This document shows positions 1 to 64,000 of a stretch of DNA of 64,000 bases, piece by piece. The notes under the pieces are model-generated. The model saw only the letters and a list, made by a program, of their open reading frames with translations, was not told the DNA's origin and did not search any database. Each line of letters starts with the position of its first letter. Position 1 is the stretch's first letter. Source of the DNA: an uncultured Pseudomonadota bacterium (GTDB taxonomy: Bacteria > Oederibacteriota > Muellerivitia > Muellerivitales > Muellerivitaceae). The position numbers and the translations under genes are program-made. Where the stretch lies: the NCBI GenBank assembly GCA_963836235.1, contig CAWIIP010000005.1, positions 1-64,000 on the forward strand, read 5' to 3'.

Positions 1-1045
1 CCACCATGGTCCGCTTCAATAATTGCTTCAAGTCTTTCAACACATCCTCAGGCCGTAATGCCACCATACACTCGTGTTTCTTATCCACGCATACCGTCAG
101 CTTGCAAGGGCGGCAAGGCACCATTTTGACCACCATCGGATGAGAATCCAGCGAATAGGGATGCCTTTTGCCCAAGGGTTCGGGCCCCCAGATAGTCAAA
201 GTGGGTGTTCCCACTGCCACGGCTAAATGCCGGTAAACCGAATCCACGCCTAACACCGCCGCGCATTTTTGGTAAAGCCCCAATAAAGGGAGCAAACTGG
301 CGCTGGAGTAAACGGGCAGGCTTAGGCCCGCCTCTTTCTCAATGGCGCCCAACTTGGCACTCTGCAAAGGCGAGCAGGTAAAAAACAGCTTCATGCCATT
401 GGCCGTCAGCTCTTTAATCACCGCCCCCCACTTGGCGGGGTACCACTCTTTGCTGGCGCAACCCGCAAAAGGATTCAGGGCTAAAACCATGTCTCCTTGG
501 CCAAAGCGATTCGCTTTCCAAAAGGTGTCGGCATATTCGGTGGCTTTATCAGGAACTCTCCAAAAACCATGCGCACGATCATGGGATTTGGGGGTTATCT
601 TGAAAAGGCCCAATACCCGCCGGTCTACCTCGATCGAGTCCATCTTGGGCAAATCCTTCGCCGAAGTTGTCAAATCGTAATGGGATTTGATGGATGGAAG
701 CCCCAGGCCCGCTTTCATGGCCGCTTTGCTCCAAGTAACCCATTGGGCGCTTTGCGCAGAGCCAGAAAAGTCGATGGCCAGGTCGAAGTACCGCTTTTGG
801 AGGGCGTTCATGAACTTATCGTTTTTCCAAATCCTCGTCCAAAAGGGCCGGCGTTCCATCGCGTCGGGGTCATAGGCCATCACCTCATCCGCCCAACCGG
901 ATTGCTCATAGAGTTCGTGGGCTGCAGGCCGAACCAGGGCCGTGATTCTGGCTTGGGGAATGACTTCCCGCAAGGCCTCAAAAGCTGGGCCCGCCAGAAT
1001 GGTATCCGCCAAAGGGCTCAATTTAACCGCCAAAATCCGTTTCAA
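1..1045 (-). CDS. Glycosyltransferase family 9 (LPS heptosyltransferase-like), 3' end runs off the window
   Basis: Not in the ORF track because it has no stop in the window. Manual translation from TTG at 1045 (AGGAG upstream) gives MKRILAVKLSPLADTILAGPAFEALRE...GVDSVYRHLAVAVGTPTLTIWGP...PCRPCKLTVC...CMVALRPEDV, matching GT9 motifs. The frame is the same at both ends. Confidence 0.85.
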   Translation of the reverse strand, partial: MKRILAVKLSPLADTILAGPAFEALREVIPQARITALVRPAAHELYEQSGWADEVMAYDPDAMERRPFWTRIWKNDKFMNALQKRYFDLAIDFSGSAQSAQWVTWSKAAMKAGLGLPSIKSHYDLTTSAKDLPKMDSIEVDRRVLGLFKITPKSHDRAHGFWRVPDKATEYADTFWKANRFGQGDMVLALNPFAGCASKEWYPAKWGAVIKELTANGMKLFFTCSPLQSAKLGAIEKEAGLSLPVYSSASLLPLLGLYQKCAAVLGVDSVYRHLAVAVGTPTLTIWGPEPLGKRHPYSLDSHPMVVKMVPCRPCKLTVCVDKKHECMVALRPEDVLKDLKQLLKRTMV

Positions 1046-1082
1046 TTACAGGCTCCTAATTAATCATTTTTGACCTTTTACC

Positions 1083-1110
1083 TATCCAATCCGGGTTCCC
1101 GTCGTGGACA
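1083..1110 (+). repeat. 28-bp palindromic site A (left arm degenerate)
   Basis: TATCCAATCCGGG-TT-CCCGTCGTGGACA; right arm identical to sites D, E and F. Confidence 0.8.
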
Positions 1111-1169
1111 GGATTTGTCAACCCATAATGAACTAAGTGTTTCGAATCAAATCATTTCTTTCAAAAGTT

Positions 1170-2318
1170 TTAATCTCCTTTTCCAAGAAGGGTTTCCATA
1201 ACATTTTCAGGCGCCCAACCATCAAACTGATTCATTTCATCAAGTCGTTTCAGACCCTCAGCAGCAGCTTTGTTTCCATTTTTCTTGGCTAATTTCACCC
1301 ATTTGATGGCTTCTTTTTTATCCTGTTTCACACCTGAACCTGTCCAATACATTATCCCTAAACTATATTGGCCAAAATCATCACCCCCATCCGCCGCTTT
1401 ACGAAATAATTCGACTGCTTTGTCGTAATCCTTGGGGACTCCTTGGCCGTATTTGTACATAAGCCCAAGGTTTTCTTGTGACCAAGCATGGCCCTGGTCC
1501 GCCGCTTTCTGATACCATTTCGCGGCTTTAGCGTAGTTTTGCTCAACGCCCTGCCCTTTCCAATAGTGATATCCAATTCGAAATTGGGCATCAGCTACAT
1601 TCTGCATGGCGGCTTTTAAATACCACTCTGTCGCCAACGAGTCATCTTGTGGAACTCCATAACCAAAATTGTATAAATACCCAATACTTTCTTGTGCATT
1701 GGGTTCATTCTTTTTAGCAGCTTTTAAAAAATGCTCCATAGCTTTGCCATAATTTTTTTGAACTCCTAAGCCTTTTTCATACATTAATCCAATTCGGTAT
1801 TCTGAGTATGGATCCTTTTTCTCGACGGCATTTAAATAATGTTCCATGGCTTTGCCATAATCTTGTTTAAAACCTAAACCGTCCTCATACATTAACCCCA
1901 AGTAGCGAAAGGAAAAAACGTCTGCTTGATTCGCGGCTTTTTGGAATAGAACAATCGCTTTTGGATAATCTTTTGGAATGACATCTCCATAAAGGTACAT
2001 GGCCCCCAAAGCACATTGAGCTTTTGCAAATCCTTGATCGGAAGATTTTTGAAACCACTTTAGTGCTTCAATCTTATTTTGTGTAACGCCTACACCGTTG
2101 TCATAACAAAAACCAACTCCGTATTCGGCGCGAGGGTTGCTAAGCTCGGCAGACTCTAAATAGCACTTAAATGCTTCCACAAAATTTTTATTCTTGAAAG
2201 CTTTTTTACCCTGAAGAAATATTTTATCCCCTGGCTGAGAGGTTGTATTGGGCGAACCGAAGGAATAAGAACTGATGGAAAAACTTAAAATTAGAGATAA
2301 AAATGTTTTGATCTTCAT
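1170..2318 (-). CDS. Secreted Sel1-like repeat protein
   Basis: Repeated A(Q/E)xxLGxMYxxGxGVx(Q/K)DYxKAxxW(F/Y)xKAA units. Signal peptide MKIKTFLSLILSFSISSYSFG from ATG 2318 (ORF track start 2396). AT-rich. Confidence 0.92.
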   Translation of the reverse strand: MKIKTFLSLILSFSISSYSFGSPNTTSQPGDKIFLQGKKAFKNKNFVEAFKCYLESAELSNPRAEYGVGFCYDNGVGVTQNKIEALKWFQKSSDQGFAKAQCALGAMYLYGDVIPKDYPKAIVLFQKAANQADVFSFRYLGLMYEDGLGFKQDYGKAMEHYLNAVEKKDPYSEYRIGLMYEKGLGVQKNYGKAMEHFLKAAKKNEPNAQESIGYLYNFGYGVPQDDSLATEWYLKAAMQNVADAQFRIGYHYWKGQGVEQNYAKAAKWYQKAADQGHAWSQENLGLMYKYGQGVPKDYDKAVELFRKAADGGDDFGQYSLGIMYWTGSGVKQDKKEAIKWVKLAKKNGNKAAAEGLKRLDEMNQFDGWAPENVMETLLGKGD

Positions 2319-2355
2319 TTTTAAAAAAACCACTCTTGTTCTTTCATCAAAAAAT

Positions 2356-2838
2356 TTAAATATGTTTCTCGTCCAGAGCGTTAACCGCTTTGTCAAAATC
2401 TGATTTTTTCACTTGCAACTTAACCCCACCAAACGCGTAAAAAACAGGGTTAATTGCAAATATGTGTTCGTCGGCAATATAAGATTCAATATCTATAGAT
2501 TCCAATCTAGCCTTTGCTAAATAAGCTTCCATCGGATTCTGATATCTAGCAACGACAATAAGATCATCGGCTTTTTCTTTTGCGCTTAATTCCCTCAGTT
2601 TTGCCCCACAAGAACCACAGTATGCGGCATACGGTAGAACAGTTTCCCCGCAAGAAGAACATTTGCCACCCTTTAAAGCTGTTGCAACTTCAAATGCTTT
2701 ATGGCATTCCGTCTTGTTGCAATAATAATATTCAGGGCCTTGATTGAGACAACGTAAGCAGAACCAGCCATGGCAGTGCTGGCAAAAGCTGTCAGCTTCT
2801 TCGGTTGGATGGTTAGCACAAATATGTTCTGGCTTCAT
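2356..2838 (-). CDS. B-box-like zinc finger + zinc ribbon + DUF2007-like putative signalling protein
   Basis: CxxH-x7-CxxC-x4-CxxC, then CxxC-x10-CxxC, then a C-terminal EAYLAKARLESIDIESYIADE...GGVKLQV segment typical of DUF2007. Confidence 0.7.
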   Translation of the reverse strand: MKPEHICANHPTEEADSFCQHCHGWFCLRCLNQGPEYYYCNKTECHKAFEVATALKGGKCSSCGETVLPYAAYCGSCGAKLRELSAKEKADDLIVVARYQNPMEAYLAKARLESIDIESYIADEHIFAINPVFYAFGGVKLQVKKSDFDKAVNALDEKHI

Positions 2839-2866
2839 GATCCAGCAAATCCTTTAAAGAAATTTT

Positions 2867-4353
2867 GTATCTGTTCAGGCCAAGGACACTAACGAGGGCG
2901 CCAATCTTCCTGCCCGGTGGGCCAGCACCGCCTCAGCCAGATAATCCAACACATTCCGCTTTTGCTTTCGAAGCGTCTGTACTGCCGTCAGTACGCGTTC
3001 CGTGAACCGGCACCCTTCCCGGCTCCGATTTCCATAGCTGCGCTTGCGCCATAAAACAGCCGTCCGAAGGTCCCGCTCCGCCAGGTTGTTCGTCGGTTCA
3101 ACCCCTTCCACCCTCATGAAGGTCCAGTAAGCTTCATAGAGTTTTAGAACCCGCCCACAAAGGCGGCTGGTACTGTCCGCCGGACCTTCCCGGCCCCGCT
3201 TTAACCATCGGGCTAATCGTGTCTTTAGTGGTTCTAGTCTTCGTCGCAAGCCCTTTCGGCCCACCTTCTCATCCTCGTATTTCCCCCACGCCTCAAACAC
3301 CGCCTTCAGTGTCCGAAGACAGCCTTTCCCGATCCTTTGGCCTTTCTCTTCCCCCGACTCGATCAATCCCTGTAAGTCCCTCTTGAAATGGGCCCAGCAC
3401 AACTGCCTTTGCTCCAAGGGGATCGGTGTGTAGGCTCCGAACCGGTCGCTCCCAACTATCCCTTTCGCCTTCTCACCCAGCAATTCCTTCATCGCTTCCT
3501 GGTTCCGGTGCTCCTGAACCTCAAAAACCGCCACCCGCGGCGTTGTGCCAACCCAGAGCCATTTCAATTTCCCGCTCAGGTACCATCCCGTCTCATCCGC
3601 ATTCTTCACCGCCGACTGCCGTACCGCTTCTTTTGCTTCCACCCAGGATTCTCTCAGGGCTTCACTGACTTCTCGTTCCTTGGCGCTCAAGCTTCCCAGG
3701 GCCATCCGCACTCCTAACAACCCTTCCAAAACCTCCTGAACCACCCGTTTACTCATTTGGCACCGGCCACTGAAGAAGGCGATCAACCCCGTTAACCGAG
3801 GTCCGAAACTTCCCCGAACGTCCTCCGGCAGCATTCCCCAGGTTACCTTCCCGCAGGAAGAACAACACCGGCCCTGGACTTGGTGTTCGATCACCTCCGG
3901 CTTGAACGGTGGGATTTCCACCACTTGATGCACTTGAGGTTCGGGGTCTCTCTTCCCAGCCCGTTTGGCCAGTTCATGGCCGCATTCCCCGCATTTCAGG
4001 GGCAAGTGAATCTGTACATCTGTCACCATTTCCTTGGGAAACGGCTTTCGGGTGCATCCCATGTGTCCCGGTTGGCCACCTGGTTTTCGGTCACTCTTGG
4101 GCTTCGATTGTTGGGATTTTTGAAAAGGACTATCGCAAGAGGGTGGTTTGGACGAATTGGAAGAGTTTTGCTGTAAGCGGGCCGTCAACTCCCGTACCAA
4201 GGCTTTTAACTCTTGGACTTCGGATTCCAGAGTTTCCACCCTAGCCTGCAAACGCTCACAATTCGGACAGTTGGTTGGTATTGAAGGGGTGTCGTTCATC
4301 CTCTACGATGTTGCCATATCTCCTTTTGCTCTGCAAGGGGCCTGAACAGTTAC
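2867..4353 (-). mobile_element. IS66-family insertion sequence (single-ORF, ISBst12-like), 1487 bp
   Basis: Terminal IRs GTATCTGTTCAGGCC (2867) and reverse-complement GTAACTGTTCAGGCC (ends 4353). 8-bp target duplication GAAATTTT at 2859-2866 and 4354-4361. Confidence 0.95.
2875..4299 (-). CDS. IS66 family transposase
   Basis: NSSNSSKPPS, RKPGGQPGH, zinc finger, ADETGW, SDRFGAY, QLCWAH and PTNNLAERDLR motifs. Confidence 0.95.
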   Translation of the reverse strand: MNDTPSIPTNCPNCERLQARVETLESEVQELKALVRELTARLQQNSSNSSKPPSCDSPFQKSQQSKPKSDRKPGGQPGHMGCTRKPFPKEMVTDVQIHLPLKCGECGHELAKRAGKRDPEPQVHQVVEIPPFKPEVIEHQVQGRCCSSCGKVTWGMLPEDVRGSFGPRLTGLIAFFSGRCQMSKRVVQEVLEGLLGVRMALGSLSAKEREVSEALRESWVEAKEAVRQSAVKNADETGWYLSGKLKWLWVGTTPRVAVFEVQEHRNQEAMKELLGEKAKGIVGSDRFGAYTPIPLEQRQLCWAHFKRDLQGLIESGEEKGQRIGKGCLRTLKAVFEAWGKYEDEKVGRKGLRRRLEPLKTRLARWLKRGREGPADSTSRLCGRVLKLYEAYWTFMRVEGVEPTNNLAERDLRTAVLWRKRSYGNRSREGCRFTERVLTAVQTLRKQKRNVLDYLAEAVLAHRAGRLAPSLVSLA

Positions 4354-4393
4354 GAAATTTTAAGATTCAATAAACCTTGAATAAGACCTTTTC

Positions 4394-4421
4394 TGCCCAC
4401 GATGGATCCCCTGAGTGGACA
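4394..4421 (+). repeat. 28-bp palindromic site B
   Basis: TGCCCACGATGGA-TC-CCCTGAGTGGACA; same length and centre as the other copies. Confidence 0.75.
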
Positions 4422-4764
4422 ACCCGGGTTATCGAGTCAGTCTCAAGGTCTAGTCAAAATCCAAGCCGCAAAAGTCCAATTTTCAAACTTTGTCCCTAAA
4501 CCCTGACTAATTCTAACCCTATTTACCAAGCTGTACCGGGCCTAAACCCTCCCCCAAACCCTCAAAAACCAGGGCGATACCCTCTTGCTCGCCAGACCCT
4601 ATCGTGCCAGACCCCCGGCCCCCCCCCGGCCCATTCTGGAGATTCTCCAGAATCAGGTCCCTCCCAGCCTAGTTTTAGAACCTTTAATATCCCTCAGGGG
4701 CTGGCACCCCCCATCACCAGTCCAAACAGCTTGGGAATACCGGGTGCCAAGGGTAGTTAAAAAG

Positions 4765-4819
4765 GGCCTAAATACATACGTCCGATTTCCCGGGGAAATC
4801 GGGTGCGTTATTTTAGGCC
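4765..4819 (+). repeat. 55-bp hairpin repeat, copy 1
   Basis: GGCCTAAATACATACGTCCGATTTCCCGGGGAAATCGGGTGCGTTATTTTAGGCC. Confidence 0.85.
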
Positions 4820-4904
4820 AATTTCAGAGGATAGGCTGATTCGACCGGCTCACCATAGGCGGGCTCAAGACGAACCCTCGATCAATTACAAAGGACTCAA
4901 AAAT

Positions 4905-4959
4905 GGCCTAAATACGTATGTCCGATTCACCCGGTAAATCGGGCGCATTATTTTAGGCC
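4905..4959 (+). repeat. 55-bp hairpin repeat, copy 2
   Basis: GGCCTAAATACGTATGTCCGATTCACCCGGTAAATCGGGCGCATTATTTTAGGCC; 47/55 identical to copy 1. Confidence 0.85.
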
Positions 4960-5006
4960 ATTTTCCGAAGACCAAGCTAACCCGGCCCCCGACATTCATC
5001 CGGTGG

Positions 5007-6086
5007 TCAAAGGGCTTGGGGTAGGGTTTCGGGTTTGACCTTGACCGGCTTTTTGAGCTTCTGGAGGACGGCCTGGTGGACCTCCTCCACCGAGATGGCG
5101 TGGAGGCACTTATACCCGATGGGGCAGGTCTTCTGGAAACAGGGGCTGCATTCCAGGTGCTTATAGATAATCTCATGGCCAATCCCAAAGGGCCGGGTCC
5201 AGGTGGGCGAAGTGGAGCCGAAAAGGGCTACCGTGGGGGTGCCCACCGCCGCCGCCACGTGCATGGGGCCGGTATCGTTGGTGACCAGCAGTTTACAGCG
5301 GGAAAGCATGGCCGCCAGAATGGAGGGGGTGGTACGGCCCGCCAATAGATGCAACCGCGGGGTTTCCACGTCAGGCCTCCCCGCTAGCAGAGGCTTTAAG
5401 TAGACTTCTTCTTCCAAGCCCCCCAGGATTAAAAAGGACTCGCTTCTTTCTTTCAGAAGCCGTGAAATCAGTTCCTGCCAATAGGGCAGGGGCCAGCGTT
5501 TGGCCGCTCCAAAGGTAGCCCCGGGCGCCAGGGCGATATAGCCCTTCTTTTCCGGCACACCCATATCCGCCCAAACCGTCTTCAAACCCCTTTCGGCATC
5601 CGGGGTAATCTCACACTCCAGTTTGACTTTTTTTATTCCAGCCAGGGACCCTTCCAAACCCTGATTCACCAAATCCAGATACTCAAGGACCAGGTGTTTT
5701 TGGCGGGGTTCGGGATGGGGTACCAGCCGGGTTAAAAAAAGGTCCCGCCCTTCCCCGCCCCAACCGATTCTTTCGGGAATGTCGGCGGCGAAGGGAAGGA
5801 AGGCAGCAGAAAAGGAAGTCGGCAGGATCACCGCCGTATCGAAAGAACCCGACTTCAATTTGGAGATGTTTCTAAAAAAACCTCCCATGCCCTTTTCGAG
5901 AACGAGGACATGGTCAACCCCTGGAAAGCTCTTCCAAAAATCCCGGAACACAATTTTGGCCAGAATGGTGACCTTGGCCTTGGGGAACATTTTTTTAACC
6001 GCCGACACCGCCGGGGTGGACATCATGCTGTCCCCCAGCCAATTGGGCACGCGGATGAGGATGTTTTGTGTTTTGTCTTTTTTCAA
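5007..6086 (-). CDS. waaF: Lipopolysaccharide heptosyltransferase II
   Basis: ILIRVPNWLGDSMMSTP, APGATFGAAKRWP, VTNDTGPMHVAAA and CSPCFQKTCP motifs. Likely TTG start at 6086 (ORF track start 6206). Confidence 0.88.
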   Translation of the reverse strand: MKKDKTQNILIRVPNWLGDSMMSTPAVSAVKKMFPKAKVTILAKIVFRDFWKSFPGVDHVLVLEKGMGGFFRNISKLKSGSFDTAVILPTSFSAAFLPFAADIPERIGWGGEGRDLFLTRLVPHPEPRQKHLVLEYLDLVNQGLEGSLAGIKKVKLECEITPDAERGLKTVWADMGVPEKKGYIALAPGATFGAAKRWPLPYWQELISRLLKERSESFLILGGLEEEVYLKPLLAGRPDVETPRLHLLAGRTTPSILAAMLSRCKLLVTNDTGPMHVAAAVGTPTVALFGSTSPTWTRPFGIGHEIIYKHLECSPCFQKTCPIGYKCLHAISVEEVHQAVLQKLKKPVKVKPETLPQAL

Positions 6087-6136
6087 AATGAGACTTTCTT
6101 GGCGTCTTGGCGTCTTGGCGTTGGATGTTGATTTTC

Positions 6137-7213
6137 TCACCGACTTCTCCTCACCGACCTTTTCACCGCCCCTCCCACCAAATCCACGGTCAAATCCCTC
6201 ATGCACTTAAAGTGCCCCAAGGGGCAAGCGTTCTTCCCGTGCACGTCGCAAGGGCGGCAGGTCAGGTTGGAAACTTCCACCACCGAATGGGGGCCCCAGG
6301 GCTCAAAACCCAGCGAGGTCGTGGTGGAACCGTAAATCACGACCACTCGGCATCCTCGGCCTGAGGCCAAGTGGGTCAGGCCGGAGTCGTTGCCGATGAA
6401 GAGATCGCACCGACCCAAAAGGGCGATGGATTGTTCCAGGGAATAGTGGTCGGCCAGGCAGATACCCCTTTCGAGAGGCGTTCCCCTCATCTTGTTCTGA
6501 ATGGATTTAATCAGGCCTATCTCGTCCTTGCTTCCAAACCAAAGAAGGGTGCAGCGGTAATCTTCGACAAGCCGGGAGGCCAGTTCGGCGTATCTTTCGG
6601 GCATCCACTGTTTGGTCTTCCAACGGGCGCCGGGCCCCAGGCCGATCACCAATTGGGAGGGGGAGATTTTCCGTCTTTCCAAAAATTCCCGGAGGAAAGA
6701 CTGGTCTTTCTTGGAATCGAAAACCTTGAAATGAATCCTCAAATGGGGCTTGACCCCCAAAGGTTCCAGAACCTTGAGGTATTTTTGAATGGTGTGCAAA
6801 CTGGGCTGGCTGTTCAGTTTTTTGACCAGCAAACGCCGCCGGAGGGCTTCCTTGTCGTAAACCAGGAACTTCGCCTTGCGGGTGAAATAGGAAATAATCT
6901 GGGTTCTCAGGGAATCGTGCAGGTCCAGCACCATATCGGGATTCAAGGCTCGGATTTCCTGGATATGGCCCCAAAGGTTAAAAACCCCCGATCCCTGCAG
7001 GGTCAAAATTCGCTCCAAGGCCGGATGGTTCTGGATTGCCGGGAGGTACTCTTTTTTAGTGGCAAAAAAAACGCGGGCCTTGGGAAAGGCCGCCAATAAC
7101 CCGTCCAAGACGGGGTTGGTCAAAGCCACATCTCCCAGGGATGAATAACGCAGGACTAATATTTTGGGAGGGGCTTTCGGTTCGGTGACAGTCTGCTTTT
7201 CTTTAGGAGCCAT
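6137..7213 (-). CDS. Glycosyltransferase family 9 protein
   Basis: ILVLRYSSLGDVAL, PGARWKTKQW, GNDSGLTHLA and CRPCDVHGKNACPLGHFKCM motifs. Confidence 0.9.
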   Translation of the reverse strand: MAPKEKQTVTEPKAPPKILVLRYSSLGDVALTNPVLDGLLAAFPKARVFFATKKEYLPAIQNHPALERILTLQGSGVFNLWGHIQEIRALNPDMVLDLHDSLRTQIISYFTRKAKFLVYDKEALRRRLLVKKLNSQPSLHTIQKYLKVLEPLGVKPHLRIHFKVFDSKKDQSFLREFLERRKISPSQLVIGLGPGARWKTKQWMPERYAELASRLVEDYRCTLLWFGSKDEIGLIKSIQNKMRGTPLERGICLADHYSLEQSIALLGRCDLFIGNDSGLTHLASGRGCRVVVIYGSTTTSLGFEPWGPHSVVEVSNLTCRPCDVHGKNACPLGHFKCMRDLTVDLVGGAVKRSVRRSR

Positions 7214-7219
7214 AATCCT

Positions 7220-7325
7220 TCAGTTTTGAGTTCTAAGTTTTGAATTTTGAGTTTTAAGCGAATGAAGCATCCGCTTCGCGGAAACAATAATAACTTAAAA
7301 CTTAGAACTAAAAACTTAAAACTGA
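7220..7325. repeat. Intergenic inverted array of degenerate heptamers
   Basis: TCAGTTTTGAGTTCTAAGTTTTGAATTTTGAGTTTTAAG ... CTTAAAACTTAGAACTAAAAACTTAAAACTGA; related copy at about 32850-32935. Confidence 0.75.
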
Positions 7326-7327
7326 TT

Positions 7328-8449
7328 TTAAGTGGTGGAGCAAGCCAGTGAGATGTTCTTCAGGACCGTTTCCCAATGGTTCTTGCCGCCCGTCACTTCC
7401 CATTTGATCTCCAAAACGAGGATGGGAATATCCAAATCCATATCCCGGGGCAATTTGACCTCGTCCTTCTGGGTCGTCACCAGGTATTCCAAACCCCTTA
7501 GCTTGGCGTCTTCTAAAATATCCTTTAATTTTTCTTTCGTATAGGGATAGTGGTCCCGCAAGGTATAAGCGTGCCGGATGAGCACCTTGAATTCGGCCAG
7601 GGTCCGAATAAAGGAAAGCGGATTGGCCACGCCAGAAAAGGCCCCCACCGAGGCCCGGTCCAGCGAGGAAGGTTTGATTTCCTTCCCCGTCTTGAAATCC
7701 TTTAAAACCAGGGGCTGATAGCAGGACTCCACGAGAAAAGCCCGGGGGTTGTGGCGACGCAGGACCGTGCGGATGTCTTCCGGACTGCGGGCCAGGTTGA
7801 TCTTGTTAAGGACAAAAACATCGGCTTCCGCCAAGGCGTTTAGGGGTTCACGCAAAAGGCCAGCCGGGAGCACGTGGCCCGTGCTGAAAGGATTGATGCC
7901 GTCCACGACCAGGATATCCAGGTCCCGGTGAAGCTCGAATCGCCGTTGATAACCGTCGTCGAGGATAAAAAGGTCCGGCTTGAATTCCCGCAGGGCCTCC
8001 AGCCCCGCCTCGTAACGGTCCTTGCATACCAGTACGGCGGCTTGGGGCACACTCTCGGCAATAAGAACGGGCTCGTCCCCACCTTCTTCCGCCTTGACGA
8101 GAAGCTTCTCGCCCTTTGATACCCAGACCAGTTTGGCGCTTTTGCGGGTCCGGCGGTAGCCCCGGCTTAAGACCGCCACCCTTTTTCCCTGTTCGGAAAA
8201 ATAGCGGGCCAAGGAAATGACGACGGGGGTTTTCCCCGTCCCCCCCGTGGTAATGTTCCCAACGCTCACCACCGGACAAGTCAGCCTTTTTCGGTTCAAA
8301 ACACCCGAGCGATAAGCCGTCTTTTTAACCCACCAGCCCGTCAGGAATACGAAAGAAAGGAATTTCAAAAACGAAAAAAGGCTTTTGTCCAAAAAAGTGC
8401 GGGGTTTGTCGTGGAGGAACTTGAGATAGGCGCCTTCAAAATCGTTCAA
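7328..8449 (-). CDS. lpxK: Tetraacyldisaccharide 4'-kinase
   Basis: SVGNITTGGTGKTP, LSRGY, GDEP, LDDGYQ, LPAGLLREP and TTQKD motifs. Confidence 0.95.
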   Translation of the reverse strand: MNDFEGAYLKFLHDKPRTFLDKSLFSFLKFLSFVFLTGWWVKKTAYRSGVLNRKRLTCPVVSVGNITTGGTGKTPVVISLARYFSEQGKRVAVLSRGYRRTRKSAKLVWVSKGEKLLVKAEEGGDEPVLIAESVPQAAVLVCKDRYEAGLEALREFKPDLFILDDGYQRRFELHRDLDILVVDGINPFSTGHVLPAGLLREPLNALAEADVFVLNKINLARSPEDIRTVLRRHNPRAFLVESCYQPLVLKDFKTGKEIKPSSLDRASVGAFSGVANPLSFIRTLAEFKVLIRHAYTLRDHYPYTKEKLKDILEDAKLRGLEYLVTTQKDEVKLPRDMDLDIPILVLEIKWEVTGGKNHWETVLKNISLACSTT

Positions 8450-8592
8450 TGGAAAATTCCTTGATCGAAAAATAAATTGTTGTCATTGCGAGGAATGACA
8501 GGCTCGAAGTAGTTGGCCTGCGGCCAACCATGCTTGGCCCAAGGGCCAAGTACAACCCCAGTTCCAAAATAAAGGGTTGAATTATTTCATAC

Positions 8593-9876
8593 TTATTTTA
8601 CAGCTACGGATGACGTATCCATGGGCCAACGGCTGACGACTTCCCGAACCGTTCTTTCCGTCGCCCCCCGCATGGACACCACCGCGTCATGGGCCCGATG
8701 GCCCGATTCCTTGGCCAAGTCGGAATCCATTAACCGCTCAAAAACCTTCACCACGTCCTGGCCGTGATCGACCAAAAACCCGCCCCCGGATTCGATCAAG
8801 GCTTGTGCCGCTTCCCCCACGTTTTGCGTGTAGGGGCCGAAGCAAACCGGCACATGGGACAGGGCCGGTTCCATCACGTTATGCCCGCCGATAGGCACCA
8901 AAGTCCCCCCCACGAAAGCGGCCCGTGAAAAGGCGTAAGCTAAAGATAACTCTCCGACCGTGTCCAAGACAATGACTCGTTCGGGCGTTTGTTCTTTTTC
9001 CAATTCACTGCGGAAAACATGGTCGACACCCAGGGCTTTCAGTTTTTCCCGGTAAACCGGGGCGTTCTTTAAGTGACGGGGAGCGATCAAGACCTTGACA
9101 TCAGGGGAAATCCGGAGGATTTCCGGAACTAGGGGCAAGAGTTGGTCTTCTTCCCCGCTTCGCAAACTTCCCAGGGTAAAAAGAATATCCCGGTTCATCA
9201 GGCATAGCTTTTCCTTGAACTTTTGAACCGCCATGGCGTCCGGTGACTGCCGGTCGTATTTCATTTGACCCGCCACTTGAATTCGCTTCTCGGAAACCCC
9301 CAAAGCCGCCAGCCTATCGGCATCCTTCGGAGTTTGTACCAGGCAGAGGCTAAAGCAATTCAAGGCCGGTTTGAAAAAACCTTTTAACTTCTGGTAGGAC
9401 GGAAAACTCCGGTCGGAGATGCGCCCATTGATGAGTAGCACTGTCAGTCCATTTTGGCCGGCCCGGCGAAGCCAATTAGGCCAAAACTCGGTTTCCGCGA
9501 CCAGTACCATCACGGGCCGGAAAGCCTGGAAGGCCCGTTTTAAGGGCCAACGCTCATCTAAAGGCGCCAAGAACACATAATCCGCCAATTTCTTTTCCAA
9601 CGCGATCTTTTTCCCCGTTTCAGAGGTGGTGGTCAGGACAATATGGGCCTCGGGTTTGGCCTTGCGAAAGGCCAGGCAAAAGGGGGTGATGGCGTTGACC
9701 TCGCCCGTCGACGCGGCATGCAGCCAAACGTTGTAACCCTTCGTAAGCTTTTGAAGGTCTTCTTTCCCGTAAAAACCCAATCTTTCCCGGAAAGAGGAAT
9801 CGCGGTACACCAGCCCCACCACCCGGGCCAAAATATACAAAAGCGCCATAAAGAACCTGTAGATAAAAAGAAGCAT
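8593..9876 (-). CDS. waaA: Kdo transferase
   Basis: WLHAASTGE, ETEFWPN, NGRISDRS, APRH and GGHNVMEP motifs. Confidence 0.95.
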   Translation of the reverse strand: MLLFIYRFFMALLYILARVVGLVYRDSSFRERLGFYGKEDLQKLTKGYNVWLHAASTGEVNAITPFCLAFRKAKPEAHIVLTTTSETGKKIALEKKLADYVFLAPLDERWPLKRAFQAFRPVMVLVAETEFWPNWLRRAGQNGLTVLLINGRISDRSFPSYQKLKGFFKPALNCFSLCLVQTPKDADRLAALGVSEKRIQVAGQMKYDRQSPDAMAVQKFKEKLCLMNRDILFTLGSLRSGEEDQLLPLVPEILRISPDVKVLIAPRHLKNAPVYREKLKALGVDHVFRSELEKEQTPERVIVLDTVGELSLAYAFSRAAFVGGTLVPIGGHNVMEPALSHVPVCFGPYTQNVGEAAQALIESGGGFLVDHGQDVVKVFERLMDSDLAKESGHRAHDAVVSMRGATERTVREVVSRWPMDTSSVAVK

Positions 9877-9899
9877 TCGATTATTCCTTGCGGCTGTTT

Positions 9900-10553
9900 T
9901 TAATGGACAAAATAATTTTCCGCGGCTTCGGTTACCCGATCTAACTCTTTTTGGATCTTTTCAAAATAGTCTTGGTCATTCCTGCCCTGTTCCGGGATAA
10001 GAATCGGCTCACCATAAACAAACACGGCCCGGCTGAAGGGTTTGGGAATGATGAAACTATCCCAGCTTTTCAGGCGCCAGCAATGTTCCGCCGCAAAGCC
10101 AAAGGGAACGACCGCGCATCCGGTAAGACGGGCTATCTGCACCGCTCCCATCTTCATTTCCCGCCGGGGACCCCGGGGCCCGTCGGGTGTAATGGCGCAA
10201 CGCTTGCCTTGTTTCAGGTAATCCACCATTTCCCGAGTGGCTTCCTGGCCGCCTTTTGAGCTGGAACCCCGCACCGCCGTATAGCCGAAAAACTTGCCGA
10301 TAGTCGTGATCAGCTCACCATCCCGGCTGGCCGAAATCATCACATGCACATCCTGATCCCGATGATACCAAACGCTCATCAGGATCGTCTCGTGCCACAG
10401 GGCCCAAAGCGGCGGCTCCTGCTGGCGTCCCCGGGGTCCCAAGTCCGCCCGTCCCTCGGATTTGATGCGCAAGGTCAATCCCAGTAAGTGCGTCAGGGGT
10501 GTGGCGATGAGGACGATGATCCAATCCTTAAAGGAAAGCTTGTTAGTCCTCAC
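9900..10553 (-). CDS. DUF374 / lysophospholipid acyltransferase-family protein
   Basis: WH, ISASRDGE, RGSSSKGG, TPDGPRGP and SWDSFIIPKPF motifs; lies between lpxB and waaA. Confidence 0.85.
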   Translation of the reverse strand: MRTNKLSFKDWIIVLIATPLTHLLGLTLRIKSEGRADLGPRGRQQEPPLWALWHETILMSVWYHRDQDVHVMISASRDGELITTIGKFFGYTAVRGSSSKGGQEATREMVDYLKQGKRCAITPDGPRGPRREMKMGAVQIARLTGCAVVPFGFAAEHCWRLKSWDSFIIPKPFSRAVFVYGEPILIPEQGRNDQDYFEKIQKELDRVTEAAENYFVH

Positions 10554-11704
10554 TTGGCGGCCGTCAGCATTCGTAAAATTTCATGGGCCACATTTCGGGA
10601 AGCTTGGGGAGGCTGGGAGATATCTTTCTTGATTTTACCAAAGGCCCGGACCTGCTGGTCCCAAAAGTCCTTGTGATCCAGTATCCGGTTTGTTTCCTCC
10701 ACCAGCTTTTTGGGCTTGGCCTTTTCCTGGAGGAGTTCCGTGACCACCGTTTGGCCGGCCAGGAGATTCACCAGGGAAATATTTTTGACTTTGAGCAGAC
10801 GCCTCGCCAAAAAACCGGTCACGGCCGCCACTTTATAAACGACGACCATGGGGGTTCCCAGCAAGGCGGTCTCCAGGGTGCTGGTGCCGGATTTGATCCA
10901 GGCCACGTCGCAAGCCTTGCGAAGCTCGTAGGCGGGGCCTTCCACGAAGAAAAAGGGGTCGTCCGGGGTTAAACCGGTGAAATCCTCTTGTTCCAAACCC
11001 TGGGATTTGGGGATGACAAAAGCGGCGTCCGGACAGCTTTTACGGAGGATACGGGAAGCCCTCAGGAAAAGGGGCCATATCTTTTCGATCTCGCCCTTGC
11101 GGCTTCCCGGCATGGCACAAACCACCGGAAAGCGGGACAACTGGATTCCATATTGGCCCAGCACTTCCTTTCGTTGAATCGGCTTCAATTTCATTTCTTC
11201 CATGAGGGGATTACCGACGTAAAAGGCCTTGAGCCCGTGTTTTCGGAAAAAACCGGGTTCGAATGGGAAAATGACCAGTAACTTTTGAATGATCTTTTTC
11301 ATCGTCTTCACGCGGCCCTGGTTCCAGGCCCATACTTTCGGCGCCACGTAATAGCAGACGGGAATTCCCATCCGATGGGCCCGCTCAGCAAGCCGCAGGT
11401 TGAAACCGGGATAGTCCACGAGGAAAAGCAAGTCGGGTTTTTCGTCGCTCAACCATTTTTCACAATCGGCAAACCGGCGACGGATGGCGGGATAGTGTTT
11501 CAAGACTTCCCAAAAACCGATCAAGGCCTGGCGTGTCAAATCCTCCCGAACTTCCATGCCCGCTTGGGCCATGAGTGGCCCACCCAGGCCGAATAGCTTC
11601 AGTTTTTTATTTTTTCGAAGGAGGCTTTCGATCACCTTGGCGGCGTGCATATCCCCCGAGGCCTCGCCGGCCACCATCATCACTTTTTTAAACAGGGCTT
11701 TCAT
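10550..11704 (-). CDS. lpxB: Lipid-A-disaccharide synthase
   Basis: AGEASGD, DYPGFN, PKVWAW, PGSRKGEI and SGTSTLE motifs. Confidence 0.95.
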   Translation of the reverse strand: MKALFKKVMMVAGEASGDMHAAKVIESLLRKNKKLKLFGLGGPLMAQAGMEVREDLTRQALIGFWEVLKHYPAIRRRFADCEKWLSDEKPDLLFLVDYPGFNLRLAERAHRMGIPVCYYVAPKVWAWNQGRVKTMKKIIQKLLVIFPFEPGFFRKHGLKAFYVGNPLMEEMKLKPIQRKEVLGQYGIQLSRFPVVCAMPGSRKGEIEKIWPLFLRASRILRKSCPDAAFVIPKSQGLEQEDFTGLTPDDPFFFVEGPAYELRKACDVAWIKSGTSTLETALLGTPMVVVYKVAAVTGFLARRLLKVKNISLVNLLAGQTVVTELLQEKAKPKKLVEETNRILDHKDFWDQQVRAFGKIKKDISQPPQASRNVAHEILRMLTAAK

Positions 11705-11741
11705 GGCTCAGGAACAACCTCGTTATTTATTCGTTAGGAAA

Positions 11742-12848
11742 TTAGTAGGCCGGCACCGAGGGAATCAGGGTGATGGGGACATTAACGTAACCCAGTAAGG
11801 CAAAGCCCGTATCCCACCTTTCATAACCCAGGTTAAAGGCCAGGGGCAAGCCGTCGATTTGGGTGTTGAAAAGAACAGGATGTTGATCCATCGGAAAGGG
11901 TTTCCAGATTTCAAACTTCCAATTTCGACCCCAAAAGTAGGTATTGAAACCTGTGTAAAACATGCCTGACGGCGATGTGGCTCCATCTTCAGAGATTGTA
12001 GTTTGAAGATTGGAATCCAAAAAAGGCAGAAGGTCGGAATAATTCAGACTGACAAGACCTGTTTTTTCCAAACTATAAATATATCCCATGTGGACGGCAG
12101 TTTTGTAGAAGATGGTTTTACTCAAGACGGTATAAACCCCGCCCATGGTATTGTGTGACAGCTGAAAACTTTGATTGCTGGAACCCGAACTGGAACTTCC
12201 CCCCGTCTGAGCCGCCAGTGAATACATCAACCCACTTGCCATTCCAGGCCTGTCCCCATCTTCATCCAGCCAGGCGTATTTCACGTCGGTCGACAACAGC
12301 GCCAGGCTGATTTCCTCCAAGGAATCGAGATAGGTTTGGGAAAAATCCCTGGAGATGATGCTTCCAATGAAATAGGTAAAATCAATATTCCAGTTAAAAC
12401 CATCCGTATGGTCCCAACCGTTGGAAAAAGCCGTTGGCAACATCACCAAGGACGCGCGGGAGATGCTGGGGGTATTGGTCATGGTGGGGGTAAATGTCAT
12501 GGAGGGGGAGATGGTCCCGGTTTGGGTCGGGGTACCGGTCGCGGTCCAGGTAAAAGTGGCGGTAGGCGAACCCGGCGTAGGAGTATCAGTGGCGTAAGGA
12601 TCCCATGTGTTGGTCCAAGTCGGCGTCGCGAAGGGGTTGTAGGTGGGCGTGGGCGTTGGAGTATTGGTCGGGCTGTTGGTGGGAGTATCCGTGCTGACAT
12701 CGGTAGGAGTATCCGTTTTAACGGCGGTAAGGGTGAAAGTAGGCGAGGCCGTCCAGGCGGGGGAAGGGGTAGCTGTGTTCGACTGGGCCCATAAAGCCGG
12801 GGCCGCCAGGAGAACCCATAATTCAACGCAGTATATAAACCTTAACAT
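11742..12848 (-). CDS. Secreted protein with Thr/Pro-rich repeat linker and beta-rich C-terminal domain
   Basis: Signal peptide from ATG 12848 (MLRFIYCVELWVLLAAPALWA), TPT repeats and an aromatic beta-strand-like C-terminus. The ORF track's extension to 13118 overlaps the upstream gene. Confidence 0.7.
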   Translation of the reverse strand: MLRFIYCVELWVLLAAPALWAQSNTATPSPAWTASPTFTLTAVKTDTPTDVSTDTPTNSPTNTPTPTPTYNPFATPTWTNTWDPYATDTPTPGSPTATFTWTATGTPTQTGTISPSMTFTPTMTNTPSISRASLVMLPTAFSNGWDHTDGFNWNIDFTYFIGSIISRDFSQTYLDSLEEISLALLSTDVKYAWLDEDGDRPGMASGLMYSLAAQTGGSSSSGSSNQSFQLSHNTMGGVYTVLSKTIFYKTAVHMGYIYSLEKTGLVSLNYSDLLPFLDSNLQTTISEDGATSPSGMFYTGFNTYFWGRNWKFEIWKPFPMDQHPVLFNTQIDGLPLAFNLGYERWDTGFALLGYVNVPITLIPSVPAY

Positions 12849-13665
12849 TCTTGCGCCCAAAATGGACCGCCTCTTCGTAAGTGTCGTAGCATAAATCAAT
12901 CTTTTTTCCCTTAATGGCGCCGCCCCTATCCGCCGCGATGGCATAGCCATATCCCTCGATATAAAGCGGGGTTTTGAGGTGGATGAACCGCGTATCCACC
13001 GCCACCACCCCATAACCGGCCTTGAGCCCCGAGGCCGTCGTACCCGAAGCGTAAGGCCAAGTGTCTTCCGGGCCCGGATAGTAAGCCGTCGCCTCCATGA
13101 TGACGATTTTCCGGACACGGGCCCGCTTTTTCAGCGGGTAAAGTTTCTGCCGGAGGGAGGTCCCCTCCAATACTTTAGCATCCTTTGCGGGGATCAAAAC
13201 TTTCGAATTCAGGACTTTTTCGAAGGCTTTCTCACCGTCTAAATAATAAGACTCGATTTGTTGCTCTTCCTCACCATCCTGGCCCCGTTCGATATCGATG
13301 ATTTCCCCGGCATTCAAGGTATCCGTGTAGTCGGTATGAACCATCGCCATTATTTTCTTTTTAACGTCCCTGACCTGGCGCTCCACAAGCCCTAAGTCGA
13401 TCTCCATTCCTTCGGTGACCGGTGATGAAACATCCGGCACGACCACATCCTGGGGTTTAAGGGTGATGCCCTGTTCCTTGAGAACATCCCCCACGGTTTT
13501 CCCCGCCGTCAAAACCTCGCTTACTTTATCCTTTTGATAAAGGAAGACGTGAAAATGGACCGCGGTGGACTTTCCGTATTGGACCCACCCCAAAACCACC
13601 ATCAAACATAAAACCCCCGCCCCTATATAGACGATCCATCTATTCTTTTGTTTTAACTTAACCAT
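12823..13665 (-). CDS. DUF348/G5/3D-domain cell-wall protein (YabE-like)
   Basis: N-terminal TM helix, TVGDVLKEQGI, a G5-like segment, and 3D motifs ATAY, VAVD, AADRGGAIKGKKIDL. Confidence 0.88.
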   Translation of the reverse strand: MVKLKQKNRWIVYIGAGVLCLMVVLGWVQYGKSTAVHFHVFLYQKDKVSEVLTAGKTVGDVLKEQGITLKPQDVVVPDVSSPVTEGMEIDLGLVERQVRDVKKKIMAMVHTDYTDTLNAGEIIDIERGQDGEEEQQIESYYLDGEKAFEKVLNSKVLIPAKDAKVLEGTSLRQKLYPLKKRARVRKIVIMEATAYYPGPEDTWPYASGTTASGLKAGYGVVAVDTRFIHLKTPLYIEGYGYAIAADRGGAIKGKKIDLCYDTYEEAVHFGRKNVKVYILR

Positions 13666-13811
13666 TCCCCAGCCTTAAATAGAAGCGATGACCCTTGGGA
13701 AGTCGCCGAAAGCTACCGAAAGGTCGGAAACCCCTGCCTATTCGTGATTTCAAGCGCTCGATACTTTCTCACTTAAAAAACGACCCCGGGAATAAGGAAA
13801 TTCCAATTGTT

Positions 13812-14375
13812 TCAAGAATCCAAGAAGTTCTTAAGAAGCGCCTTGCCCGACTCGGTCAGGATGGACTCGGGATGGAATTGCACCCCTTCAACCGGAAGAG
13901 TCTTGTGGCGGACCCCCATAATCTCCCCATCCTCGCTGGTGGCCGTCACTTCCAGACAATCGGGCAGGGTCTCTTTTTTAATAACCAGCGAATGATAACG
14001 GGTCGCCCGGAAGGAATTAGGGAGCCCTTTAAAAACGCCCTTGCCATCATGGGAAATTTGGCTGGTTTTGCCGTGCATCAATTGCTTGGCCCGGATAATC
14101 TCTCCGCCAAAGGCGTAACCAATGCTCTGATGACCCAGGCAAACACCCAAGATGGGAATCTTGCCCGCCAATTGTTTGATCGTATCCACCGATATACCCG
14201 CTTCCTTGGGTGAACAGGGGCCCGGCGATATGAGAATATGGGTCGGTCCTCTTTTCAGGATTTCATCTACCGTCACTTCATCATTGCGGAAGACCTGGAT
14301 GTCGGCGCCCAACTCTCCGAGGTATTGGACGATGTTATACGTGAAGGAATCATAATTATCGATGACGAGGATCAT
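13812..14375 (-). CDS. trpG: Anthranilate synthase component II (glutamine amidotransferase)
   Basis: [26 protein letters not shown] and QFHPES motifs; coupled to trpE. Confidence 0.92.
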
Positions 14376-15934
14376 GACCGGCCTCCTTTCCGAACACCTT
14401 TAGCATTTGTGGCGATTTCAGCTTGGTGAACGGCCATCAAAACCGCCCGGGCCTTGTTGCAGGATTCCATATACTCGCTCTGCGAAACCGAATCCGCGAC
14501 GAGTCCCGCCCCGGCCTGGACATAAGCCATTCTTTTCTTTCCCTGTTTTTTCAAAACCACCGAACGGATAGTGATGGCCGAATCCAGATTACCGTCAAAA
14601 CCAAAAGCCACCACCGCCCCGCCGTATAGGCCCCGGTGAGACGGTTCCAATTCCTCGATGATTTCCATCGCTCGGATTTTCGGGGCTCCAGACAGCGTCC
14701 CCGCTGGAAAGCAGGATTGGAAAGCGTCATAAGCCGATTTGTCCTTTTTCAAATTACCTGTCACGTCGGAAACGATGTGCATGATGTGGGAATAACGCTC
14801 CACGGCCTCGAACTGGTTGACCTTCACCGTTCCGAAATCACAAACCCGGCCCAGGTCGTTGCGGGCCAAGTCCACCAGCATGACATGCTCCGCCAGTTCC
14901 TTTTGGTCTTTCAGAAGCCCTTCGGCCAGGGCCTGATCCTCGGCGGGCGTTTTGCCCCGGGGGCGGCTGCCCGCGATGGGGCGGGTTTCAACAATGCCGT
15001 TCTGGACCTTGATCATCATTTCAGGCGAGGACCCCACCAGTTCCACCCCATTTGCCTTGAGGATAAACATATAAGGCGAGGGATTTAACCGCCGCAGAAC
15101 CCGGTAGATAGTAACGGCATCAGCCCGGATTTCTTTTTCAAACCGCAAGGAACCTACCACCTGGATAATATCCCCGGCCTGGATATATTCCTTGGATTTT
15201 TCCACCATCCCCGCGAAGGTTTCCGGAGTCATGTTGGATTTAAAACCAAATAAATCATTGGGGCCGGGTTTTTCATGGGTGGTGACCTGAATCTCCGACA
15301 CACCCTTTAAAGGTTTTTCCATTTTCGCGGACAACCCAGCCAACTTTTTCAAAGCCCCCGTATAAGCTTTTTTCAAATTGGTCTTAGCTTCAAGGGGAAC
15401 GTTCACGACAATCCTTAAGGTGCGCTTGAGGTGGTCGAAAAGAGCCAAATGGTCGGTCACCATCAGATAAAGGTCGGGCAGGTCCAATAGATCGGGTTTT
15501 TGTTCCGGTAGTTTTTCAAAATATCGGACCGCGTCATACCCGACGAACCCCACCAAACCACCCATGAATCCTGTCGCTCCTTCTAGAGGAGCCTGGTTGA
15601 CGGCAGAATTTTTTTCTTTAATGATTTGAAGCGGATTCGGACAACGAAGGATATTCTTTTTCTTTCCCACCCGATGATTCAAAATACCGTTTTTGGACTC
15701 AAAAATACCCGAAGGATCGAAACCCACAATGGAATAGCGGGCTACCTGCTCGTTTTTCTCGACGCTTTCCAAAAGAAATCCATTGTCGCCTTCGGCCAGT
15801 TTTAAATAGGCCGAAAGTGGCGTTTCCAGGTCCGATTGATAGGCCACGGAAATCGGAATGCGGTTGTATTGACGCGCCAGTTTGGAAAAATCTTCGAAGG
15901 ATGGAACAACGTTAGAAATGGATGACTTTTTCAT
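14372..15934 (-). CDS. trpE: Anthranilate synthase component I
   Basis: [36 protein letters not shown] and QAGAG motifs. Confidence 0.93.
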
Positions 15935-16045
15935 GATAAAAACCCCCTTGGTTTTAAATTTGAATTAAGGCGACAGCTTTCCCGGGCTCTTAGGAGAGCC
16001 AAAGAGGGCTACGCCAATGGTTCAAATTCATTCCAAGCAAAGTTT

Positions 16046-16438
16046 TCATTTGTGTCCGTAAACCTTTTCGGGGTCGAAAACCTGGACTCCCACGTCCTTC
16101 CAGTTGTCGCCCGCCAATTCGTTAAAGAAGCAAGAACGCTTGCCCGTGTGGCAGGCCGCTTCCCCGACTTGTTCTATTTTTACCAGAATCACGTCTTTGT
16201 CGCAATCGGTATAAAGGGCCTTGAGCTTCTGGACATTGCCCGATTCCTCGCCCTTTTTCCACAGTTTCTTGCGGCTACGGCTCCAATAGGTAACGTTGCC
16301 GGTGGCGATCGTATGCTCAAGGGACTCGCGGTTCGCGAAGGCGAACATGAGGATTTCCCCGGTCTTCGCGTCCTGCGCGATGACAGGAATCAACCCGTCT
16401 TCTTGGAACTTCAAGGTGTCAATCCAACTCATGGCCAT
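16046..16438 (-). CDS. hisI: Phosphoribosyl-AMP cyclohydrolase (monofunctional)
   Basis: SRSR..LWKKGEESGN, DCDKD and ACHTGKRSCF motifs; no HisE domain. Confidence 0.95.
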   Translation of the reverse strand: MAMSWIDTLKFQEDGLIPVIAQDAKTGEILMFAFANRESLEHTIATGNVTYWSRSRKKLWKKGEESGNVQKLKALYTDCDKDVILVKIEQVGEAACHTGKRSCFFNELAGDNWKDVGVQVFDPEKVYGHK

Positions 16439-16528
16439 CCTCCCGGGTGAAATGAGGCGTTAAATTAAGCTTTCCAGCCGTAAAATTCCAGTTGTTTTTG
16501 AGAAAAGGTAAAAAGGGGAAGGAAATGC

Positions 16529-17104
16529 TTACGAAACCTTTGGCCAAGAACCCAAGTTGGGCCAAGCATTGGACATGAGCCGGTCGATTAGTTTTTCAGG
16601 TTCACTCTCCAACACTAATGCCTCAACCAAACCTGGTTTGACAAATCCTTGGGAAGTGAGGGATCCAAGAAAGTCAAAAAGCTTGTCGTAATAGCCTTCC
16701 ACATTTAAGAACCCGATAGGTTTGGCCTGAAAACCAAGTTGATTCCAGGTGATCATTTCCATTACTTCATCCATAGTCCCGAAACCTCCCGGCAAAGCGA
16801 TAAAAGCATCGGACAAGGCAGCCATTTTTGCTTTTCTCTCATGAATGTTTTTTACGACATGTAATTCCTGCAACCCTGGATGGGCCACTTCTTTTGTTTT
16901 TAAAGCCTCAGGAAGAACACCGATCACGCGCCCTCCCTTTTCCAATACCGAATCCGCTAATTTTCCCATGAGGCCGATTTTGGAACCGCCATAAACAAGC
17001 GTAAGCCTTTCGGAGACAAACACCTCGCCCAACTGTTTTGCTTTTTCAAGATAGGCCGGATGGTTTCCAGAACTGGAACCGCAATAGACGCAAATGGCTT
17101 TCAT
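16529..17104 (-). CDS. LOG-family nucleotide phosphoribohydrolase
   Basis: ICVYCGS, LVYGG, HERK and PGGFGTMDE motifs. Confidence 0.92.
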   Translation of the reverse strand: MKAICVYCGSSSGNHPAYLEKAKQLGEVFVSERLTLVYGGSKIGLMGKLADSVLEKGGRVIGVLPEALKTKEVAHPGLQELHVVKNIHERKAKMAALSDAFIALPGGFGTMDEVMEMITWNQLGFQAKPIGFLNVEGYYDKLFDFLGSLTSQGFVKPGLVEALVLESEPEKLIDRLMSNAWPNLGSWPKVS

Positions 17105-17550
17105 GGCTTAGGTGCCTTCTTGGCGAACAGCCGTTCTAACAGTAGCACAATCCCGCTGCCGATGGCGCAACCGAGGAAAAACCAATAGGCCATGGTGTGA
17201 ACCCCGCCAGGCGGGGTGAATACCCATAAAACCAAACTTATGGGTATGGGGTTGATCGCCAGCAAGCCTAAGATGAACAGGGAATAAAGACTTATTTTTT
17301 TGATCCCCTGGGGTTGAGCTTTAAGCTCAACGTGGAGTTTATGGACCATGTAAAAATAAATGAATCCGCTCATCAATCCGGTGACCCAAAAAGCGCCGGT
17401 ACCGAATCCTCCCACCCAAAGTTTGAATTTGAAAAAGCCCCAGTAGGCCTGTATTCCCAGCCAAACAAGGCCGAGCGTGGCGAGCAAGTACAAGATCAAC
17501 TTGAATTTCGTAAACCGTTTTTTAGGTGCGGTTTGAATGGGCTCGCTCAT
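17101..17550 (-). CDS. Hypothetical 4-TM membrane protein
   Basis: Four hydrophobic segments; stop overlaps the LOG start (ATGA). Confidence 0.7.
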   Translation of the reverse strand: MSEPIQTAPKKRFTKFKLILYLLATLGLVWLGIQAYWGFFKFKLWVGGFGTGAFWVTGLMSGFIYFYMVHKLHVELKAQPQGIKKISLYSLFILGLLAINPIPISLVLWVFTPPGGVHTMAYWFFLGCAIGSGIVLLLERLFAKKAPKP

Positions 17551-17579
17551 AAGACCTTTAGTTTACAGTAGTCCGAGCT

Positions 17580-17861
17580 TCAATACTTCCCCGGCTCTCT
17601 TTCGACGATCTTAATTTCGAAACTCAGGGTTTCCTTATTGATGGCCGCCCGGGCCACGAAGGGATGGCCATTCTTCCAACCCCTTTGCAATCCGGGATTG
17701 TTTTTCATGACTTCGGCCATAAAGAAATCTAACTGTTTTTTGGCGAAGATCTCGACGTTTTCAAGGGTTTTTTCAGAATTGGGTTTACTGGCGAAATGCA
17801 TAACGACATTTTTGCGAATGAGATTTTCCATTTGGGAAAGAATGCTGCTGGTTTCCGGCAT
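17580..17861 (-). CDS. Hypothetical protein, paralog of 17870..18139
   Basis: Shared EKT...FAxKQLDFF...WxNGHP motif; GGAG RBS. Confidence 0.75.
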   Translation of the reverse strand: MPETSSILSQMENLIRKNVVMHFASKPNSEKTLENVEIFAKKQLDFFMAEVMKNNPGLQRGWKNGHPFVARAAINKETLSFEIKIVEREPGKY

Positions 17862-17869
17862 AACCTCTC

Positions 17870-18139
17870 CTACTCGTCGCAGGTGACCTCGACTTCGAAC
17901 TTATTCGCCACGGGGGTCATCCGCAAATGCACATGATAGGGATGGCCGTTCGCCCACTTGGCCCTCAATTCGGGCATTCCCTTCACGATTCCATTGATAA
18001 AAAAATCCAGTTGCTTTTGGGCGAAGAACTTGACCTTGTCCGGAGTCTTTTCGGCGGGCTTTAAAGGGCCGAAGTACTTGTTCACGTTGTCTTGGACCAA
18101 CTCCTGAAGCCTTTTAACGACGTCTTTCGGTAGACTCAT
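17870..18139 (-). CDS. Hypothetical protein, paralog of 17580..17861
   Basis: Shared motif as above; ATGA overlap with the hisF stop. Confidence 0.75.
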
Positions 18140-18906
18140 AAGCGCACCGGAATGTTTTTGTACTTGAGATATTCCTTTGCTTGTTTCACCGAATACTCCC
18201 TGTAATGAAAAATAGAAGCCGCCAGAACGGCGTCAGCCTTTCCCTTGAGGATACCGTCGGCCAAATGGTCCAGATTTCCCACCCCACCGGAAGCGATCAC
18301 CGGTACCGAAACGGACTCTGAAATGGCGCAAGTCAGTTCCAGGTCATATCCGTTCTTAGTTCCGTCCCGATCCATACTGGTCAAAAGAATTTCCCCGGCA
18401 CCTAATTCTACGCCTTGTTGGGCCCATTCGACAGCGTCTTTGCCTGTAGCCGTTCGTCCGCCATGAGTGAAGACTTCCCAGCCTTTGGAAGCGTCGTTGG
18501 GATCTCGGCGCTTGGCATCAATCGCCAGGACAATACATTGGGCGCCGAATTTTTCCGCCCCATCTTTAAGCACTTGTGGATTCTCGACCGCCCGGGTATT
18601 CAGGGAAACCTTGTCCGCGCCGGACTTGAGCAGGATTCGAATATCATCTGTTGTGCGCACCCCGCCACCCACTGTCAAAGGCATGAAAACCGCTTCCGCC
18701 GTCCGGGTGACCACGTCCAAAAGAATGTTTCTCTTCTCATGGGAGGCGGTAATGTCGAGGAACACCAACTCATCGGCCTCTTCGGCGTCGTATTGCTTGG
18801 CAATCTCGACCGGGTCACCCGCGTCACGCAAATTCTCGAACTTGACGCCTTTGACCACACGGCCTTCCTTGACGTCAAGGCAGGGAATGACACGCTTGGC
18901 CAGCAT
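18136..18906 (-). CDS. hisF: Imidazole glycerol phosphate synthase cyclase subunit
   Basis: [27 protein letters not shown] and LAASIFH motifs. Confidence 0.97.
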
Positions 18907-19661
18907 TACTTCTTCTTCCGGACGCGCGGCGACAAGGGTTCCTTAGCGATCTTAATCGCCTGCTTCAGGTCGATCTTGCCGGTATAAAGGGCTTTGCCGA
19001 TGATAACCGAGGTAATGCCGTATTTTTCCAAACGTTTGGCGTGTTCAATGTCCTTATAGCCGGACATTCCACCGGAGGCAATCACGGGAACTTTGACCGC
19101 CCGAGCCAATTCTTTGGTGCTCTTGAAGTTAGGACCTTCCAACATCCCGTCCCGCTGGATATCGGTAAAAATGATGGAGCCAACACCCATTTCGACCATT
19201 TCCTTAGCCAAGTCTACCGCTTTAACCTTAGTGACTTGCTTCCAGCCCTTAATGGCCACCATGCCCTTCTTGGCGTCGATCCCGGCAATGATGGAGTTGC
19301 CGTATTCCTTTACGGCTTCCTTCACAAACTCCTTGTTCTGGACCGCCGATGTGCCCAGGATGACGAAATCCACGCCAATGGAAAGCACTTTTTCAATGGT
19401 CTTAATATCCCGGATGCCACCACCCACCTGCACCTTGAGATCGGTGGCCTTTATGATGTCCTTCACGTAATCCAGATTGGCAAGCTTGCCGGAAAAGGCT
19501 CCGTCCAAATCGATGACGTGGAGCCTTTTGGCGCCTTTGAGCTTCCATAGTTTCGCGACCGACACAGGTTCCTGGGAATAAACCGTTTCGTCCCTTAAGT
19601 CGCCTTGCACCAACCGGACGCAACGGCCCTTACGAATATCGATGGCGGGTATAACGTACAT
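18906..19661 (-). CDS. hisA: ProFAR isomerase
   Basis: [27 protein letters not shown] and TDIQRDGML motifs. Confidence 0.96.
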
Positions 19662-19670
19662 AGCTTTCCT

Positions 19671-20282
19671 TTACGCGACGACTAGGTTTTTAAAGTTCTC
19701 GTAAATCTTCAGCCCTAAAGTTTGACTTTTCTCCGGGTGAAACTGGGTCCCAAATACATTTTTTTCCCAAACCATGCAGGTGAAATCCACGCCATAGTTG
19801 GATTCCGCGGCAATGACGGAAGAATCCTTGGGCACCACATAATAGGAATGGACGAAGTAAAGATAATCTCCGTCCTTTAAGCCTCTCAAAAGTGGATTCA
19901 TATCCTTTTTGATTTTAATTTGATTCCAACCCATGTGAGGCACTTTCTGGCCTGGAACGAATTTAACCACCCGGCCCGGGAAAACATCCAAACCCTTGGA
20001 AAGCCCAAATTCTTCGCTTTCGGCGAAAAGCATTTGCAGCCCCACACAGACTCCCATGAACGGTTTACCCGATTTGATATAAGCGATAATGGCCTTGGCT
20101 AGGTCTGATCGGTGCATGGCGTCCATGGAATCCTTGAAAGCCCCCACTCCAGGAAGCACAACCCCATCGGATTTTTCCACGTCCCGCCAGTCCGAAGTCA
20201 CGTGAGTCTCGGCGCCGACCTTTTCCAGGGCCTTGGCCACGCTGTGTAGGTTGCCGACTCCATAATCCACGACCGTAATCAT
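19671..20282 (-). CDS. hisH: Imidazole glycerol phosphate synthase glutaminase subunit
   Basis: DYGVGNL, LPGVGAF, PHMGWN, YFVHSY and QFHPEKS motifs. Confidence 0.96.
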   Translation of the reverse strand: MITVVDYGVGNLHSVAKALEKVGAETHVTSDWRDVEKSDGVVLPGVGAFKDSMDAMHRSDLAKAIIAYIKSGKPFMGVCVGLQMLFAESEEFGLSKGLDVFPGRVVKFVPGQKVPHMGWNQIKIKKDMNPLLRGLKDGDYLYFVHSYYVVPKDSSVIAAESNYGVDFTCMVWEKNVFGTQFHPEKSQTLGLKIYENFKNLVVA

Positions 20283-20301
20283 CTTAAACCTCGAAAGAAG
20301 T

Positions 20302-20392
20302 TTTAACCACCGAGAGCACCAAGGACACCAAGAACTCCAAAATTATTTTTTCAAAGCCATTCTATCTTTTCTTGGTGCCTTTGGTGGTTCAA
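20302..20392. repeat. Intergenic REP-like inverted repeat (AACCACC...CACCAAG / CTTGGTG...GGTGGTT family)
   Basis: TTTAACCACCGAGAGCACCAAGGACACCAAGAA ... TTCTTGGTGCCTTTGGTGGTTCAA; related elements at 6099-6123, 50966-51040 and 63588-63695. Confidence 0.65.
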
Positions 20393-20398
20393 TCGGCT

Positions 20399-20992
20399 TT
20401 AAAGATTTCCTTTGGTGGAAGGAACGCCCTTCACCTTAGAGTCCGCCGCCACCGCCATCTTCAAGGCCCTTGCGAAGCTCTTGAAAGCGGCTTCCGTGAT
20501 GTGATGGCTGTTTCGGCCGTGGATTTTTTCCAGGTGCAGGTTGAACTTTCCGTTGTCCACCACGGCCCGGAAGAAATCCTCCACCAGTTCGGTGTCGAAA
20601 TTGCCGATGCGTTTCTTCACCATCAAATCCAGGGCGAAATTGATGTAGTTGCGTCCGCTTAAATCCACCACGCAACGCACCAGCGCCTCGTCCAGGGGGA
20701 CGTAAAAGAACCCGTAGCGGGAAATGCCGTGCTTATCGCCCAGGGCCTTTTCCAGGGCCATTCCCAGGCAAATCCCGATGTCTTCCACCGTGTGGTGGTC
20801 GTCAATGTGGGTGTCGCCCTTGGCCGTCACTTGGAGGTCAAAGCCGCTGTGTTTGCTGAAGGCTTCCAGCATGTGGTTGAGGAAGGGCACGGGGCTCTTC
20901 ACCTGATTGGACCCGGTTCCATCCAGGTTCAAGGTCAACTCGATCTGGGTTTCTTTGGTCTTTCGTTTGATGGTGGCGATTCGCTTGGCCAT
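20399..20992 (-). CDS. hisB: Imidazoleglycerol-phosphate dehydratase
   Basis: RKTKETQI, DDHHTVED, NSHHITEAAFK and PSTKG motifs. Confidence 0.97.
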   Translation of the reverse strand: MAKRIATIKRKTKETQIELTLNLDGTGSNQVKSPVPFLNHMLEAFSKHSGFDLQVTAKGDTHIDDHHTVEDIGICLGMALEKALGDKHGISRYGFFYVPLDEALVRCVVDLSGRNYINFALDLMVKKRIGNFDTELVEDFFRAVVDNGKFNLHLEKIHGRNSHHITEAAFKSFARALKMAVAADSKVKGVPSTKGNL

Positions 20993-21006
20993 GGAGCGCT
21001 CCAGTT

Positions 21007-22074
21007 TTAAAGAAGCTTTTTAAGTTCGGCGATAAGCCGGTCATTCTGTTGCGGCGTCCCGATCGTGATCCTCAAGGAGTCCTTGAGCCTCGTATGGGAA
21101 AAGTATCTTACCAAAACACCCTTCTTTTTGAGACTTTTATAAAGATCCTCTGTGCATGGTTTTTTAGACCGGGTGGCTAGGATAAAATTGGCTTGGCTAT
21201 CGGGGACAATGAAATCCAGATCCCGTAAATCTTCGATAAGACTGTTTCGATCCAATTGGATTTTCTTAATGTTTCGCTTCATGTCAGCCAGTCCCTCCGC
21301 GCTCAAGGCCGCCAAACCCAGCGCCTGTGTGATGCGGTTGACGTTATAGGAATCCTTCACTTTCATTAACTGGGCAATTACTTCAGGATGACCCATGACA
21401 AATCCCAACCGCGCCCCCGCCAACGAAAAAGACTTGGACAGGGTTCGAAGAATTAAAACATTGGGGCAAGACCTGGCGATATCTAGACAATTCTCCTGGG
21501 CAAAATCCACATAAGCCTCGTCGATCAATACCAAACCCATGGCTTTGCGGCAAAAAGCCTTCATCTCGAATTTCGGGAAACAATTCCCCACCGGCGGGTT
21601 GGGATAACCCCAAAGGGTCAAACGGGCCTTTGGTAAAAACTTCTTGAAGTCCAGGCTCCAATCCGGATTCAGCTTCACTTCCTTTGCCCGTGCCTCCCGG
21701 ATTTCAACCAGTACGGGATAAAGGCTGTAGGTGATATCAGGATATTGAACTAGGTCCCCTTTGCCCAAGGCGGCGTTGAAAAGCAGGGAGAGGATTTCAT
21801 CCGAACCATTCCCCACCAGAATGCCATCCATAGGCCACCGGTAAACCCGCGACAGAGTCTTGCGGAGGCTATCGGCGGTCGGCTCAGGATAAAGGCGCAG
21901 GCGAAAGTCGGCCTGGCCCCTGACGGCTTTTAAAACCGCGGTGGAAGGCGGGTAGGGGTTCTCATTGGTATTGAGCTTGATAGTTGAAAGGTTCTTGGGC
22001 TGTTCGCCGGGAACATAGCCCTTCATCTTTAAAACCGAAGGCCGGAACCATTTTTTAAAATTAGTTTTTATCAT
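21007..22074 (-). CDS. hisC: Histidinol-phosphate aminotransferase
   Basis: KLNTNENPY, GNGSDE, DEAYVDF and RTLSKSFSLAGARLG motifs. Confidence 0.95.
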   Translation of the reverse strand: MIKTNFKKWFRPSVLKMKGYVPGEQPKNLSTIKLNTNENPYPPSTAVLKAVRGQADFRLRLYPEPTADSLRKTLSRVYRWPMDGILVGNGSDEILSLLFNAALGKGDLVQYPDITYSLYPVLVEIREARAKEVKLNPDWSLDFKKFLPKARLTLWGYPNPPVGNCFPKFEMKAFCRKAMGLVLIDEAYVDFAQENCLDIARSCPNVLILRTLSKSFSLAGARLGFVMGHPEVIAQLMKVKDSYNVNRITQALGLAALSAEGLADMKRNIKKIQLDRNSLIEDLRDLDFIVPDSQANFILATRSKKPCTEDLYKSLKKKGVLVRYFSHTRLKDSLRITIGTPQQNDRLIAELKKLL

Positions 22075-22128
22075 AGCTTGAACGCATTCTTCTGGATTTA
22101 TAACCCGGCCATCTTCTTAAAAGCGCCT

Positions 22129-23475
22129 TCAGTCCTTACCCATTCTAAAAGTCACACTTTGGGCGTGGGCCCCCAAACCTTCCTGTTCGGCAAAATCAAC
22201 CGTCGGTTTACCTAGGGCCTTTACACCCGGTTTCTTCATTTCAAGCATATTGGTGCGTTTTAGGAAATCGAACACTGAAAGGCCAGAGGAGAAGCGGGCC
22301 GTCCCGCCCGTGGGCAAGACGTGGTTCGTGCCGGCGGTGTAATCTCCGAAGGCTTCGGCGCTGTAAGAGCCGATAAAGATGGCTCCCGCATGCCGCATCC
22401 CTGGAAGCCAGCCGCGGGCGTCTTTAACCAATAGTTCCAAGTGTTCCGGCGCGAAACGGTTGGAGAATTCCTCCGCCTGTTTGCGATTTTTGACCAGGAT
22501 AATAGCCCCCCGGCTCTTGATCGAATCGGCGGCGATCTGCCGCCTCTCTAAAAGTTCCAATTGCAGTTCCACTTCATTAGCGACTTCCTTGGCGTAAGCC
22601 GAAGAAACAGTCACCAACAGGGGCATGGCCATTTCATCATGTTCAGCCTGGGCCAAAAGGTCCGCCGCCGCCCAGGAAGCCGGAACCGAGCCATCGGCCA
22701 GGATCAAAACCTCGCTGGGGCCGGGAAATCCATCGATTCCTACTTGCCCGAAAACCCGGCGTTTGGCTAGTGCCACGAAAAGATTACCCGGGCCCGTGAT
22801 CTTATCCACCGCCGGTACGGATTTAGTCCCATAAGCCAAGGCCGCGATAGCCTGGGCCCCACCGATCTTGAGGATGGTATCGGCCCCGGCGAAATAAGCC
22901 GCCGCCAGGACGGCGGGATTCACCTTGCCATCTTTTTTGACCGGTGTCACGACGACCACTTCCTTGACTCCCGCCACCTTGGCAGGAATGACATTCATGA
23001 TGACCGAGGAAGGATAGGCGGCCAAGCCCCCCGGAACATAAAGCCCCACCCGATCCAAGGGCGTCCAACGCTGGCCCAAGGACATTTGCGGCCCATTGTG
23101 GAACCAGCGGGAGGGCTTTTCCTTCGTATGGAAAAAACGAACATTCCGGATGGCGGTTCGGATGGCCACTTCGAGGGGATATTCCAGGTGCTCGAGGGCT
23201 TGTTGGATTTCCGCCTTGGTCACGCGGATGTTCTTGGGGTTGGCGACGAAGCCATCCAGCTTTCGGGTGTAGGCAAAAAGAGCGCTGTCCCCTTTTTTGC
23301 GGACGTCCTCCACAATGCGGTCAACTGCTTGTTCGGGTGTCAGTTCCCGGCCGAAAACCTTTTTGGTCAGAGAAGCACGACTCCCCACGCCCTTGAGGAC
23401 CACCAAGGGTTCCCTGCGGATGAGCTTTTCAACCAAACCCTGGTCTTTCGATTTGGAATAATTCAGGATTCTCAT
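22129..23475 (-). CDS. hisD: Histidinol dehydrogenase
   Basis: YVPGG.AAYPSS, GGAQAIAALAYGT, GPSE, QAEHD, APEHLEL and NHVLPT motifs; ATG 23475 overlaps the upstream stop. Confidence 0.96.
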   Translation of the reverse strand: MRILNYSKSKDQGLVEKLIRREPLVVLKGVGSRASLTKKVFGRELTPEQAVDRIVEDVRKKGDSALFAYTRKLDGFVANPKNIRVTKAEIQQALEHLEYPLEVAIRTAIRNVRFFHTKEKPSRWFHNGPQMSLGQRWTPLDRVGLYVPGGLAAYPSSVIMNVIPAKVAGVKEVVVVTPVKKDGKVNPAVLAAAYFAGADTILKIGGAQAIAALAYGTKSVPAVDKITGPGNLFVALAKRRVFGQVGIDGFPGPSEVLILADGSVPASWAAADLLAQAEHDEMAMPLLVTVSSAYAKEVANEVELQLELLERRQIAADSIKSRGAIILVKNRKQAEEFSNRFAPEHLELLVKDARGWLPGMRHAGAIFIGSYSAEAFGDYTAGTNHVLPTGGTARFSSGLSVFDFLKRTNMLEMKKPGVKALGKPTVDFAEQEGLGAHAQSVTFRMGKD

Positions 23476-23822
23476 TTGTGCACTTCCACACCATATTTCA
23501 ACCAATTTTCCCGATATTTTTTAAATGCAAAATAACCAAAACCAAAACAATTCAACCCCAGCAACACGAGACCTACAAGAGAAAGTATTCGGGTAGATGT
23601 TTGCATGTTAGACGTCAGAAACAACATAAGGAGCAAAATAAATGTGGCGTCCATTTTAAAGAAAACAAGACAAAGCATCCAAAAACCTCTTCTCCATTTT
23701 GATCGAGTGTCCAATTTCTTGAAAACAAAGACATTCGAAATCACCAACCAAAAATTTAATAGGGCCGCCAAAACAAAAGAACCAACAAAGAACCATTCAA
23801 TAGAGTGCAAAACATTATCCAT
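23472..23822 (-). CDS. Hypothetical 3-TM membrane protein (AT-rich)
   Basis: Three hydrophobic segments; ATGA-coupled to hisD. Confidence 0.65.
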   Translation of the reverse strand: MDNVLHSIEWFFVGSFVLAALLNFWLVISNVFVFKKLDTRSKWRRGFWMLCLVFFKMDATFILLLMLFLTSNMQTSTRILSLVGLVLLGLNCFGFGYFAFKKYRENWLKYGVEVHK

Positions 23823-23843
23823 AACCAGGCCTTCTTAAATTAG

Positions 23844-25103
23844 CTAATCAATTCTTTTGATGTCCGCGCCGAGGGCCGAAAGTTTCTTTTCGATTTTCTC
23901 ATATCCCCGGTCCAAATGGTAAATACGCTGAACCAGGGTTTCCCCCTCAGCCACCAGCCCCGCCAAAATCAGGGCCGCGCTGGCCCGCAAGTCCGAGGCC
24001 ATCACTGGCGCCCCGGTCAATTTCGGCACGCCCTTCACCACCGCGTGGCTGCGGTCGATATTAATGTCCGCGCCCATGCGGTTCATCTCGAAAACATGCA
24101 TAAAGCGATTTTCCCAGATGGTTTCCGTGACGATGCTGATGCCCGGCACTGTAGCCAAGAGGGCCATAATCTGGGCCTGCATGTCCGTCGGGAACCCGGG
24201 ATAAGGCAAGATCATGACGTCCGCCGGCTTGTAAGCGTCTCCGCCCTTGACCCGGATACCCTCAGGAGTGACATCCACACTCACGCCGATTTGGCGAAGC
24301 TTGTCGGTGACAGCGGTCAGGTGGCCGGCATTGGCCTTTTGAATCAGGACATCACCTTTCGTGATGGCCGAGGCCACCATGAAAGTCCCCGCTTCCACTC
24401 GATCTGGAATAACGGAGTATTCAACGCCTTTGAGCTTCTTTTTTCCTTCAATAACCAACCGTGAGGTTCCGCCCCCCTCGATAGACGCACCCATAGCTTT
24501 TAAGCAATTTACCAAATCCTCCACTTCCGGTTCGGAGGAAGCGGATTCAATAACAGTCGTTCCCTCGGCGGCGGTGGCGGCCAAGAGCACATTGACGGTT
24601 GCTCCCACGCTGGGCCCATGGGGCCCCGCCAGGTAAATGGTGGCTCCCTTTAGTTTGGAAGCCTTAGCATGCACATATCCATGCTCGATAGTAACCTTGG
24701 CCCCCAATTGCTCGACGCCTTTCAAGTGAAGGTCGATGGGCCGGGCCCCGATCGCGCAACCACCCGGAAGTGAAACTTTCGCCTCGCCCAACCGGGCCAG
24801 ACAGACACCCAGGGAATAAATGGAAGCCCTCATGGTCTTCACGAGTTCGTAGGGTGCCTCAAACTTATTGAAGCCTTTGGGATCAATGTGCAAACGATGG
24901 TCTTCCAACTGGACGGAGGAACCTAACTTGCGGAGCACTTCGGCCATTGTTTTGATGTCGTTCAAGTAAGGAACATTGTGGATCACGGAAGGGGAGTCCG
25001 CCAGGAGCGCGGCAGTCATGACCGGCAGTGTGGCGTTTTTGGAGCCGCTGATTTCGACGGAACCCTTGAGGCTTTTGCCGCCCTTCACCGAAATCTTTTG
25101 CAC
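23844..25103 (-). CDS. murA: UDP-N-acetylglucosamine 1-carboxyvinyltransferase
   Basis: SGSKNA, LPGGCAIGARPID, YPGFPTDMQ, DLRA and HLDRGYE motifs. Confidence 0.97.
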   Translation of the reverse strand: MQKISVKGGKSLKGSVEISGSKNATLPVMTAALLADSPSVIHNVPYLNDIKTMAEVLRKLGSSVQLEDHRLHIDPKGFNKFEAPYELVKTMRASIYSLGVCLARLGEAKVSLPGGCAIGARPIDLHLKGVEQLGAKVTIEHGYVHAKASKLKGATIYLAGPHGPSVGATVNVLLAATAAEGTTVIESASSEPEVEDLVNCLKAMGASIEGGGTSRLVIEGKKKLKGVEYSVIPDRVEAGTFMVASAITKGDVLIQKANAGHLTAVTDKLRQIGVSVDVTPEGIRVKGGDAYKPADVMILPYPGFPTDMQAQIMALLATVPGISIVTETIWENRFMHVFEMNRMGADINIDRSHAVVKGVPKLTGAPVMASDLRASAALILAGLVAEGETLVQRIYHLDRGYEKIEKKLSALGADIKRID

Positions 25104-25130
25104 GGTGCGTTCCTTGGTTAGAGGGTTAAA

Positions 25131-25159
25131 ACAAAAAGCCGCCCGGAGGCGGCCTTTGT
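25131..25159 (-). terminator. Intrinsic terminator downstream of rnpB
   Basis: Minus strand GGCCGCC-TCCG-GGCGGCT followed by a T run. Confidence 0.75.
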
Positions 25160-25171
25160 TATGAAATTAAA

Positions 25172-25565
25172 AGAAGCAGGTTATAAGCCGAATTTTGTGA
25201 GTGTGATCATTTCTCTCGCGGGAACCGTTACCGGTCCCGTCCTTGCGATCTTACCCGAAGGCCTCCCTTTCCGGTGTGGAAAAGAATGAAGCGGACCGCT
25301 TCAAAGCCTCCCTATTTGATCTTGCTCCGGATGGGGTTTGCCTTGCCGTCACACTCGCGTGGAACGCGGTGGGCTCTTACCCCACCATTTCACCCTTACC
25401 TCTCAGCGCTTTAGGCGCCTTGGGGCGGTTTATTTTCTGTGGCACTTTCCTTCAAGGGCCTTACGGCCCCCGACTGGGCGTTATCCAGCATCCTGTCCTG
25501 CGGAGTTCGGACTTTCCTCAACCGGACGGGGAAACCCCGCCGATCGCGATCACGGACCTGCTTCT
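25172..25565 (-). ncRNA. rnpB: RNase P RNA (type A-like)
   Basis: Minus strand has GAGGAAAGTCCGAACTCC near the 5' end and ACAAAATTCGGCTTAT near the 3' end. P1 helix AGAAGCAGG/CCTGCTTCT. Lies downstream of rnhA. Confidence 0.95.
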
Positions 25566-25626
25566 AGGAGAAATCATAAAGGTAAATGGGGGTAAAATCC
25601 AGTAAAGGAAGCCTGGCAGAATAAGC

Positions 25627-26034
25627 TTATTTTGAGAAATGCTGATCAATACCCTCATTGGCGAGTTCGTCCGCTCTTTTGTTGAATTCCCGCAGTACGT
25701 GCGTGAATCCTACCACGGTCAAATGCGAGAGGTATTCTTTGGCCTTTTGGTGGAGGGGGATCATGTTCGGATGTTTCACTTTGTACTGACCCAACAATTG
25801 GCGGATCATCAACTGGCTGTCGGCCAGGATTTCCACCGGTGACAGCTTTTTCTTCACGCAATAATCCAAAGCCTCTAACAGGGCCTCGTATTCAGCCACG
25901 TTATTGGTGGTGTTCCCGATGTACTTAGAAATTTCATGCAGGATTTTCCCCTTATCGTTCAAGATGACCGCCCCAATACCCGATGGCCCTGGATTTCCAC
26001 GGCAAGCACCGTCACTATAAATTTGATAGGCCAT
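25627..26034 (-). CDS. rnhA: Ribonuclease HI
   Basis: SDGACRGNPGP, TNNVAEYEAL, DSQL and NKRADELAN motifs; ATG 26034. Confidence 0.93.
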   Translation of the reverse strand: MAYQIYSDGACRGNPGPSGIGAVILNDKGKILHEISKYIGNTTNNVAEYEALLEALDYCVKKKLSPVEILADSQLMIRQLLGQYKVKHPNMIPLHQKAKEYLSHLTVVGFTHVLREFNKRADELANEGIDQHFSK

Positions 26035-26347
26035 TTTTTTCCTTGAAGAGACGAAATTTGCTCCCATCCCAGAAGACAAGCATACTTGATAACAAAATAT
26101 AAAATTCTAAACCATTCCTTAATGTCTGCTTGTTTCTATTCCCAGATCATTATTGGGGATAAAAAGAGTTTACAATCGCTTAAAATTAACGCAAACGAAA
26201 CATTTTGCCGATGTTACAAAATAGTCTAAAAGACAAATCGGTCGATTTTTAAACAAAAAAATCTTAACGAAGTGAAGGCGAAACATCCAGGCAAACGTTT
26301 TTTAGGGTATCATTTGCCCATGTTGTAGTTTCACCTGGGGAATAGCC

Positions 26348-27628
26348 ATGATTTTCACTTCCGACTATAGTGATCTCGATTTAAAAGTTCTCCTCGAACG
26401 GGAATTGGTGGAAGTTCATTTCCAGCCGATTTTTTCTATTCGTGAAAAAAAAATTGTAGGTTTTGAGGGTCTTTCCCGGGGAGTTCATCCCGTTTCAGGA
26501 AAACTCGTTCCTCCCCTCCCGCTTTTAAAGATGGCCAAAGACGCTGGCCTCACTCTGGAACTGGACCGCCTTCTTCGCAAGAAAATAATGGAAAGCTTTC
26601 AACGCTTTTGTCCTGCTCCCCACGACCTAATTTTAACTCTCAATTTTGAGACATCCATCATCGACAAAGAAATCGGCACTCTGCACTTGATACATCTTTG
26701 TCGCCAGCTCAACTTAAACCCCTCGAATATCGTGATCGAAATTCTGGAATCAAAGGTCAAAAGCGTTGAAGCCTTGGCGAAGTTTGTCCACATTCATCGT
26801 GAGCACGGATTTTTGATCGCCTTGGACGACGTGGGAAAAGGCCATTCCAACTTGGATCGCATTCCGATTATCCAACCCGATATCATTAAGATTGACCGTT
26901 CCCTGGTAACCAATCTGCAAGATGACTACTACCGTCAGGAAATCTTTAAGTCTCTCGTTCATTTATCACAAAAAATTGGCGCCGTCGCCCTGGCCGAGGG
27001 CGTGGAAACCGAAGAAGAAACATTGGAATGCCTTGAGCTGGGCGCCGACTTGCTTCAGGGATATTATTTTTCCAAACCACAAGAACCTAGTGTTGATTTC
27101 GTCGGACTTGTCACCGGTATCATCGATCCCGTGGCAGATAAATTCAAAAAACGCATGGTGGAAAAGCTGAACATTAAGAAGATCCAACACGAGCGTTACA
27201 AGCTCATGATCGAAAGCCTTGTGTCAGAACTTACTCTTCTAGCCGCCGATGAAATGGACGGCAACCTATCCAACTCTTTCTTAAATCATTCGATCGCCAA
27301 GGCGATTTATGTGCTTGATGAAAAAGGAATTCAAACGACCGTAATGTCTTGCAAAACGGACCAGCAACCCCGGCAAGGTATTTTTCGTTTACCTCACAAA
27401 GGAACGGATTATTCCACGAGGGATTTCTATTATTTTCTAATGGAATCAGGTTTAAACCGGGAATCCTATACCAGCGAACCTTATATCTCCCCTGCAACCG
27501 GTCTCTTTTGTCTGACTATCTCGACCCGTTTCAAGGATAAAGCCGGGAAAACCATGATCCTTTGTGTGGACGTCGTTCCTAATTATCTGAAACACATGGG
27601 TCGGATCATGACCCTCTTCGGCGGTTAA
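26348..27628 (+). CDS. EAL-domain c-di-GMP phosphodiesterase with C-terminal Cache/PAS-like domain (YkuI-like)
   Basis: FQPI, EGL, EILE, LDDVGKGHSNL, KIDR, EGVET and QGYYF motifs; C-terminal SEPYIS..TG..CLTIS. Confidence 0.88.
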   Translation: MIFTSDYSDLDLKVLLERELVEVHFQPIFSIREKKIVGFEGLSRGVHPVSGKLVPPLPLLKMAKDAGLTLELDRLLRKKIMESFQRFCPAPHDLILTLNFETSIIDKEIGTLHLIHLCRQLNLNPSNIVIEILESKVKSVEALAKFVHIHREHGFLIALDDVGKGHSNLDRIPIIQPDIIKIDRSLVTNLQDDYYRQEIFKSLVHLSQKIGAVALAEGVETEEETLECLELGADLLQGYYFSKPQEPSVDFVGLVTGIIDPVADKFKKRMVEKLNIKKIQHERYKLMIESLVSELTLLAADEMDGNLSNSFLNHSIAKAIYVLDEKGIQTTVMSCKTDQQPRQGIFRLPHKGTDYSTRDFYYFLMESGLNRESYTSEPYISPATGLFCLTISTRFKDKAGKTMILCVDVVPNYLKHMGRIMTLFGG

Positions 27629-27710
27629 CTCTTTTCAAATTTTTCCATCAAAAATAAAAAGTTAAATTCAATTAAAAAAGTTTAAGTGTCTTTGTGTTTT
27701 GGTTTGAGAT

Positions 27711-28517
27711 TTATTTTTTGAGCGCTTTATGGATAGCGAGACTATCTTTCAATACCTGCCGGAAGGTCTCAAAGGTAATTTGAGTTGCGGCATCAGATTT
27801 AGCCTTGGGAGGATCCGGATGCACTTCCATGAAAAGGCCGTCCACTCCAACGGCGACCGCCGCCCGCATCAAATCGGGCGCGTGCTCACGGGTTCCCCCG
27901 CTGGAAGTCCCTTTCGCGGCGGGTTGCTGAACACTGTGGGTCCCGTCAAAAATAACAGGACAACCGGTTTTTTTCATCTCGGGAATCCCCCGGTAATCGA
28001 CCACCAAGTTATTGTAACCAAAGGAAGTTCCCCTTTCGGTCAGCCAAATGTTCTTCTGGCCGGCGCCCATCATCTTGGCGACGACGTTGACCATTTCCCA
28101 AGGGGCCATGAATTGCGCCTTTTTCACATTGACGACTTCTCCATGTTTAGCGGCTTCCATCAGCAGACTCGTCTGCCGGGAAAGAAAAGCGGGTATCTGG
28201 AGGACATTGGCGACTTTTGCCGCTTGTTTCACTTCGCTGATTTCGTGAATGTCGGTTAAAACTGGAATGCCCAATCGTTTTTTTACCAAGGCTAGATCGG
28301 ACAATCCCTTTTTTAAACCGGGACCCCGGAAGCCTTTAATGGAAGTGCGATTAGCTTTGTCATAGGAAGACTTAAACACAAGAGGAACACCGAAAGAATC
28401 AGTGATACTTTTGATTGTCTTAGCGGTTTTCATAAGAAAATCGGTGCCCTCAATCACGCAGGGCCCCGCTATCACAAAGAACTTACCGTTTTTCCCTAGT
28501 TGCGTCACATCAACCAA
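27711..28517 (-). CDS. kdsA: Kdo 8-phosphate synthase
   Basis: AGPCVIE, KSSYDKANRTS, PAFLSRQT, ERGTSFGY and DGTHSVQ motifs; start approximate (TTG 28517). Confidence 0.95.
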   Translation of the reverse strand: MVDVTQLGKNGKFFVIAGPCVIEGTDFLMKTAKTIKSITDSFGVPLVFKSSYDKANRTSIKGFRGPGLKKGLSDLALVKKRLGIPVLTDIHEISEVKQAAKVANVLQIPAFLSRQTSLLMEAAKHGEVVNVKKAQFMAPWEMVNVVAKMMGAGQKNIWLTERGTSFGYNNLVVDYRGIPEMKKTGCPVIFDGTHSVQQPAAKGTSSGGTREHAPDLMRAAVAVGVDGLFMEVHPDPPKAKSDAATQITFETFRQVLKDSLAIHKALKK

Positions 28518-28612
28518 AGCGAAACCCCTTTTAACCTGAATTAAACAAAGAACACTCAAAAAAAGCTAATTTTTAAAAACCTTTCTTTCTCTTAGCCGCT
28601 CTTAGCACTTCC

Positions 28613-30262
<1,650 letters not shown>

Positions 30263-30304
30263 TCAATTTCAGTACGAAGCCTTCAAGATACAGTTGAATT
30301 GGCT

Positions 30305-31039
30305 TTATTTTCTTTTTTTCAAAAATTTTTCAACCTTCCTCACATCCGCTGGCACATCCACCGCGATGGATTCGACTTTCCTGACGGCGGCCCGGATCAC
30401 GACCCCGTTTTCCATGGCCCTTAATTGTTCGAGCTTTTCGGTTAATTCCAGGGGTGTTGGTTTCAAAGTCGCCATCAGTTGCAACCAGGCCGGACGATAC
30501 CCGTAAAGGCCCATGTGTTTGTATGCCTTTGGCATCCCACCCTCCCGAGGATAAGGTATGGGCGCCCGGGAAAAATAAAGCACATCACCCTTCGAACCTA
30601 AAACCGCCTTCACCACATTGGGATCCATCCATTCCTTCTTGTCCGCCAAGGGTATGACCACCGTCGACATTAAAACACGCGAATCTTTCCGGAGCACTTC
30701 CACCGCCGCGTCAATGGCGGCGGGTGCCATGACCGGCTCATCGCCTTGGATATTCACGATAATGTCGGCCTTTTGATTTCGAACGGAATAAGCTATTCGG
30801 TCCGTACCCGACTTTAAAGAAGAAGGTGTCATGACCGCCTTGGCGCCGGCCTTTTCTACCGCCGCGGCGATACGCTGGTCGTCGGTGGCCACCCAAACCT
30901 CACTTAAACGCTTGGCCTTTTGAGCCTGGCGGACGACCCTTACGATCATAGGGATGCCGGAGATCAATGCCAGGGGTTTGCCCGGAAACCGCTGCGCTCC
31001 ATATCGGGAAGGGATAACGCCGATGACCTTATTTGCCAT
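30305..31039 (-). CDS. kdsB: CMP-Kdo synthetase
   Basis: IPSRYGAQRFPGKPL, SGTDR, NIQGDEP and EKLEQLRA motifs. Confidence 0.96.
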   Translation of the reverse strand: MANKVIGVIPSRYGAQRFPGKPLALISGIPMIVRVVRQAQKAKRLSEVWVATDDQRIAAAVEKAGAKAVMTPSSLKSGTDRIAYSVRNQKADIIVNIQGDEPVMAPAAIDAAVEVLRKDSRVLMSTVVIPLADKKEWMDPNVVKAVLGSKGDVLYFSRAPIPYPREGGMPKAYKHMGLYGYRPAWLQLMATLKPTPLELTEKLEQLRAMENGVVIRAAVRKVESIAVDVPADVRKVEKFLKKRK

Positions 31040-31508
31040 AACGTTCCCTCGCCATTTGAATCAGGTTGGTGGTAGAGCGGCCTTCCACGACGGGAATATT
31101 CAGGACCTTTCCGCCCCAAGACTGAACTAAGTCTCCGCCGATGATCTTGTCGATAGCCCAATCACCGCCCTTCACTAAAATATCGGGCCGGATAATTTTA
31201 ATAAGGTTATAAGGATCGTCTTCTTCGAAGAAGGTCGTGTAATCCACGCAGTCCAAAGCCAACAGCATTTCGGCCCTTTCCTCGACCGGCAAGAGCGGCT
31301 TCAAGGGGCCTTTGATCCGGCGCACGGAAGCGTCGCTGTTCAACCCAACTACTAGGAGATCGCCCCGCTTACGGGATTCCTGAAGATAAGTAACATGCCC
31401 TAAATGGAGGAGATCGAAAACGCCATTCGTGAAGACTACTTTTTGGCCTTGGTTTTGAAGGTTTTTAAGGACGGGCGCTAGCTTGGTTGGTTCTAAAAAG
31501 TGATCCAA
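31029..31508 (-). CDS. rfaE2: D-glycero-beta-D-manno-heptose 1-phosphate adenylyltransferase (stand-alone HldE domain II)
   Basis: FTNGVFDLLHLGH, GLNSDASV, VKGGDW and STT motifs. Confidence 0.92.
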   Translation of the reverse strand: MDHFLEPTKLAPVLKNLQNQGQKVVFTNGVFDLLHLGHVTYLQESRKRGDLLVVGLNSDASVRRIKGPLKPLLPVEERAEMLLALDCVDYTTFFEEDDPYNLIKIIRPDILVKGGDWAIDKIIGGDLVQSWGGKVLNIPVVEGRSTTNLIQMARERYGK

Positions 31509-31698
31509 TTCATTTCTACTTCACTTGGGATGGGTAATTATAGGGAAAGGGCCGGGGACTGACAACCCAAACTTTAACCGGGCGGCTAAAGACTTTTAAT
31601 GACTCCTCCGGCAACAAGGGGATGGGGCGAACCACCACTGCCGTTTTTCCCACGGCACATTCGCGAAAAAATCGAGCCCCAGACTTTTCAGAACTCGG

Positions 31699-32838
31699 TT
31701 AAGAAGCGGATTTCAAAACCAGTTTCACCACTTGGGGCCGGCAAAGGGTCCGCAGGGGCGGAAACCCGCCGATACCCCGGTGGATGAAAAGAGTGGTCTC
31801 TTTCTCCCGCATGAATCCCGCGGCGAACTTGCGGCCCTGAACGGTCGGAACAATCAAGGGACCAATCAGCGGAAAGCAAATTTGTCCCCCATGGCAATGG
31901 CCGGAAATCTGGAGATGGGCTTTCAATTTTTTGGCTAAATAAAAATGATCCGGTTGATGGGCCAGCAGGATCTTGGCATCCCCTTCGGCCTGTAAAAGAG
32001 GGGTTACATCCCTTTTCCCTTCCCAATAATCATCCACCCCCAACAGGGCCAGGGTTTTACCCTTCCTTTTCAGGTAAACCACGTCATTTTGTAAAACCTT
32101 GATTCCGTCATCTTCGAGGGCTTTTCGCATTGCCGCCGCCCCTGCCCAATGATCGTGATTTCCCAACAAGGCATAGACACCCATAGGCGCCTTGAATCCT
32201 TTAAAGAGCCCCCGCATCGGCGCGATATCTTTGAAATGGGAAACAAAATCTCCCGTAAAAGCGAAGAAATCTGGTTTGAGTTTCTTGGCTTCCTCAAAAA
32301 CCATCCGCAGGTAATCCTTGTGGATATATTTTCCAAAATGGATGTCTGAAATCTGGACCAGGGAAATCCCGGAAAAGGCCTTGGGCCATTGGGGCAGGTA
32401 AAGGTCGTATTGGACGACTTCCAGGTCATAAATTTGATTGTCGATAAAAAGATTTTCTAGGAAAGGCAGGGGAACCTTGAAACGGGGCGGATGATTCGGA
32501 AAACGTTGGGCGACCATCCGGGCATCGACGGGTTGTAGCCGGAACCAATACCATCCGAAGTGGCTTACCGCCATCAGGAAAACCCATAAGACCGAACCGG
32601 CGGTATAAAACCGCCATGGGAAAGCCACTGATGGAAAGGATTCCATACGGAAATCCCAAACATGGGCCAAACCCAAGATCAAGGCCGATTGAATTCCAAA
32701 AATGAGAAGGGTGCCACCGATAACCCAAAGGTCTTCCGGAATAACTTGGCGGGGATGAAAGCTGACCCGGTTGACGAGAAATACGAATATCAAGAATTGG
32801 AAGAGAAGAAAAATCCAAAAAAGCGGCTGGAGAAACAT
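31699..32838 (-). CDS. Membrane-anchored metallophosphoesterase
   Basis: SDIH, GD, GNHD, HQP and GHCHGGQ motifs with N-terminal TM helices. Confidence 0.9.
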   Translation of the reverse strand: MFLQPLFWIFLLFQFLIFVFLVNRVSFHPRQVIPEDLWVIGGTLLIFGIQSALILGLAHVWDFRMESFPSVAFPWRFYTAGSVLWVFLMAVSHFGWYWFRLQPVDARMVAQRFPNHPPRFKVPLPFLENLFIDNQIYDLEVVQYDLYLPQWPKAFSGISLVQISDIHFGKYIHKDYLRMVFEEAKKLKPDFFAFTGDFVSHFKDIAPMRGLFKGFKAPMGVYALLGNHDHWAGAAAMRKALEDDGIKVLQNDVVYLKRKGKTLALLGVDDYWEGKRDVTPLLQAEGDAKILLAHQPDHFYLAKKLKAHLQISGHCHGGQICFPLIGPLIVPTVQGRKFAAGFMREKETTLFIHRGIGGFPPLRTLCRPQVVKLVLKSAS

Positions 32839-32939
32839 CTAAAGTCTCGGTTCTAAGTTTTAGTTAAAAGAAAGTTTTAATCAAAGGCAAAAACCGCCAA
32901 AACTTAACAGTCAAAACCCAAAGCTTAAAGCTTTCATTT

Positions 32940-33956
32940 TTATCTGTTTATCTCTTCCAAAAGCCGTTGACTGAGTTCCTCCGCCGAAACCGTAGCCACG
33001 CCCAGCTTCTCCACTTCGATTCCCGCCGCGTAATTGGCCAAGGCCGCCGCTTGGAAAAGGCTGGCGCCCGCCGTTAAGGCCAGGGTCAAGGTTGCGATCA
33101 CGGTATCTCCCGCCCCGGAGACGTCATAGACTTCCCGCGCCACCGTGGGAATGGTTCGGGGAGGCTGGTTCGGCTCAAAGAGAGTCATACCATGCTCACT
33201 GCGGGTCAAAACAACCGATTTGCAGCCCAAGCGTTTCATGACCTTAAACCCGATGGTCTCGAAAGTCTTGCCGACGGCGTCGGGGCCCAAGGCCTCCGTC
33301 ACTTCCTTCATGTTGGGTTTCATGACCGTCACGCCCTTGAACTCAAAAAAGTTGTGGAACTTAGGGTCCACCGTGATGATCTTCTTTTTCGACTTGGCGT
33401 AAGCGATGGACTTACGGATGACTTTGGAGGTTAAAAGCCCTTTGTTGTAATCCTCAAAAATAACCCCGTCGGCGTCACGGATCGCCGCGATAGCCCTTTG
33501 GATAACCTGGTCCTGCTGTTTGTCCGTAAGGGCGGATTTGACTTCACGGTCAATTCGGACGACCTGCTGGGTATTGGCGATAACGCGGGTTTTTTCAGTG
33601 GTAGGCCTGTCCGAAAGGGCGAGGATACCCGAGGTATCCACCTTAAGGTTTTTAAGTTCCTTAACCAGTTCTTTGCCCGCCGTATCCTTCCCGATCGTTC
33701 CGATAATGGCGGATTTTCCCCCGAGGGCGGTAATGTTGGCCGCCACGTTGGCCGCTCCGCCCGGCATCTTTTTATCGTCCTCGTTGATTTCCACCACGGG
33801 AATGGGCGCCTCGGGTGAAATCCGGGCCACTTCCCCCTTGATATAAACGTCCAGCATCATGTCGCCAATGACGACGACTTTCTTGTTTTGAAGGGAACTG
33901 ACCAAAGCCAACAATTCGGTTTGATCGACGGAAGAAAGGAGGGATTTCTTTTTCAT
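32940..33956 (-). CDS. rfaE1: D-glycero-beta-D-manno-heptose 7-phosphate kinase (stand-alone HldE domain I)
   Basis: RISPEAPIPV, GGAANVA, DYNKG and DVSGAGDT motifs. Confidence 0.92.
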   Translation of the reverse strand: MKKKSLLSSVDQTELLALVSSLQNKKVVVIGDMMLDVYIKGEVARISPEAPIPVVEINEDDKKMPGGAANVAANITALGGKSAIIGTIGKDTAGKELVKELKNLKVDTSGILALSDRPTTEKTRVIANTQQVVRIDREVKSALTDKQQDQVIQRAIAAIRDADGVIFEDYNKGLLTSKVIRKSIAYAKSKKKIITVDPKFHNFFEFKGVTVMKPNMKEVTEALGPDAVGKTFETIGFKVMKRLGCKSVVLTRSEHGMTLFEPNQPPRTIPTVAREVYDVSGAGDTVIATLTLALTAGASLFQAAALANYAAGIEVEKLGVATVSAEELSQRLLEEINR

Positions 33957-33957
33957 G

Positions 33958-34527
33958 TCAGGGAAACATCGCGGATTCAATGAGTTCGCAGAAGATATGC
34001 CCTATCAGCATATGGCACTCTTGAATGCGGTCGGTGGAAGAAGCGGGTACGACAATGGCGATATCCACTTCCTTGGCGATCTTACCGCCGTCACGGCCCA
34101 AAAGGCCTATGGTGTGAACCTTGTTTTTCTTGGCGGCCATCACGCCTTTCAGCACGTTCTCCGAATTACCGGAGGTCGACAGACCTACCGCTACGTCGCC
34201 GGACACGCAAAGTCCCTCAATTTGGTGCGAATAAATTTGATCGTAGCCGTAGTCATTCCCCAGGGCCGTCAAGGTGGAAGTATTCGTGTGCAAGGCCAGG
34301 GACATCAGGGCACGGCGGCGTTTCAGGTAATCGCCCACCAGTTCAGCGGCAATATGTTGGGCATCAGCCGCGCTTCCGCCGTTGCCGAACCAAACCGCCT
34401 TGTTCCCCCTTTTGTAGGCGTTCACCAGGACCTCTCCCGCCTTCTCAATTTGTGGCACGCACTTCGCCAGCAAATTCTGTTTGACCTGGATACTCTCTTC
34501 GATACGGCCCCGGATTTTGTCGATCAT
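33958..34527 (-). CDS. gmhA: Sedoheptulose 7-phosphate isomerase
   Basis: GNGGSAADAQH, NDYGY, STSGNS and RIQECH motifs. Confidence 0.95.
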   Translation of the reverse strand: MIDKIRGRIEESIQVKQNLLAKCVPQIEKAGEVLVNAYKRGNKAVWFGNGGSAADAQHIAAELVGDYLKRRRALMSLALHTNTSTLTALGNDYGYDQIYSHQIEGLCVSGDVAVGLSTSGNSENVLKGVMAAKKNKVHTIGLLGRDGGKIAKEVDIAIVVPASSTDRIQECHMLIGHIFCELIESAMFP

Positions 34528-34719
34528 AAAAGGCGCTCCTATACTTCGACTCGGTTAAAAGAAATCGGGATATTTTAACGTCCCATTGGCGGCTTAGCCA
34601 CCTCAAACAGTCCGGTAATATACTTGATGGCGACTCCTGGGCCAATAATAATGGACCTAAGTGTTTTTGAGCGCCCAGATTCTCCCGCGCACCCGGCTTG
34701 AGGCTTCAAACTTCCCAGG

Positions 34720-36114
34720 ATGGTTGGAATTAACTCCAACAAAGGACTCTATACCACATTGAAATCAAGACCTCTTGTCCCCGCGGACAAGCTTAAACCT
34801 TCCCCTCGGCCGCTACCCCAAACCACTCCTTGGTTTCTCTTCGCTTTGGGATTGGCCTTTTTGTTCCGGCTTGGTTTCGGCCTTTGTTCCGAGATCTGGT
34901 TCATCGACCAACAGCAAATTTATTTGATCGGTTTAAAGTATTACACGACCGGCCTCTGGCCCTATTTCGGCCCGGATGTGGCGCCACAAATCCAACTTCC
35001 CGGCGCCCTTCAAGGCCTCGTGGTAGGACTCCCCCTGGCCCTTTGGCCCATTCCCGAAGCGCCTTATCTATTCCTGAACCTTCTTTCCTTCGCGGGGCTC
35101 TGCTCTTTCGCCTGGTACTGCTCCAAACGCCTTCCCCAATTTCCCCAGTGGATCATTTACACCTGGCTCTTAACCGCGCCTTGGGTGATGAATTGGTCAA
35201 CTAACATCGATAATGATTCTTACGTGATTTTCGGGAGCTGTTTCTTTTTTATCGGCTTCCTGGAAACCCTGCCCGCCTTGAGCCTCGATCTTGTTTCCTT
35301 GCCGCTTGCCTGTTTCATGATGGGTTCAGCCCTCTTTTGGAACGCTCAATTCCATATGTCTTACGTGGTGCTGTTTCCTTTCGCCTTGGCGGCCTTGGCC
35401 CTTCGATGGCGGTTAACGCCTTCCCTGAAGATGCTTCCCCTAGGCCTGTCTTTTCTTTTGGGCGGGTTAATAACTGAAAGTTTTGTCATCCCAACTTACC
35501 TAAAGTATGGCTTGGCCCAAGGTTCCGGAGGTGCCTTGAACGCCATTGCCTTCAACCCCGAGAACTTCAAAAGCTTCTTCAATGTTTTAGCCCGGTTTTT
35601 CGCCCTCGCCGCCTGCGAAATTCCCCGCTTTATCGGCGCCAATAACGTGGAACGGTTTCAATTTTTATCGGAAAATCCCTGGATCGCGCCCTTTGCCGGC
35701 ATCGCCGGCATCCTGGGTTTGGCCCAATTGATCGTTTTGATCGTTTCTTTATTCCGGAAAGACCATCCCCAAAAGGATTGGGCGGCGGTGAAGTACTTGG
35801 CCCTGGGCACTTTCTTTTTGATTTATCTTAGTTTCCTCTTCGCCATTAAACCCCCGGCCGCCCATACCTATTACCTGGCCCTGCCGGTCGCCATGCTTTA
35901 TGGCTTTTATGTTTTCAGCCCTTGGGCTTCAAAAAGGTGGTTCCTCAAGGTGGCGGCCATTCTTTTGGCCTGCAACATCCTTTTTCACCTGGGACTCGCC
36001 CTACATAACCTGCCCCTTAAATCCCTCTACAAAAACCGGGATTTGTTCACGAGGGCTATCGCCGAGAAGAACTATCACTTGCTAGGCGAACGGCGGGAAG
36101 GCACGATTTACTAG
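34720..36114 (+). CDS. Polytopic membrane protein, possible GT-C glycosyltransferase
   Basis: More than ten hydrophobic segments; first loop WFIDQ resembles a GT-C loop; start uncertain. Confidence 0.6.
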   Translation: MVGINSNKGLYTTLKSRPLVPADKLKPSPRPLPQTTPWFLFALGLAFLFRLGFGLCSEIWFIDQQQIYLIGLKYYTTGLWPYFGPDVAPQIQLPGALQGLVVGLPLALWPIPEAPYLFLNLLSFAGLCSFAWYCSKRLPQFPQWIIYTWLLTAPWVMNWSTNIDNDSYVIFGSCFFFIGFLETLPALSLDLVSLPLACFMMGSALFWNAQFHMSYVVLFPFALAALALRWRLTPSLKMLPLGLSFLLGGLITESFVIPTYLKYGLAQGSGGALNAIAFNPENFKSFFNVLARFFALAACEIPRFIGANNVERFQFLSENPWIAPFAGIAGILGLAQLIVLIVSLFRKDHPQKDWAAVKYLALGTFFLIYLSFLFAIKPPAAHTYYLALPVAMLYGFYVFSPWASKRWFLKVAAILLACNILFHLGLALHNLPLKSLYKNRDLFTRAIAEKNYHLLGERREGTIY

Positions 36115-36139
36115 AGCCTGTTTGGCTCTCTTATTTTTT

Positions 36140-37960
36140 TTATTTCTCCGAAACAACAGCCGGATTCGGCTTTCTCTTAAACAAGGCGATCCCAAACCGG
36201 TTCGAGGTATAGGGAAAACTTCCAAAAACTTGGAGCAGGTCGTAATTTTTGAGGATGTAACCCATGATGTCCGCCCCGTAATCCTTTCCAAAAGAAGAAA
36301 AGCCTTGTTCGGTCGTGTCCCTTTGTAGAACCGCGACATAGGTAACCCGATAACGGTCCAATTGGTCCATTACGCGGGCCGAGGTGCCTTCAGGCGTCAA
36401 ATCCACCGGGTTATAGATGTAATCCGTCAGGGGATTAGTCCGGTCGGACAAGAAATTAAAACCTATGCCCTCGGGAAAAACGGCCAGGGTTTCATCGGAA
36501 AGCGTGTTCTGCTCGAGATATTCGAGGAATCGCTGGGAACTGAAATAGGGCTCGGTGGGAAAAAAGAATAAACTGCCCCGGGAGGATTTGACCTCCAAGG
36601 TGCTTTTACTGTACCAGTTCAAGGAGACTTTCACGCTTGCCAGAATGAAAAGAAGGCTCAGGAATATAAAGCCTCCTTTTACGAAAAGCCTGACGCTCTT
36701 TTCCGGAAAAAACGAGGGGATCATCCGCAAAAAGAAAAGGTAATAGACGATCAAACCCGGAACGATCAGGGTAAAACCAAAATGGCCTTCCCACACCCGG
36801 AAAAAAATACGAAGAAGCATCAAAAAAGAAAACAACGAAAGGGCCAGCACCAGGGATTCCCGCTCAACCTCTTGGCCCCGGTATAAGTTGCGGGCCGCTT
36901 GCAACCCCACCACCAGGCAAAGCAACGGCAAACAGCGGAACTGCGCTTGATAGCCGAAAAAAGAAATGAATAAGTAATAAGCGAAGCCTAGGGTGAGAAG
37001 GGCCGCCAAAAGGGTGAGAAAGCGCGCTTTAAATAAGGTGAATGAATTTTGGATGGACGAAGCGATGAACCCGCCCCCGGCAAACAAAAGGGCGAATAGC
37101 GTGTATAAAGAGCCGCTTATAAACCAAACCCGCAGGTTATCGCCGACATCATTCAAACCGGATAGGTTTTGCTCGAATGTTCCCCGGCTCGAAATGCGAT
37201 CGACAAAGGCCTTCCCGATTCCCGTCTCCCCCCAAAAAAGGGTTCCATAAAAAATAAAAAAGACGAGGATGGCGGTTCCCGCCGAAATCAAGGCAAGGGT
37301 CAAAGCCAGGCGGATCTTAGGCTTGCCACGGGATTTGTCCGCCATAAACTCCACCAGCGCCGGCAGGAAGAGCGCGGCCAATGCCATCAGGCCAACTTCA
37401 GGACGGGTCAGCAACGCCGAGCAAAGGAAGAAAACGGATAATATTCCCTGAACTTTCCCGGTCTTGTTTTCATTTCTTTTAAAAAAGAAAATCCCCAAAA
37501 GAGCGAAAGCCAAGCCATAGGTAACAGCGTAGGTGTAAGGGATGATGAAGTTGTAATTGCAAGGAGACACGTAATAACCAAAGGCGCAAACCGAGATAAA
37601 GGTAACAACTACCAGAACCGCCAAAAGCGGCCCCAAGACGGCCTTCGCCAATTTGTGCAGGGCGTAAACCGTCAGGAGGAGGGACAGGATTCCGCTGGCC
37701 ACCAAGCTTCCAATTTGAATCCCGCCGATCCTAAAAAAGAGGGCATTCAGATAAGGAACCAAGGGGCCGTATAGCCAAACTAGGTCCCGGTAGAGCATTT
37801 TCCCCGAAAGCAATTGGGCCGGAAAGTACCACTCTTTGCCGGTATCGACGATCAAGTCCCCCCATTTCATCCAGGAAAGTTGAAGGAAGACGGCGATCAA
37901 AAGGCCATAAAGTAAAAAAGGTGCGGAATCCAAAAAGCGCCGCTTGATGCCTTCATTCAT
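36140..37960 (-). CDS. Polytopic membrane protein, probable GT-C (ArnT/PMT-like) glycosyltransferase
   Basis: DTGKE..P..L..G..LYRD...YGP N-terminal loop, many TM helices and a soluble C-terminal domain. Confidence 0.7.
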   Translation of the reverse strand: MNEGIKRRFLDSAPFLLYGLLIAVFLQLSWMKWGDLIVDTGKEWYFPAQLLSGKMLYRDLVWLYGPLVPYLNALFFRIGGIQIGSLVASGILSLLLTVYALHKLAKAVLGPLLAVLVVVTFISVCAFGYYVSPCNYNFIIPYTYAVTYGLAFALLGIFFFKRNENKTGKVQGILSVFFLCSALLTRPEVGLMALAALFLPALVEFMADKSRGKPKIRLALTLALISAGTAILVFFIFYGTLFWGETGIGKAFVDRISSRGTFEQNLSGLNDVGDNLRVWFISGSLYTLFALLFAGGGFIASSIQNSFTLFKARFLTLLAALLTLGFAYYLFISFFGYQAQFRCLPLLCLVVGLQAARNLYRGQEVERESLVLALSLFSFLMLLRIFFRVWEGHFGFTLIVPGLIVYYLFFLRMIPSFFPEKSVRLFVKGGFIFLSLLFILASVKVSLNWYSKSTLEVKSSRGSLFFFPTEPYFSSQRFLEYLEQNTLSDETLAVFPEGIGFNFLSDRTNPLTDYIYNPVDLTPEGTSARVMDQLDRYRVTYVAVLQRDTTEQGFSSFGKDYGADIMGYILKNYDLLQVFGSFPYTSNRFGIALFKRKPNPAVVSEK

Positions 37961-37962
37961 GC

Positions 37963-37990
37963 CGTGATGAATCCCTCCAAGTGGTGGACA
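37963..37990 (+). repeat. Possible degenerate half-copy of the 28-bp site (site C)
   Basis: ...CCC-TC-CAAGTGGTGGACA; right arm matches consensus at 10/13; sits at the left edge of the second island. Confidence 0.4.
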
Positions 37991-38179
37991 GCCCAGACTA
38001 TTGTAGCCATTTCAAATGCGGGGCCGGGAAGGAAAGGGAGCAGATGCGGCCGTGGCGGGTCATACATTCCAGGTCCGGAATAGGGGAAGCCTCTTTCGTC
38101 GCCAAGGGAAAATCACGAGTCGGGCCTGAACCCACTCAAAATGGATAATAGAAGCCAGCTTTTCAAGAACCAATTGATA

Positions 38180-38953
38180 TCAATTTTGATTGATTTTTGA
38201 ATACGTAAAATTGAATACGTGGTGTTCATCACCAGCTTCTATTGTAATCGTTAATTTACCGGGGGTTTCTGTAATGGTCGGTAATTTAATTTTTACAATC
38301 CCGCCATACCAAGATTTCGGAAATATCGTTTCTTTTTTTAATACCGTTGACGATAAATCATGCATGTTCGTTTGATCCTCATCTACAATTCTCGCAAACC
38401 TTGCATCCGAATCCGCTTCGGCTTGATTTCGTGCCGCTTGAGCTTCAGCGTAGTTATATGTTGAACTTGAATAACTACCATAACCACTCGTACCGTATGT
38501 ATAAGTACCGTAAGTTTTTGAGTAACCCGCATTTTGTGCTTGAATCGAATCAGAAACGCCTTGAACTGCCGCGGACACAGTCTCCCAAGTTTCTCGATCC
38601 TTTTCTTCCTTAACCAAATCCTCATAGCTAAATATTTTCAGCGGTATTTCTCCACTTGATTCCGAATCTGTGGATTTTGCAGAAATGTTATCTGTAGAAA
38701 ATACAAAATCTCGGCGCAAACCATTTTTTACTTCGATTAAAAAATCACCCCTTTGCTCACTGGAAAACTTGTCTTCTAAAGGCGTAACAATGACTATATT
38801 TTTTTTTAGGGATATAAGCGATTTCTTTCCATCCTTAAATATTGCCTTTTGATTCTCGATCGGAGTAGCCGTTATTAATCCGTAGGTAGCGCATCCGAAT
38901 TCTAAAAAGGTAAATGGTAATAAGAGAAGCCAAAATAAATTCCTCATATTCAT
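38180..38953 (-). CDS. Hypothetical lipoprotein (AT-rich)
   Basis: Signal peptide ending LEFGC; Tyr/Gly/Ser-rich central segment. Confidence 0.75.
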   Translation of the reverse strand: MNMRNLFWLLLLPFTFLEFGCATYGLITATPIENQKAIFKDGKKSLISLKKNIVIVTPLEDKFSSEQRGDFLIEVKNGLRRDFVFSTDNISAKSTDSESSGEIPLKIFSYEDLVKEEKDRETWETVSAAVQGVSDSIQAQNAGYSKTYGTYTYGTSGYGSYSSSTYNYAEAQAARNQAEADSDARFARIVDEDQTNMHDLSSTVLKKETIFPKSWYGGIVKIKLPTITETPGKLTITIEAGDEHHVFNFTYSKINQN

Positions 38954-39093
38954 TTAATTTTCTCCTAACATGAATAATAACGCTATTTCTCGAACCATTT
39001 TACAATAACTGGGTTTAAAAAGTTCCTGCCTCCATTCTCCACTTCAAAAACCCCATCCCAAAAGTAGCCACTCAGCGACATTTTACGAATCCT

Positions 39094-39418
39094 TCATTTG
39101 CCAACCCGGTAAGCCCTTCGACGTTGCTCAGGGTAGATCGCCCGGGGTTCTTCCAAAAAACCGATTCGTTTCTTGAGTTTCTCGGGCGCCTTCATCAGTT
39201 CGCGGATGGCGCCAAGGGACGACCCAAAGGGTCGCCACTTGTCCTACGCCTTCGCTCAGGCCAAGTGCACGGCTAGTTCCCGGCTGAAGCCGGGAACATA
39301 GACTAGCCGGTCGAACACGGCTTGAAATTGGGCGTCGTGGGAACCGACCTTCTTTTCTAAAGCTTCCAGTTTCCGGGCCAAGTCTTTATGTATGGTCAGA
39401 GCCTCCCGAAAAAAAAAT
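39094..39418 (-). pseudogene. Remnant of the C-terminus of an ORF6N-type DNA-binding protein, split by insertions
   Basis: HKDLARKLEALEKKVGSHDAQFQAVFD | 99-bp insert | AIRELMKAPEKLKKRIGF; N-terminal domain missing. Confidence 0.7.
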
Positions 39419-39554
39419 GGGGCCAGGCCACCATTAACCATTTTGCGATGAATCCCTTCCCAATAATGCCCCACCGCCCCATAGCTTACCCCATTCTTTC
39501 TCCGATCTCCTTCAAGCTCAAGCCCGATTCTTAAACCCAATGCCGATGGGCCCC

Positions 39555-41420
39555 TTAAAACCCAAATATTCCCTTCACCTTATCGGTAGCCGATTTGGCG
39601 TCGCCCGCCGTGCTGACCACGCTTTGATATTCCTTCACGCCATCCCCAAGGGCTTTGAGCGGGTCCTCAGCCTTCGACACCCCATTCCCCGTGTCACTCG
39701 ACGTTACTTTATTTGGATTAGCTGATGAGACACCTTTGCCTGAGTGAGGAGTTGAAACCCCTTGATTCGTCGCAGCCACCCCTTGGCCGCTATCGCGACC
39801 AAGGGCGATAGAACCCATCGAAGCTTGCCCCACGGCTTGAGCCGAAACGGCTTCAGCCGGTTCCCCTTTGGAACCGGCACTGCCTTGGCTTTGGCCTCGG
39901 CTAGCGGCCTCGTCCAAGGTGGTTTGGACACTCGCTCCCCCTGCGCTCATGTGGCTTTGGGGGACAGGCTGGGCAACTTGTGGTTGGCCGCCAGCGGGGA
40001 CGGATGCCCTCACGCTACGACTGCGCAGGTAATCCGTTGCCAGGTGGAAGAGGGACACATACAAATGGGGGCTCAACAGGAAGATCACCACCAAGGCCAC
40101 CAGGGCGGTAACGATCCAGCGTCGAACGAGATGAACCAAGGCCCGTTTGAGCTCGATGAGCAGGAAGGATTTTATCTTCGGCCACCACCCCTGAGCCGAG
40201 CCCGATTGTGTGGCTCCGGTACCGTCGCCACTCCGGCTCGGCACAACCAGGGCTTGTCCTCCACCTAGTGGGGTGGAGGACAGGTGGGCGGAGGCCACCA
40301 GCCGAGGCCCTTGCTTTGGGTGTGCCGGTTTCATAGAGGAACCGGCCCCCCGGATCGAGGCCCCAGCAGGCCCGGGTGTTTTGGATGGAGCAGGAGCTTT
40401 AGCGACGACCGAAACCTTTTCGGTAGCCGTTTTAGGCTGGACAGGCCGGCCTTCCGTTGGCTGAACCGGCGCAAAACCCTTGGCGGTGTAATCCTCCGGC
40501 TGTTTGCCCTGTTTGATCCAGGCCACGAACCCCTTCACGTCCGCCTCGGTCATGGCCTTGTCGCAGGCGATCTGAAGGGCCCGATAGAATAAATCCTGGG
40601 TTTCGGGTGGAGCGAGTTGGATGGTCCCGATAGGGGCCTCCCCCGGCTCCACAGCCGAGGCCTTTTTCTTTGGGCCCGGCTTGAGGCCCGTACCCGGGCC
40701 CAAAGCGGTCAGGCGGAACAGGGCTGTCTCGGAAATACCCCAAATTCCCTTATTATAATTATTCGGAATCCGAATAATTAAGGCCCTGGCTTCGGGGTTG
40801 ATAAGGGGTAATAGGCGGATGGCCCAATTCACTGACTCCAAACTCATGTCCAACTTGACCGCAACCAGGTCTTGGTTCAGGCTCGGATTGGCCCGGATGA
40901 GGTTCTCGACATCCTGGTAACCGGCCCACCAGCCCTTATCCCGTACCCGGTTGTCCGTCCGGCCGATGATGACCGCCTCTTCCTCAGTTGGGTTCTGGAT
41001 ACCCGCCGGAATAGTGGGCCTTTGAAGCCGCCGGAAGGCCTGGTACCGGGATTGGCCGCTCATGAGCCGATAAATGAAATCCGCCACCCTCCATGGTCGT
41101 CCCACCTGGGCCGAAGCCTCAAGCTGAGGTCCACTCTTTGGTTGTGCCAGTTCCAAAGGGGAACTGGCAAGAGCTAACCGGGGATTTTCCGGGTGCAGGG
41201 TCACCCCCGGGGCCAGGGGGCCGGTGGGCTCGGGCCGAAGCTTGACAGGGTTCTTAAGGCCGACGGCCTCGATATTGGCGGCCAGGTCGGCAATCTCCTC
41301 GTCGGAAGCGGCGGGGCCAGGATTGTCCGGGTTCAGGCGGATGTTGGCCAGGGGGACTTCCTGGGTGCCGGGAAAGAGTTCGGGCAAAAGGGCGAGAACG
41401 TCTTCAATGGATACGGGCAT
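39555..41420 (-). CDS. ParB N-terminal-like domain + HTH + transmembrane segment + low-complexity tail
   Basis: IRLNPDNP, LAANIEAVGLKNPV and LMSGQSRYQAF motifs; HTH-like LNQDLVAVKLDMSLESVNWAIRLL; TM WIVTALVALVVIFLLS; GGAGG before ATG 41420. Confidence 0.8.
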   Translation of the reverse strand: MPVSIEDVLALLPELFPGTQEVPLANIRLNPDNPGPAASDEEIADLAANIEAVGLKNPVKLRPEPTGPLAPGVTLHPENPRLALASSPLELAQPKSGPQLEASAQVGRPWRVADFIYRLMSGQSRYQAFRRLQRPTIPAGIQNPTEEEAVIIGRTDNRVRDKGWWAGYQDVENLIRANPSLNQDLVAVKLDMSLESVNWAIRLLPLINPEARALIIRIPNNYNKGIWGISETALFRLTALGPGTGLKPGPKKKASAVEPGEAPIGTIQLAPPETQDLFYRALQIACDKAMTEADVKGFVAWIKQGKQPEDYTAKGFAPVQPTEGRPVQPKTATEKVSVVAKAPAPSKTPGPAGASIRGAGSSMKPAHPKQGPRLVASAHLSSTPLGGGQALVVPSRSGDGTGATQSGSAQGWWPKIKSFLLIELKRALVHLVRRWIVTALVALVVIFLLSPHLYVSLFHLATDYLRSRSVRASVPAGGQPQVAQPVPQSHMSAGGASVQTTLDEAASRGQSQGSAGSKGEPAEAVSAQAVGQASMGSIALGRDSGQGVAATNQGVSTPHSGKGVSSANPNKVTSSDTGNGVSKAEDPLKALGDGVKEYQSVVSTAGDAKSATDKVKGIFGF

Positions 41421-41636
41421 ACTGACCTCCACATAAGGGTTAACCAGCCTATGGGAGGAAGCCTACCGAATATTTTTTGGATTTCCAGAAGTTTCAGCGG
41501 CGGGAGACTTAAAATGCCTTTTCTCGGTCAGCTTTTAGGCAAAATTGAGACGATCAAAGGCCCTATAAGGCATATTATTATTTTATTATTTGGTCGCCTT
41601 TCAAAATACTTGTCCAACGTGGTCACAGTTTTGGTT

Positions 41637-42605
41637 CTACTTTTGATTCCCGATTTCGGTGTCAACTCCAGACACTTTTACAACCGCCCGCCAAAGGGCG
41701 TCCTGATTCGCGCGGTCATGGAGATGTTCATGGCGCATGATCTCAATGGGACCCGTCATCTTTTTTGGAGGCGAGCAAAAAAACTTGCCAGAAACATCGA
41801 CGCCAAACTTCGAGGCCGTGAGATATCTTTTGGCCCCTTCATCGACGGAATGTGACATTCCAGGAATAAGTTTCGAAATCCGCACAAATACGTTCTTCAT
41901 AAGAAAACCTAGATTGCGAGGCGCCAGGGTATCCGGAGCCGCTCCGGGTGAAACGGCGTATACGGCCATGTCCGCGGGTAGCTTTCGAGCAAGGGCCGCG
42001 GCCCACCACGCGACAAATATTTTAGCGTCAGAGTAAGCCGTGCTAGCCTTGTATTTTACATTCGGGGAGCTGCGCAAAATCGCTTCTATGGCTGAAACCC
42101 GGTCGCCTTTGTACTCTTTCGCGGCAAACGCCGCCAAGTCGGTAAATTGAAACAGGGGCACATCACCTCGCGCGGGTTCCGCGCCGGCAATAACGATACG
42201 AGCGTCCGGCGCCAGAAGTCCGGCCCCTAAAAGTCCCATCGTTAACTGGTGATGGCCGATCAACGGCGCTTGCGAAGCCTCAATGTTCTCGCTTGTCACA
42301 ACACGTTCTTTGCCTGGCATCATGCCAGCGTTAAGAAGGAGAAAATCTATGGGTTCGCCTCCCTCTCCCTTAACTAGCTCGGCGACCGCCTTCTTCACGC
42401 TTGCAAACGAATCTAGGTCGAGAGCAAGACCAACGATATTTTTAGTTCCGGCATCGGTCCTTAACCTGCTAACGGCTTCATCCACTTTGGCCTGGCTACG
42501 TCCAGTGACTATAACCTGGCTCCAACCATCCTCGGCCAGTTGCTTAGCTGCCGAGTAGCCTAAGCCAGACGTAGCGCCAGTAACGAGTGCGACAGACTTT
42601 TTCAT
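41637..42605 (-). CDS. SDR-family NAD(P)-dependent oxidoreductase
   Basis: TGATSGLG, LNAG and YSDAK (YxxxK) motifs. Confidence 0.9.
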   Translation of the reverse strand: MKKSVALVTGATSGLGYSAAKQLAEDGWSQVIVTGRSQAKVDEAVSRLRTDAGTKNIVGLALDLDSFASVKKAVAELVKGEGGEPIDFLLLNAGMMPGKERVVTSENIEASQAPLIGHHQLTMGLLGAGLLAPDARIVIAGAEPARGDVPLFQFTDLAAFAAKEYKGDRVSAIEAILRSSPNVKYKASTAYSDAKIFVAWWAAALARKLPADMAVYAVSPGAAPDTLAPRNLGFLMKNVFVRISKLIPGMSHSVDEGAKRYLTASKFGVDVSGKFFCSPPKKMTGPIEIMRHEHLHDRANQDALWRAVVKVSGVDTEIGNQK

Positions 42606-42650
42606 AGTTTGTCTCCTAGTCTAAAATTGTGGAAATTTCATCAATCACTA

Positions 42651-42713
42651 TCTGTAGTACACGCTACAGAGAATCCCAACCGCCGTCAAGCGATATTGTT
42701 GCGGTTGCTACAA
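42651..42713. promoter_or_regulatory. Two candidate TetR operators in the divergent promoter region
   Basis: TCTGTAG-TACACG-CTACAGA (42651-42670) and TTGTTG-CGGTTG-CTACAA (42696-42713). Confidence 0.65.
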
Positions 42714-42752
42714 ATAGATTGTCCGAAGTGTTTCGTATGAGTAAAATGAGGA

Positions 42753-43340
42753 ATGGCTCGAAAAATAGAATTTCATTACGATAACGCGGTGGATCAGGCG
42801 ATGCGGGTCTTTTGGGGTAAGGGATACTCTGGCGCGTCGTTAAAAGACCTTCTCAAGGCGATGAAAATTGGGGAAGGCTCCTTCTACAATACCGTCAAAA
42901 GCAAAAAGCAGCTCTATATTGAATGCTTGAATCGATATGGAGAGGTCGAAGCCAAAAAAAGACATTTGGCCTTAACATCAGCCCCGAATGCGCGTCTCGG
43001 GATGCGGGCTTTGCTAGGCGCTATGTTCGATTGTCTCGATGATCCGAAAAATCCTTCGTATCTTTGCATGTTCGCGGCAATGATTTCTGAAGATGTCATG
43101 GCTGATAAGGAATTAAAGAAAACTGCTGTTGCCACCGTTACTCACGCACAAAAGGTAATTGAAGATAAGCTTGATGAAGACAAGAAAGCGGGGCGTCTTC
43201 CTAAAAACTATGACTCACATACAGTTGCCGCTGTCATAGCTACTTACTGTCAGGGTATATGGCGTATGGCCATGATTTCATACAAACGGGAACAGTTCGA
43301 GCGCGAATCGGAAGCCTTTCTTCGAGGATTGGGTCTTTAG
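42753..43340 (+). CDS. TetR/AcrR family transcriptional regulator
   Basis: MAR..EF....A...AM.VFW.KGY...S..DL...M.I..GSFY...SK N-terminus; divergent from the SDR gene. Confidence 0.92.
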   Translation: MARKIEFHYDNAVDQAMRVFWGKGYSGASLKDLLKAMKIGEGSFYNTVKSKKQLYIECLNRYGEVEAKKRHLALTSAPNARLGMRALLGAMFDCLDDPKNPSYLCMFAAMISEDVMADKELKKTAVATVTHAQKVIEDKLDEDKKAGRLPKNYDSHTVAAVIATYCQGIWRMAMISYKREQFERESEAFLRGLGL

Positions 43341-43438
43341 GTTTAGAATTCCGAATCACACTGATACTCCAACTTCCAAGTCAGCGACACTTCGTCCGAA
43401 GTGAAACAAGAAAATTAGTACTAAAATATATTTTTTCT

Positions 43439-43466
43439 TGTCCACAAAGGGTCCCCGTCGTGGACA
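43439..43466 (+). repeat. 28-bp palindromic site D
   Basis: TGTCCACAAAGGG-TC-CCCGTCGTGGACA. Confidence 0.9.
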
Positions 43467-43484
43467 AACGCGAATCCTATTTAC

Positions 43485-44456
43485 TCAAGGTTTCTCGGGC
43501 GACCACTTGTATAACTTCAAGACTTTCCTGCCGCTGATCGTAACTGGTTCGCCTGTGTAAAACTCCCCAGTCTTTAAATTCGGGACTTGATAGTCCATAT
43601 GATCGAAGTAAGTTAATAAATTGAAATTTCTGTCGTAAATATAAAGCCGCCTTTTAGTGAAATCCTGCTCGCTTCCATCCGGGTACTTCTGGTTTTCGGT
43701 TTGAGTGGAATATTGGGCATAGACATTGCCAAAATCGTCGATAGCGAGAATTTCATTAAAACCGTAATGGTCCCCAGGGTGTTTATTATCCCCGTACCAG
43801 TGCGGCAAAAATATTGTTTTTCCCCCGACCTTGACCTGGTAACGCCCGTTAAACCCATGCTCACCCGTATAAGCCGAAGCAAAGATCTTCGACTTGATCT
43901 TGCCGGAGTCATATCCGTTGATCACGAACAGAATTCTTCCATCCTGCCAGGAATAAAAGACGCCGTTGGATAGGGAGTAATAACCCGGCCAAAGGCTACT
44001 CCCTTTGTCGTTCCATCCGGTTTGAACGAGTCCTTTGTCCCTATTCAGGACGTAAATCCGGTCCCCGTCCAAAACAAGAATATTGCCGATTTCATCCACG
44101 AATATTGTATTTATCTTATGAAGACCTTTTTCCGTCCAGCCCGGCGGAGGTTTCCAATCCAACCTCCGTGCCAATTTCCCGGTTTTGTCGTAAATGAGGA
44201 TGGAAGATCCACAAAAGAAATAAAGGTTGTCATTCACATCGAACTGGACCCTGAAATAGGAATTCTGATCAGGACAGGGGACGGTATAGAGGTCGTGCCG
44301 GACGTATTTTTCCTTGATTGGATAATTTTGGGGGGGCTGTTCGTAATAATCCTTGGCCTTCTCACGGAGGTCCTCCTCCATACCCCAGGCTTTGAAGGGG
44401 CAGAGGACGAGGAACACCGCCATCAGTAAGAGAATGTTTTTTATGCCGTACCCCAC
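43485..44456 (-). CDS. Secreted hypothetical protein, possibly beta-propeller-like
   Basis: Signal peptide; repeated D..GN.Y(V/F) blade-like motifs; GTG start with GGAGG. Confidence 0.7.
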   Translation of the reverse strand: MGYGIKNILLLMAVFLVLCPFKAWGMEEDLREKAKDYYEQPPQNYPIKEKYVRHDLYTVPCPDQNSYFRVQFDVNDNLYFFCGSSILIYDKTGKLARRLDWKPPPGWTEKGLHKINTIFVDEIGNILVLDGDRIYVLNRDKGLVQTGWNDKGSSLWPGYYSLSNGVFYSWQDGRILFVINGYDSGKIKSKIFASAYTGEHGFNGRYQVKVGGKTIFLPHWYGDNKHPGDHYGFNEILAIDDFGNVYAQYSTQTENQKYPDGSEQDFTKRRLYIYDRNFNLLTYFDHMDYQVPNLKTGEFYTGEPVTISGRKVLKLYKWSPEKP

Positions 44457-44478
44457 ATTACCCTCCCCGTCGTGGACA
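44451..44478 (+). repeat. Half-copy of the 28-bp site (site E)
   Basis: CCCCACATTACCC-TC-CCCGTCGTGGACA; centre and right arm perfect, left arm unrelated. Confidence 0.85.
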
Positions 44479-44551
44479 GGTCGTTTCAGGCTTTGGTAGC
44501 CAGCTTTATAAATTCATCATTTATAATGTTTATTAAACCTTGCCCATCCGG

Positions 44552-45493
44552 TCAACGGACTGCGGGTTGTCCCGTCTTTGAGTAAGCCAGCCTACCGCCG
44601 GCCTTGGCTACTTTGACCAAGGCCTTCCATTCCTCTTTCTCCTGGGCCGAACCAGCCTTTCTGAAACCCGCCTCCAACAGTTGCTTGACGAAAGTTCGGT
44701 AGAGGCCCTCGTTGGCTTCGCTCTCGTCCACCCAACCGCCCTTCCCAAAGGAGAAAACCCAGTACCAATCCACCCCCGGCGCAACCTCCTGCGGGATGAC
44801 CAGTACCTGCCCCCGGCCGTTGTCCGTGTCCTCCGGAATCAATCCCCGGGTAAGGATTTGGCGTTGGCTTAGGAAGTCCACGTCATGCACTTCCACTGCC
44901 CGGTAAGTCAACGTCCCCTCTTTTTCACCGTTATCCTGGTCGATGAACCTGAAATGGTTCTCGTCCAGGGTTACCACGCCAGTGAAAGTGACCCCTTCTC
45001 TGCCTTTTTCGTTTCCGAAATACCAGGCCCTCACAGGGTGGGCCTGGGTATCAATGAGATAAAGGTCGTCCAGGCTGCGCACTATGGTGAACCTTTGATT
45101 CCCAGCCGTAATGGGGTCAACCTCCAGGTTCACAGCGCAGTCTTTGCATCTTGTCTCTGAATAGATATCGGCCCCGGCCTGCACTTCGCTGACCGCCCCG
45201 GCACGCTCATGCCACACCAAACTGATTTGGATATACAACCCAAGTTCCTTCAACCGCGCCACCGCGGGGTCCCAATCCTTTTCGTCCGGGGATTGGGCTT
45301 GCTTCAACAGGGCCGGGATGTTGTTGCTTTGGGATATTCTCAAAGGGGTCATTTTCTGGCCTATTTCCGGTTTCATTTCCAGGAAGCCGCTGGACAGGCT
45401 TCCATCCGGGTTTAAAATCTGGCCACCCCAAGCCGCCGGACCCGCGACAGCAAAAACCAAAACAATCATCAGCGGATTTTTTATTTTCATCAT
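44552..45493 (-). CDS. Secreted hypothetical protein
   Basis: Signal peptide MMKIKNPLMIVLVFAVAGPAAWG from ATG 45493 (ORF track start 45592). Confidence 0.7.
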   Translation of the reverse strand: MMKIKNPLMIVLVFAVAGPAAWGGQILNPDGSLSSGFLEMKPEIGQKMTPLRISQSNNIPALLKQAQSPDEKDWDPAVARLKELGLYIQISLVWHERAGAVSEVQAGADIYSETRCKDCAVNLEVDPITAGNQRFTIVRSLDDLYLIDTQAHPVRAWYFGNEKGREGVTFTGVVTLDENHFRFIDQDNGEKEGTLTYRAVEVHDVDFLSQRQILTRGLIPEDTDNGRGQVLVIPQEVAPGVDWYWVFSFGKGGWVDESEANEGLYRTFVKQLLEAGFRKAGSAQEKEEWKALVKVAKAGGRLAYSKTGQPAVR

Positions 45494-45563
45494 TTCCCCC
45501 CCATCACGGAATAAAAGCTTCACCCTGAGCAACCAATCATAGCCCAAAGTACTAAGCGGGAAG

Positions 45564-45591
45564 AGAGTCGAAGTAGTCCCCGTCCTAGACA
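45564..45591 (+). repeat. Half-copy of the 28-bp site (site H)
   Basis: AGAGTCGAAGTAG-TC-CCCGTCCTAGACA; right arm 11/13. Confidence 0.7.
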
Positions 45592-45600
45592 ACCCTCACA

Positions 45601-46578
45601 TTATTTTTGGATCAAGCCGACATTGGGATGTTCAGCCATTGATCGGGCTTTTAATTGGCTCTCCATGGCCGGGCAAAGAAAAAGTAGCACCGCCATGATC
45701 AATAGGACCGGGGTGAGGTAACGGCTCCATCGGGCCGATACCTCATTCTGCCCGAGGATCTCCGTTTCAGTGGGTGGGTCCAACCCTTTTGCCCCGGGCG
45801 CTGGCAACCACCAGCAAGTGAGTCCCCAAGCGGCCAGAGCGGACAAAACCAACCCCGCTACCTTCCAAATATTGGAGGGCGCAAAAAACGAAGAATGAAC
45901 CGAAGCCGTCGAGGAGATCACGTCTATACCCAAATGCATCACCATGAATCCCCACAAAACGTTCCCTCCCCTCTCAAAGAGAAAGGCGGCGGGAAACGCA
46001 AGGACAAAGGACGTAAACATGGGGACCAAGATCGGTCTCAGATAAAAAGGGCCTGCTCCCGGAACATATCGACCGATATGGTAAGCCGACCACAGCAGGC
46101 CAGACAGGATGGACGCCCCAAAAAAGGACCGCCCAGACCTCAAAAATTGAAAAAGAAATCCCCGGAAGAAAGATTCCTCAAAAAGCCCCGCCATAAAGAC
46201 AAATTTAATCAAAGCGATAGTGGGGACTTGTCGGAAAGAAACAAGACCGGTTTTAGGCGCAATGAAGAAATCGCAAAAGAATATGGGAACCAGGGAAAGA
46301 AATCCTATGGCCAATTGCCTCAAAAGAGGTTTTTTAAAACCGAGGCACCCAAGTGTTTTGGACCAGGAAATGGATTTAAGGCTCTTGGTGAATAAGACGG
46401 TCAGGCCCATCAGGACAATGGCCGTAAGGATATTATGAATTTCCCAGAATGGCTCGTTCCCGGGGCCGAAAGGAATGAAAAACAAGTCCGCTGTTATGGC
46501 CAAAGGCAGCATGATGACCAATATGATGACCGACCAAAACAGAAGGGCCCAACGGAAGCGCCAATAAGACGGTTTCAT
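45601..46578 (-). CDS. CPBP (CAAX/Abi-family) intramembrane metalloprotease
   Basis: EESFFRG, WSAYH and MHLGID motifs; multiple TM helices. Confidence 0.88.
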   Translation of the reverse strand: MKPSYWRFRWALLFWSVIILVIMLPLAITADLFFIPFGPGNEPFWEIHNILTAIVLMGLTVLFTKSLKSISWSKTLGCLGFKKPLLRQLAIGFLSLVPIFFCDFFIAPKTGLVSFRQVPTIALIKFVFMAGLFEESFFRGFLFQFLRSGRSFFGASILSGLLWSAYHIGRYVPGAGPFYLRPILVPMFTSFVLAFPAAFLFERGGNVLWGFMVMHLGIDVISSTASVHSSFFAPSNIWKVAGLVLSALAAWGLTCWWLPAPGAKGLDPPTETEILGQNEVSARWSRYLTPVLLIMAVLLFLCPAMESQLKARSMAEHPNVGLIQK

Positions 46579-46633
46579 GAAATGGACGCCCCCTTTATAA
46601 GCAACTTCATATCCATTGCCTCATCATATTACC

Positions 46634-46661
46634 CGTCCACGACGGGTCCCCGTCGTGGACA
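46634..46661 (+). repeat. 28-bp palindromic site F (best copy)
   Basis: CGTCCACGACGGG-TC-CCCGTCGTGGACA; perfect 12-bp arms. Confidence 0.92.
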
Positions 46662-46676
46662 GATGAAATATTTTTT

Positions 46677-47414
46677 TCAAAGAATCCCGCTAAAACAATC
46701 CAAGATCGAGGCCTTGATGGGCATGAAGTACGCGTTTCCATCTACGGCAGTGATACGGCTCAAAACCGTCTCAGCAAATTCCCGGTTCCAGTCTAGTGTT
46801 GGCCTAAAATTCTCAGGAAACACAACTTTGTTTCGAGTCTCCCAATAATTTTTTGAACCGAGGCTTAAAACCGGTGAAACACCCCAAAAGACCTCATACG
46901 ATTTAAGTAACTCGGAATAAATGTCAAAGAGACGAATATCGAAAAAAGGTTGCGTGAAAAAACCATCGGCGCCGGCATCACGTTTGGCATGGGCATATTC
47001 GAGTTCTTTGTGAATCCCTTGGCGGTAAGGATCAAAGGCGGCATAAATCTTAATTCCGGGGATTTCCCGTTTGAATTTTTTGATAACTTCCAACACATCG
47101 GATGGGTACATTTTTCTGGACATGTCTTGGGGAATGTCACCGCTGATAACAATGATTTCTTTAAAATGATTCTCTTTCAGAAAAACGGCCATTGGCAAGG
47201 GTTCCTTCAAGTTAATATCAACGGCCCGAAAATGCGGTATCGCGTTTTGAAAATAGGGTTTCACATATCCGCATGCCACCCAGCTTCTTAAATCAAATCT
47301 CAATAAATCCGGAATGTTTATCGCGTTTACCTTCTTCAGGTTTTTTGAGATTTTTTCCACTTCTTCCAAAATGGATTCTTTACTTCGGGGAACCAATTCC
47401 AATGAAATTCTCAT
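46677..47414 (-). CDS. Short methylenetetrahydrofolate reductase (MetF-like)
   Basis: SLELVP, INIPD, PHFRAVD, SGD and KRDAGADGFFTQPFFD motifs. Confidence 0.82.
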   Translation of the reverse strand: MRISLELVPRSKESILEEVEKISKNLKKVNAINIPDLLRFDLRSWVACGYVKPYFQNAIPHFRAVDINLKEPLPMAVFLKENHFKEIIVISGDIPQDMSRKMYPSDVLEVIKKFKREIPGIKIYAAFDPYRQGIHKELEYAHAKRDAGADGFFTQPFFDIRLFDIYSELLKSYEVFWGVSPVLSLGSKNYWETRNKVVFPENFRPTLDWNREFAETVLSRITAVDGNAYFMPIKASILDCFSGIL

Positions 47415-47476
47415 AGTGTTTAACACCTGTTCCTAATGATTAAGCATCAACGCTTCATTTTCTGACGGCCCACCTT

Positions 47477-47504
47477 TGTCCACGACGGGCCCCCATCGTG
47501 GACA
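47477..47504 (+). repeat. 28-bp palindromic site G
   Basis: TGTCCACGACGGG-CC-CCCATCGTGGACA. Confidence 0.9.
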
Positions 47505-47587
47505 AGAGCCAACTCACCTTGACATTGACTAAGATAGTGAATTTATGAACCTGAAACCATTTTGAAATGGGGGGAAATCTCCGCTTT

Positions 47588-48796
47588 TTACGGCGAAACC
47601 CTCGAGGTCAACTTTCCCCCGTCGCCGTTGATATCCGGAACGACGGCGTCCAACAGGGAAACCTCGATATTGCCGATCACGATGGCGCTTTTAATCAGGA
47701 CCGGGATGTGCCGGTCATCGGCGGTGATCCAAAGGTCGATATCTTCCTTGTTCCGGAAAAGAGTCCCATACTTGATAAAAGGCTTGGCGTGTAAACAATC
47801 GAAAGTACCCGCGGGGCTCTTGATTTTTTCCCGGCCCACGATTTTTATGATCAGCTTGTAGTTTTTCCCACTCGAGGAAGTCGGAATAAGGTATTTCTTC
47901 CCCACTTCCATTGGAAAGAGACGGAAATAATAAAAACAGGAAATGACGTCCTGGGTGTAAGGCTGGATATCCATTTCCTCGATGGCATCCTGGTTATGCT
48001 GATGAACCAGTCGATGCTTGATCTGGTCATAGGATTCCCGGTTGCGGGCCTTGTAATCCCCCTCTTGGACGTCGTTCTGAAATTTCCAGGTGAGGTAATC
48101 CACCGAGTCGAAGTAGCTGGTTTGCACGTCGTTCACGGGATAAAAGGTGCTGAAAGGAAAAGCGGTCTTGGCTTTCGCCACCAAGGTATAGCAGGGCCGG
48201 TTGTCCACTTTCACGAAGTTTTCCACGGACAAAGTGGCGTAGCCCGCCAAGACCCCAATGGCCCGGACCTCGTAGGTCAGCCTTTCACCCTGGGCGAAAG
48301 CCTTGTTGGCCTTTGGCCGGGGAACCTTCTGAACATCCTTCTCGTCTTCGGACGAATCCGCTTCCGAAAAGGCCTGGGAAGGCTTGCTGAGAGCGACGGG
48401 AGTCGCCGACTTGGAAAGTTTTTGCAGGTAAGCCTGTCTTTTTTGGTCCAACTCCCCCTTATCGGGATAGTTGAGGGGATTGATGATTCTCAAAACCCGC
48501 CCCAGCTTAAGGGGTTTGCGGGGGTTCAAATGGTTTTGCCGGGCCAGCTTCCCCTTGGCGGATTCGGTTCCATAATAGGCCTCGGCGATAAATTCCAAGC
48601 TGTCGCCATTCTGCGCTTGATAGTGAAGAACTACCGTCCGGTCCATTTGCTTTTCTTGGGACTTCGCGTAAGGGGCCGCCGCGGGCTGCATGGAGGCGAT
48701 ACTGGTTTTACCCTGGGCCACGAACAGCAAGGAACAACCTTGGAGGAAGGGAAAACAGAGGAACAAAAAGACTAAAAAAATATATACCCGTTCCAT
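47588..48796 (-). CDS. LysM-like + DUF3108-like lipoprotein
   Basis: Lipobox LQGC; GDSLEFIAEAYYG LysM-like segment; GERLTY...PAGTFDC...WITADDRHIPV. Confidence 0.8.
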   Translation of the reverse strand: MERVYIFLVFLFLCFPFLQGCSLLFVAQGKTSIASMQPAAAPYAKSQEKQMDRTVVLHYQAQNGDSLEFIAEAYYGTESAKGKLARQNHLNPRKPLKLGRVLRIINPLNYPDKGELDQKRQAYLQKLSKSATPVALSKPSQAFSEADSSEDEKDVQKVPRPKANKAFAQGERLTYEVRAIGVLAGYATLSVENFVKVDNRPCYTLVAKAKTAFPFSTFYPVNDVQTSYFDSVDYLTWKFQNDVQEGDYKARNRESYDQIKHRLVHQHNQDAIEEMDIQPYTQDVISCFYYFRLFPMEVGKKYLIPTSSSGKNYKLIIKIVGREKIKSPAGTFDCLHAKPFIKYGTLFRNKEDIDLWITADDRHIPVLIKSAIVIGNIEVSLLDAVVPDINGDGGKLTSRVSP

Positions 48797-48822
48797 TCTT
48801 AAAAATCGGGAGATTTGAAGGT

Positions 48823-49872
48823 TCACTTCGGTTTGGATTCTTTTTTGATGTATTTTTCCATAGCTTCCAAAACCTCTTCCACCTTGATGGCGTCCATGGG
48901 GTCGTGAATCCCGCAAACACCCAATTGGCAATCAGGGCATTGGAGATTGCGGGGCATGAGGACCGTCGAGGTGTTTCCCCAGGGGCCCCATCTCACGGGT
49001 GTGGTGGCGTGGATCGGGCAAAAAAGGGCGACGGTAGGGGTCTTCACGGCCGCGGCGAGGTGCATGGTCCCGGTGGAACCCGAAAGGAAACATTCCGCCC
49101 TCTCATAAACCGCCGCCAACTGACGAAGGCTGCACTCCCCGATCAACAGCACGGGTTTTTGTTCCTGGCTAAGGCCCCGGACATGGGTCATCACCTCGGC
49201 AATAAGCGGGGTTTCGTCGGGACCGCCGGTAATGACGACCTTTCGACCCCGATAGGAAAGCTGGGAAATCGCCTGTCCGTATCGCTCCGGTTTCCAATTA
49301 AGGGCCGAGCCCTTGTGTCCGGGATGAACCACCACGTAACGCGCCCCATAAGCGATGCCTTTTTCCTTGAGCAGGTCATTGGCGAAAGACCTTTCGTTAT
49401 CGGAAAGGGGAAATGTAATTTTTTCCGCCCCGGGCGTTACCCCCAAGGGCCGCGTCAAGTCCAGGTTATATTCCACCTCGTGCCGGTCGCAGACGGAACG
49501 ATGGATATGCGTCTTTCGGTTCAGGAAAAAACTGTACCAGCGGTAGGCGGTTCCAATCCGGATGGGTATTCCCGCCATCCAGGCCGCGATGACCTGTTGA
49601 GGCCTGGGATAAAGGGTGATGAAAACATCCGGGGCCAGCGTTTTAAACCGGCTCGCCAATTTCCATAGGCTCTCTTCGGGATCCAATAATTCCACCGCGT
49701 TCACCGCTGGATGGTTTTGAACGATCTCCTTGGCATAGGAGCTGACCAATGCCGTGAGCCGGGCCTGGGGAAAGGCCGCCTTGAGCGTTTGGAACACAGG
49801 CAGGGACAAAAGAAGGTCACCGACCTTGTCGGTTCGGGCAACGAGAATATGTTTCGGGTTGATTTCGCTCAT
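48823..49872 (-). CDS. Glycosyltransferase family 9 protein
   Basis: RTDKVGDLLL, HPG, STGTMHLAAA and RWGPWG motifs. Confidence 0.9.
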   Translation of the reverse strand: MSEINPKHILVARTDKVGDLLLSLPVFQTLKAAFPQARLTALVSSYAKEIVQNHPAVNAVELLDPEESLWKLASRFKTLAPDVFITLYPRPQQVIAAWMAGIPIRIGTAYRWYSFFLNRKTHIHRSVCDRHEVEYNLDLTRPLGVTPGAEKITFPLSDNERSFANDLLKEKGIAYGARYVVVHPGHKGSALNWKPERYGQAISQLSYRGRKVVITGGPDETPLIAEVMTHVRGLSQEQKPVLLIGECSLRQLAAVYERAECFLSGSTGTMHLAAAVKTPTVALFCPIHATTPVRWGPWGNTSTVLMPRNLQCPDCQLGVCGIHDPMDAIKVEEVLEAMEKYIKKESKPK

Positions 49873-50348
49873 GGTTTCGTGGTTAAGGGGCCGTATTTTC
49901 GGAGGATTTCTTGGATTAGTTTATCAACTGTATGGTCTGTTCCCTCTTTTATCACGACCACCTGGCCGCCAAAAGGAGACTCTGTTTTGGCCGGCTGGCC
50001 CTGTCGCTTGGCGTAAATAGGGGGTTTCAACAGGTGAAGAAGGGGTTCGACTGTATCTTCCTGAAAGGACGTCACAAAATCGACCATCTCAAAGGCCGAT
50101 AGAACCCCCAAGCGGTCTTCCAAAGGTAAAAACGGCCTGCCTGGCCCTTTTATTCTTTTGATGGATTCGTCCGAATGGAGGGCTAAAACCAATAGGTCTC
50201 CCAGCGCCTTAGCCGCGCGCAGATAACGTACATGGCCCACATGTAAAAGGTCAAAGCACCCGTCAGCCAACACGACTTTTTTGCCTTGAGCCTTCAAGGC
50301 CTCTAGCTTTTTGGAAAGTTCATTTTGATTTAAAACTATTTCAGCCAT
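49869..50348 (-). CDS. Second RfaE2-like nucleotidyltransferase (divergent)
   Basis: GCFDLLHVGHVRYL and KGPGRP motifs; lacks the KGGD and STT motifs. Confidence 0.82.
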   Translation of the reverse strand: MAEIVLNQNELSKKLEALKAQGKKVVLADGCFDLLHVGHVRYLRAAKALGDLLVLALHSDESIKRIKGPGRPFLPLEDRLGVLSAFEMVDFVTSFQEDTVEPLLHLLKPPIYAKRQGQPAKTESPFGGQVVVIKEGTDHTVDKLIQEILRKYGPLTTKP

Positions 50349-50357
50349 AGAAACCTT

Positions 50358-50951
50358 TCAGATAGATGACTTAGACGCAATCCATTTCGCCGCTCCTAAA
50401 ATATCCGAAACAACCTCGCACTTGGGAAGGGGGTGGGCTTTTAGTTTCTTCTCGTTCTTTCGTCCATTTCCGGTGCGGACCAGAAGGCCCCCCGCCAATT
50501 TGGCCTTACGGGCCAATAAAAGATCGTCCATTTTATCCCCTACCACATAGCTTCGCTTAAGATCGATGGGGTATTTGCGGACCGCTTGCCGAATCATTCC
50601 AATGGCCGGTTTGCGGCAATCGCAAAGCTTGCTATAGGCCTTTACCAACCCATTCTTATAGTGTGGACAATAGAAAAAAGCGTCAATCCGCGCGCCTTTG
50701 GCTTTCAACATTTGTTGAAGCCTTTGATGGACTTTTCGAACCATGCTTTCCGGAAAGAAACCCCTAGCCACCCCCGATTGGTTGGAAACCACGAAGAGGT
50801 AAAAACCCGCTTTTCTCAATAGCTTGAGGGCCGCGGGAGTCTTGGAAAATAGCTCGATTTGCGAAGGCTGGCTCAAATATTCCGCGTCGGCAATGATCGT
50901 CCCGTCCCTATCCAGGAACACCGCCGGGCGCCGCGATTTATTTTTTCTCAT
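50358..50951 (-). CDS. gmhB: D,D-heptose 1,7-bisphosphate phosphatase
   Basis: FLDRDGT, SNQSGVARG, CPH...CDCRKP and VGD motifs. Confidence 0.92.
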   Translation of the reverse strand: MRKNKSRRPAVFLDRDGTIIADAEYLSQPSQIELFSKTPAALKLLRKAGFYLFVVSNQSGVARGFFPESMVRKVHQRLQQMLKAKGARIDAFFYCPHYKNGLVKAYSKLCDCRKPAIGMIRQAVRKYPIDLKRSYVVGDKMDDLLLARKAKLAGGLLVRTGNGRKNEKKLKAHPLPKCEVVSDILGAAKWIASKSSI

Positions 50952-51049
50952 AAAGCCCAAATCCTTTGCCGCGAATTCGCGCCGATTTTCGCTTTGAAGC
51001 CAAAATCTTTATCCCCGTAAATTTTGCGTTAATCCGCGGCTCAATGTTT

Positions 51050-52843
51050 CTATTGTTCCTTCGAATCCGCGGCCGAACGGAACTGCATTTTATATAACTT
51101 GGCGTAAAGGCCCCGTTTTTTCAAAAGGACATCGTGCCTTCCCTGCTCCACGATTCGTCCCTTATCGACGACCAGGATTCGATCCGCCTTGCGAACGGTG
51201 GAAAGCCGATGAGCGATGACCAAAGTCGTACGGTGGCCCATGAGATCATTCAGGGCCTTCTGAACCCAATGCTCGCTCTCCGTGTCCAAGGCTGAGGTGG
51301 CCTCATCCAGGATCAGCACGGGCGGGTTTTTCAGGATAGCCCGGGCAATGGCCAGGCGCTGGCGCTGTCCGCCGGAAAGCTTGATCCCCCTCTCGCCGAT
51401 GAGGGTGTTGAAACCCTGGGGCGTATTGTCGATGAACTGTTTGGCATAGGCGGCCTTGGCCGCTTCCTGAACGTCCCAAAAAGAGGCGCCGGGCCTCCCA
51501 TAGGCGATATTTTTCATGATCGAATCATGGAAAAGGATGGTTTCCTGGGTGACGATCCCGATATGGGAACGCAGGGAGGAAATTTTGATTTGAGAAATGT
51601 CTTTTCCATCCCAAAGGATTTCACCCGAATTGGGCTGGTAAAAACGGGGGACCAAATCGGCCAAGGTGCTTTTGCCGCCTCCGGAGGGGCCCACTAATGC
51701 CACCACCTCGCCCTTCTCGATTTTGAAGGAAACTTCCCGCAAAACATGGTGTCCGGAAACATACTCGAAACTGACGTTCCTGAATTCGATGGCTTTTTTG
51801 AGGGGCAGGACCTCCACCGCGTCTTTCGCGTCCCTCAAGGGGTCCACCATATCCAAAATCTCAAAACAACGGTCGGCGGAAGCCAGGGATTGCTGGAGTT
51901 TCCCCCAAAGGCCGTTGAAGGTTTTTAAATTGGGATTCATCGTCAAGGCGGAGGCCAGGAAAGAGATGAAGCTCCCCACGGTCAAGGTGCCCAAGAAAAG
52001 GGCGCGATAGCCCATCCAAAGGATCAAGACCAAGAGAACAACTGTCGCGATCATTTCCACTAGGGGGGAGGAAGCCGCGTAGGCCCGATTGGCCCGCATG
52101 GTCGTGGAAAAAAAAGTGTCGTTGGTCTCCTGGAATTTCCGTCTCTCAAAATGTTCCATGCCAAAAGCCTTGACCACCCGGATGCCGGCGATGGTTTCAT
52201 GGATTTGGGCGTTCAGGTCGGAAAGAATACCCTGCCCTTCCCGGGAGGCTTGCCGGATTTTCCGGCCGTAAAGAAAAATGGGGTACAGCGCGACGGGAAA
52301 AACGACAAAAGCCAATAGCGCCAATTGCCAGTCCCGATAAACCATCCAGCTCGCCAAAGCGATGACCGTCAGGCCCGAATTGATGCCGTCGCCCACGACA
52401 TTGATCATGGAATCCTGGAGAACCTGGACATCGCTGGTAATCCTTGAGGCCAAGCCGCCGGTACGCTGGGAATTGAAATAAGTCATCGGCAATTTGAGAA
52501 AGTGGGAATAAAGGTCGTTGCGGAGGCGCTGAACAACCCTCTGGCCCAAATAGCGGTTGAGGTAATCTTGCCCATATCCGCTTAAGGCGCGGACAATGGC
52601 GATCATGAAAGTTACCGGTATCGTAAAATAAGCGAGATGTTGAAAAGTTCCCGCGGGGTCGGCTGTTTTGAGAAAAGCCTCGTTGATGATGGGTTCTAAC
52701 TGCCTCATGACCAAGGCGGTCGAACCTGCCGACAGCCCCATACAAGCCAGGGCCAAAACCACGCGCCCCCGCCGGTCATTGAGGTAAACCAAGAGGCGCA
52801 GGTAAAGTTTGAGTGAATTTTTAAAATCGGTCCCGGCGGGCAT
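51050..52843 (-). CDS. msbA: Lipid A export ABC transporter
   Basis: TM domain + GPSGGGKST, LSGGQRQR and DEATSALD motifs; LPS gene context. Confidence 0.85.
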   Translation of the reverse strand: MPAGTDFKNSLKLYLRLLVYLNDRRGRVVLALACMGLSAGSTALVMRQLEPIINEAFLKTADPAGTFQHLAYFTIPVTFMIAIVRALSGYGQDYLNRYLGQRVVQRLRNDLYSHFLKLPMTYFNSQRTGGLASRITSDVQVLQDSMINVVGDGINSGLTVIALASWMVYRDWQLALLAFVVFPVALYPIFLYGRKIRQASREGQGILSDLNAQIHETIAGIRVVKAFGMEHFERRKFQETNDTFFSTTMRANRAYAASSPLVEMIATVVLLVLILWMGYRALFLGTLTVGSFISFLASALTMNPNLKTFNGLWGKLQQSLASADRCFEILDMVDPLRDAKDAVEVLPLKKAIEFRNVSFEYVSGHHVLREVSFKIEKGEVVALVGPSGGGKSTLADLVPRFYQPNSGEILWDGKDISQIKISSLRSHIGIVTQETILFHDSIMKNIAYGRPGASFWDVQEAAKAAYAKQFIDNTPQGFNTLIGERGIKLSGGQRQRLAIARAILKNPPVLILDEATSALDTESEHWVQKALNDLMGHRTTLVIAHRLSTVRKADRILVVDKGRIVEQGRHDVLLKKRGLYAKLYKMQFRSAADSKEQ

Positions 52844-52861
52844 AAGCCTTCCTTGAAAATG

Positions 52862-52892
52862 AAAAAGGCCCGGACGAAGGTCCGGGCTCTTT
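52862..52892 (-). terminator. Intrinsic terminator downstream of citrate synthase
   Basis: Minus strand GCCCGGAC-CTTC-GTCCGGGC then CTTTTT. Confidence 0.75.
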
Positions 52893-52961
52893 GAGAGGGG
52901 CTATTTTAACGGAGAACGTGGAAACCTCCCCACAAAAAGAAAGGGAGGATTTCCGGCCTTA

Positions 52962-54080
52962 TTACCGTTTGTCGATGGGCAGGTAATGCTGGTCGCGAGC
53001 GCCCAGGTATTCGGCGCGGGGGCGGATCAGGCGGTTGTGGGCCAATTGCTCCATCACATGGGCCGTCCAACCCGTCACCCGGCTGCAGGCAAAGATCGGG
53101 GTAAAGAGGTCGGTGGGAATCCCCAGGTAGTGGTAGGTAGAGGCGGAATAGAAGTCCACGTTGGGCAAAAGCTTTTTCTCTTTCTGCACCACGCTGTCAA
53201 TCACGCGGGACATTTCGAACCATTTCATTTCACCCTTCAATTTTCCGAGGGATTCCGAGAGTTTCATGAGGTGCTTGGCCCTGGGATCCCCGTTCTTGTA
53301 GACTCGATGGCCGAAACCCATGATGCGCTCTTTGCGGACCAAGGCATCGTGAATCCAGGCTTCCACTTTACTGGCATCACCCACCTTTTGAAGCATGAGC
53401 ATTACCTGCTCATTGGCGCCCCCATGGAGGGAGCCTTTCAAGGTTCCGATCGCCGAGGTAACTGCGGAGTGGATGTCGCTCAAGGTGGCCGCCGTCACAC
53501 GGGCGGAAAAGGTGGAGGCGTTTAATTCATGGTCGGCATGCAGGATTAGGCAAACATCAAAGGCCTTCACCGAAACCTCATCGGGTTCCTGACCGGTCAA
53601 GATATGGAGAAAGTTCCAGGCCTGGGTTTTTCCGGTTTTTTGTTCCAGGATGTTTTTCTTGTTGCGCAGACGCTCGAAAGCCGCCACCAGGCTGGGGATT
53701 TGGCCGGTCAGGCGGATGGCTTTTCGCAGGTTGGCTTCCGCGCTGTTATCTTTATATTCGGGGTCGTAGAAAGAAAGGGCGGAAACCGCGGTCCGCAGCC
53801 AATCCATAGGCGGGACGGTGAGGGGAAATTGTTTAATAAGATCCAAATGGGCGGCGGGAATTTTACCGCCGACGGCGATTTCGTCTTCCAGTTTTTCCAA
53901 CTGGGCTTTGGTGGGCAAGCTGCCGTAAAACAACAAATGGGTGACCTCGCCGAAGGTGGCCTTTTCAGCCAATTCATCGATGTTATAACCCCGGTAAGCC
54001 AGCACTCCATTCTCGATGGAGCACACCGAAGTACTGGTCGCGATAATGTCTTCTAAACCCGCATCCGCTTGCGTTGCCAT
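52962..54080 (-). CDS. Citrate (or 2-methylcitrate) synthase, short type
   Basis: HADHELNAST, LHGGANE, GFGHRVY, PNVDFY and LIRPR motifs. Confidence 0.92.
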   Translation of the reverse strand: MATQADAGLEDIIATSTSVCSIENGVLAYRGYNIDELAEKATFGEVTHLLFYGSLPTKAQLEKLEDEIAVGGKIPAAHLDLIKQFPLTVPPMDWLRTAVSALSFYDPEYKDNSAEANLRKAIRLTGQIPSLVAAFERLRNKKNILEQKTGKTQAWNFLHILTGQEPDEVSVKAFDVCLILHADHELNASTFSARVTAATLSDIHSAVTSAIGTLKGSLHGGANEQVMLMLQKVGDASKVEAWIHDALVRKERIMGFGHRVYKNGDPRAKHLMKLSESLGKLKGEMKWFEMSRVIDSVVQKEKKLLPNVDFYSASTYHYLGIPTDLFTPIFACSRVTGWTAHVMEQLAHNRLIRPRAEYLGARDQHYLPIDKR

Positions 54081-54133
54081 AAAAACCTTCCCTTGCCCGG
54101 CATAAATATTTTATAAAGCCTTAATTCCTTCTC

Positions 54134-55204
54134 TTACTTACTCGCCTGAACATCGATGGGTATCGTGGGTTGTTCATCATCGTTGGTATATATAATGACT
54201 TGGTCTTTACCGTCGCTTTCCTTCGGAATGTTTTTATTCACGGAAACAATCAAGGAATACTGGTTGAAACCAGACGATCCCTGCGTTTTGACGATATAGG
54301 GACGAACCAAATGCTTCGTGGATTCCACCCGACGAATCGCGAAGCTTTGGGGCTGATCCGCCGTAAAAGTAATGGTGATCGGGCTGCTTTGCTGGGGAGC
54401 GAAGTAAAGGCTTTTCGGATTAAACTGAACCTTACCGGTAATCTCACCCAAGATCGGAATGGTCACCTCGGGCTTCTTCACGTTATCGGTCTTGACCACA
54501 ATACTGTCGGTGAAGCTTCCGATGGTTTGGGCGGCGGACAAGTTAACTTGGATGGTTGCGCCGTTTCGAATTTGTTTTGGATCGCTGGTGTCCTGATAGG
54601 GGGTGACGCTGGCGACAGTTACAACGCCGCTGGAACTTTGCGCCGAAAGAATACTTAAAGGCATGCCCGGTTTTCCCAAAATCGTAACGGAGGCGCTATG
54701 CGGTTCGCCATGTTTCAACCCATAGAGGTAAAGGCGGTCGGGATGGAGATCAATGTCCCGAACGACCGTCATATCCAGCTTCAATTGGAATCCCGGATTG
54801 ACTGGGTCGTTGCTGGTGACGGTAATAATCTTGGTCGCGTGACCCGGACGCCCGGAGGTATGGTAGGTAGCCTTAACGACGAAAGCGGCGCCCGGCATGA
54901 CCGTCACCGGATAACTCGCTTTGTCATCAGTACCTGTTTTTGCCATCAGATTTTTAATAACGGCCGCTGTGCAACCACAGGAAGTGGAAACATTAGTGAC
55001 GACCAATTTGCCAACGCCCCGGTTACGGCAATGGAACTCATGCACGATATCCGGGCCTTCATCCACGTTTTTGAAATCGAAGTTAGGGTGGGCGCAAGTG
55101 ACCTTGGGGCCATTGGCTGCCTTGACCGCGGGCGCGGGAACGCCTTGGGCCATAACGAATAAGGGAATGCTTAAAAAAGCGGAAAGAGCCAGAAAAGATT
55201 TCAT
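54134..55204 (-). CDS. DUF1573-like secreted Ig-fold repeat protein
   Basis: Signal peptide; TSCGCT motif; repeated (T/S)ND...P units. Confidence 0.82.
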   Translation of the reverse strand: MKSFLALSAFLSIPLFVMAQGVPAPAVKAANGPKVTCAHPNFDFKNVDEGPDIVHEFHCRNRGVGKLVVTNVSTSCGCTAAVIKNLMAKTGTDDKASYPVTVMPGAAFVVKATYHTSGRPGHATKIITVTSNDPVNPGFQLKLDMTVVRDIDLHPDRLYLYGLKHGEPHSASVTILGKPGMPLSILSAQSSSGVVTVASVTPYQDTSDPKQIRNGATIQVNLSAAQTIGSFTDSIVVKTDNVKKPEVTIPILGEITGKVQFNPKSLYFAPQQSSPITITFTADQPQSFAIRRVESTKHLVRPYIVKTQGSSGFNQYSLIVSVNKNIPKESDGKDQVIIYTNDDEQPTIPIDVQASK

Positions 55205-55418
55205 CCAAAGCCTCCACGGATAATTATCATGAAAATACACAGATTTATTCCGATTCATCTTTATCTCGACTTAGGTCGAAAAGCAACAAGAAGAGGGCAA
55301 CAATCCCAAATTTCCCGCAAGTTTTTTACCACAAGTGAGGGCTTTCTATAAAGGGCTAAGATCATCGAACTGAAAAAAAACGGGGTAAATCCAGGTTTCG
55401 ATTTAAACCTAAAAATTC

Positions 55419-56354
55419 TTAAACCACACCCGCTAAAAGGGCGATTCCCAGCGCCAACCAAACGGCCCGGCCCATCCAGCCCGGATTTATCAGATATTCC
55501 CGGAAGGCCTCAAATCCAAAGCCAGCCATAAAAACAAGGACCCACTTGAGGATTTCAAACTCCAGAACCGCGGCCAGGTTTAATCCCGACCAGAACAAAA
55601 AACCTATCAGGACCAGGAGCAAGGGAAACACCACATGCCGATAGGTCCCCTCTTTTTCCCTTTCAAGCGCGGCAAAACCTAACCACCCCAATAGTAAAAA
55701 GGGGAGAAACCGCTGTTCGAACAAAAGCTCATAAAGATCAATCCAAGTGAATTGAAAGTAATAGCGTCCTTTGAAAAAAAAATAGAGGACCAGGACCGTC
55801 AAAACCCCGCCTATCCGGACCCACTTCGAGTTTTTAAACCGGCCAGGCGGCGCCGTGATAAAAGTAAGCGGCAACAAAAAAGAGAATTTAAAAAGCCAGA
55901 TCAGGACCGTCCAAAAAAAAATCAACCCGCCCAACAGCTTTTTGCCGTCCCAAACCGCCAGGATTAAAATTTCCGAAGCCAGGAAAAGCGCCAGCCACAA
56001 CCAGTACCGGTATTCTTGAAGGGTGCATAATTGCCATTGGAATTCGGAAACCGCCAGCCACAAAAGGGGGAACATGCCTAAAAACCAAAAACCCTTGAGG
56101 GAAAAAAGGGCGGAAAGATGATAAAGAACCGCCGCTTCCACCAACAATAAAAGCCCCTTGCCAAAAACCCCGATGGAAAAAGGCGTCCCCAGTTGGGCGT
56201 GATAAACTTGCTCCCCCACCCAAACGAGGATAGCGACGAGGCCCCAAAGAACATTCAATCGAGAAGGGGGGAAAAAGACCATCGAATGGGAAAGATTTTT
56301 CTTTCTTGGCACGGGCTTGATTGTAACAAGCGAAAGAGCCTTTCTAAAGCTCAA
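55419..56354 (-). CDS. Hypothetical polytopic membrane protein
   Basis: Highly hydrophobic; start uncertain. Confidence 0.6.
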   Translation of the reverse strand: MSFRKALSLVTIKPVPRKKNLSHSMVFFPPSRLNVLWGLVAILVWVGEQVYHAQLGTPFSIGVFGKGLLLLVEAAVLYHLSALFSLKGFWFLGMFPLLWLAVSEFQWQLCTLQEYRYWLWLALFLASEILILAVWDGKKLLGGLIFFWTVLIWLFKFSFLLPLTFITAPPGRFKNSKWVRIGGVLTVLVLYFFFKGRYYFQFTWIDLYELLFEQRFLPFLLLGWLGFAALEREKEGTYRHVVFPLLLVLIGFLFWSGLNLAAVLEFEILKWVLVFMAGFGFEAFREYLINPGWMGRAVWLALGIALLAGVV

Positions 56355-56503
56355 ACAAACCCCGGTAATTTCAATTTATTTTGATTTTAAGACGAACCCA
56401 AGGTTAAGATAAACGCGGTGCTTACGAAATCCACCAGCAAAGTTACGCGGGAATGTAGGCAGATACCGTTCTTATTGAAAGCTTGGGTAAAAGGAAAAGT
56501 CGA

Positions 56504-57643
56504 ATGACCCGGTGGCGCTTACTTCCCCTCTTTTTTTTATTCCTTCCCATGCGCCTCCTAGCTCAAGACGCCCACAGTCTTGCCATTGGCGGGGCGGCAA
56601 CGGCGGCTCCCATGGGAATTTTTAGCATGGTTTGGAACCCCTCGCAAATCGCCGTACCTGATACAACAGCTTGGACCGTCGCCTCGGGCTTTTCCGCTTT
56701 CGACACCAGTAATTCAGGCGTCCCCATCGTCCACTTCAACCCCGAGGATGCCTTAGGCGCTTCCCAGGACCCTATCCAGCGTTACCAACAATACCAAGGA
56801 ATTTTCGGGGTGAAATACCTCACTTTCAGTGGAGGAGTTTTATGGAACCAACAATTGAATTACCTGGCCTCACAAGGCGCCCTTCAGTTTTTCAATGATC
56901 GGGCTAACGGTTCCCTTTCCCTTTTACCCTATGCCCTCAATTACCAGCAAACCACCCAACAGGTCGCCACTTTGGTGGTAAGTTACGCCATGCCAATTCC
57001 GTTAGGCTCTTTCCCCTTTGTCTCCGTCGGTGGAAGCCTGAAATACCACGATGGGCTTCAATATCAACAAACCTCCCTCACGGGCACCTATACCTCAGGA
57101 AACACTACTGGCTACACCTACACCAAAACCACATCCACCTCAGGCTTGGGTTTAAGCATGGATCTGGGATTTTTCGCGAAAATCAGCGACTCGATTCAAA
57201 TAGGCCTCATGTTCCAAAACATCCAATCCAACTTTAATTGGCAGGCCCAACAGCAAAGTTATACCTTGGATCCCGCCACCGGCGCCGATATTGCTGGCCC
57301 CGTTACTAACGTCACGGTATCTACCCCCTATCCCTATGCCAAAAAATTAGGTGCCTCATTGAGTCCTTCGGGCAATAATGTGATCTTGGAGGGCGAGGTT
57401 TCTTGGTCCGAACAACAGACCCGGTGGCGCTTTGGCCTAGAAAGGTATTACCCCGAAGCGAATATGGACGTCCGCCTCGGTACTTACACCGACGATATCT
57501 CCAACCAGCAATTATGGAGTTTTGGTGCCGGCTATATCGCCAAGAGCTTCAATATCGACTTATCTTTCCTGACCCGCAGCCTTCCTAACCTACAGAACTC
57601 AATCGCCTTGGGCGGCGCGCTGGACGCGGAAGTCAGGTTTTAA
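56504..57643 (+). CDS. Outer-membrane beta-barrel protein (FadL/PorV-like N-terminus)
   Basis: Signal peptide, AHSLAIGGA...WNPS, alternating beta strands and C-terminal EVRF. Confidence 0.72.
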   Translation: MTRWRLLPLFFLFLPMRLLAQDAHSLAIGGAATAAPMGIFSMVWNPSQIAVPDTTAWTVASGFSAFDTSNSGVPIVHFNPEDALGASQDPIQRYQQYQGIFGVKYLTFSGGVLWNQQLNYLASQGALQFFNDRANGSLSLLPYALNYQQTTQQVATLVVSYAMPIPLGSFPFVSVGGSLKYHDGLQYQQTSLTGTYTSGNTTGYTYTKTTSTSGLGLSMDLGFFAKISDSIQIGLMFQNIQSNFNWQAQQQSYTLDPATGADIAGPVTNVTVSTPYPYAKKLGASLSPSGNNVILEGEVSWSEQQTRWRFGLERYYPEANMDVRLGTYTDDISNQQLWSFGAGYIAKSFNIDLSFLTRSLPNLQNSIALGGALDAEVRF

Positions 57644-57659
57644 TCGGGTTCAAGATTAC

Positions 57660-58628
57660 CTATTTCGTTTCATTTCCAAACTTAAACGAAGCCTGCCATC
57701 CATATTTTCTTGAAAAATAGCGGTCTTTCCACTTCTTGGCTGGATGGTAATGGTGGGCCGATACGATTTCGAAAAAAAAGATACAGGAAAAAGGTACCGT
57801 CAGCCACAACAACACCGCCTCAATCGGCAGGTGCACATTGATGCTGTCCTGCCAGGCGCGAAGGAAAAGGCCCAGCATGGCCTGGGGCTGGTACCCCCAC
57901 CACTTCAAAGGCACCCCCATCGTCGGTTCCCAAATGATGGAAGTCACCAAAACGTAAAAAATCGTCAAGGTCATGGCCTGCCAGTTCACCAGGTTCTTGA
58001 CCACGCTATAGAAAAAAACCGTCGGCAGGAATACCGCGCCTAATAGGAAGAAGTAATACTCAGGACAGAGACCGGTACCCGGCGCCCAAAGATACTTGAG
58101 ACCAAAACCCAGGCAAACCAATAAAACAGCGGAAATGAAAAAAGGGTAAGAAATCCGGACAAGAAACTGTTCCAACCCCAATTTCAGGCGCTGGGATTCG
58201 GGGCTAGTGGCCTTCAGGAAATAGGAGTCACACCAGAAATAAACCAAGAGCATGGCCACGGGGCCGAGCAGGTAAAAGATAAACTCTTCATAGGGAATCC
58301 CTAGTAAAAATCCGCAATAGGAGCCTTCGAAAGTAAGGATATCTTTCCCAAAAACCAGGTCCAGTACCGACCCCCCCACCAGGATAAAACCCGTAGCCCA
58401 GTAAAAGGCCTTGCGACGGCGAGAACCCGGCACGGCCTCATGGAAAAAACGCGGCGAGAGGGCGACGATAGGCAGAACCCAAAAAAACTCACTGTGGAGA
58501 TAGGTTCGGTCCCAGAGATTGAAGAGCAATAAAGGGCACAACCAGCTGGCTATGACCACAATCAGCCAGTCGTAATTCAAATAATGGTGTAAGACACCAC
58601 CAGACACCACTTTGCTAGACTTAGCCAT
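57660..58628 (-). CDS. Membrane protein with duplicated lycopene-cyclase-like (CrtYc/Yd) domain
   Basis: Two halves ending GIPYEEFIFY and LPIEAVLLW. Confidence 0.6.
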   Translation of the reverse strand: MAKSSKVVSGGVLHHYLNYDWLIVVIASWLCPLLLFNLWDRTYLHSEFFWVLPIVALSPRFFHEAVPGSRRRKAFYWATGFILVGGSVLDLVFGKDILTFEGSYCGFLLGIPYEEFIFYLLGPVAMLLVYFWCDSYFLKATSPESQRLKLGLEQFLVRISYPFFISAVLLVCLGFGLKYLWAPGTGLCPEYYFFLLGAVFLPTVFFYSVVKNLVNWQAMTLTIFYVLVTSIIWEPTMGVPLKWWGYQPQAMLGLFLRAWQDSINVHLPIEAVLLWLTVPFSCIFFFEIVSAHHYHPAKKWKDRYFSRKYGWQASFKFGNETK

Positions 58629-58688
58629 TCACTCCGCCTCCCCAGACCGCACGATTTGTGAACCATTAAATTCCAAATAATAAGAATT

Positions 58689-59504
58689 TTATAAATTCGA
58701 AGGTGTCGCCGGAAGCACTTTCTTCTTATGAGGTTTGGACTCTTCGACATTTATCGCATCGACAGAATCGCACACATCCCTCATTGGATAAGGAAACCGA
58801 AGATTGTTTTTCAACAAAATAAAATCTAAGTCCTTTTTGTACAGATTTTTTATCTCCCCGCTTTTAAAACCGCAAGATGCCTCATCCCAAGCATAGGAAT
58901 GTAGTGTTACTTTTGTGCAAGTCGGTTTACCTTCTGCATATTTCAAATCATTTCTATACTCAATGATGTTAATTTGATCGGTTCCAGAAGATAAGACTTG
59001 TGTTTGGAGCCAACAACCAGCCTGAGTGCATGACTGGCTAGGAAATTGAAGAACACTTAAAAATTCTTTGTTTTTATAAATCAAAACATCGGAACTATAG
59101 TTATAAACACCATCATCGAACTTAGCGAGACCAACTAAGAGACCTTGGTGCTTTCTCCACGAAACTATTTCTGCAGAAACACTAAAAGCTTTTTCCTTTA
59201 GGATCATATGAAACTGGTCCTCATCAAATTGGAATACATAAACACTGCCAAGACCCACAAAACCGTTTCCGTCTTCCAAAAAAACAACAAGATCTTCTTG
59301 ATTTGAACCAGATAGGTTGGCAGTAAATTTATGTGGATAAACTTTCGAAGGAGCCCAATCAGGAAACTCTTGTTTTAAGTCATTCTCGAAATCATTAATT
59401 GCATATTTTTCTGCATTATCAAATCGAATTTGGCAATATGAATTAATAGGTAACGAAACAAGTAAAAACAAAAATAATACAGATTTTATTACGACCTCAG
59501 TCAT
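58689..59504 (-). CDS. Secreted hypothetical protein (AT-rich)
   Basis: Signal peptide; AGGAGG RBS. Confidence 0.7.
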   Translation of the reverse strand: MTEVVIKSVLFLFLLVSLPINSYCQIRFDNAEKYAINDFENDLKQEFPDWAPSKVYPHKFTANLSGSNQEDLVVFLEDGNGFVGLGSVYVFQFDEDQFHMILKEKAFSVSAEIVSWRKHQGLLVGLAKFDDGVYNYSSDVLIYKNKEFLSVLQFPSQSCTQAGCWLQTQVLSSGTDQINIIEYRNDLKYAEGKPTCTKVTLHSYAWDEASCGFKSGEIKNLYKKDLDFILLKNNLRFPYPMRDVCDSVDAINVEESKPHKKKVLPATPSNL

Positions 59505-59576
59505 AGAAATAACACCTCCTAGGTTGGACTCGAATCACTCTTTTGTTGTCTTTTCCGTCAACTACCTTGATCACCA

Positions 59577-60899
59577 TCAAAAATAGCCGATACCCACTTG
59601 GGGCTTATCCAGATTCGGCAAGTTTAACTTCCCATCTCGCTTGCCCATAAGCCAATAGGCCCTCAGCTCGCCCTTGCCCTTCACGTCAATAAGGCCTCGT
59701 TCTTCCATCAAATAACGCTTTTGCAAGCGCTCATAGACCTTTTCACTCACTTGAATCCGGCCCGCTTGGCTGTTGGATTCCATGCGATTGGCCACGTTTA
59801 CGGTGTCTCCCCATAGGTCATAGCTGAACTTCCGGCGGCCGATCACCCCGGCCACCACCGGACCGCAATGGATGCCGACGCGAAGTTCCAACTGATGGGC
59901 GCTGGTGACGCGCTTTTGAAAAACCTCCTGCATGGCCAGGGCCATATCCGCCATGGATTCCAAATGGCCGCTATTGGGTTTGGGCAGGTTTCCCACCACC
60001 ATATAGGCGTCGCCGATCGTCTTGATTTTTTCCAAGCTGAACTCTTCGGCTAGGATATCAAAAAGGCTGAAGATGCTATTAAGCATCGCCACCACCGCGG
60101 CGGCCGGCATTTGCGATGAAAACTGAGTAAAACCGGCGATATCGGCGAATAATACACTGGCATCCGGAAAAGACTCGGAAATGGTGGTATGCCGGCTTTT
60201 CAATTTTTCGGCGATGCTATCCGGCAGGATGTTCCTTAAAAGCCGTTCCGTCTTTTCATGCTCCCTCGTGAAAAGAACATGTTCTTCCTCCAATTGTTCG
60301 GAAAGAGTGCGTTTCAATCGAAACACAAAACCAATGGAAAAGAAGAGAATAAAGCTGTTTCCGGTGAGGTTGATCATCAAAAGATAAGGGGAATAGACCG
60401 GAGGGATGTGAAAACCGTGGGCCACCCAGTAACTTTCGGTCAGCAAGGAAACACCCACGAGGCCGATAAAAGCCACAAGCCAAAGCCAGGCCAAGGGCAG
60501 TTCCTGGAAAATAGCCACCAGGGGAGCCACGATGGCCCAAAGGCCCAACCCGCCCGTATGGGCGAAACCGCCGAGAAAGGACTGGGTTACGAAAGGGAAA
60601 AAAAGGCTTAAGAAAATATGCAGATGAAGAAGGGGCCGATAGAAGCGAGGCATGTAAAAGAAGGTAACTGCCATGCCCAGATCAAGGGCGCATATTCCAA
60701 AGCCAATCATGCCCCCAACCCACATCCCAAAGAAAATAAACAAAATGCCCGCGACCAGGGAGACTAAAAAACTGGCGATCACACCGGCCAAGAAAAGTTT
60801 CTTGCGAAGGCGAAGTTCCTCCGCCTCGTTCACATGGACGACGGAACCCACCGAATATTCCAGAAACTTCTCGAGGTAGTAGTAATAAAGATTTTTCAT
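59577..60899 (-). CDS. Membrane-bound class III adenylate/guanylate cyclase
   Basis: About six TM helices; LFADIAGFT, KIKTIGDAYM and YDLWGDTVNVANRME motifs. Confidence 0.93.
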   Translation of the reverse strand: MKNLYYYYLEKFLEYSVGSVVHVNEAEELRLRKKLFLAGVIASFLVSLVAGILFIFFGMWVGGMIGFGICALDLGMAVTFFYMPRFYRPLLHLHIFLSLFFPFVTQSFLGGFAHTGGLGLWAIVAPLVAIFQELPLAWLWLVAFIGLVGVSLLTESYWVAHGFHIPPVYSPYLLMINLTGNSFILFFSIGFVFRLKRTLSEQLEEEHVLFTREHEKTERLLRNILPDSIAEKLKSRHTTISESFPDASVLFADIAGFTQFSSQMPAAAVVAMLNSIFSLFDILAEEFSLEKIKTIGDAYMVVGNLPKPNSGHLESMADMALAMQEVFQKRVTSAHQLELRVGIHCGPVVAGVIGRRKFSYDLWGDTVNVANRMESNSQAGRIQVSEKVYERLQKRYLMEERGLIDVKGKGELRAYWLMGKRDGKLNLPNLDKPQVGIGYF

Positions 60900-60918
60900 T
60901 TAATGTGGCTTCTTCTCC

Positions 60919-62010
60919 CTAGTTCTTGCCTTTCCTTCCCATCATGTCCAAGGCAACCGCGATCACCAGGATGCTTCCCTTGATAATGGGTTGCCAGAAA
61001 GCCTCGGTATTCATCAGGCTCATGCCGTTATCCAGCGACGCCATGACCAAGCCCCCCAATATGGCGCCCCATACCGTTCCCCGCCCACCCATCAGAGAAG
61101 TCCCACCGATAACAGCTGAGGCGATGGCGTCCAGTTCCATCATACGGCCCGCGTCCGAGGTCGCCGCGCCAACCCGAGCCGTCAAAAGGATACCCGCGAT
61201 GCCCACCATGGAACCCATTAAAGTAAAAACCAACACGATATGTTGATTGATGTTGATGCCGGAATAAAAGGCCGCTTCCCGGTTACCACCGATAGCGTAA
61301 AGGTGCCGCCCAAAAGGCGTTTGTTGGGCCAAAATCGAGAAAAGGGCGGCGAAAAAAATCATCAATACCACCGGAACAGGAATACCCTGATAGGCATTCA
61401 TAATAGCGACGAAGATACCGACGAGGACCAATAAGCCGATCCATTTCCAACACCCTCCACTCTTAGCGGTGAAAGCCTTAGCCAAAAAAAACAGGGCGAG
61501 CAGCCCAAAAAGCACCCATCCAAATAATTGGGAAACATAAGCTTGGCCTACATAGAGATAGTCCGGCGTGGGGCTGATGGCCACACCACCGGTCAAACCC
61601 AATAAGGCGCCTTGGAAGACCAGCATGCCGCCCAGGGTCACGATAAAGGGCGGAATATTGAACCAGGTCACCAAGTGGCCTTGAACATGGCCTAGCAAGG
61701 CCCCCAGAAAGATGGTCACGGCAAAGGTGGCCCAAAGAGGCCAGCCATGGGTAACGAAAAGAACCGCCGAAACTGCGCCCAAAAAGCCCGTCATGGCCCC
61801 AACCGAAAGGTCAATCTGCCCCGCCACGATGACCAGCACCATGCCGATGGCCAGGATCGAAGTCACCGACATTTGCCGCATGAGCAGGGACAGGTTGCGG
61901 GGTTTAAGAAATGTTCCATCGGTGGTTATGGAGAAAATAATCCATATTACCAATAGTGCCCCCACCATCGTGAGCGCCCGCCAGGGAATGTTCAGTTTAT
62001 TTTCTTTCAT
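60919..62010 (-). CDS. xylH: Sugar (xylose-type) ABC transporter permease
   Basis: IDLSVG, PPFIVTLGG, GRHLYAIGGN and ELDAIASAVIGGTS motifs. Confidence 0.85.
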   Translation of the reverse strand: MKENKLNIPWRALTMVGALLVIWIIFSITTDGTFLKPRNLSLLMRQMSVTSILAIGMVLVIVAGQIDLSVGAMTGFLGAVSAVLFVTHGWPLWATFAVTIFLGALLGHVQGHLVTWFNIPPFIVTLGGMLVFQGALLGLTGGVAISPTPDYLYVGQAYVSQLFGWVLFGLLALFFLAKAFTAKSGGCWKWIGLLVLVGIFVAIMNAYQGIPVPVVLMIFFAALFSILAQQTPFGRHLYAIGGNREAAFYSGININQHIVLVFTLMGSMVGIAGILLTARVGAATSDAGRMMELDAIASAVIGGTSLMGGRGTVWGAILGGLVMASLDNGMSLMNTEAFWQPIIKGSILVIAVALDMMGRKGKN

Positions 62011-62062
62011 GCTTTCTCTTTTCTCCCTCTCCACTTGTGGGAGAGAAAAATAAAAAAATCGT

Positions 62063-63583
62063 TTATGCGCCAACTTTCAACGCCGCCGCGGCCAGAACTC
62101 TCTCAGGCGTCGCTTCCGCCGCTTCCAACTTGGCGGTCGTCCGCCCCTGGTTCAAAACCAAAACCCGGTGGCTCAATCCCAAAATTTCAGGAAGGTCCGA
62201 GGAAACAAGGACAATACCGATGCCTTGGGAAGCCAACTGGCCCATCAATTCGTAAATTTCCGATTTGGCTCCCACGTCAATCCCCCGGGTAGGTTCATCC
62301 AGTAACAGGACCTTTGGCTTGGTCATGAGCCATTTCCCCAGCACCACCTTTTGCTGGTTGCCTCCCGAAAGCTTGTTCGCCCAAACCAAAAGGTTGGACG
62401 CTTTGATGCGCATGGCTTTAACTTGAATTTCGCATTGCCGTTCAATGGCTGGATGGTCCAAAAACCCGTGTTTCACCAGCTTACGCATGAAAGCCAAAAT
62501 AAGGTTTTCCTCCACCGCGCTTTCTAAAACCAGACCGTATTTCTTGCGGTCCTCGCTCACTAGGGCCACACCCGCCTGAATGGCCTTTTCGGGCGAGGAA
62601 AAGAGTGGCTGGGGTTTCCCTTGGACCACCAGTGACCCCTGGGTTTTTCCCCGGGCCGCCCCGAAAAGTGAACTAAGAAGAGCCGTCCGGCCCGATCCCA
62701 TCAGCCCGGCGATGCCTAAAACTTCCCCTTGTCTGACTTCAAACGACACCTTTTGAACCACGTAGCGGCCCGGATTGACCGGGTCTTCAACGCTGAAATC
62801 CTTAACCGCCAAAAGGGTTTCTCCCATCGCGGTTCCGGGCCGGAGATAAAGGTTTTTCACTTCCCGTCCGACCATGTGGGAAATGATTTTTTCCTGACTC
62901 AATTGCGACATAGGCGCGGTCACGATGGACTTCCCATCCCGCAAAACGGTAACCCGGTCCGCGATCTGGCCCACTTCCTCCAAACGATGGCTGATATAGA
63001 TGGAGGAAACACCCTTTTTTTTCAGTTGTTTAAGGAATTCCAGGAGCCGATGGGCGTCGGCTTCGGTTAAAGCCGCCGTCGGCTCGTCCAGCACGAGGAT
63101 TTCGGCTTTTTTGGAAAGAGCCTTGGCGATTTCGATCATTTGCTGCTGGCCGATACCCAATTCCTTGACGGGCCTATCCAATCCCAGAGGTAGGCCCACC
63201 AAATCCAAGGCTCTTTGGGCCTCCCGATGAACCTCCTCCCATCGAATGAAGCCGCCTTTTACGGGCCAACGGCCTAAAAGGAGATTCTCGGCGACCGTGA
63301 GTTCGGGGACCAAAGCCAGTTCCTGGGCGATCAGGGCAATGCCTTTTTCTTCGGAAGCTTTCAGGTTTTTAAAATGAACAGGCTGATTATTGAGAAGGAC
63401 TTCACCGCCATAGGAGCCGGAGGGATGGTAACCGCAAAGGATTTTAATAAGCGTACTTTTGCCGGCGCCGTTTTCGCCGCAGAGGGCGTGAATCTCGCCC
63501 ATTTCCAGGTCAAAGGAAACGCCGTCCAGGGCCTTTACGCCCGGAAATTCCTTGGTGATGTTTTTAAGTTCCAACAAAGGCAT
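62063..63583 (-). CDS. xylG: Sugar (xylose-type) ABC transporter ATP-binding protein
   Basis: Two ABC halves; GENGAGKST, LSGGNQQK and DEPTRGIDVGAK motifs. Confidence 0.88.
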   Translation of the reverse strand: MPLLELKNITKEFPGVKALDGVSFDLEMGEIHALCGENGAGKSTLIKILCGYHPSGSYGGEVLLNNQPVHFKNLKASEEKGIALIAQELALVPELTVAENLLLGRWPVKGGFIRWEEVHREAQRALDLVGLPLGLDRPVKELGIGQQQMIEIAKALSKKAEILVLDEPTAALTEADAHRLLEFLKQLKKKGVSSIYISHRLEEVGQIADRVTVLRDGKSIVTAPMSQLSQEKIISHMVGREVKNLYLRPGTAMGETLLAVKDFSVEDPVNPGRYVVQKVSFEVRQGEVLGIAGLMGSGRTALLSSLFGAARGKTQGSLVVQGKPQPLFSSPEKAIQAGVALVSEDRKKYGLVLESAVEENLILAFMRKLVKHGFLDHPAIERQCEIQVKAMRIKASNLLVWANKLSGGNQQKVVLGKWLMTKPKVLLLDEPTRGIDVGAKSEIYELMGQLASQGIGIVLVSSDLPEILGLSHRVLVLNQGRTTAKLEAAEATPERVLAAAALKVGA

Positions 63584-63696
63584 GATGAACCGCCAAGGCG
63601 CCGAATCCGCCAAAAAAATCAAAAACAAACCCAGAGAATTTCTTAAAACTTTTTCTTCGTTGTCTCTTGGCGTTCTTGGCGTCTTGGCGGTAAAAA

Positions 63697-64000
63697 TTAC
63701 TTTTTATACACGTCTTCTTTTTTCTGGTAGCCGTCGGCTATGACGGTGGAATCTAAATTGGCCTTGTCCACCTCGATGGGTTCCAAAAGGATAGAAGAGA
63801 CGTCTTTCTTGCCGTTATTAACCGTTGAAGTCTTGTCCGTCAGGGGCTGCTTTTGGGCCAGAGCTATCGCCAGCTCAGCCGCCTTTTCCGCCAGTTTCTG
63901 GATAGGCTTATAGACCGTCATGCTCTGGGTACCCGCCACGATGCGCTGGCAACCGGCCAAATCCGCGTCCTGGCCCGATACCAGCACCTTTCCCGCCAAG
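63697..64000 (-). CDS. xylF: Sugar (xylose-type) ABC substrate-binding protein, 5' part outside the window
   Basis: SGQDADLA..QRI..GTQSMTVYKP motif. Confidence 0.85.
   Translation of the reverse strand, partial: LAGKVLVSGQDADLAGCQRIVAGTQSMTVYKPIQKLAEKAAELAIALAQKQPLTDKTSTVNNGKKDVSSILLEPIEVDKANLDSTVIADGYQKKEDVYKK

Follow-up and report, generated by a model that had tools for sequence, protein, structure and literature searches.

We consider it rather probable that the 28-bp palindrome recurring among accessory genes of an uncultured peat-soil bacterium of candidate division FCPU426 is the crossover site of a gene-cassette system common to one family of this division, with a short serine recombinase acting in trans as its most likely enzyme. 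The bacterium has a genome of 3.97 Mb (G000), and the window, that is, the whole stretch of 64,000 nucleotides that was analysed, lies on its contig C5. A preliminary description of this window had put forward a system of gene cassettes, unlike attC and dif, whose recombinase acts in trans; the proposal is supported by the evidence below, the enzyme itself being what we infer.

The array in the window holds three full copies of the palindrome, one half copy and one relic, all co-oriented and each sitting directly 3' of the stop codon of a minus-strand gene. The preliminary description had counted five copies of one site in the same orientation; the orientation holds for all five, but the copy at 44451 is a half site and that at 45564 a relic, and the single sequence given for the copies at 44451, 45564 and 46634 is right for the last only. 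With up to three mismatches allowed, the chance expectation of the site pattern is 0.00 (100 shuffles). The head site of the array (47477-47504, plus strand; TGTCCACGACGGG-CC-CCCATCGTGGACA) has one arm mismatch and the centre CC, and lies 84 nt past the stop of a core gene with LysM and DUF3108 domains (47588-48931, minus strand), which precedes the array and at which conserved synteny begins. Homology to G001, a genome of the same genus, stops at 47522, adjoining the head site, and one metagenome contig diverges from the window to other DNA at 47474. Cassette 1 carries an MTHFR-like gene of 249 aa (46677-47426, minus strand; PF02219) with nucleotide matches of 79-82% in five other genomes, flanked by sites in G004 and by none in G001, G003, G010 and G014. 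Sixteen nucleotides past its stop stands a perfect palindrome (46634-46661, plus strand), and at 46628/46629 and 46661/46662 contigs of three metagenome runs depart from the window into at least three different continuations. Cassette 2, with a gene for an Rce1/CPBP-type membrane protease of 325 aa (45601-46578, minus strand; PF02517), is followed by the decayed relic (45564-45591, plus strand), which keeps 11 of the 13 bases of the right arm, has lost the left arm and is not reported by nhmmer at E<=10; its placement 10 nt past the stop agrees with the rule that a site follows a stop. Cassette 3 encodes a 346-aa protein (44552-45592, minus strand), with a 77% nucleotide match on a different contig in G005, and cassette 4 a 323-aa protein (43485-44456, minus strand), both without a Pfam family in the Pfam search. 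The half site between them (44451-44478, plus strand; nhmmer E=0.07) retains its centre and right arm intact as TC-CCCGTCGTGGACA, while its left arm is unrecognisable. Earlier statements that the array has one site per intergenic gap, that its genes are MetF-like, a CPBP protease and two unknowns, and that the gaps between core genes hold no copy all agree with these results; in the window's syntenic core regions, too, no copy was found between genes.

At its tail the four-gene array has a full site with two left-arm mismatches (43439-43466, plus strand), where a contig of run X4 has another left arm and flank and is identical to the window from 43449 on. In runs X2 and X3 coverage is confined to about 43556-46679 and in X4 to parts of this, nearly all at 95-100% identity, and therefore cassettes 4, 3 and 2 move together as a single fused unit with the sites at 43439 and 46634 as its borders. 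The tail site is also the right border of a two-gene cassette (41619-43438) with an SDR gene (41637-42605, minus strand) and a TetR gene (42753-43340, plus strand), both assigned by Pfam. At the nucleotide level this cassette is 92% and 89% identical to two other genera, compared with 64-77% in the core flank; the matches in G012 (92%) and G003 (89%) stop exactly at the site 43439-43466, and in G003 two full sites lie on its flanks. At its left border 41619 is a homology border in both G012 and G003 as well as a loose end of a contig, and the segment 41610-41627 (plus strand), as read from the sequence, might be an internally deleted site relic. Outside the range covered by the preliminary description (43439-47504), a second small array in the window consists of a site (1083-1110, plus strand) and a weak site with six mismatches beside an IS66-type element (4394-4421, plus strand; nhmmer E=0.023), and an IS66-type transposase gene belongs to this array.

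Throughout the genome the same arrangement recurs, and a genome-wide scan, as the preliminary description had advised, found the sites clustered in arrays and not dispersed behind core genes. Among 83 site copies (nhmmer, E<=0.1), 77 belong to 15 co-oriented arrays with a spacing of about 840 bp; a neighbour within 5 kb exists for these 77, where 1000 random trials gave 15.3 on average and 34 at most. All 62 adjacent site pairs are direct repeats, and for 69 of the 83 sites a gene stop lies on the expected side and strand, with a median gap of 21 nt between stop and site, so that both the array structure and the rule of gene orientation can be read directly from the genome. The 61 cassettes measured have a median length of 843 bp, and their cargo is heterogeneous and accessory (PIN, BrnT, RHH, SUKH, NHL propellers and glycosidases). 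The sites are also targets of group II introns and of IS110-family elements.

Cassettes are duplicated and exchanged with their borders in the site. The cassette at C2:1195365-1196610 is 100% identical to that at C4:57542-58787 over 1276 bp, the identity ending within both bounding sites and the flanks being unrelated; a second duplicated pair, with 91% identity over 680 nt, is likewise bounded by sites. Contigs of four metagenome runs part from the window sequence exactly at sites and join window cassettes to other partners. In G005 an array of six sites lies between two genes which G000 and G001 have side by side, and the first of these sites is a hybrid with the core gene's end. Cassettes thus vary among relatives with breakpoints inside the site, as had been anticipated, while the anticipated junctions of circular or excised cassettes were not seen among the metagenome contigs compared with the window.

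The anatomy of the site narrows the position of the crossover. It is a near-perfect 13-2-13 palindrome of 28 bp whose arms are the same sequence inverted; the central TC is conserved at 96-98%, and the central eight bases are almost invariant. The layout of serine recombinase crossover sites, with an asymmetric dinucleotide at the centre and an inverted arm of 12-13 bp on either side, is therefore present. In a comparison of 361 distinct sites, 16 groups have only the left flank in common and 22 only the right flank; outside the groups made by group II introns, a left-arm variant is tied to the left flank and a right-arm variant to the right. Since arm variants accompany their own flank, the crossover is bounded to positions 14-17 of 28, an interval of four bases that is based on few informative variants and is equally compatible with a tyrosine recombinase having a 6-bp spacer. 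Strand exchange would take place within this interval at the palindrome centre, around the asymmetric TC/GA pair, which would confer polarity on the site.

The taxonomic range of the site is narrow. The half-site is present in 20 of the 24 family genomes (the four without a site match being G007, G017, G019 and G024) and in the one genome of the sister family, and in none of 15 genomes that belong to other families of this phylum. Of 185,579 species genomes, only FCPU426-type MAGs carry the exact site.

No recombinase gene adjoins the array of the window, in line with the preliminary description, which had seen none in the window, and the search that it recommended elsewhere in the genome led to one beside a site (C2:163827-164663). 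This candidate, of 275-283 aa, has complete resolvase catalytic (PF00239) and 'recombinase' (PF07508) domains and neither zinc ribbon nor coiled coil, the zinc ribbon PF13408 being absent from all 19 close database clusters, each of 275-283 aa; it is a truncated derivative of the large serine recombinases and not a standard member. No functional serine recombinase of such a truncated build is known to us, a limited literature search included. All eight genome copies (five intact, three fragments) have a site about 12-60 nt from the stop and an array beyond, and a site is present in all five informative metagenome contigs with close relatives, against none at 73 loci of ordinary large serine recombinases. 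With a dN/dS of 0.08-0.16 (seven of ten pairs, those with unsaturated dS), the short recombinase is, judged by its sequence, under purifying selection. Among genomes with an intact copy, the half-site matches in the four that are richest in sites number 59, 40, 59 and 73. In a study on a large serine integrase, the recombinase domain is reported to touch 13 bp of the half-site (PMC3783163), which fits the 13-2-13 site. From these data we infer that the short serine recombinase is the most likely enzyme for the 28-bp site. Its distribution is nevertheless patchy: no PF00239 gene was found in G005 (98% complete, 39 half-site matches), G010 (99% complete, 27 matches), G023 (38 matches), G021 (34), G016 (17) or G002 (10), all of them rich in sites. 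G018, with the most sites (95), has the short recombinase only as a fragment without the catalytic domain, together with two resolvase-domain ORFs (open frames of 248 and 270 aa) with no site in the surrounding stretches examined. Only one of the 15 arrays in G000 bears the recombinase gene, and none was seen at nine array tails inspected in G021 and G012.

Because the short recombinase is missing from several site-rich draft genomes, a tyrosine recombinase stays a live rival; it would serve the same cassette system but read the site as 11-6-11, which we regard as unlikely though far from negligible. The length of 28 bp and the 11-6-11 geometry suit a core-type tyrosine site, and near-invariant central eight bases are expected if spacer identity is required. 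One candidate is a single-copy Xer-like protein of 353 aa (G000:C1:328834-329895), whose orthologues, at 56-79% identity, occur in 23 of the 24 genomes of the family and also in the sister family, against 28-35% in other families, a range equal to that of the site; however, the four family genomes without a site match all carry this gene too. The other candidates are six paralogous integrases of about 367 aa, notably a highly conserved one beside tRNA-Ser (C2:1185612-1186715), which has 88-90% identity across six other genera and at least 73% in G005, G021, G023 and G018, all without an intact short serine recombinase, but no orthologue above 62% in G010, G012, G022 and G016, which have 15-27 sites. 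Neither gene was found adjoining a site: the nearest sites in G000 lie 41 kb from the Xer-like gene and 5.4 kb from the tRNA-Ser integrase, and orthologues elsewhere are on other contigs or more than 10 kb from sites. Around the likely terminus, where contig C1 has its skew maximum, no site lies within 78 kb, and therefore the site is not simply the chromosomal dif; as to the host dif, the one palindrome tested near this maximum, of several listed, is not conserved in 40 relatives.

The site differs, as had been claimed, from the XerCD dif consensus, with no resemblance to the dif core then compared. The sites that bound dif modules alternate in inverted orientation and occur mainly on plasmids, whereas the sites here are chromosomal direct repeats (62/62 adjacent pairs), with two similar arms in place of distinct XerC and XerD arms. 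Nevertheless, the present system and the XerC/XerD pdif modules of Acinetobacter plasmids (for example PMC6449649 and PMC13141974) both have 28-bp sites bounding small accessory-gene modules, shuffling between replicons, a host recombinase in trans and insertion sequences that target the sites.

It is improbable that the palindrome is instead a REP-like, protein-binding or RNA-stabilising element, with exchange by homologous recombination between short repeats and no dedicated recombinase. A short GC-rich palindrome directly past stop codons is like many REP elements, G000 has three Y1/RAYT-like transposase genes, and exchange between 28-bp repeats would likewise keep an arm variant with its own flank. 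However, the distance of the three Y1 genes to the nearest site is 10-100 kb, and no site flanks them; the copies are not dispersed but form co-oriented arrays with one site per gene (77/83 in arrays); arrays begin at hybrid pseudo-sites in otherwise site-free conserved operons, which homologous exchange cannot make; and the close linkage of a recombinase gene to the site is contrary to this reading. An intrinsic terminator of the cassette genes is ruled out, since an A-rich run, not a T-run, comes after the hairpin on the cassette coding strand, while the T-run stands before the hairpin on the opposite strand.

Classical integron arrays (CALIN-type) with unusually short attC and an integrase missed by the assemblies are very improbable, for although the arrays recall sedentary chromosomal integrons in their architecture, in their wealth of toxin-antitoxin genes and as targets of group II introns and IS110-family elements, none of 31 family genomes exceeds the curated cut-off of the IntI profile TIGR02249 (best 84.5 bits against 265), the site lacks separate R and L boxes, an unpaired spacer, extrahelical bases and a GTTRRRY core, and the crossover is at the symmetry centre and not at one end.

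The system is not an integron, and the earlier claim that the site is unlike attC is borne out by the lack of attC architecture and by the central crossover. The integron trait of co-oriented cassettes, one site each and variable between strains, is found here all the same. Integrons, above all the sedentary chromosomal ones, and CALINs (Cury et al. 2016, PMC4889954) likewise have co-oriented cassettes, most of them with one gene and each closed by a recombination site; many of their arrays lack a recombinase gene, their sites are homogeneous within a lineage, their cargo is rich in toxin-antitoxin and unknown genes, and group II introns and IS110-family elements parasitise the sites. Unlike integrons, the present system has no IntI, and its site is a 28-bp palindrome of double-strand type with central crossover in place of a folded attC of at least about 57 bp. 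The candidate recombinase is of the serine type and lies at its array's distal end, converging on the cassette genes, whereas that of integrons diverges from the first cassette; the enzyme probably differs in kind from the integron's.

Among serine recombinase systems, the composite islands of SCC/SCCmec are large elements with their own full-length Ccr recombinases, which have a zinc ribbon and a coiled coil, and with one chromosomal site. They share with the present system a serine recombinase that has both a catalytic and a recombinase domain, tandem units between short direct repeats and integration directly past the end of a gene. Here, in contrast, each unit is a single gene, a genome has its sites spread over about 15 arrays, and the candidate enzyme is without the domains that set directionality. 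The small serine recombinases act at res site I or hix, where a dimer binds inverted arms of 12-13 bp around an asymmetric 2-bp centre, a binding that is predicted here. Each of them acts on one fixed segment, which is resolved or inverted, and needs accessory sites or enhancers; we know of none that builds cassette arrays.

In the preferred reading a cassette would consist of one or a few genes and one site, and putative circular cassettes would be taken up at any site already present or at a look-alike sequence, while excision would use recombination between two directly repeated sites. Such a cycle of integration and excision would lead to co-oriented arrays behind unrelated genes, and decay of a site inside an array would fuse neighbouring cassettes, as may have happened in the three-gene block of the window. 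Tentatively, we suggest as a quite possible reading a 'serine integron', in which a large serine recombinase, minus its zinc ribbon and coiled coil and hence its control of directionality, would have given rise, independently of integrons, to freely moving single-gene cassettes at a minimal double-stranded site. If this is true, the 'serine integron' would be a gene-capture platform whose arrays are seeded throughout the chromosomes of an entire bacterial family.

The preliminary description had placed five copies of a 28-bp palindromic site between 43439 and 47504, together with four unrelated minus-strand genes. The window corresponds to C5:1-64000 of a genome, G000, that measures 3.97 Mb in 5 contigs at about 50% G+C. 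A pattern search of 43200-47800, with a shuffled expectation of 0.00 full sites, retains three of these copies as full sites, namely 43439-43466, 46634-46661 and 47477-47504, whereas the one at 44451 amounts to a half site and that at 45564 to a relic. The four genes stand as described: a Pfam scan finds an MTHFR-like protein (46677-47426), an Rce1/CPBP protein (45601-46578), and two products without a Pfam family (44552-45592 and 43485-44456). The MTHFR-like gene is a cassette with flanking sites in the source genome G000 and in the related genome G004, and it occurs without flanking sites, at about 80% identity, in four other relatives, G001 (C7:66885-67640), G003 (C4:431456-432191), G010 and G014; it may be a core gene taken up as a cassette, or these copies may be cassettes that lost their sites.

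The genome-wide scan shows that the site is clustered. In G000 a fuzzy search gave 69 site copies, and 83 loci came up at E<=0.1 with an nhmmer model built on the site; 77 of them have a neighbour within 5 kb, against 15.3 on average and never more than 34 in 1000 random trials. The sites form 15 arrays of 2-14 sites and 6 singletons, and all 62 adjacent pairs are co-oriented. The site itself is polar: one of its strands reads TC at the centre, conservation is much stronger in the arm 3' of TC than in the 5' arm, and on that strand a T-rich stretch lies 5-8 nt ahead of the site. Cassette genes are encoded opposite the TC-reading strand, with the stop codon on the expected side at 69 of 83 loci, a median of 21 nt from stop to site, and the next start 30-90 nt further on. 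Intervals between sites have a median of 843 bp (n=61), and 65 of 79 ORFs show the expected orientation. Their products are heterogeneous, with 82 Pfam families in 66 ORFs, among them PIN and BrnT toxins, RHH antitoxins, SUKH immunity proteins, NHL propellers and glycosidases. On all contigs of G000 site orientation tracks the GC-skew slope, the two switching together, thus cassette genes lie on the leading strand throughout, and recombination between arrays of the two replichores would yield inversions symmetric about the origin-terminus axis. The gene directly 5' of each array is a different ordinary one each time (ATP synthase gamma, GH44, GH116, a pyruvate-ferredoxin-oxidoreductase-type protein, transposases and others), and no recombinase is linked to the array heads of G000.

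That cassettes move as units is seen both within the genome and between relatives. The cassette C2:1195365-1196610, carrying a 377-aa ORF, equals C4:57542-58787 at 100% over 1276 bp, and the identity stops in the bounding sites, beyond which the flanks are unrelated; C2:1196610-1197271 and C5:251284-251944, 91% identical over 680 nt, are bounded by sites likewise. Identity of the core flank beside the window's array (LysM/DUF3108, GT9) is 77% with the same-genus G001 and 64-71% with other genera, and homology to relatives stops at 47522, beside the head site. Since the conserved flanks enclose 7.3 kb of unrelated DNA in G001 and are almost adjacent in G003 and G012, window positions 36114-47522 constitute a variable island of 11.4 kb. 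Within it, the SDR-TetR block 41619-43467 reaches 92% identity in G012 and 89% in G003, far above the core identity, and ends exactly at a site; in G003 it is flanked by two full sites. In a further relative, G005, an array of six sites separates two genes that are neighbours in G000 and G001, and the first site of this array is a hybrid of the core-gene end and a site arm. The strain comparison proposed earlier therefore gives a positive answer: cassettes differ among relatives, and their borders fall in the site.

Metagenome data were examined by mapping Logan contigs of four runs to window 41000-49500. The points at which contigs depart from the window are 43432/43449, 46628/46629, 46661/46662 (with three or more different continuations) and 47474. 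Two runs (X2, X3) cover only about 43556-46679 and a third (X4) only parts of that stretch, which indicates that the genes at 43485-44456, 44552-45592 and 45601-46578, whose internal sites are decayed, travel as one fused block. The contigs of the four runs show loose ends at sites and no deletion or circle junctions across 41000-49500; such contigs cannot show rare forms, so the absence of joints is no argument against excision. The position of the crossover follows from a flank comparison of 361 distinct sites from G000 and the fetched loci, where 16 groups share the left flank only and 22 the right flank only. Except in groups made by group II introns, variants of the left arm up to position 13 travel with the left flank, and those of the right arm from position 18 onward with the right one. 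As arm variants keep their own flank, the crossover maps to positions 14-17, the palindrome centre, with few informative variants at positions 12-13 and 18. Taken as a whole, we hold with high confidence that a real gene-cassette mechanism operates at the 28-bp site.

Scanned as an 18-nt half-site with at most one mismatch (reversed-pattern control, 0-1), the site was found in 20 of the 24 family genomes, with 2-95 copies each, once in the one sister-family genome examined, and in none of 15 genomes from eight other families of the phylum. The exact 27-nt pattern was found in 96 stretches of a 185,579-species collection, nearly all of them titled FCPU426 and the remainder under vague or other labels. 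No exact site was found in IMG/VR viral contigs, hence no phage carrier was found.

As to the enzyme, the recombinases encoded in G000 comprise eight of the tyrosine type, namely six paralogues (about 367 aa), an Xer-like protein (353 aa) and a protein of 425 aa, and two of the serine type, a large one of 515 aa and a short one of 278 aa. The short protein (C2:163827-164663) has complete Resolvase and Recombinase domains and nothing further; its predicted catalytic serine belongs to an RVSS motif. The search for a recombinase beside the site, suggested in the preliminary description, leads to this gene: its stop lies 35 nt before a site, at the distal terminus of array C2:164711-168022, and the cassette genes converge on it. 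The same arrangement is kept in all eight genome copies, intact in G000, G001, G090, G093 and G022 and fragmentary in G018, G085 and locus L058; a site also follows the gene in 5 of 5 informative JGI contigs with close relatives, and is absent at all 73 loci with ordinary relatives (<=61% identity). Homology between copies of different genera is confined to the gene itself, and dN/dS is 0.08-0.16 in the 7 of 10 pairs with unsaturated dS. In a 5.8-billion-protein collection the 19 closest clusters share 74-100% identity, are all 275-283 aa long and lack a zinc-ribbon domain; beyond them identity is <=61%, and the proteins are ordinary large serine recombinases. For a large serine integrase, contacts of the recombinase domain are described over 13 bp of each half-site, with the outer 9 bp read by the zinc ribbon (PMC3783163); on that account an enzyme without zinc ribbon should need about 26-28 bp, which is the conserved length here. 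In the site beside the gene, the gene-proximal arm is lineage-specific: contig L175 has the lineage variant on both arms, G000 and contig L174 a variant/consensus hybrid. Judged from these few cases, this would be the pattern expected after recombination between two site types.

Against this stands the distribution of the gene. No PF00239 gene was found in G005, G010, G021, G023, G016 and G002, genomes with 10-39 half-site matches, and G018, with 95, has only the recombinase fragment without catalytic domain and two ORFs with a resolvase domain, and the fetched surroundings of these two ORFs contain no site. Nine array tails examined in G021 and G012 carry no recombinase. Repeats of this kind are often missing from draft MAGs, most metagenome contigs with the gene measure 1-3 kb, and it is present in 4 of 6 assemblies that are contiguous (<=30 contigs) and have 15 or more site matches; nevertheless the gap in site-rich genomes is real. 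We give the short serine recombinase about an even chance of being the enzyme.

A less probable rival reading is that a tyrosine recombinase acts on the site. The Xer-like protein (C1:328834-329895) has the same taxonomic range as the site, yet it is also found in four site-less genomes of the family and never adjoins a site. A phage-type integrase (C2:1185612-1186715), just upstream of tRNA-Ser(tga) at C2:1186752-1186838, has 88-90% protein identity in six other genera, exceeding the Xer-like protein (67-77%) and the window core genes, and is present in several genomes without the serine enzyme, but it is absent from G010, G012, G022 and G016. Five further paralogues of this integrase (57-70% identity) occur in G000. 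Separately, tandem triplets of tyrosine recombinase genes were observed in several family genomes, away from listed sites (G018:C97:110447-112226, G023:C34:5828-7397, G012:C8:198743-200321, G091:C134 and G015:C1).

Other readings were rejected. In several genomes arrays are bordered by ParB_N-like proteins (590-780 aa; in G000 at window 39555-41432, minus strand, C2:1205629-1207404 and C1:368632-370986) that have the ParB_N-like domain at the N-terminus, low-complexity linkers and a segment that by eye seems hydrophobic; these proteins form a sizeable accessory family of paralogues, strongly expanded where sites are numerous, with 15 matches in G000, mostly distant from sites, 21-27 in G016, G021 and G023, and one ParB in most others, and are dismissed as the recombinase. 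Integrons, the classic example of genes being captured through site-specific recombination, have a single integrase family and the folded attC as their defining features. The present system works like integrons and dif modules, yet does not pass as a member of either. IntI is above cut-off in none of 31 family genomes, nor in G000, and the site lacks attC architecture and has a central, not terminal, crossover. Around the skew maximum of C1 (about 145 kb) no site lies within 78 kb, no site-like variant with another spacing was found near the terminus, and a search for palindromes of the form 11-N(6-9)-11 gave, among several palindromes, one dif-like candidate, C1:129201, not conserved in 40 relatives. 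Three Y1/RAYT-like genes of G000 all lie away from the site, which speaks against a RAYT/REP origin, and an intrinsic terminator is dismissed as the coding strand has no T-run after the hairpin.

The arrays are also a target of other elements. Two group II intron families, identified with Rfam and by RT and maturase domains, lie directly beside or inside the palindrome, group-II-D1D4-4 abutting it on either side and D1D4-6 inserted between positions 10 and 11 (G000:C2:1476540-1478500, C1:223025-223052, and loci L038, L039, L042, L054 and L112). IS110-family transposase genes (DEDD_Tnp_IS110 and Transposase_20) recur within arrays in a number of genomes, frequently some 60-100 nt away from a site (L024, L039, L052, L058, L068, L080 and L082). 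Integron attC sites attract both group II introns and IS110-family elements, and because the same kinds of parasite target the 28-bp site, the analogy suggests that it may at times be exposed as a hairpin. In addition, identical 474-aa genes, which appear from their sequence to be IS66-type transposases, lie within arrays at window 2875-4299 (minus strand) and C2:1203253-1204677, in a 1494-bp repeat of 99.9% identity; the window copy adjoins a weak site at 4394-4421.

No description of this cassette system was found in the literature searched on FCPU426, integrons, dif modules and serine integrases. In an uncultured phylum of soil and peat it arrives where integrons do, by means of a simple 28-bp site and what is probably a pared-down serine recombinase; the result is dozens of exchangeable accessory-gene cassettes per genome, common to genera at up to 92% identity. 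A serine recombinase acting on 28 bp without directionality domains would be a compact enzyme-and-site pair for genetics. If confirmed, the system would mean that cassette-based genome plasticity arose more than once, and would explain how toxin-antitoxin, surface and hydrolase genes are traded among these bacteria.
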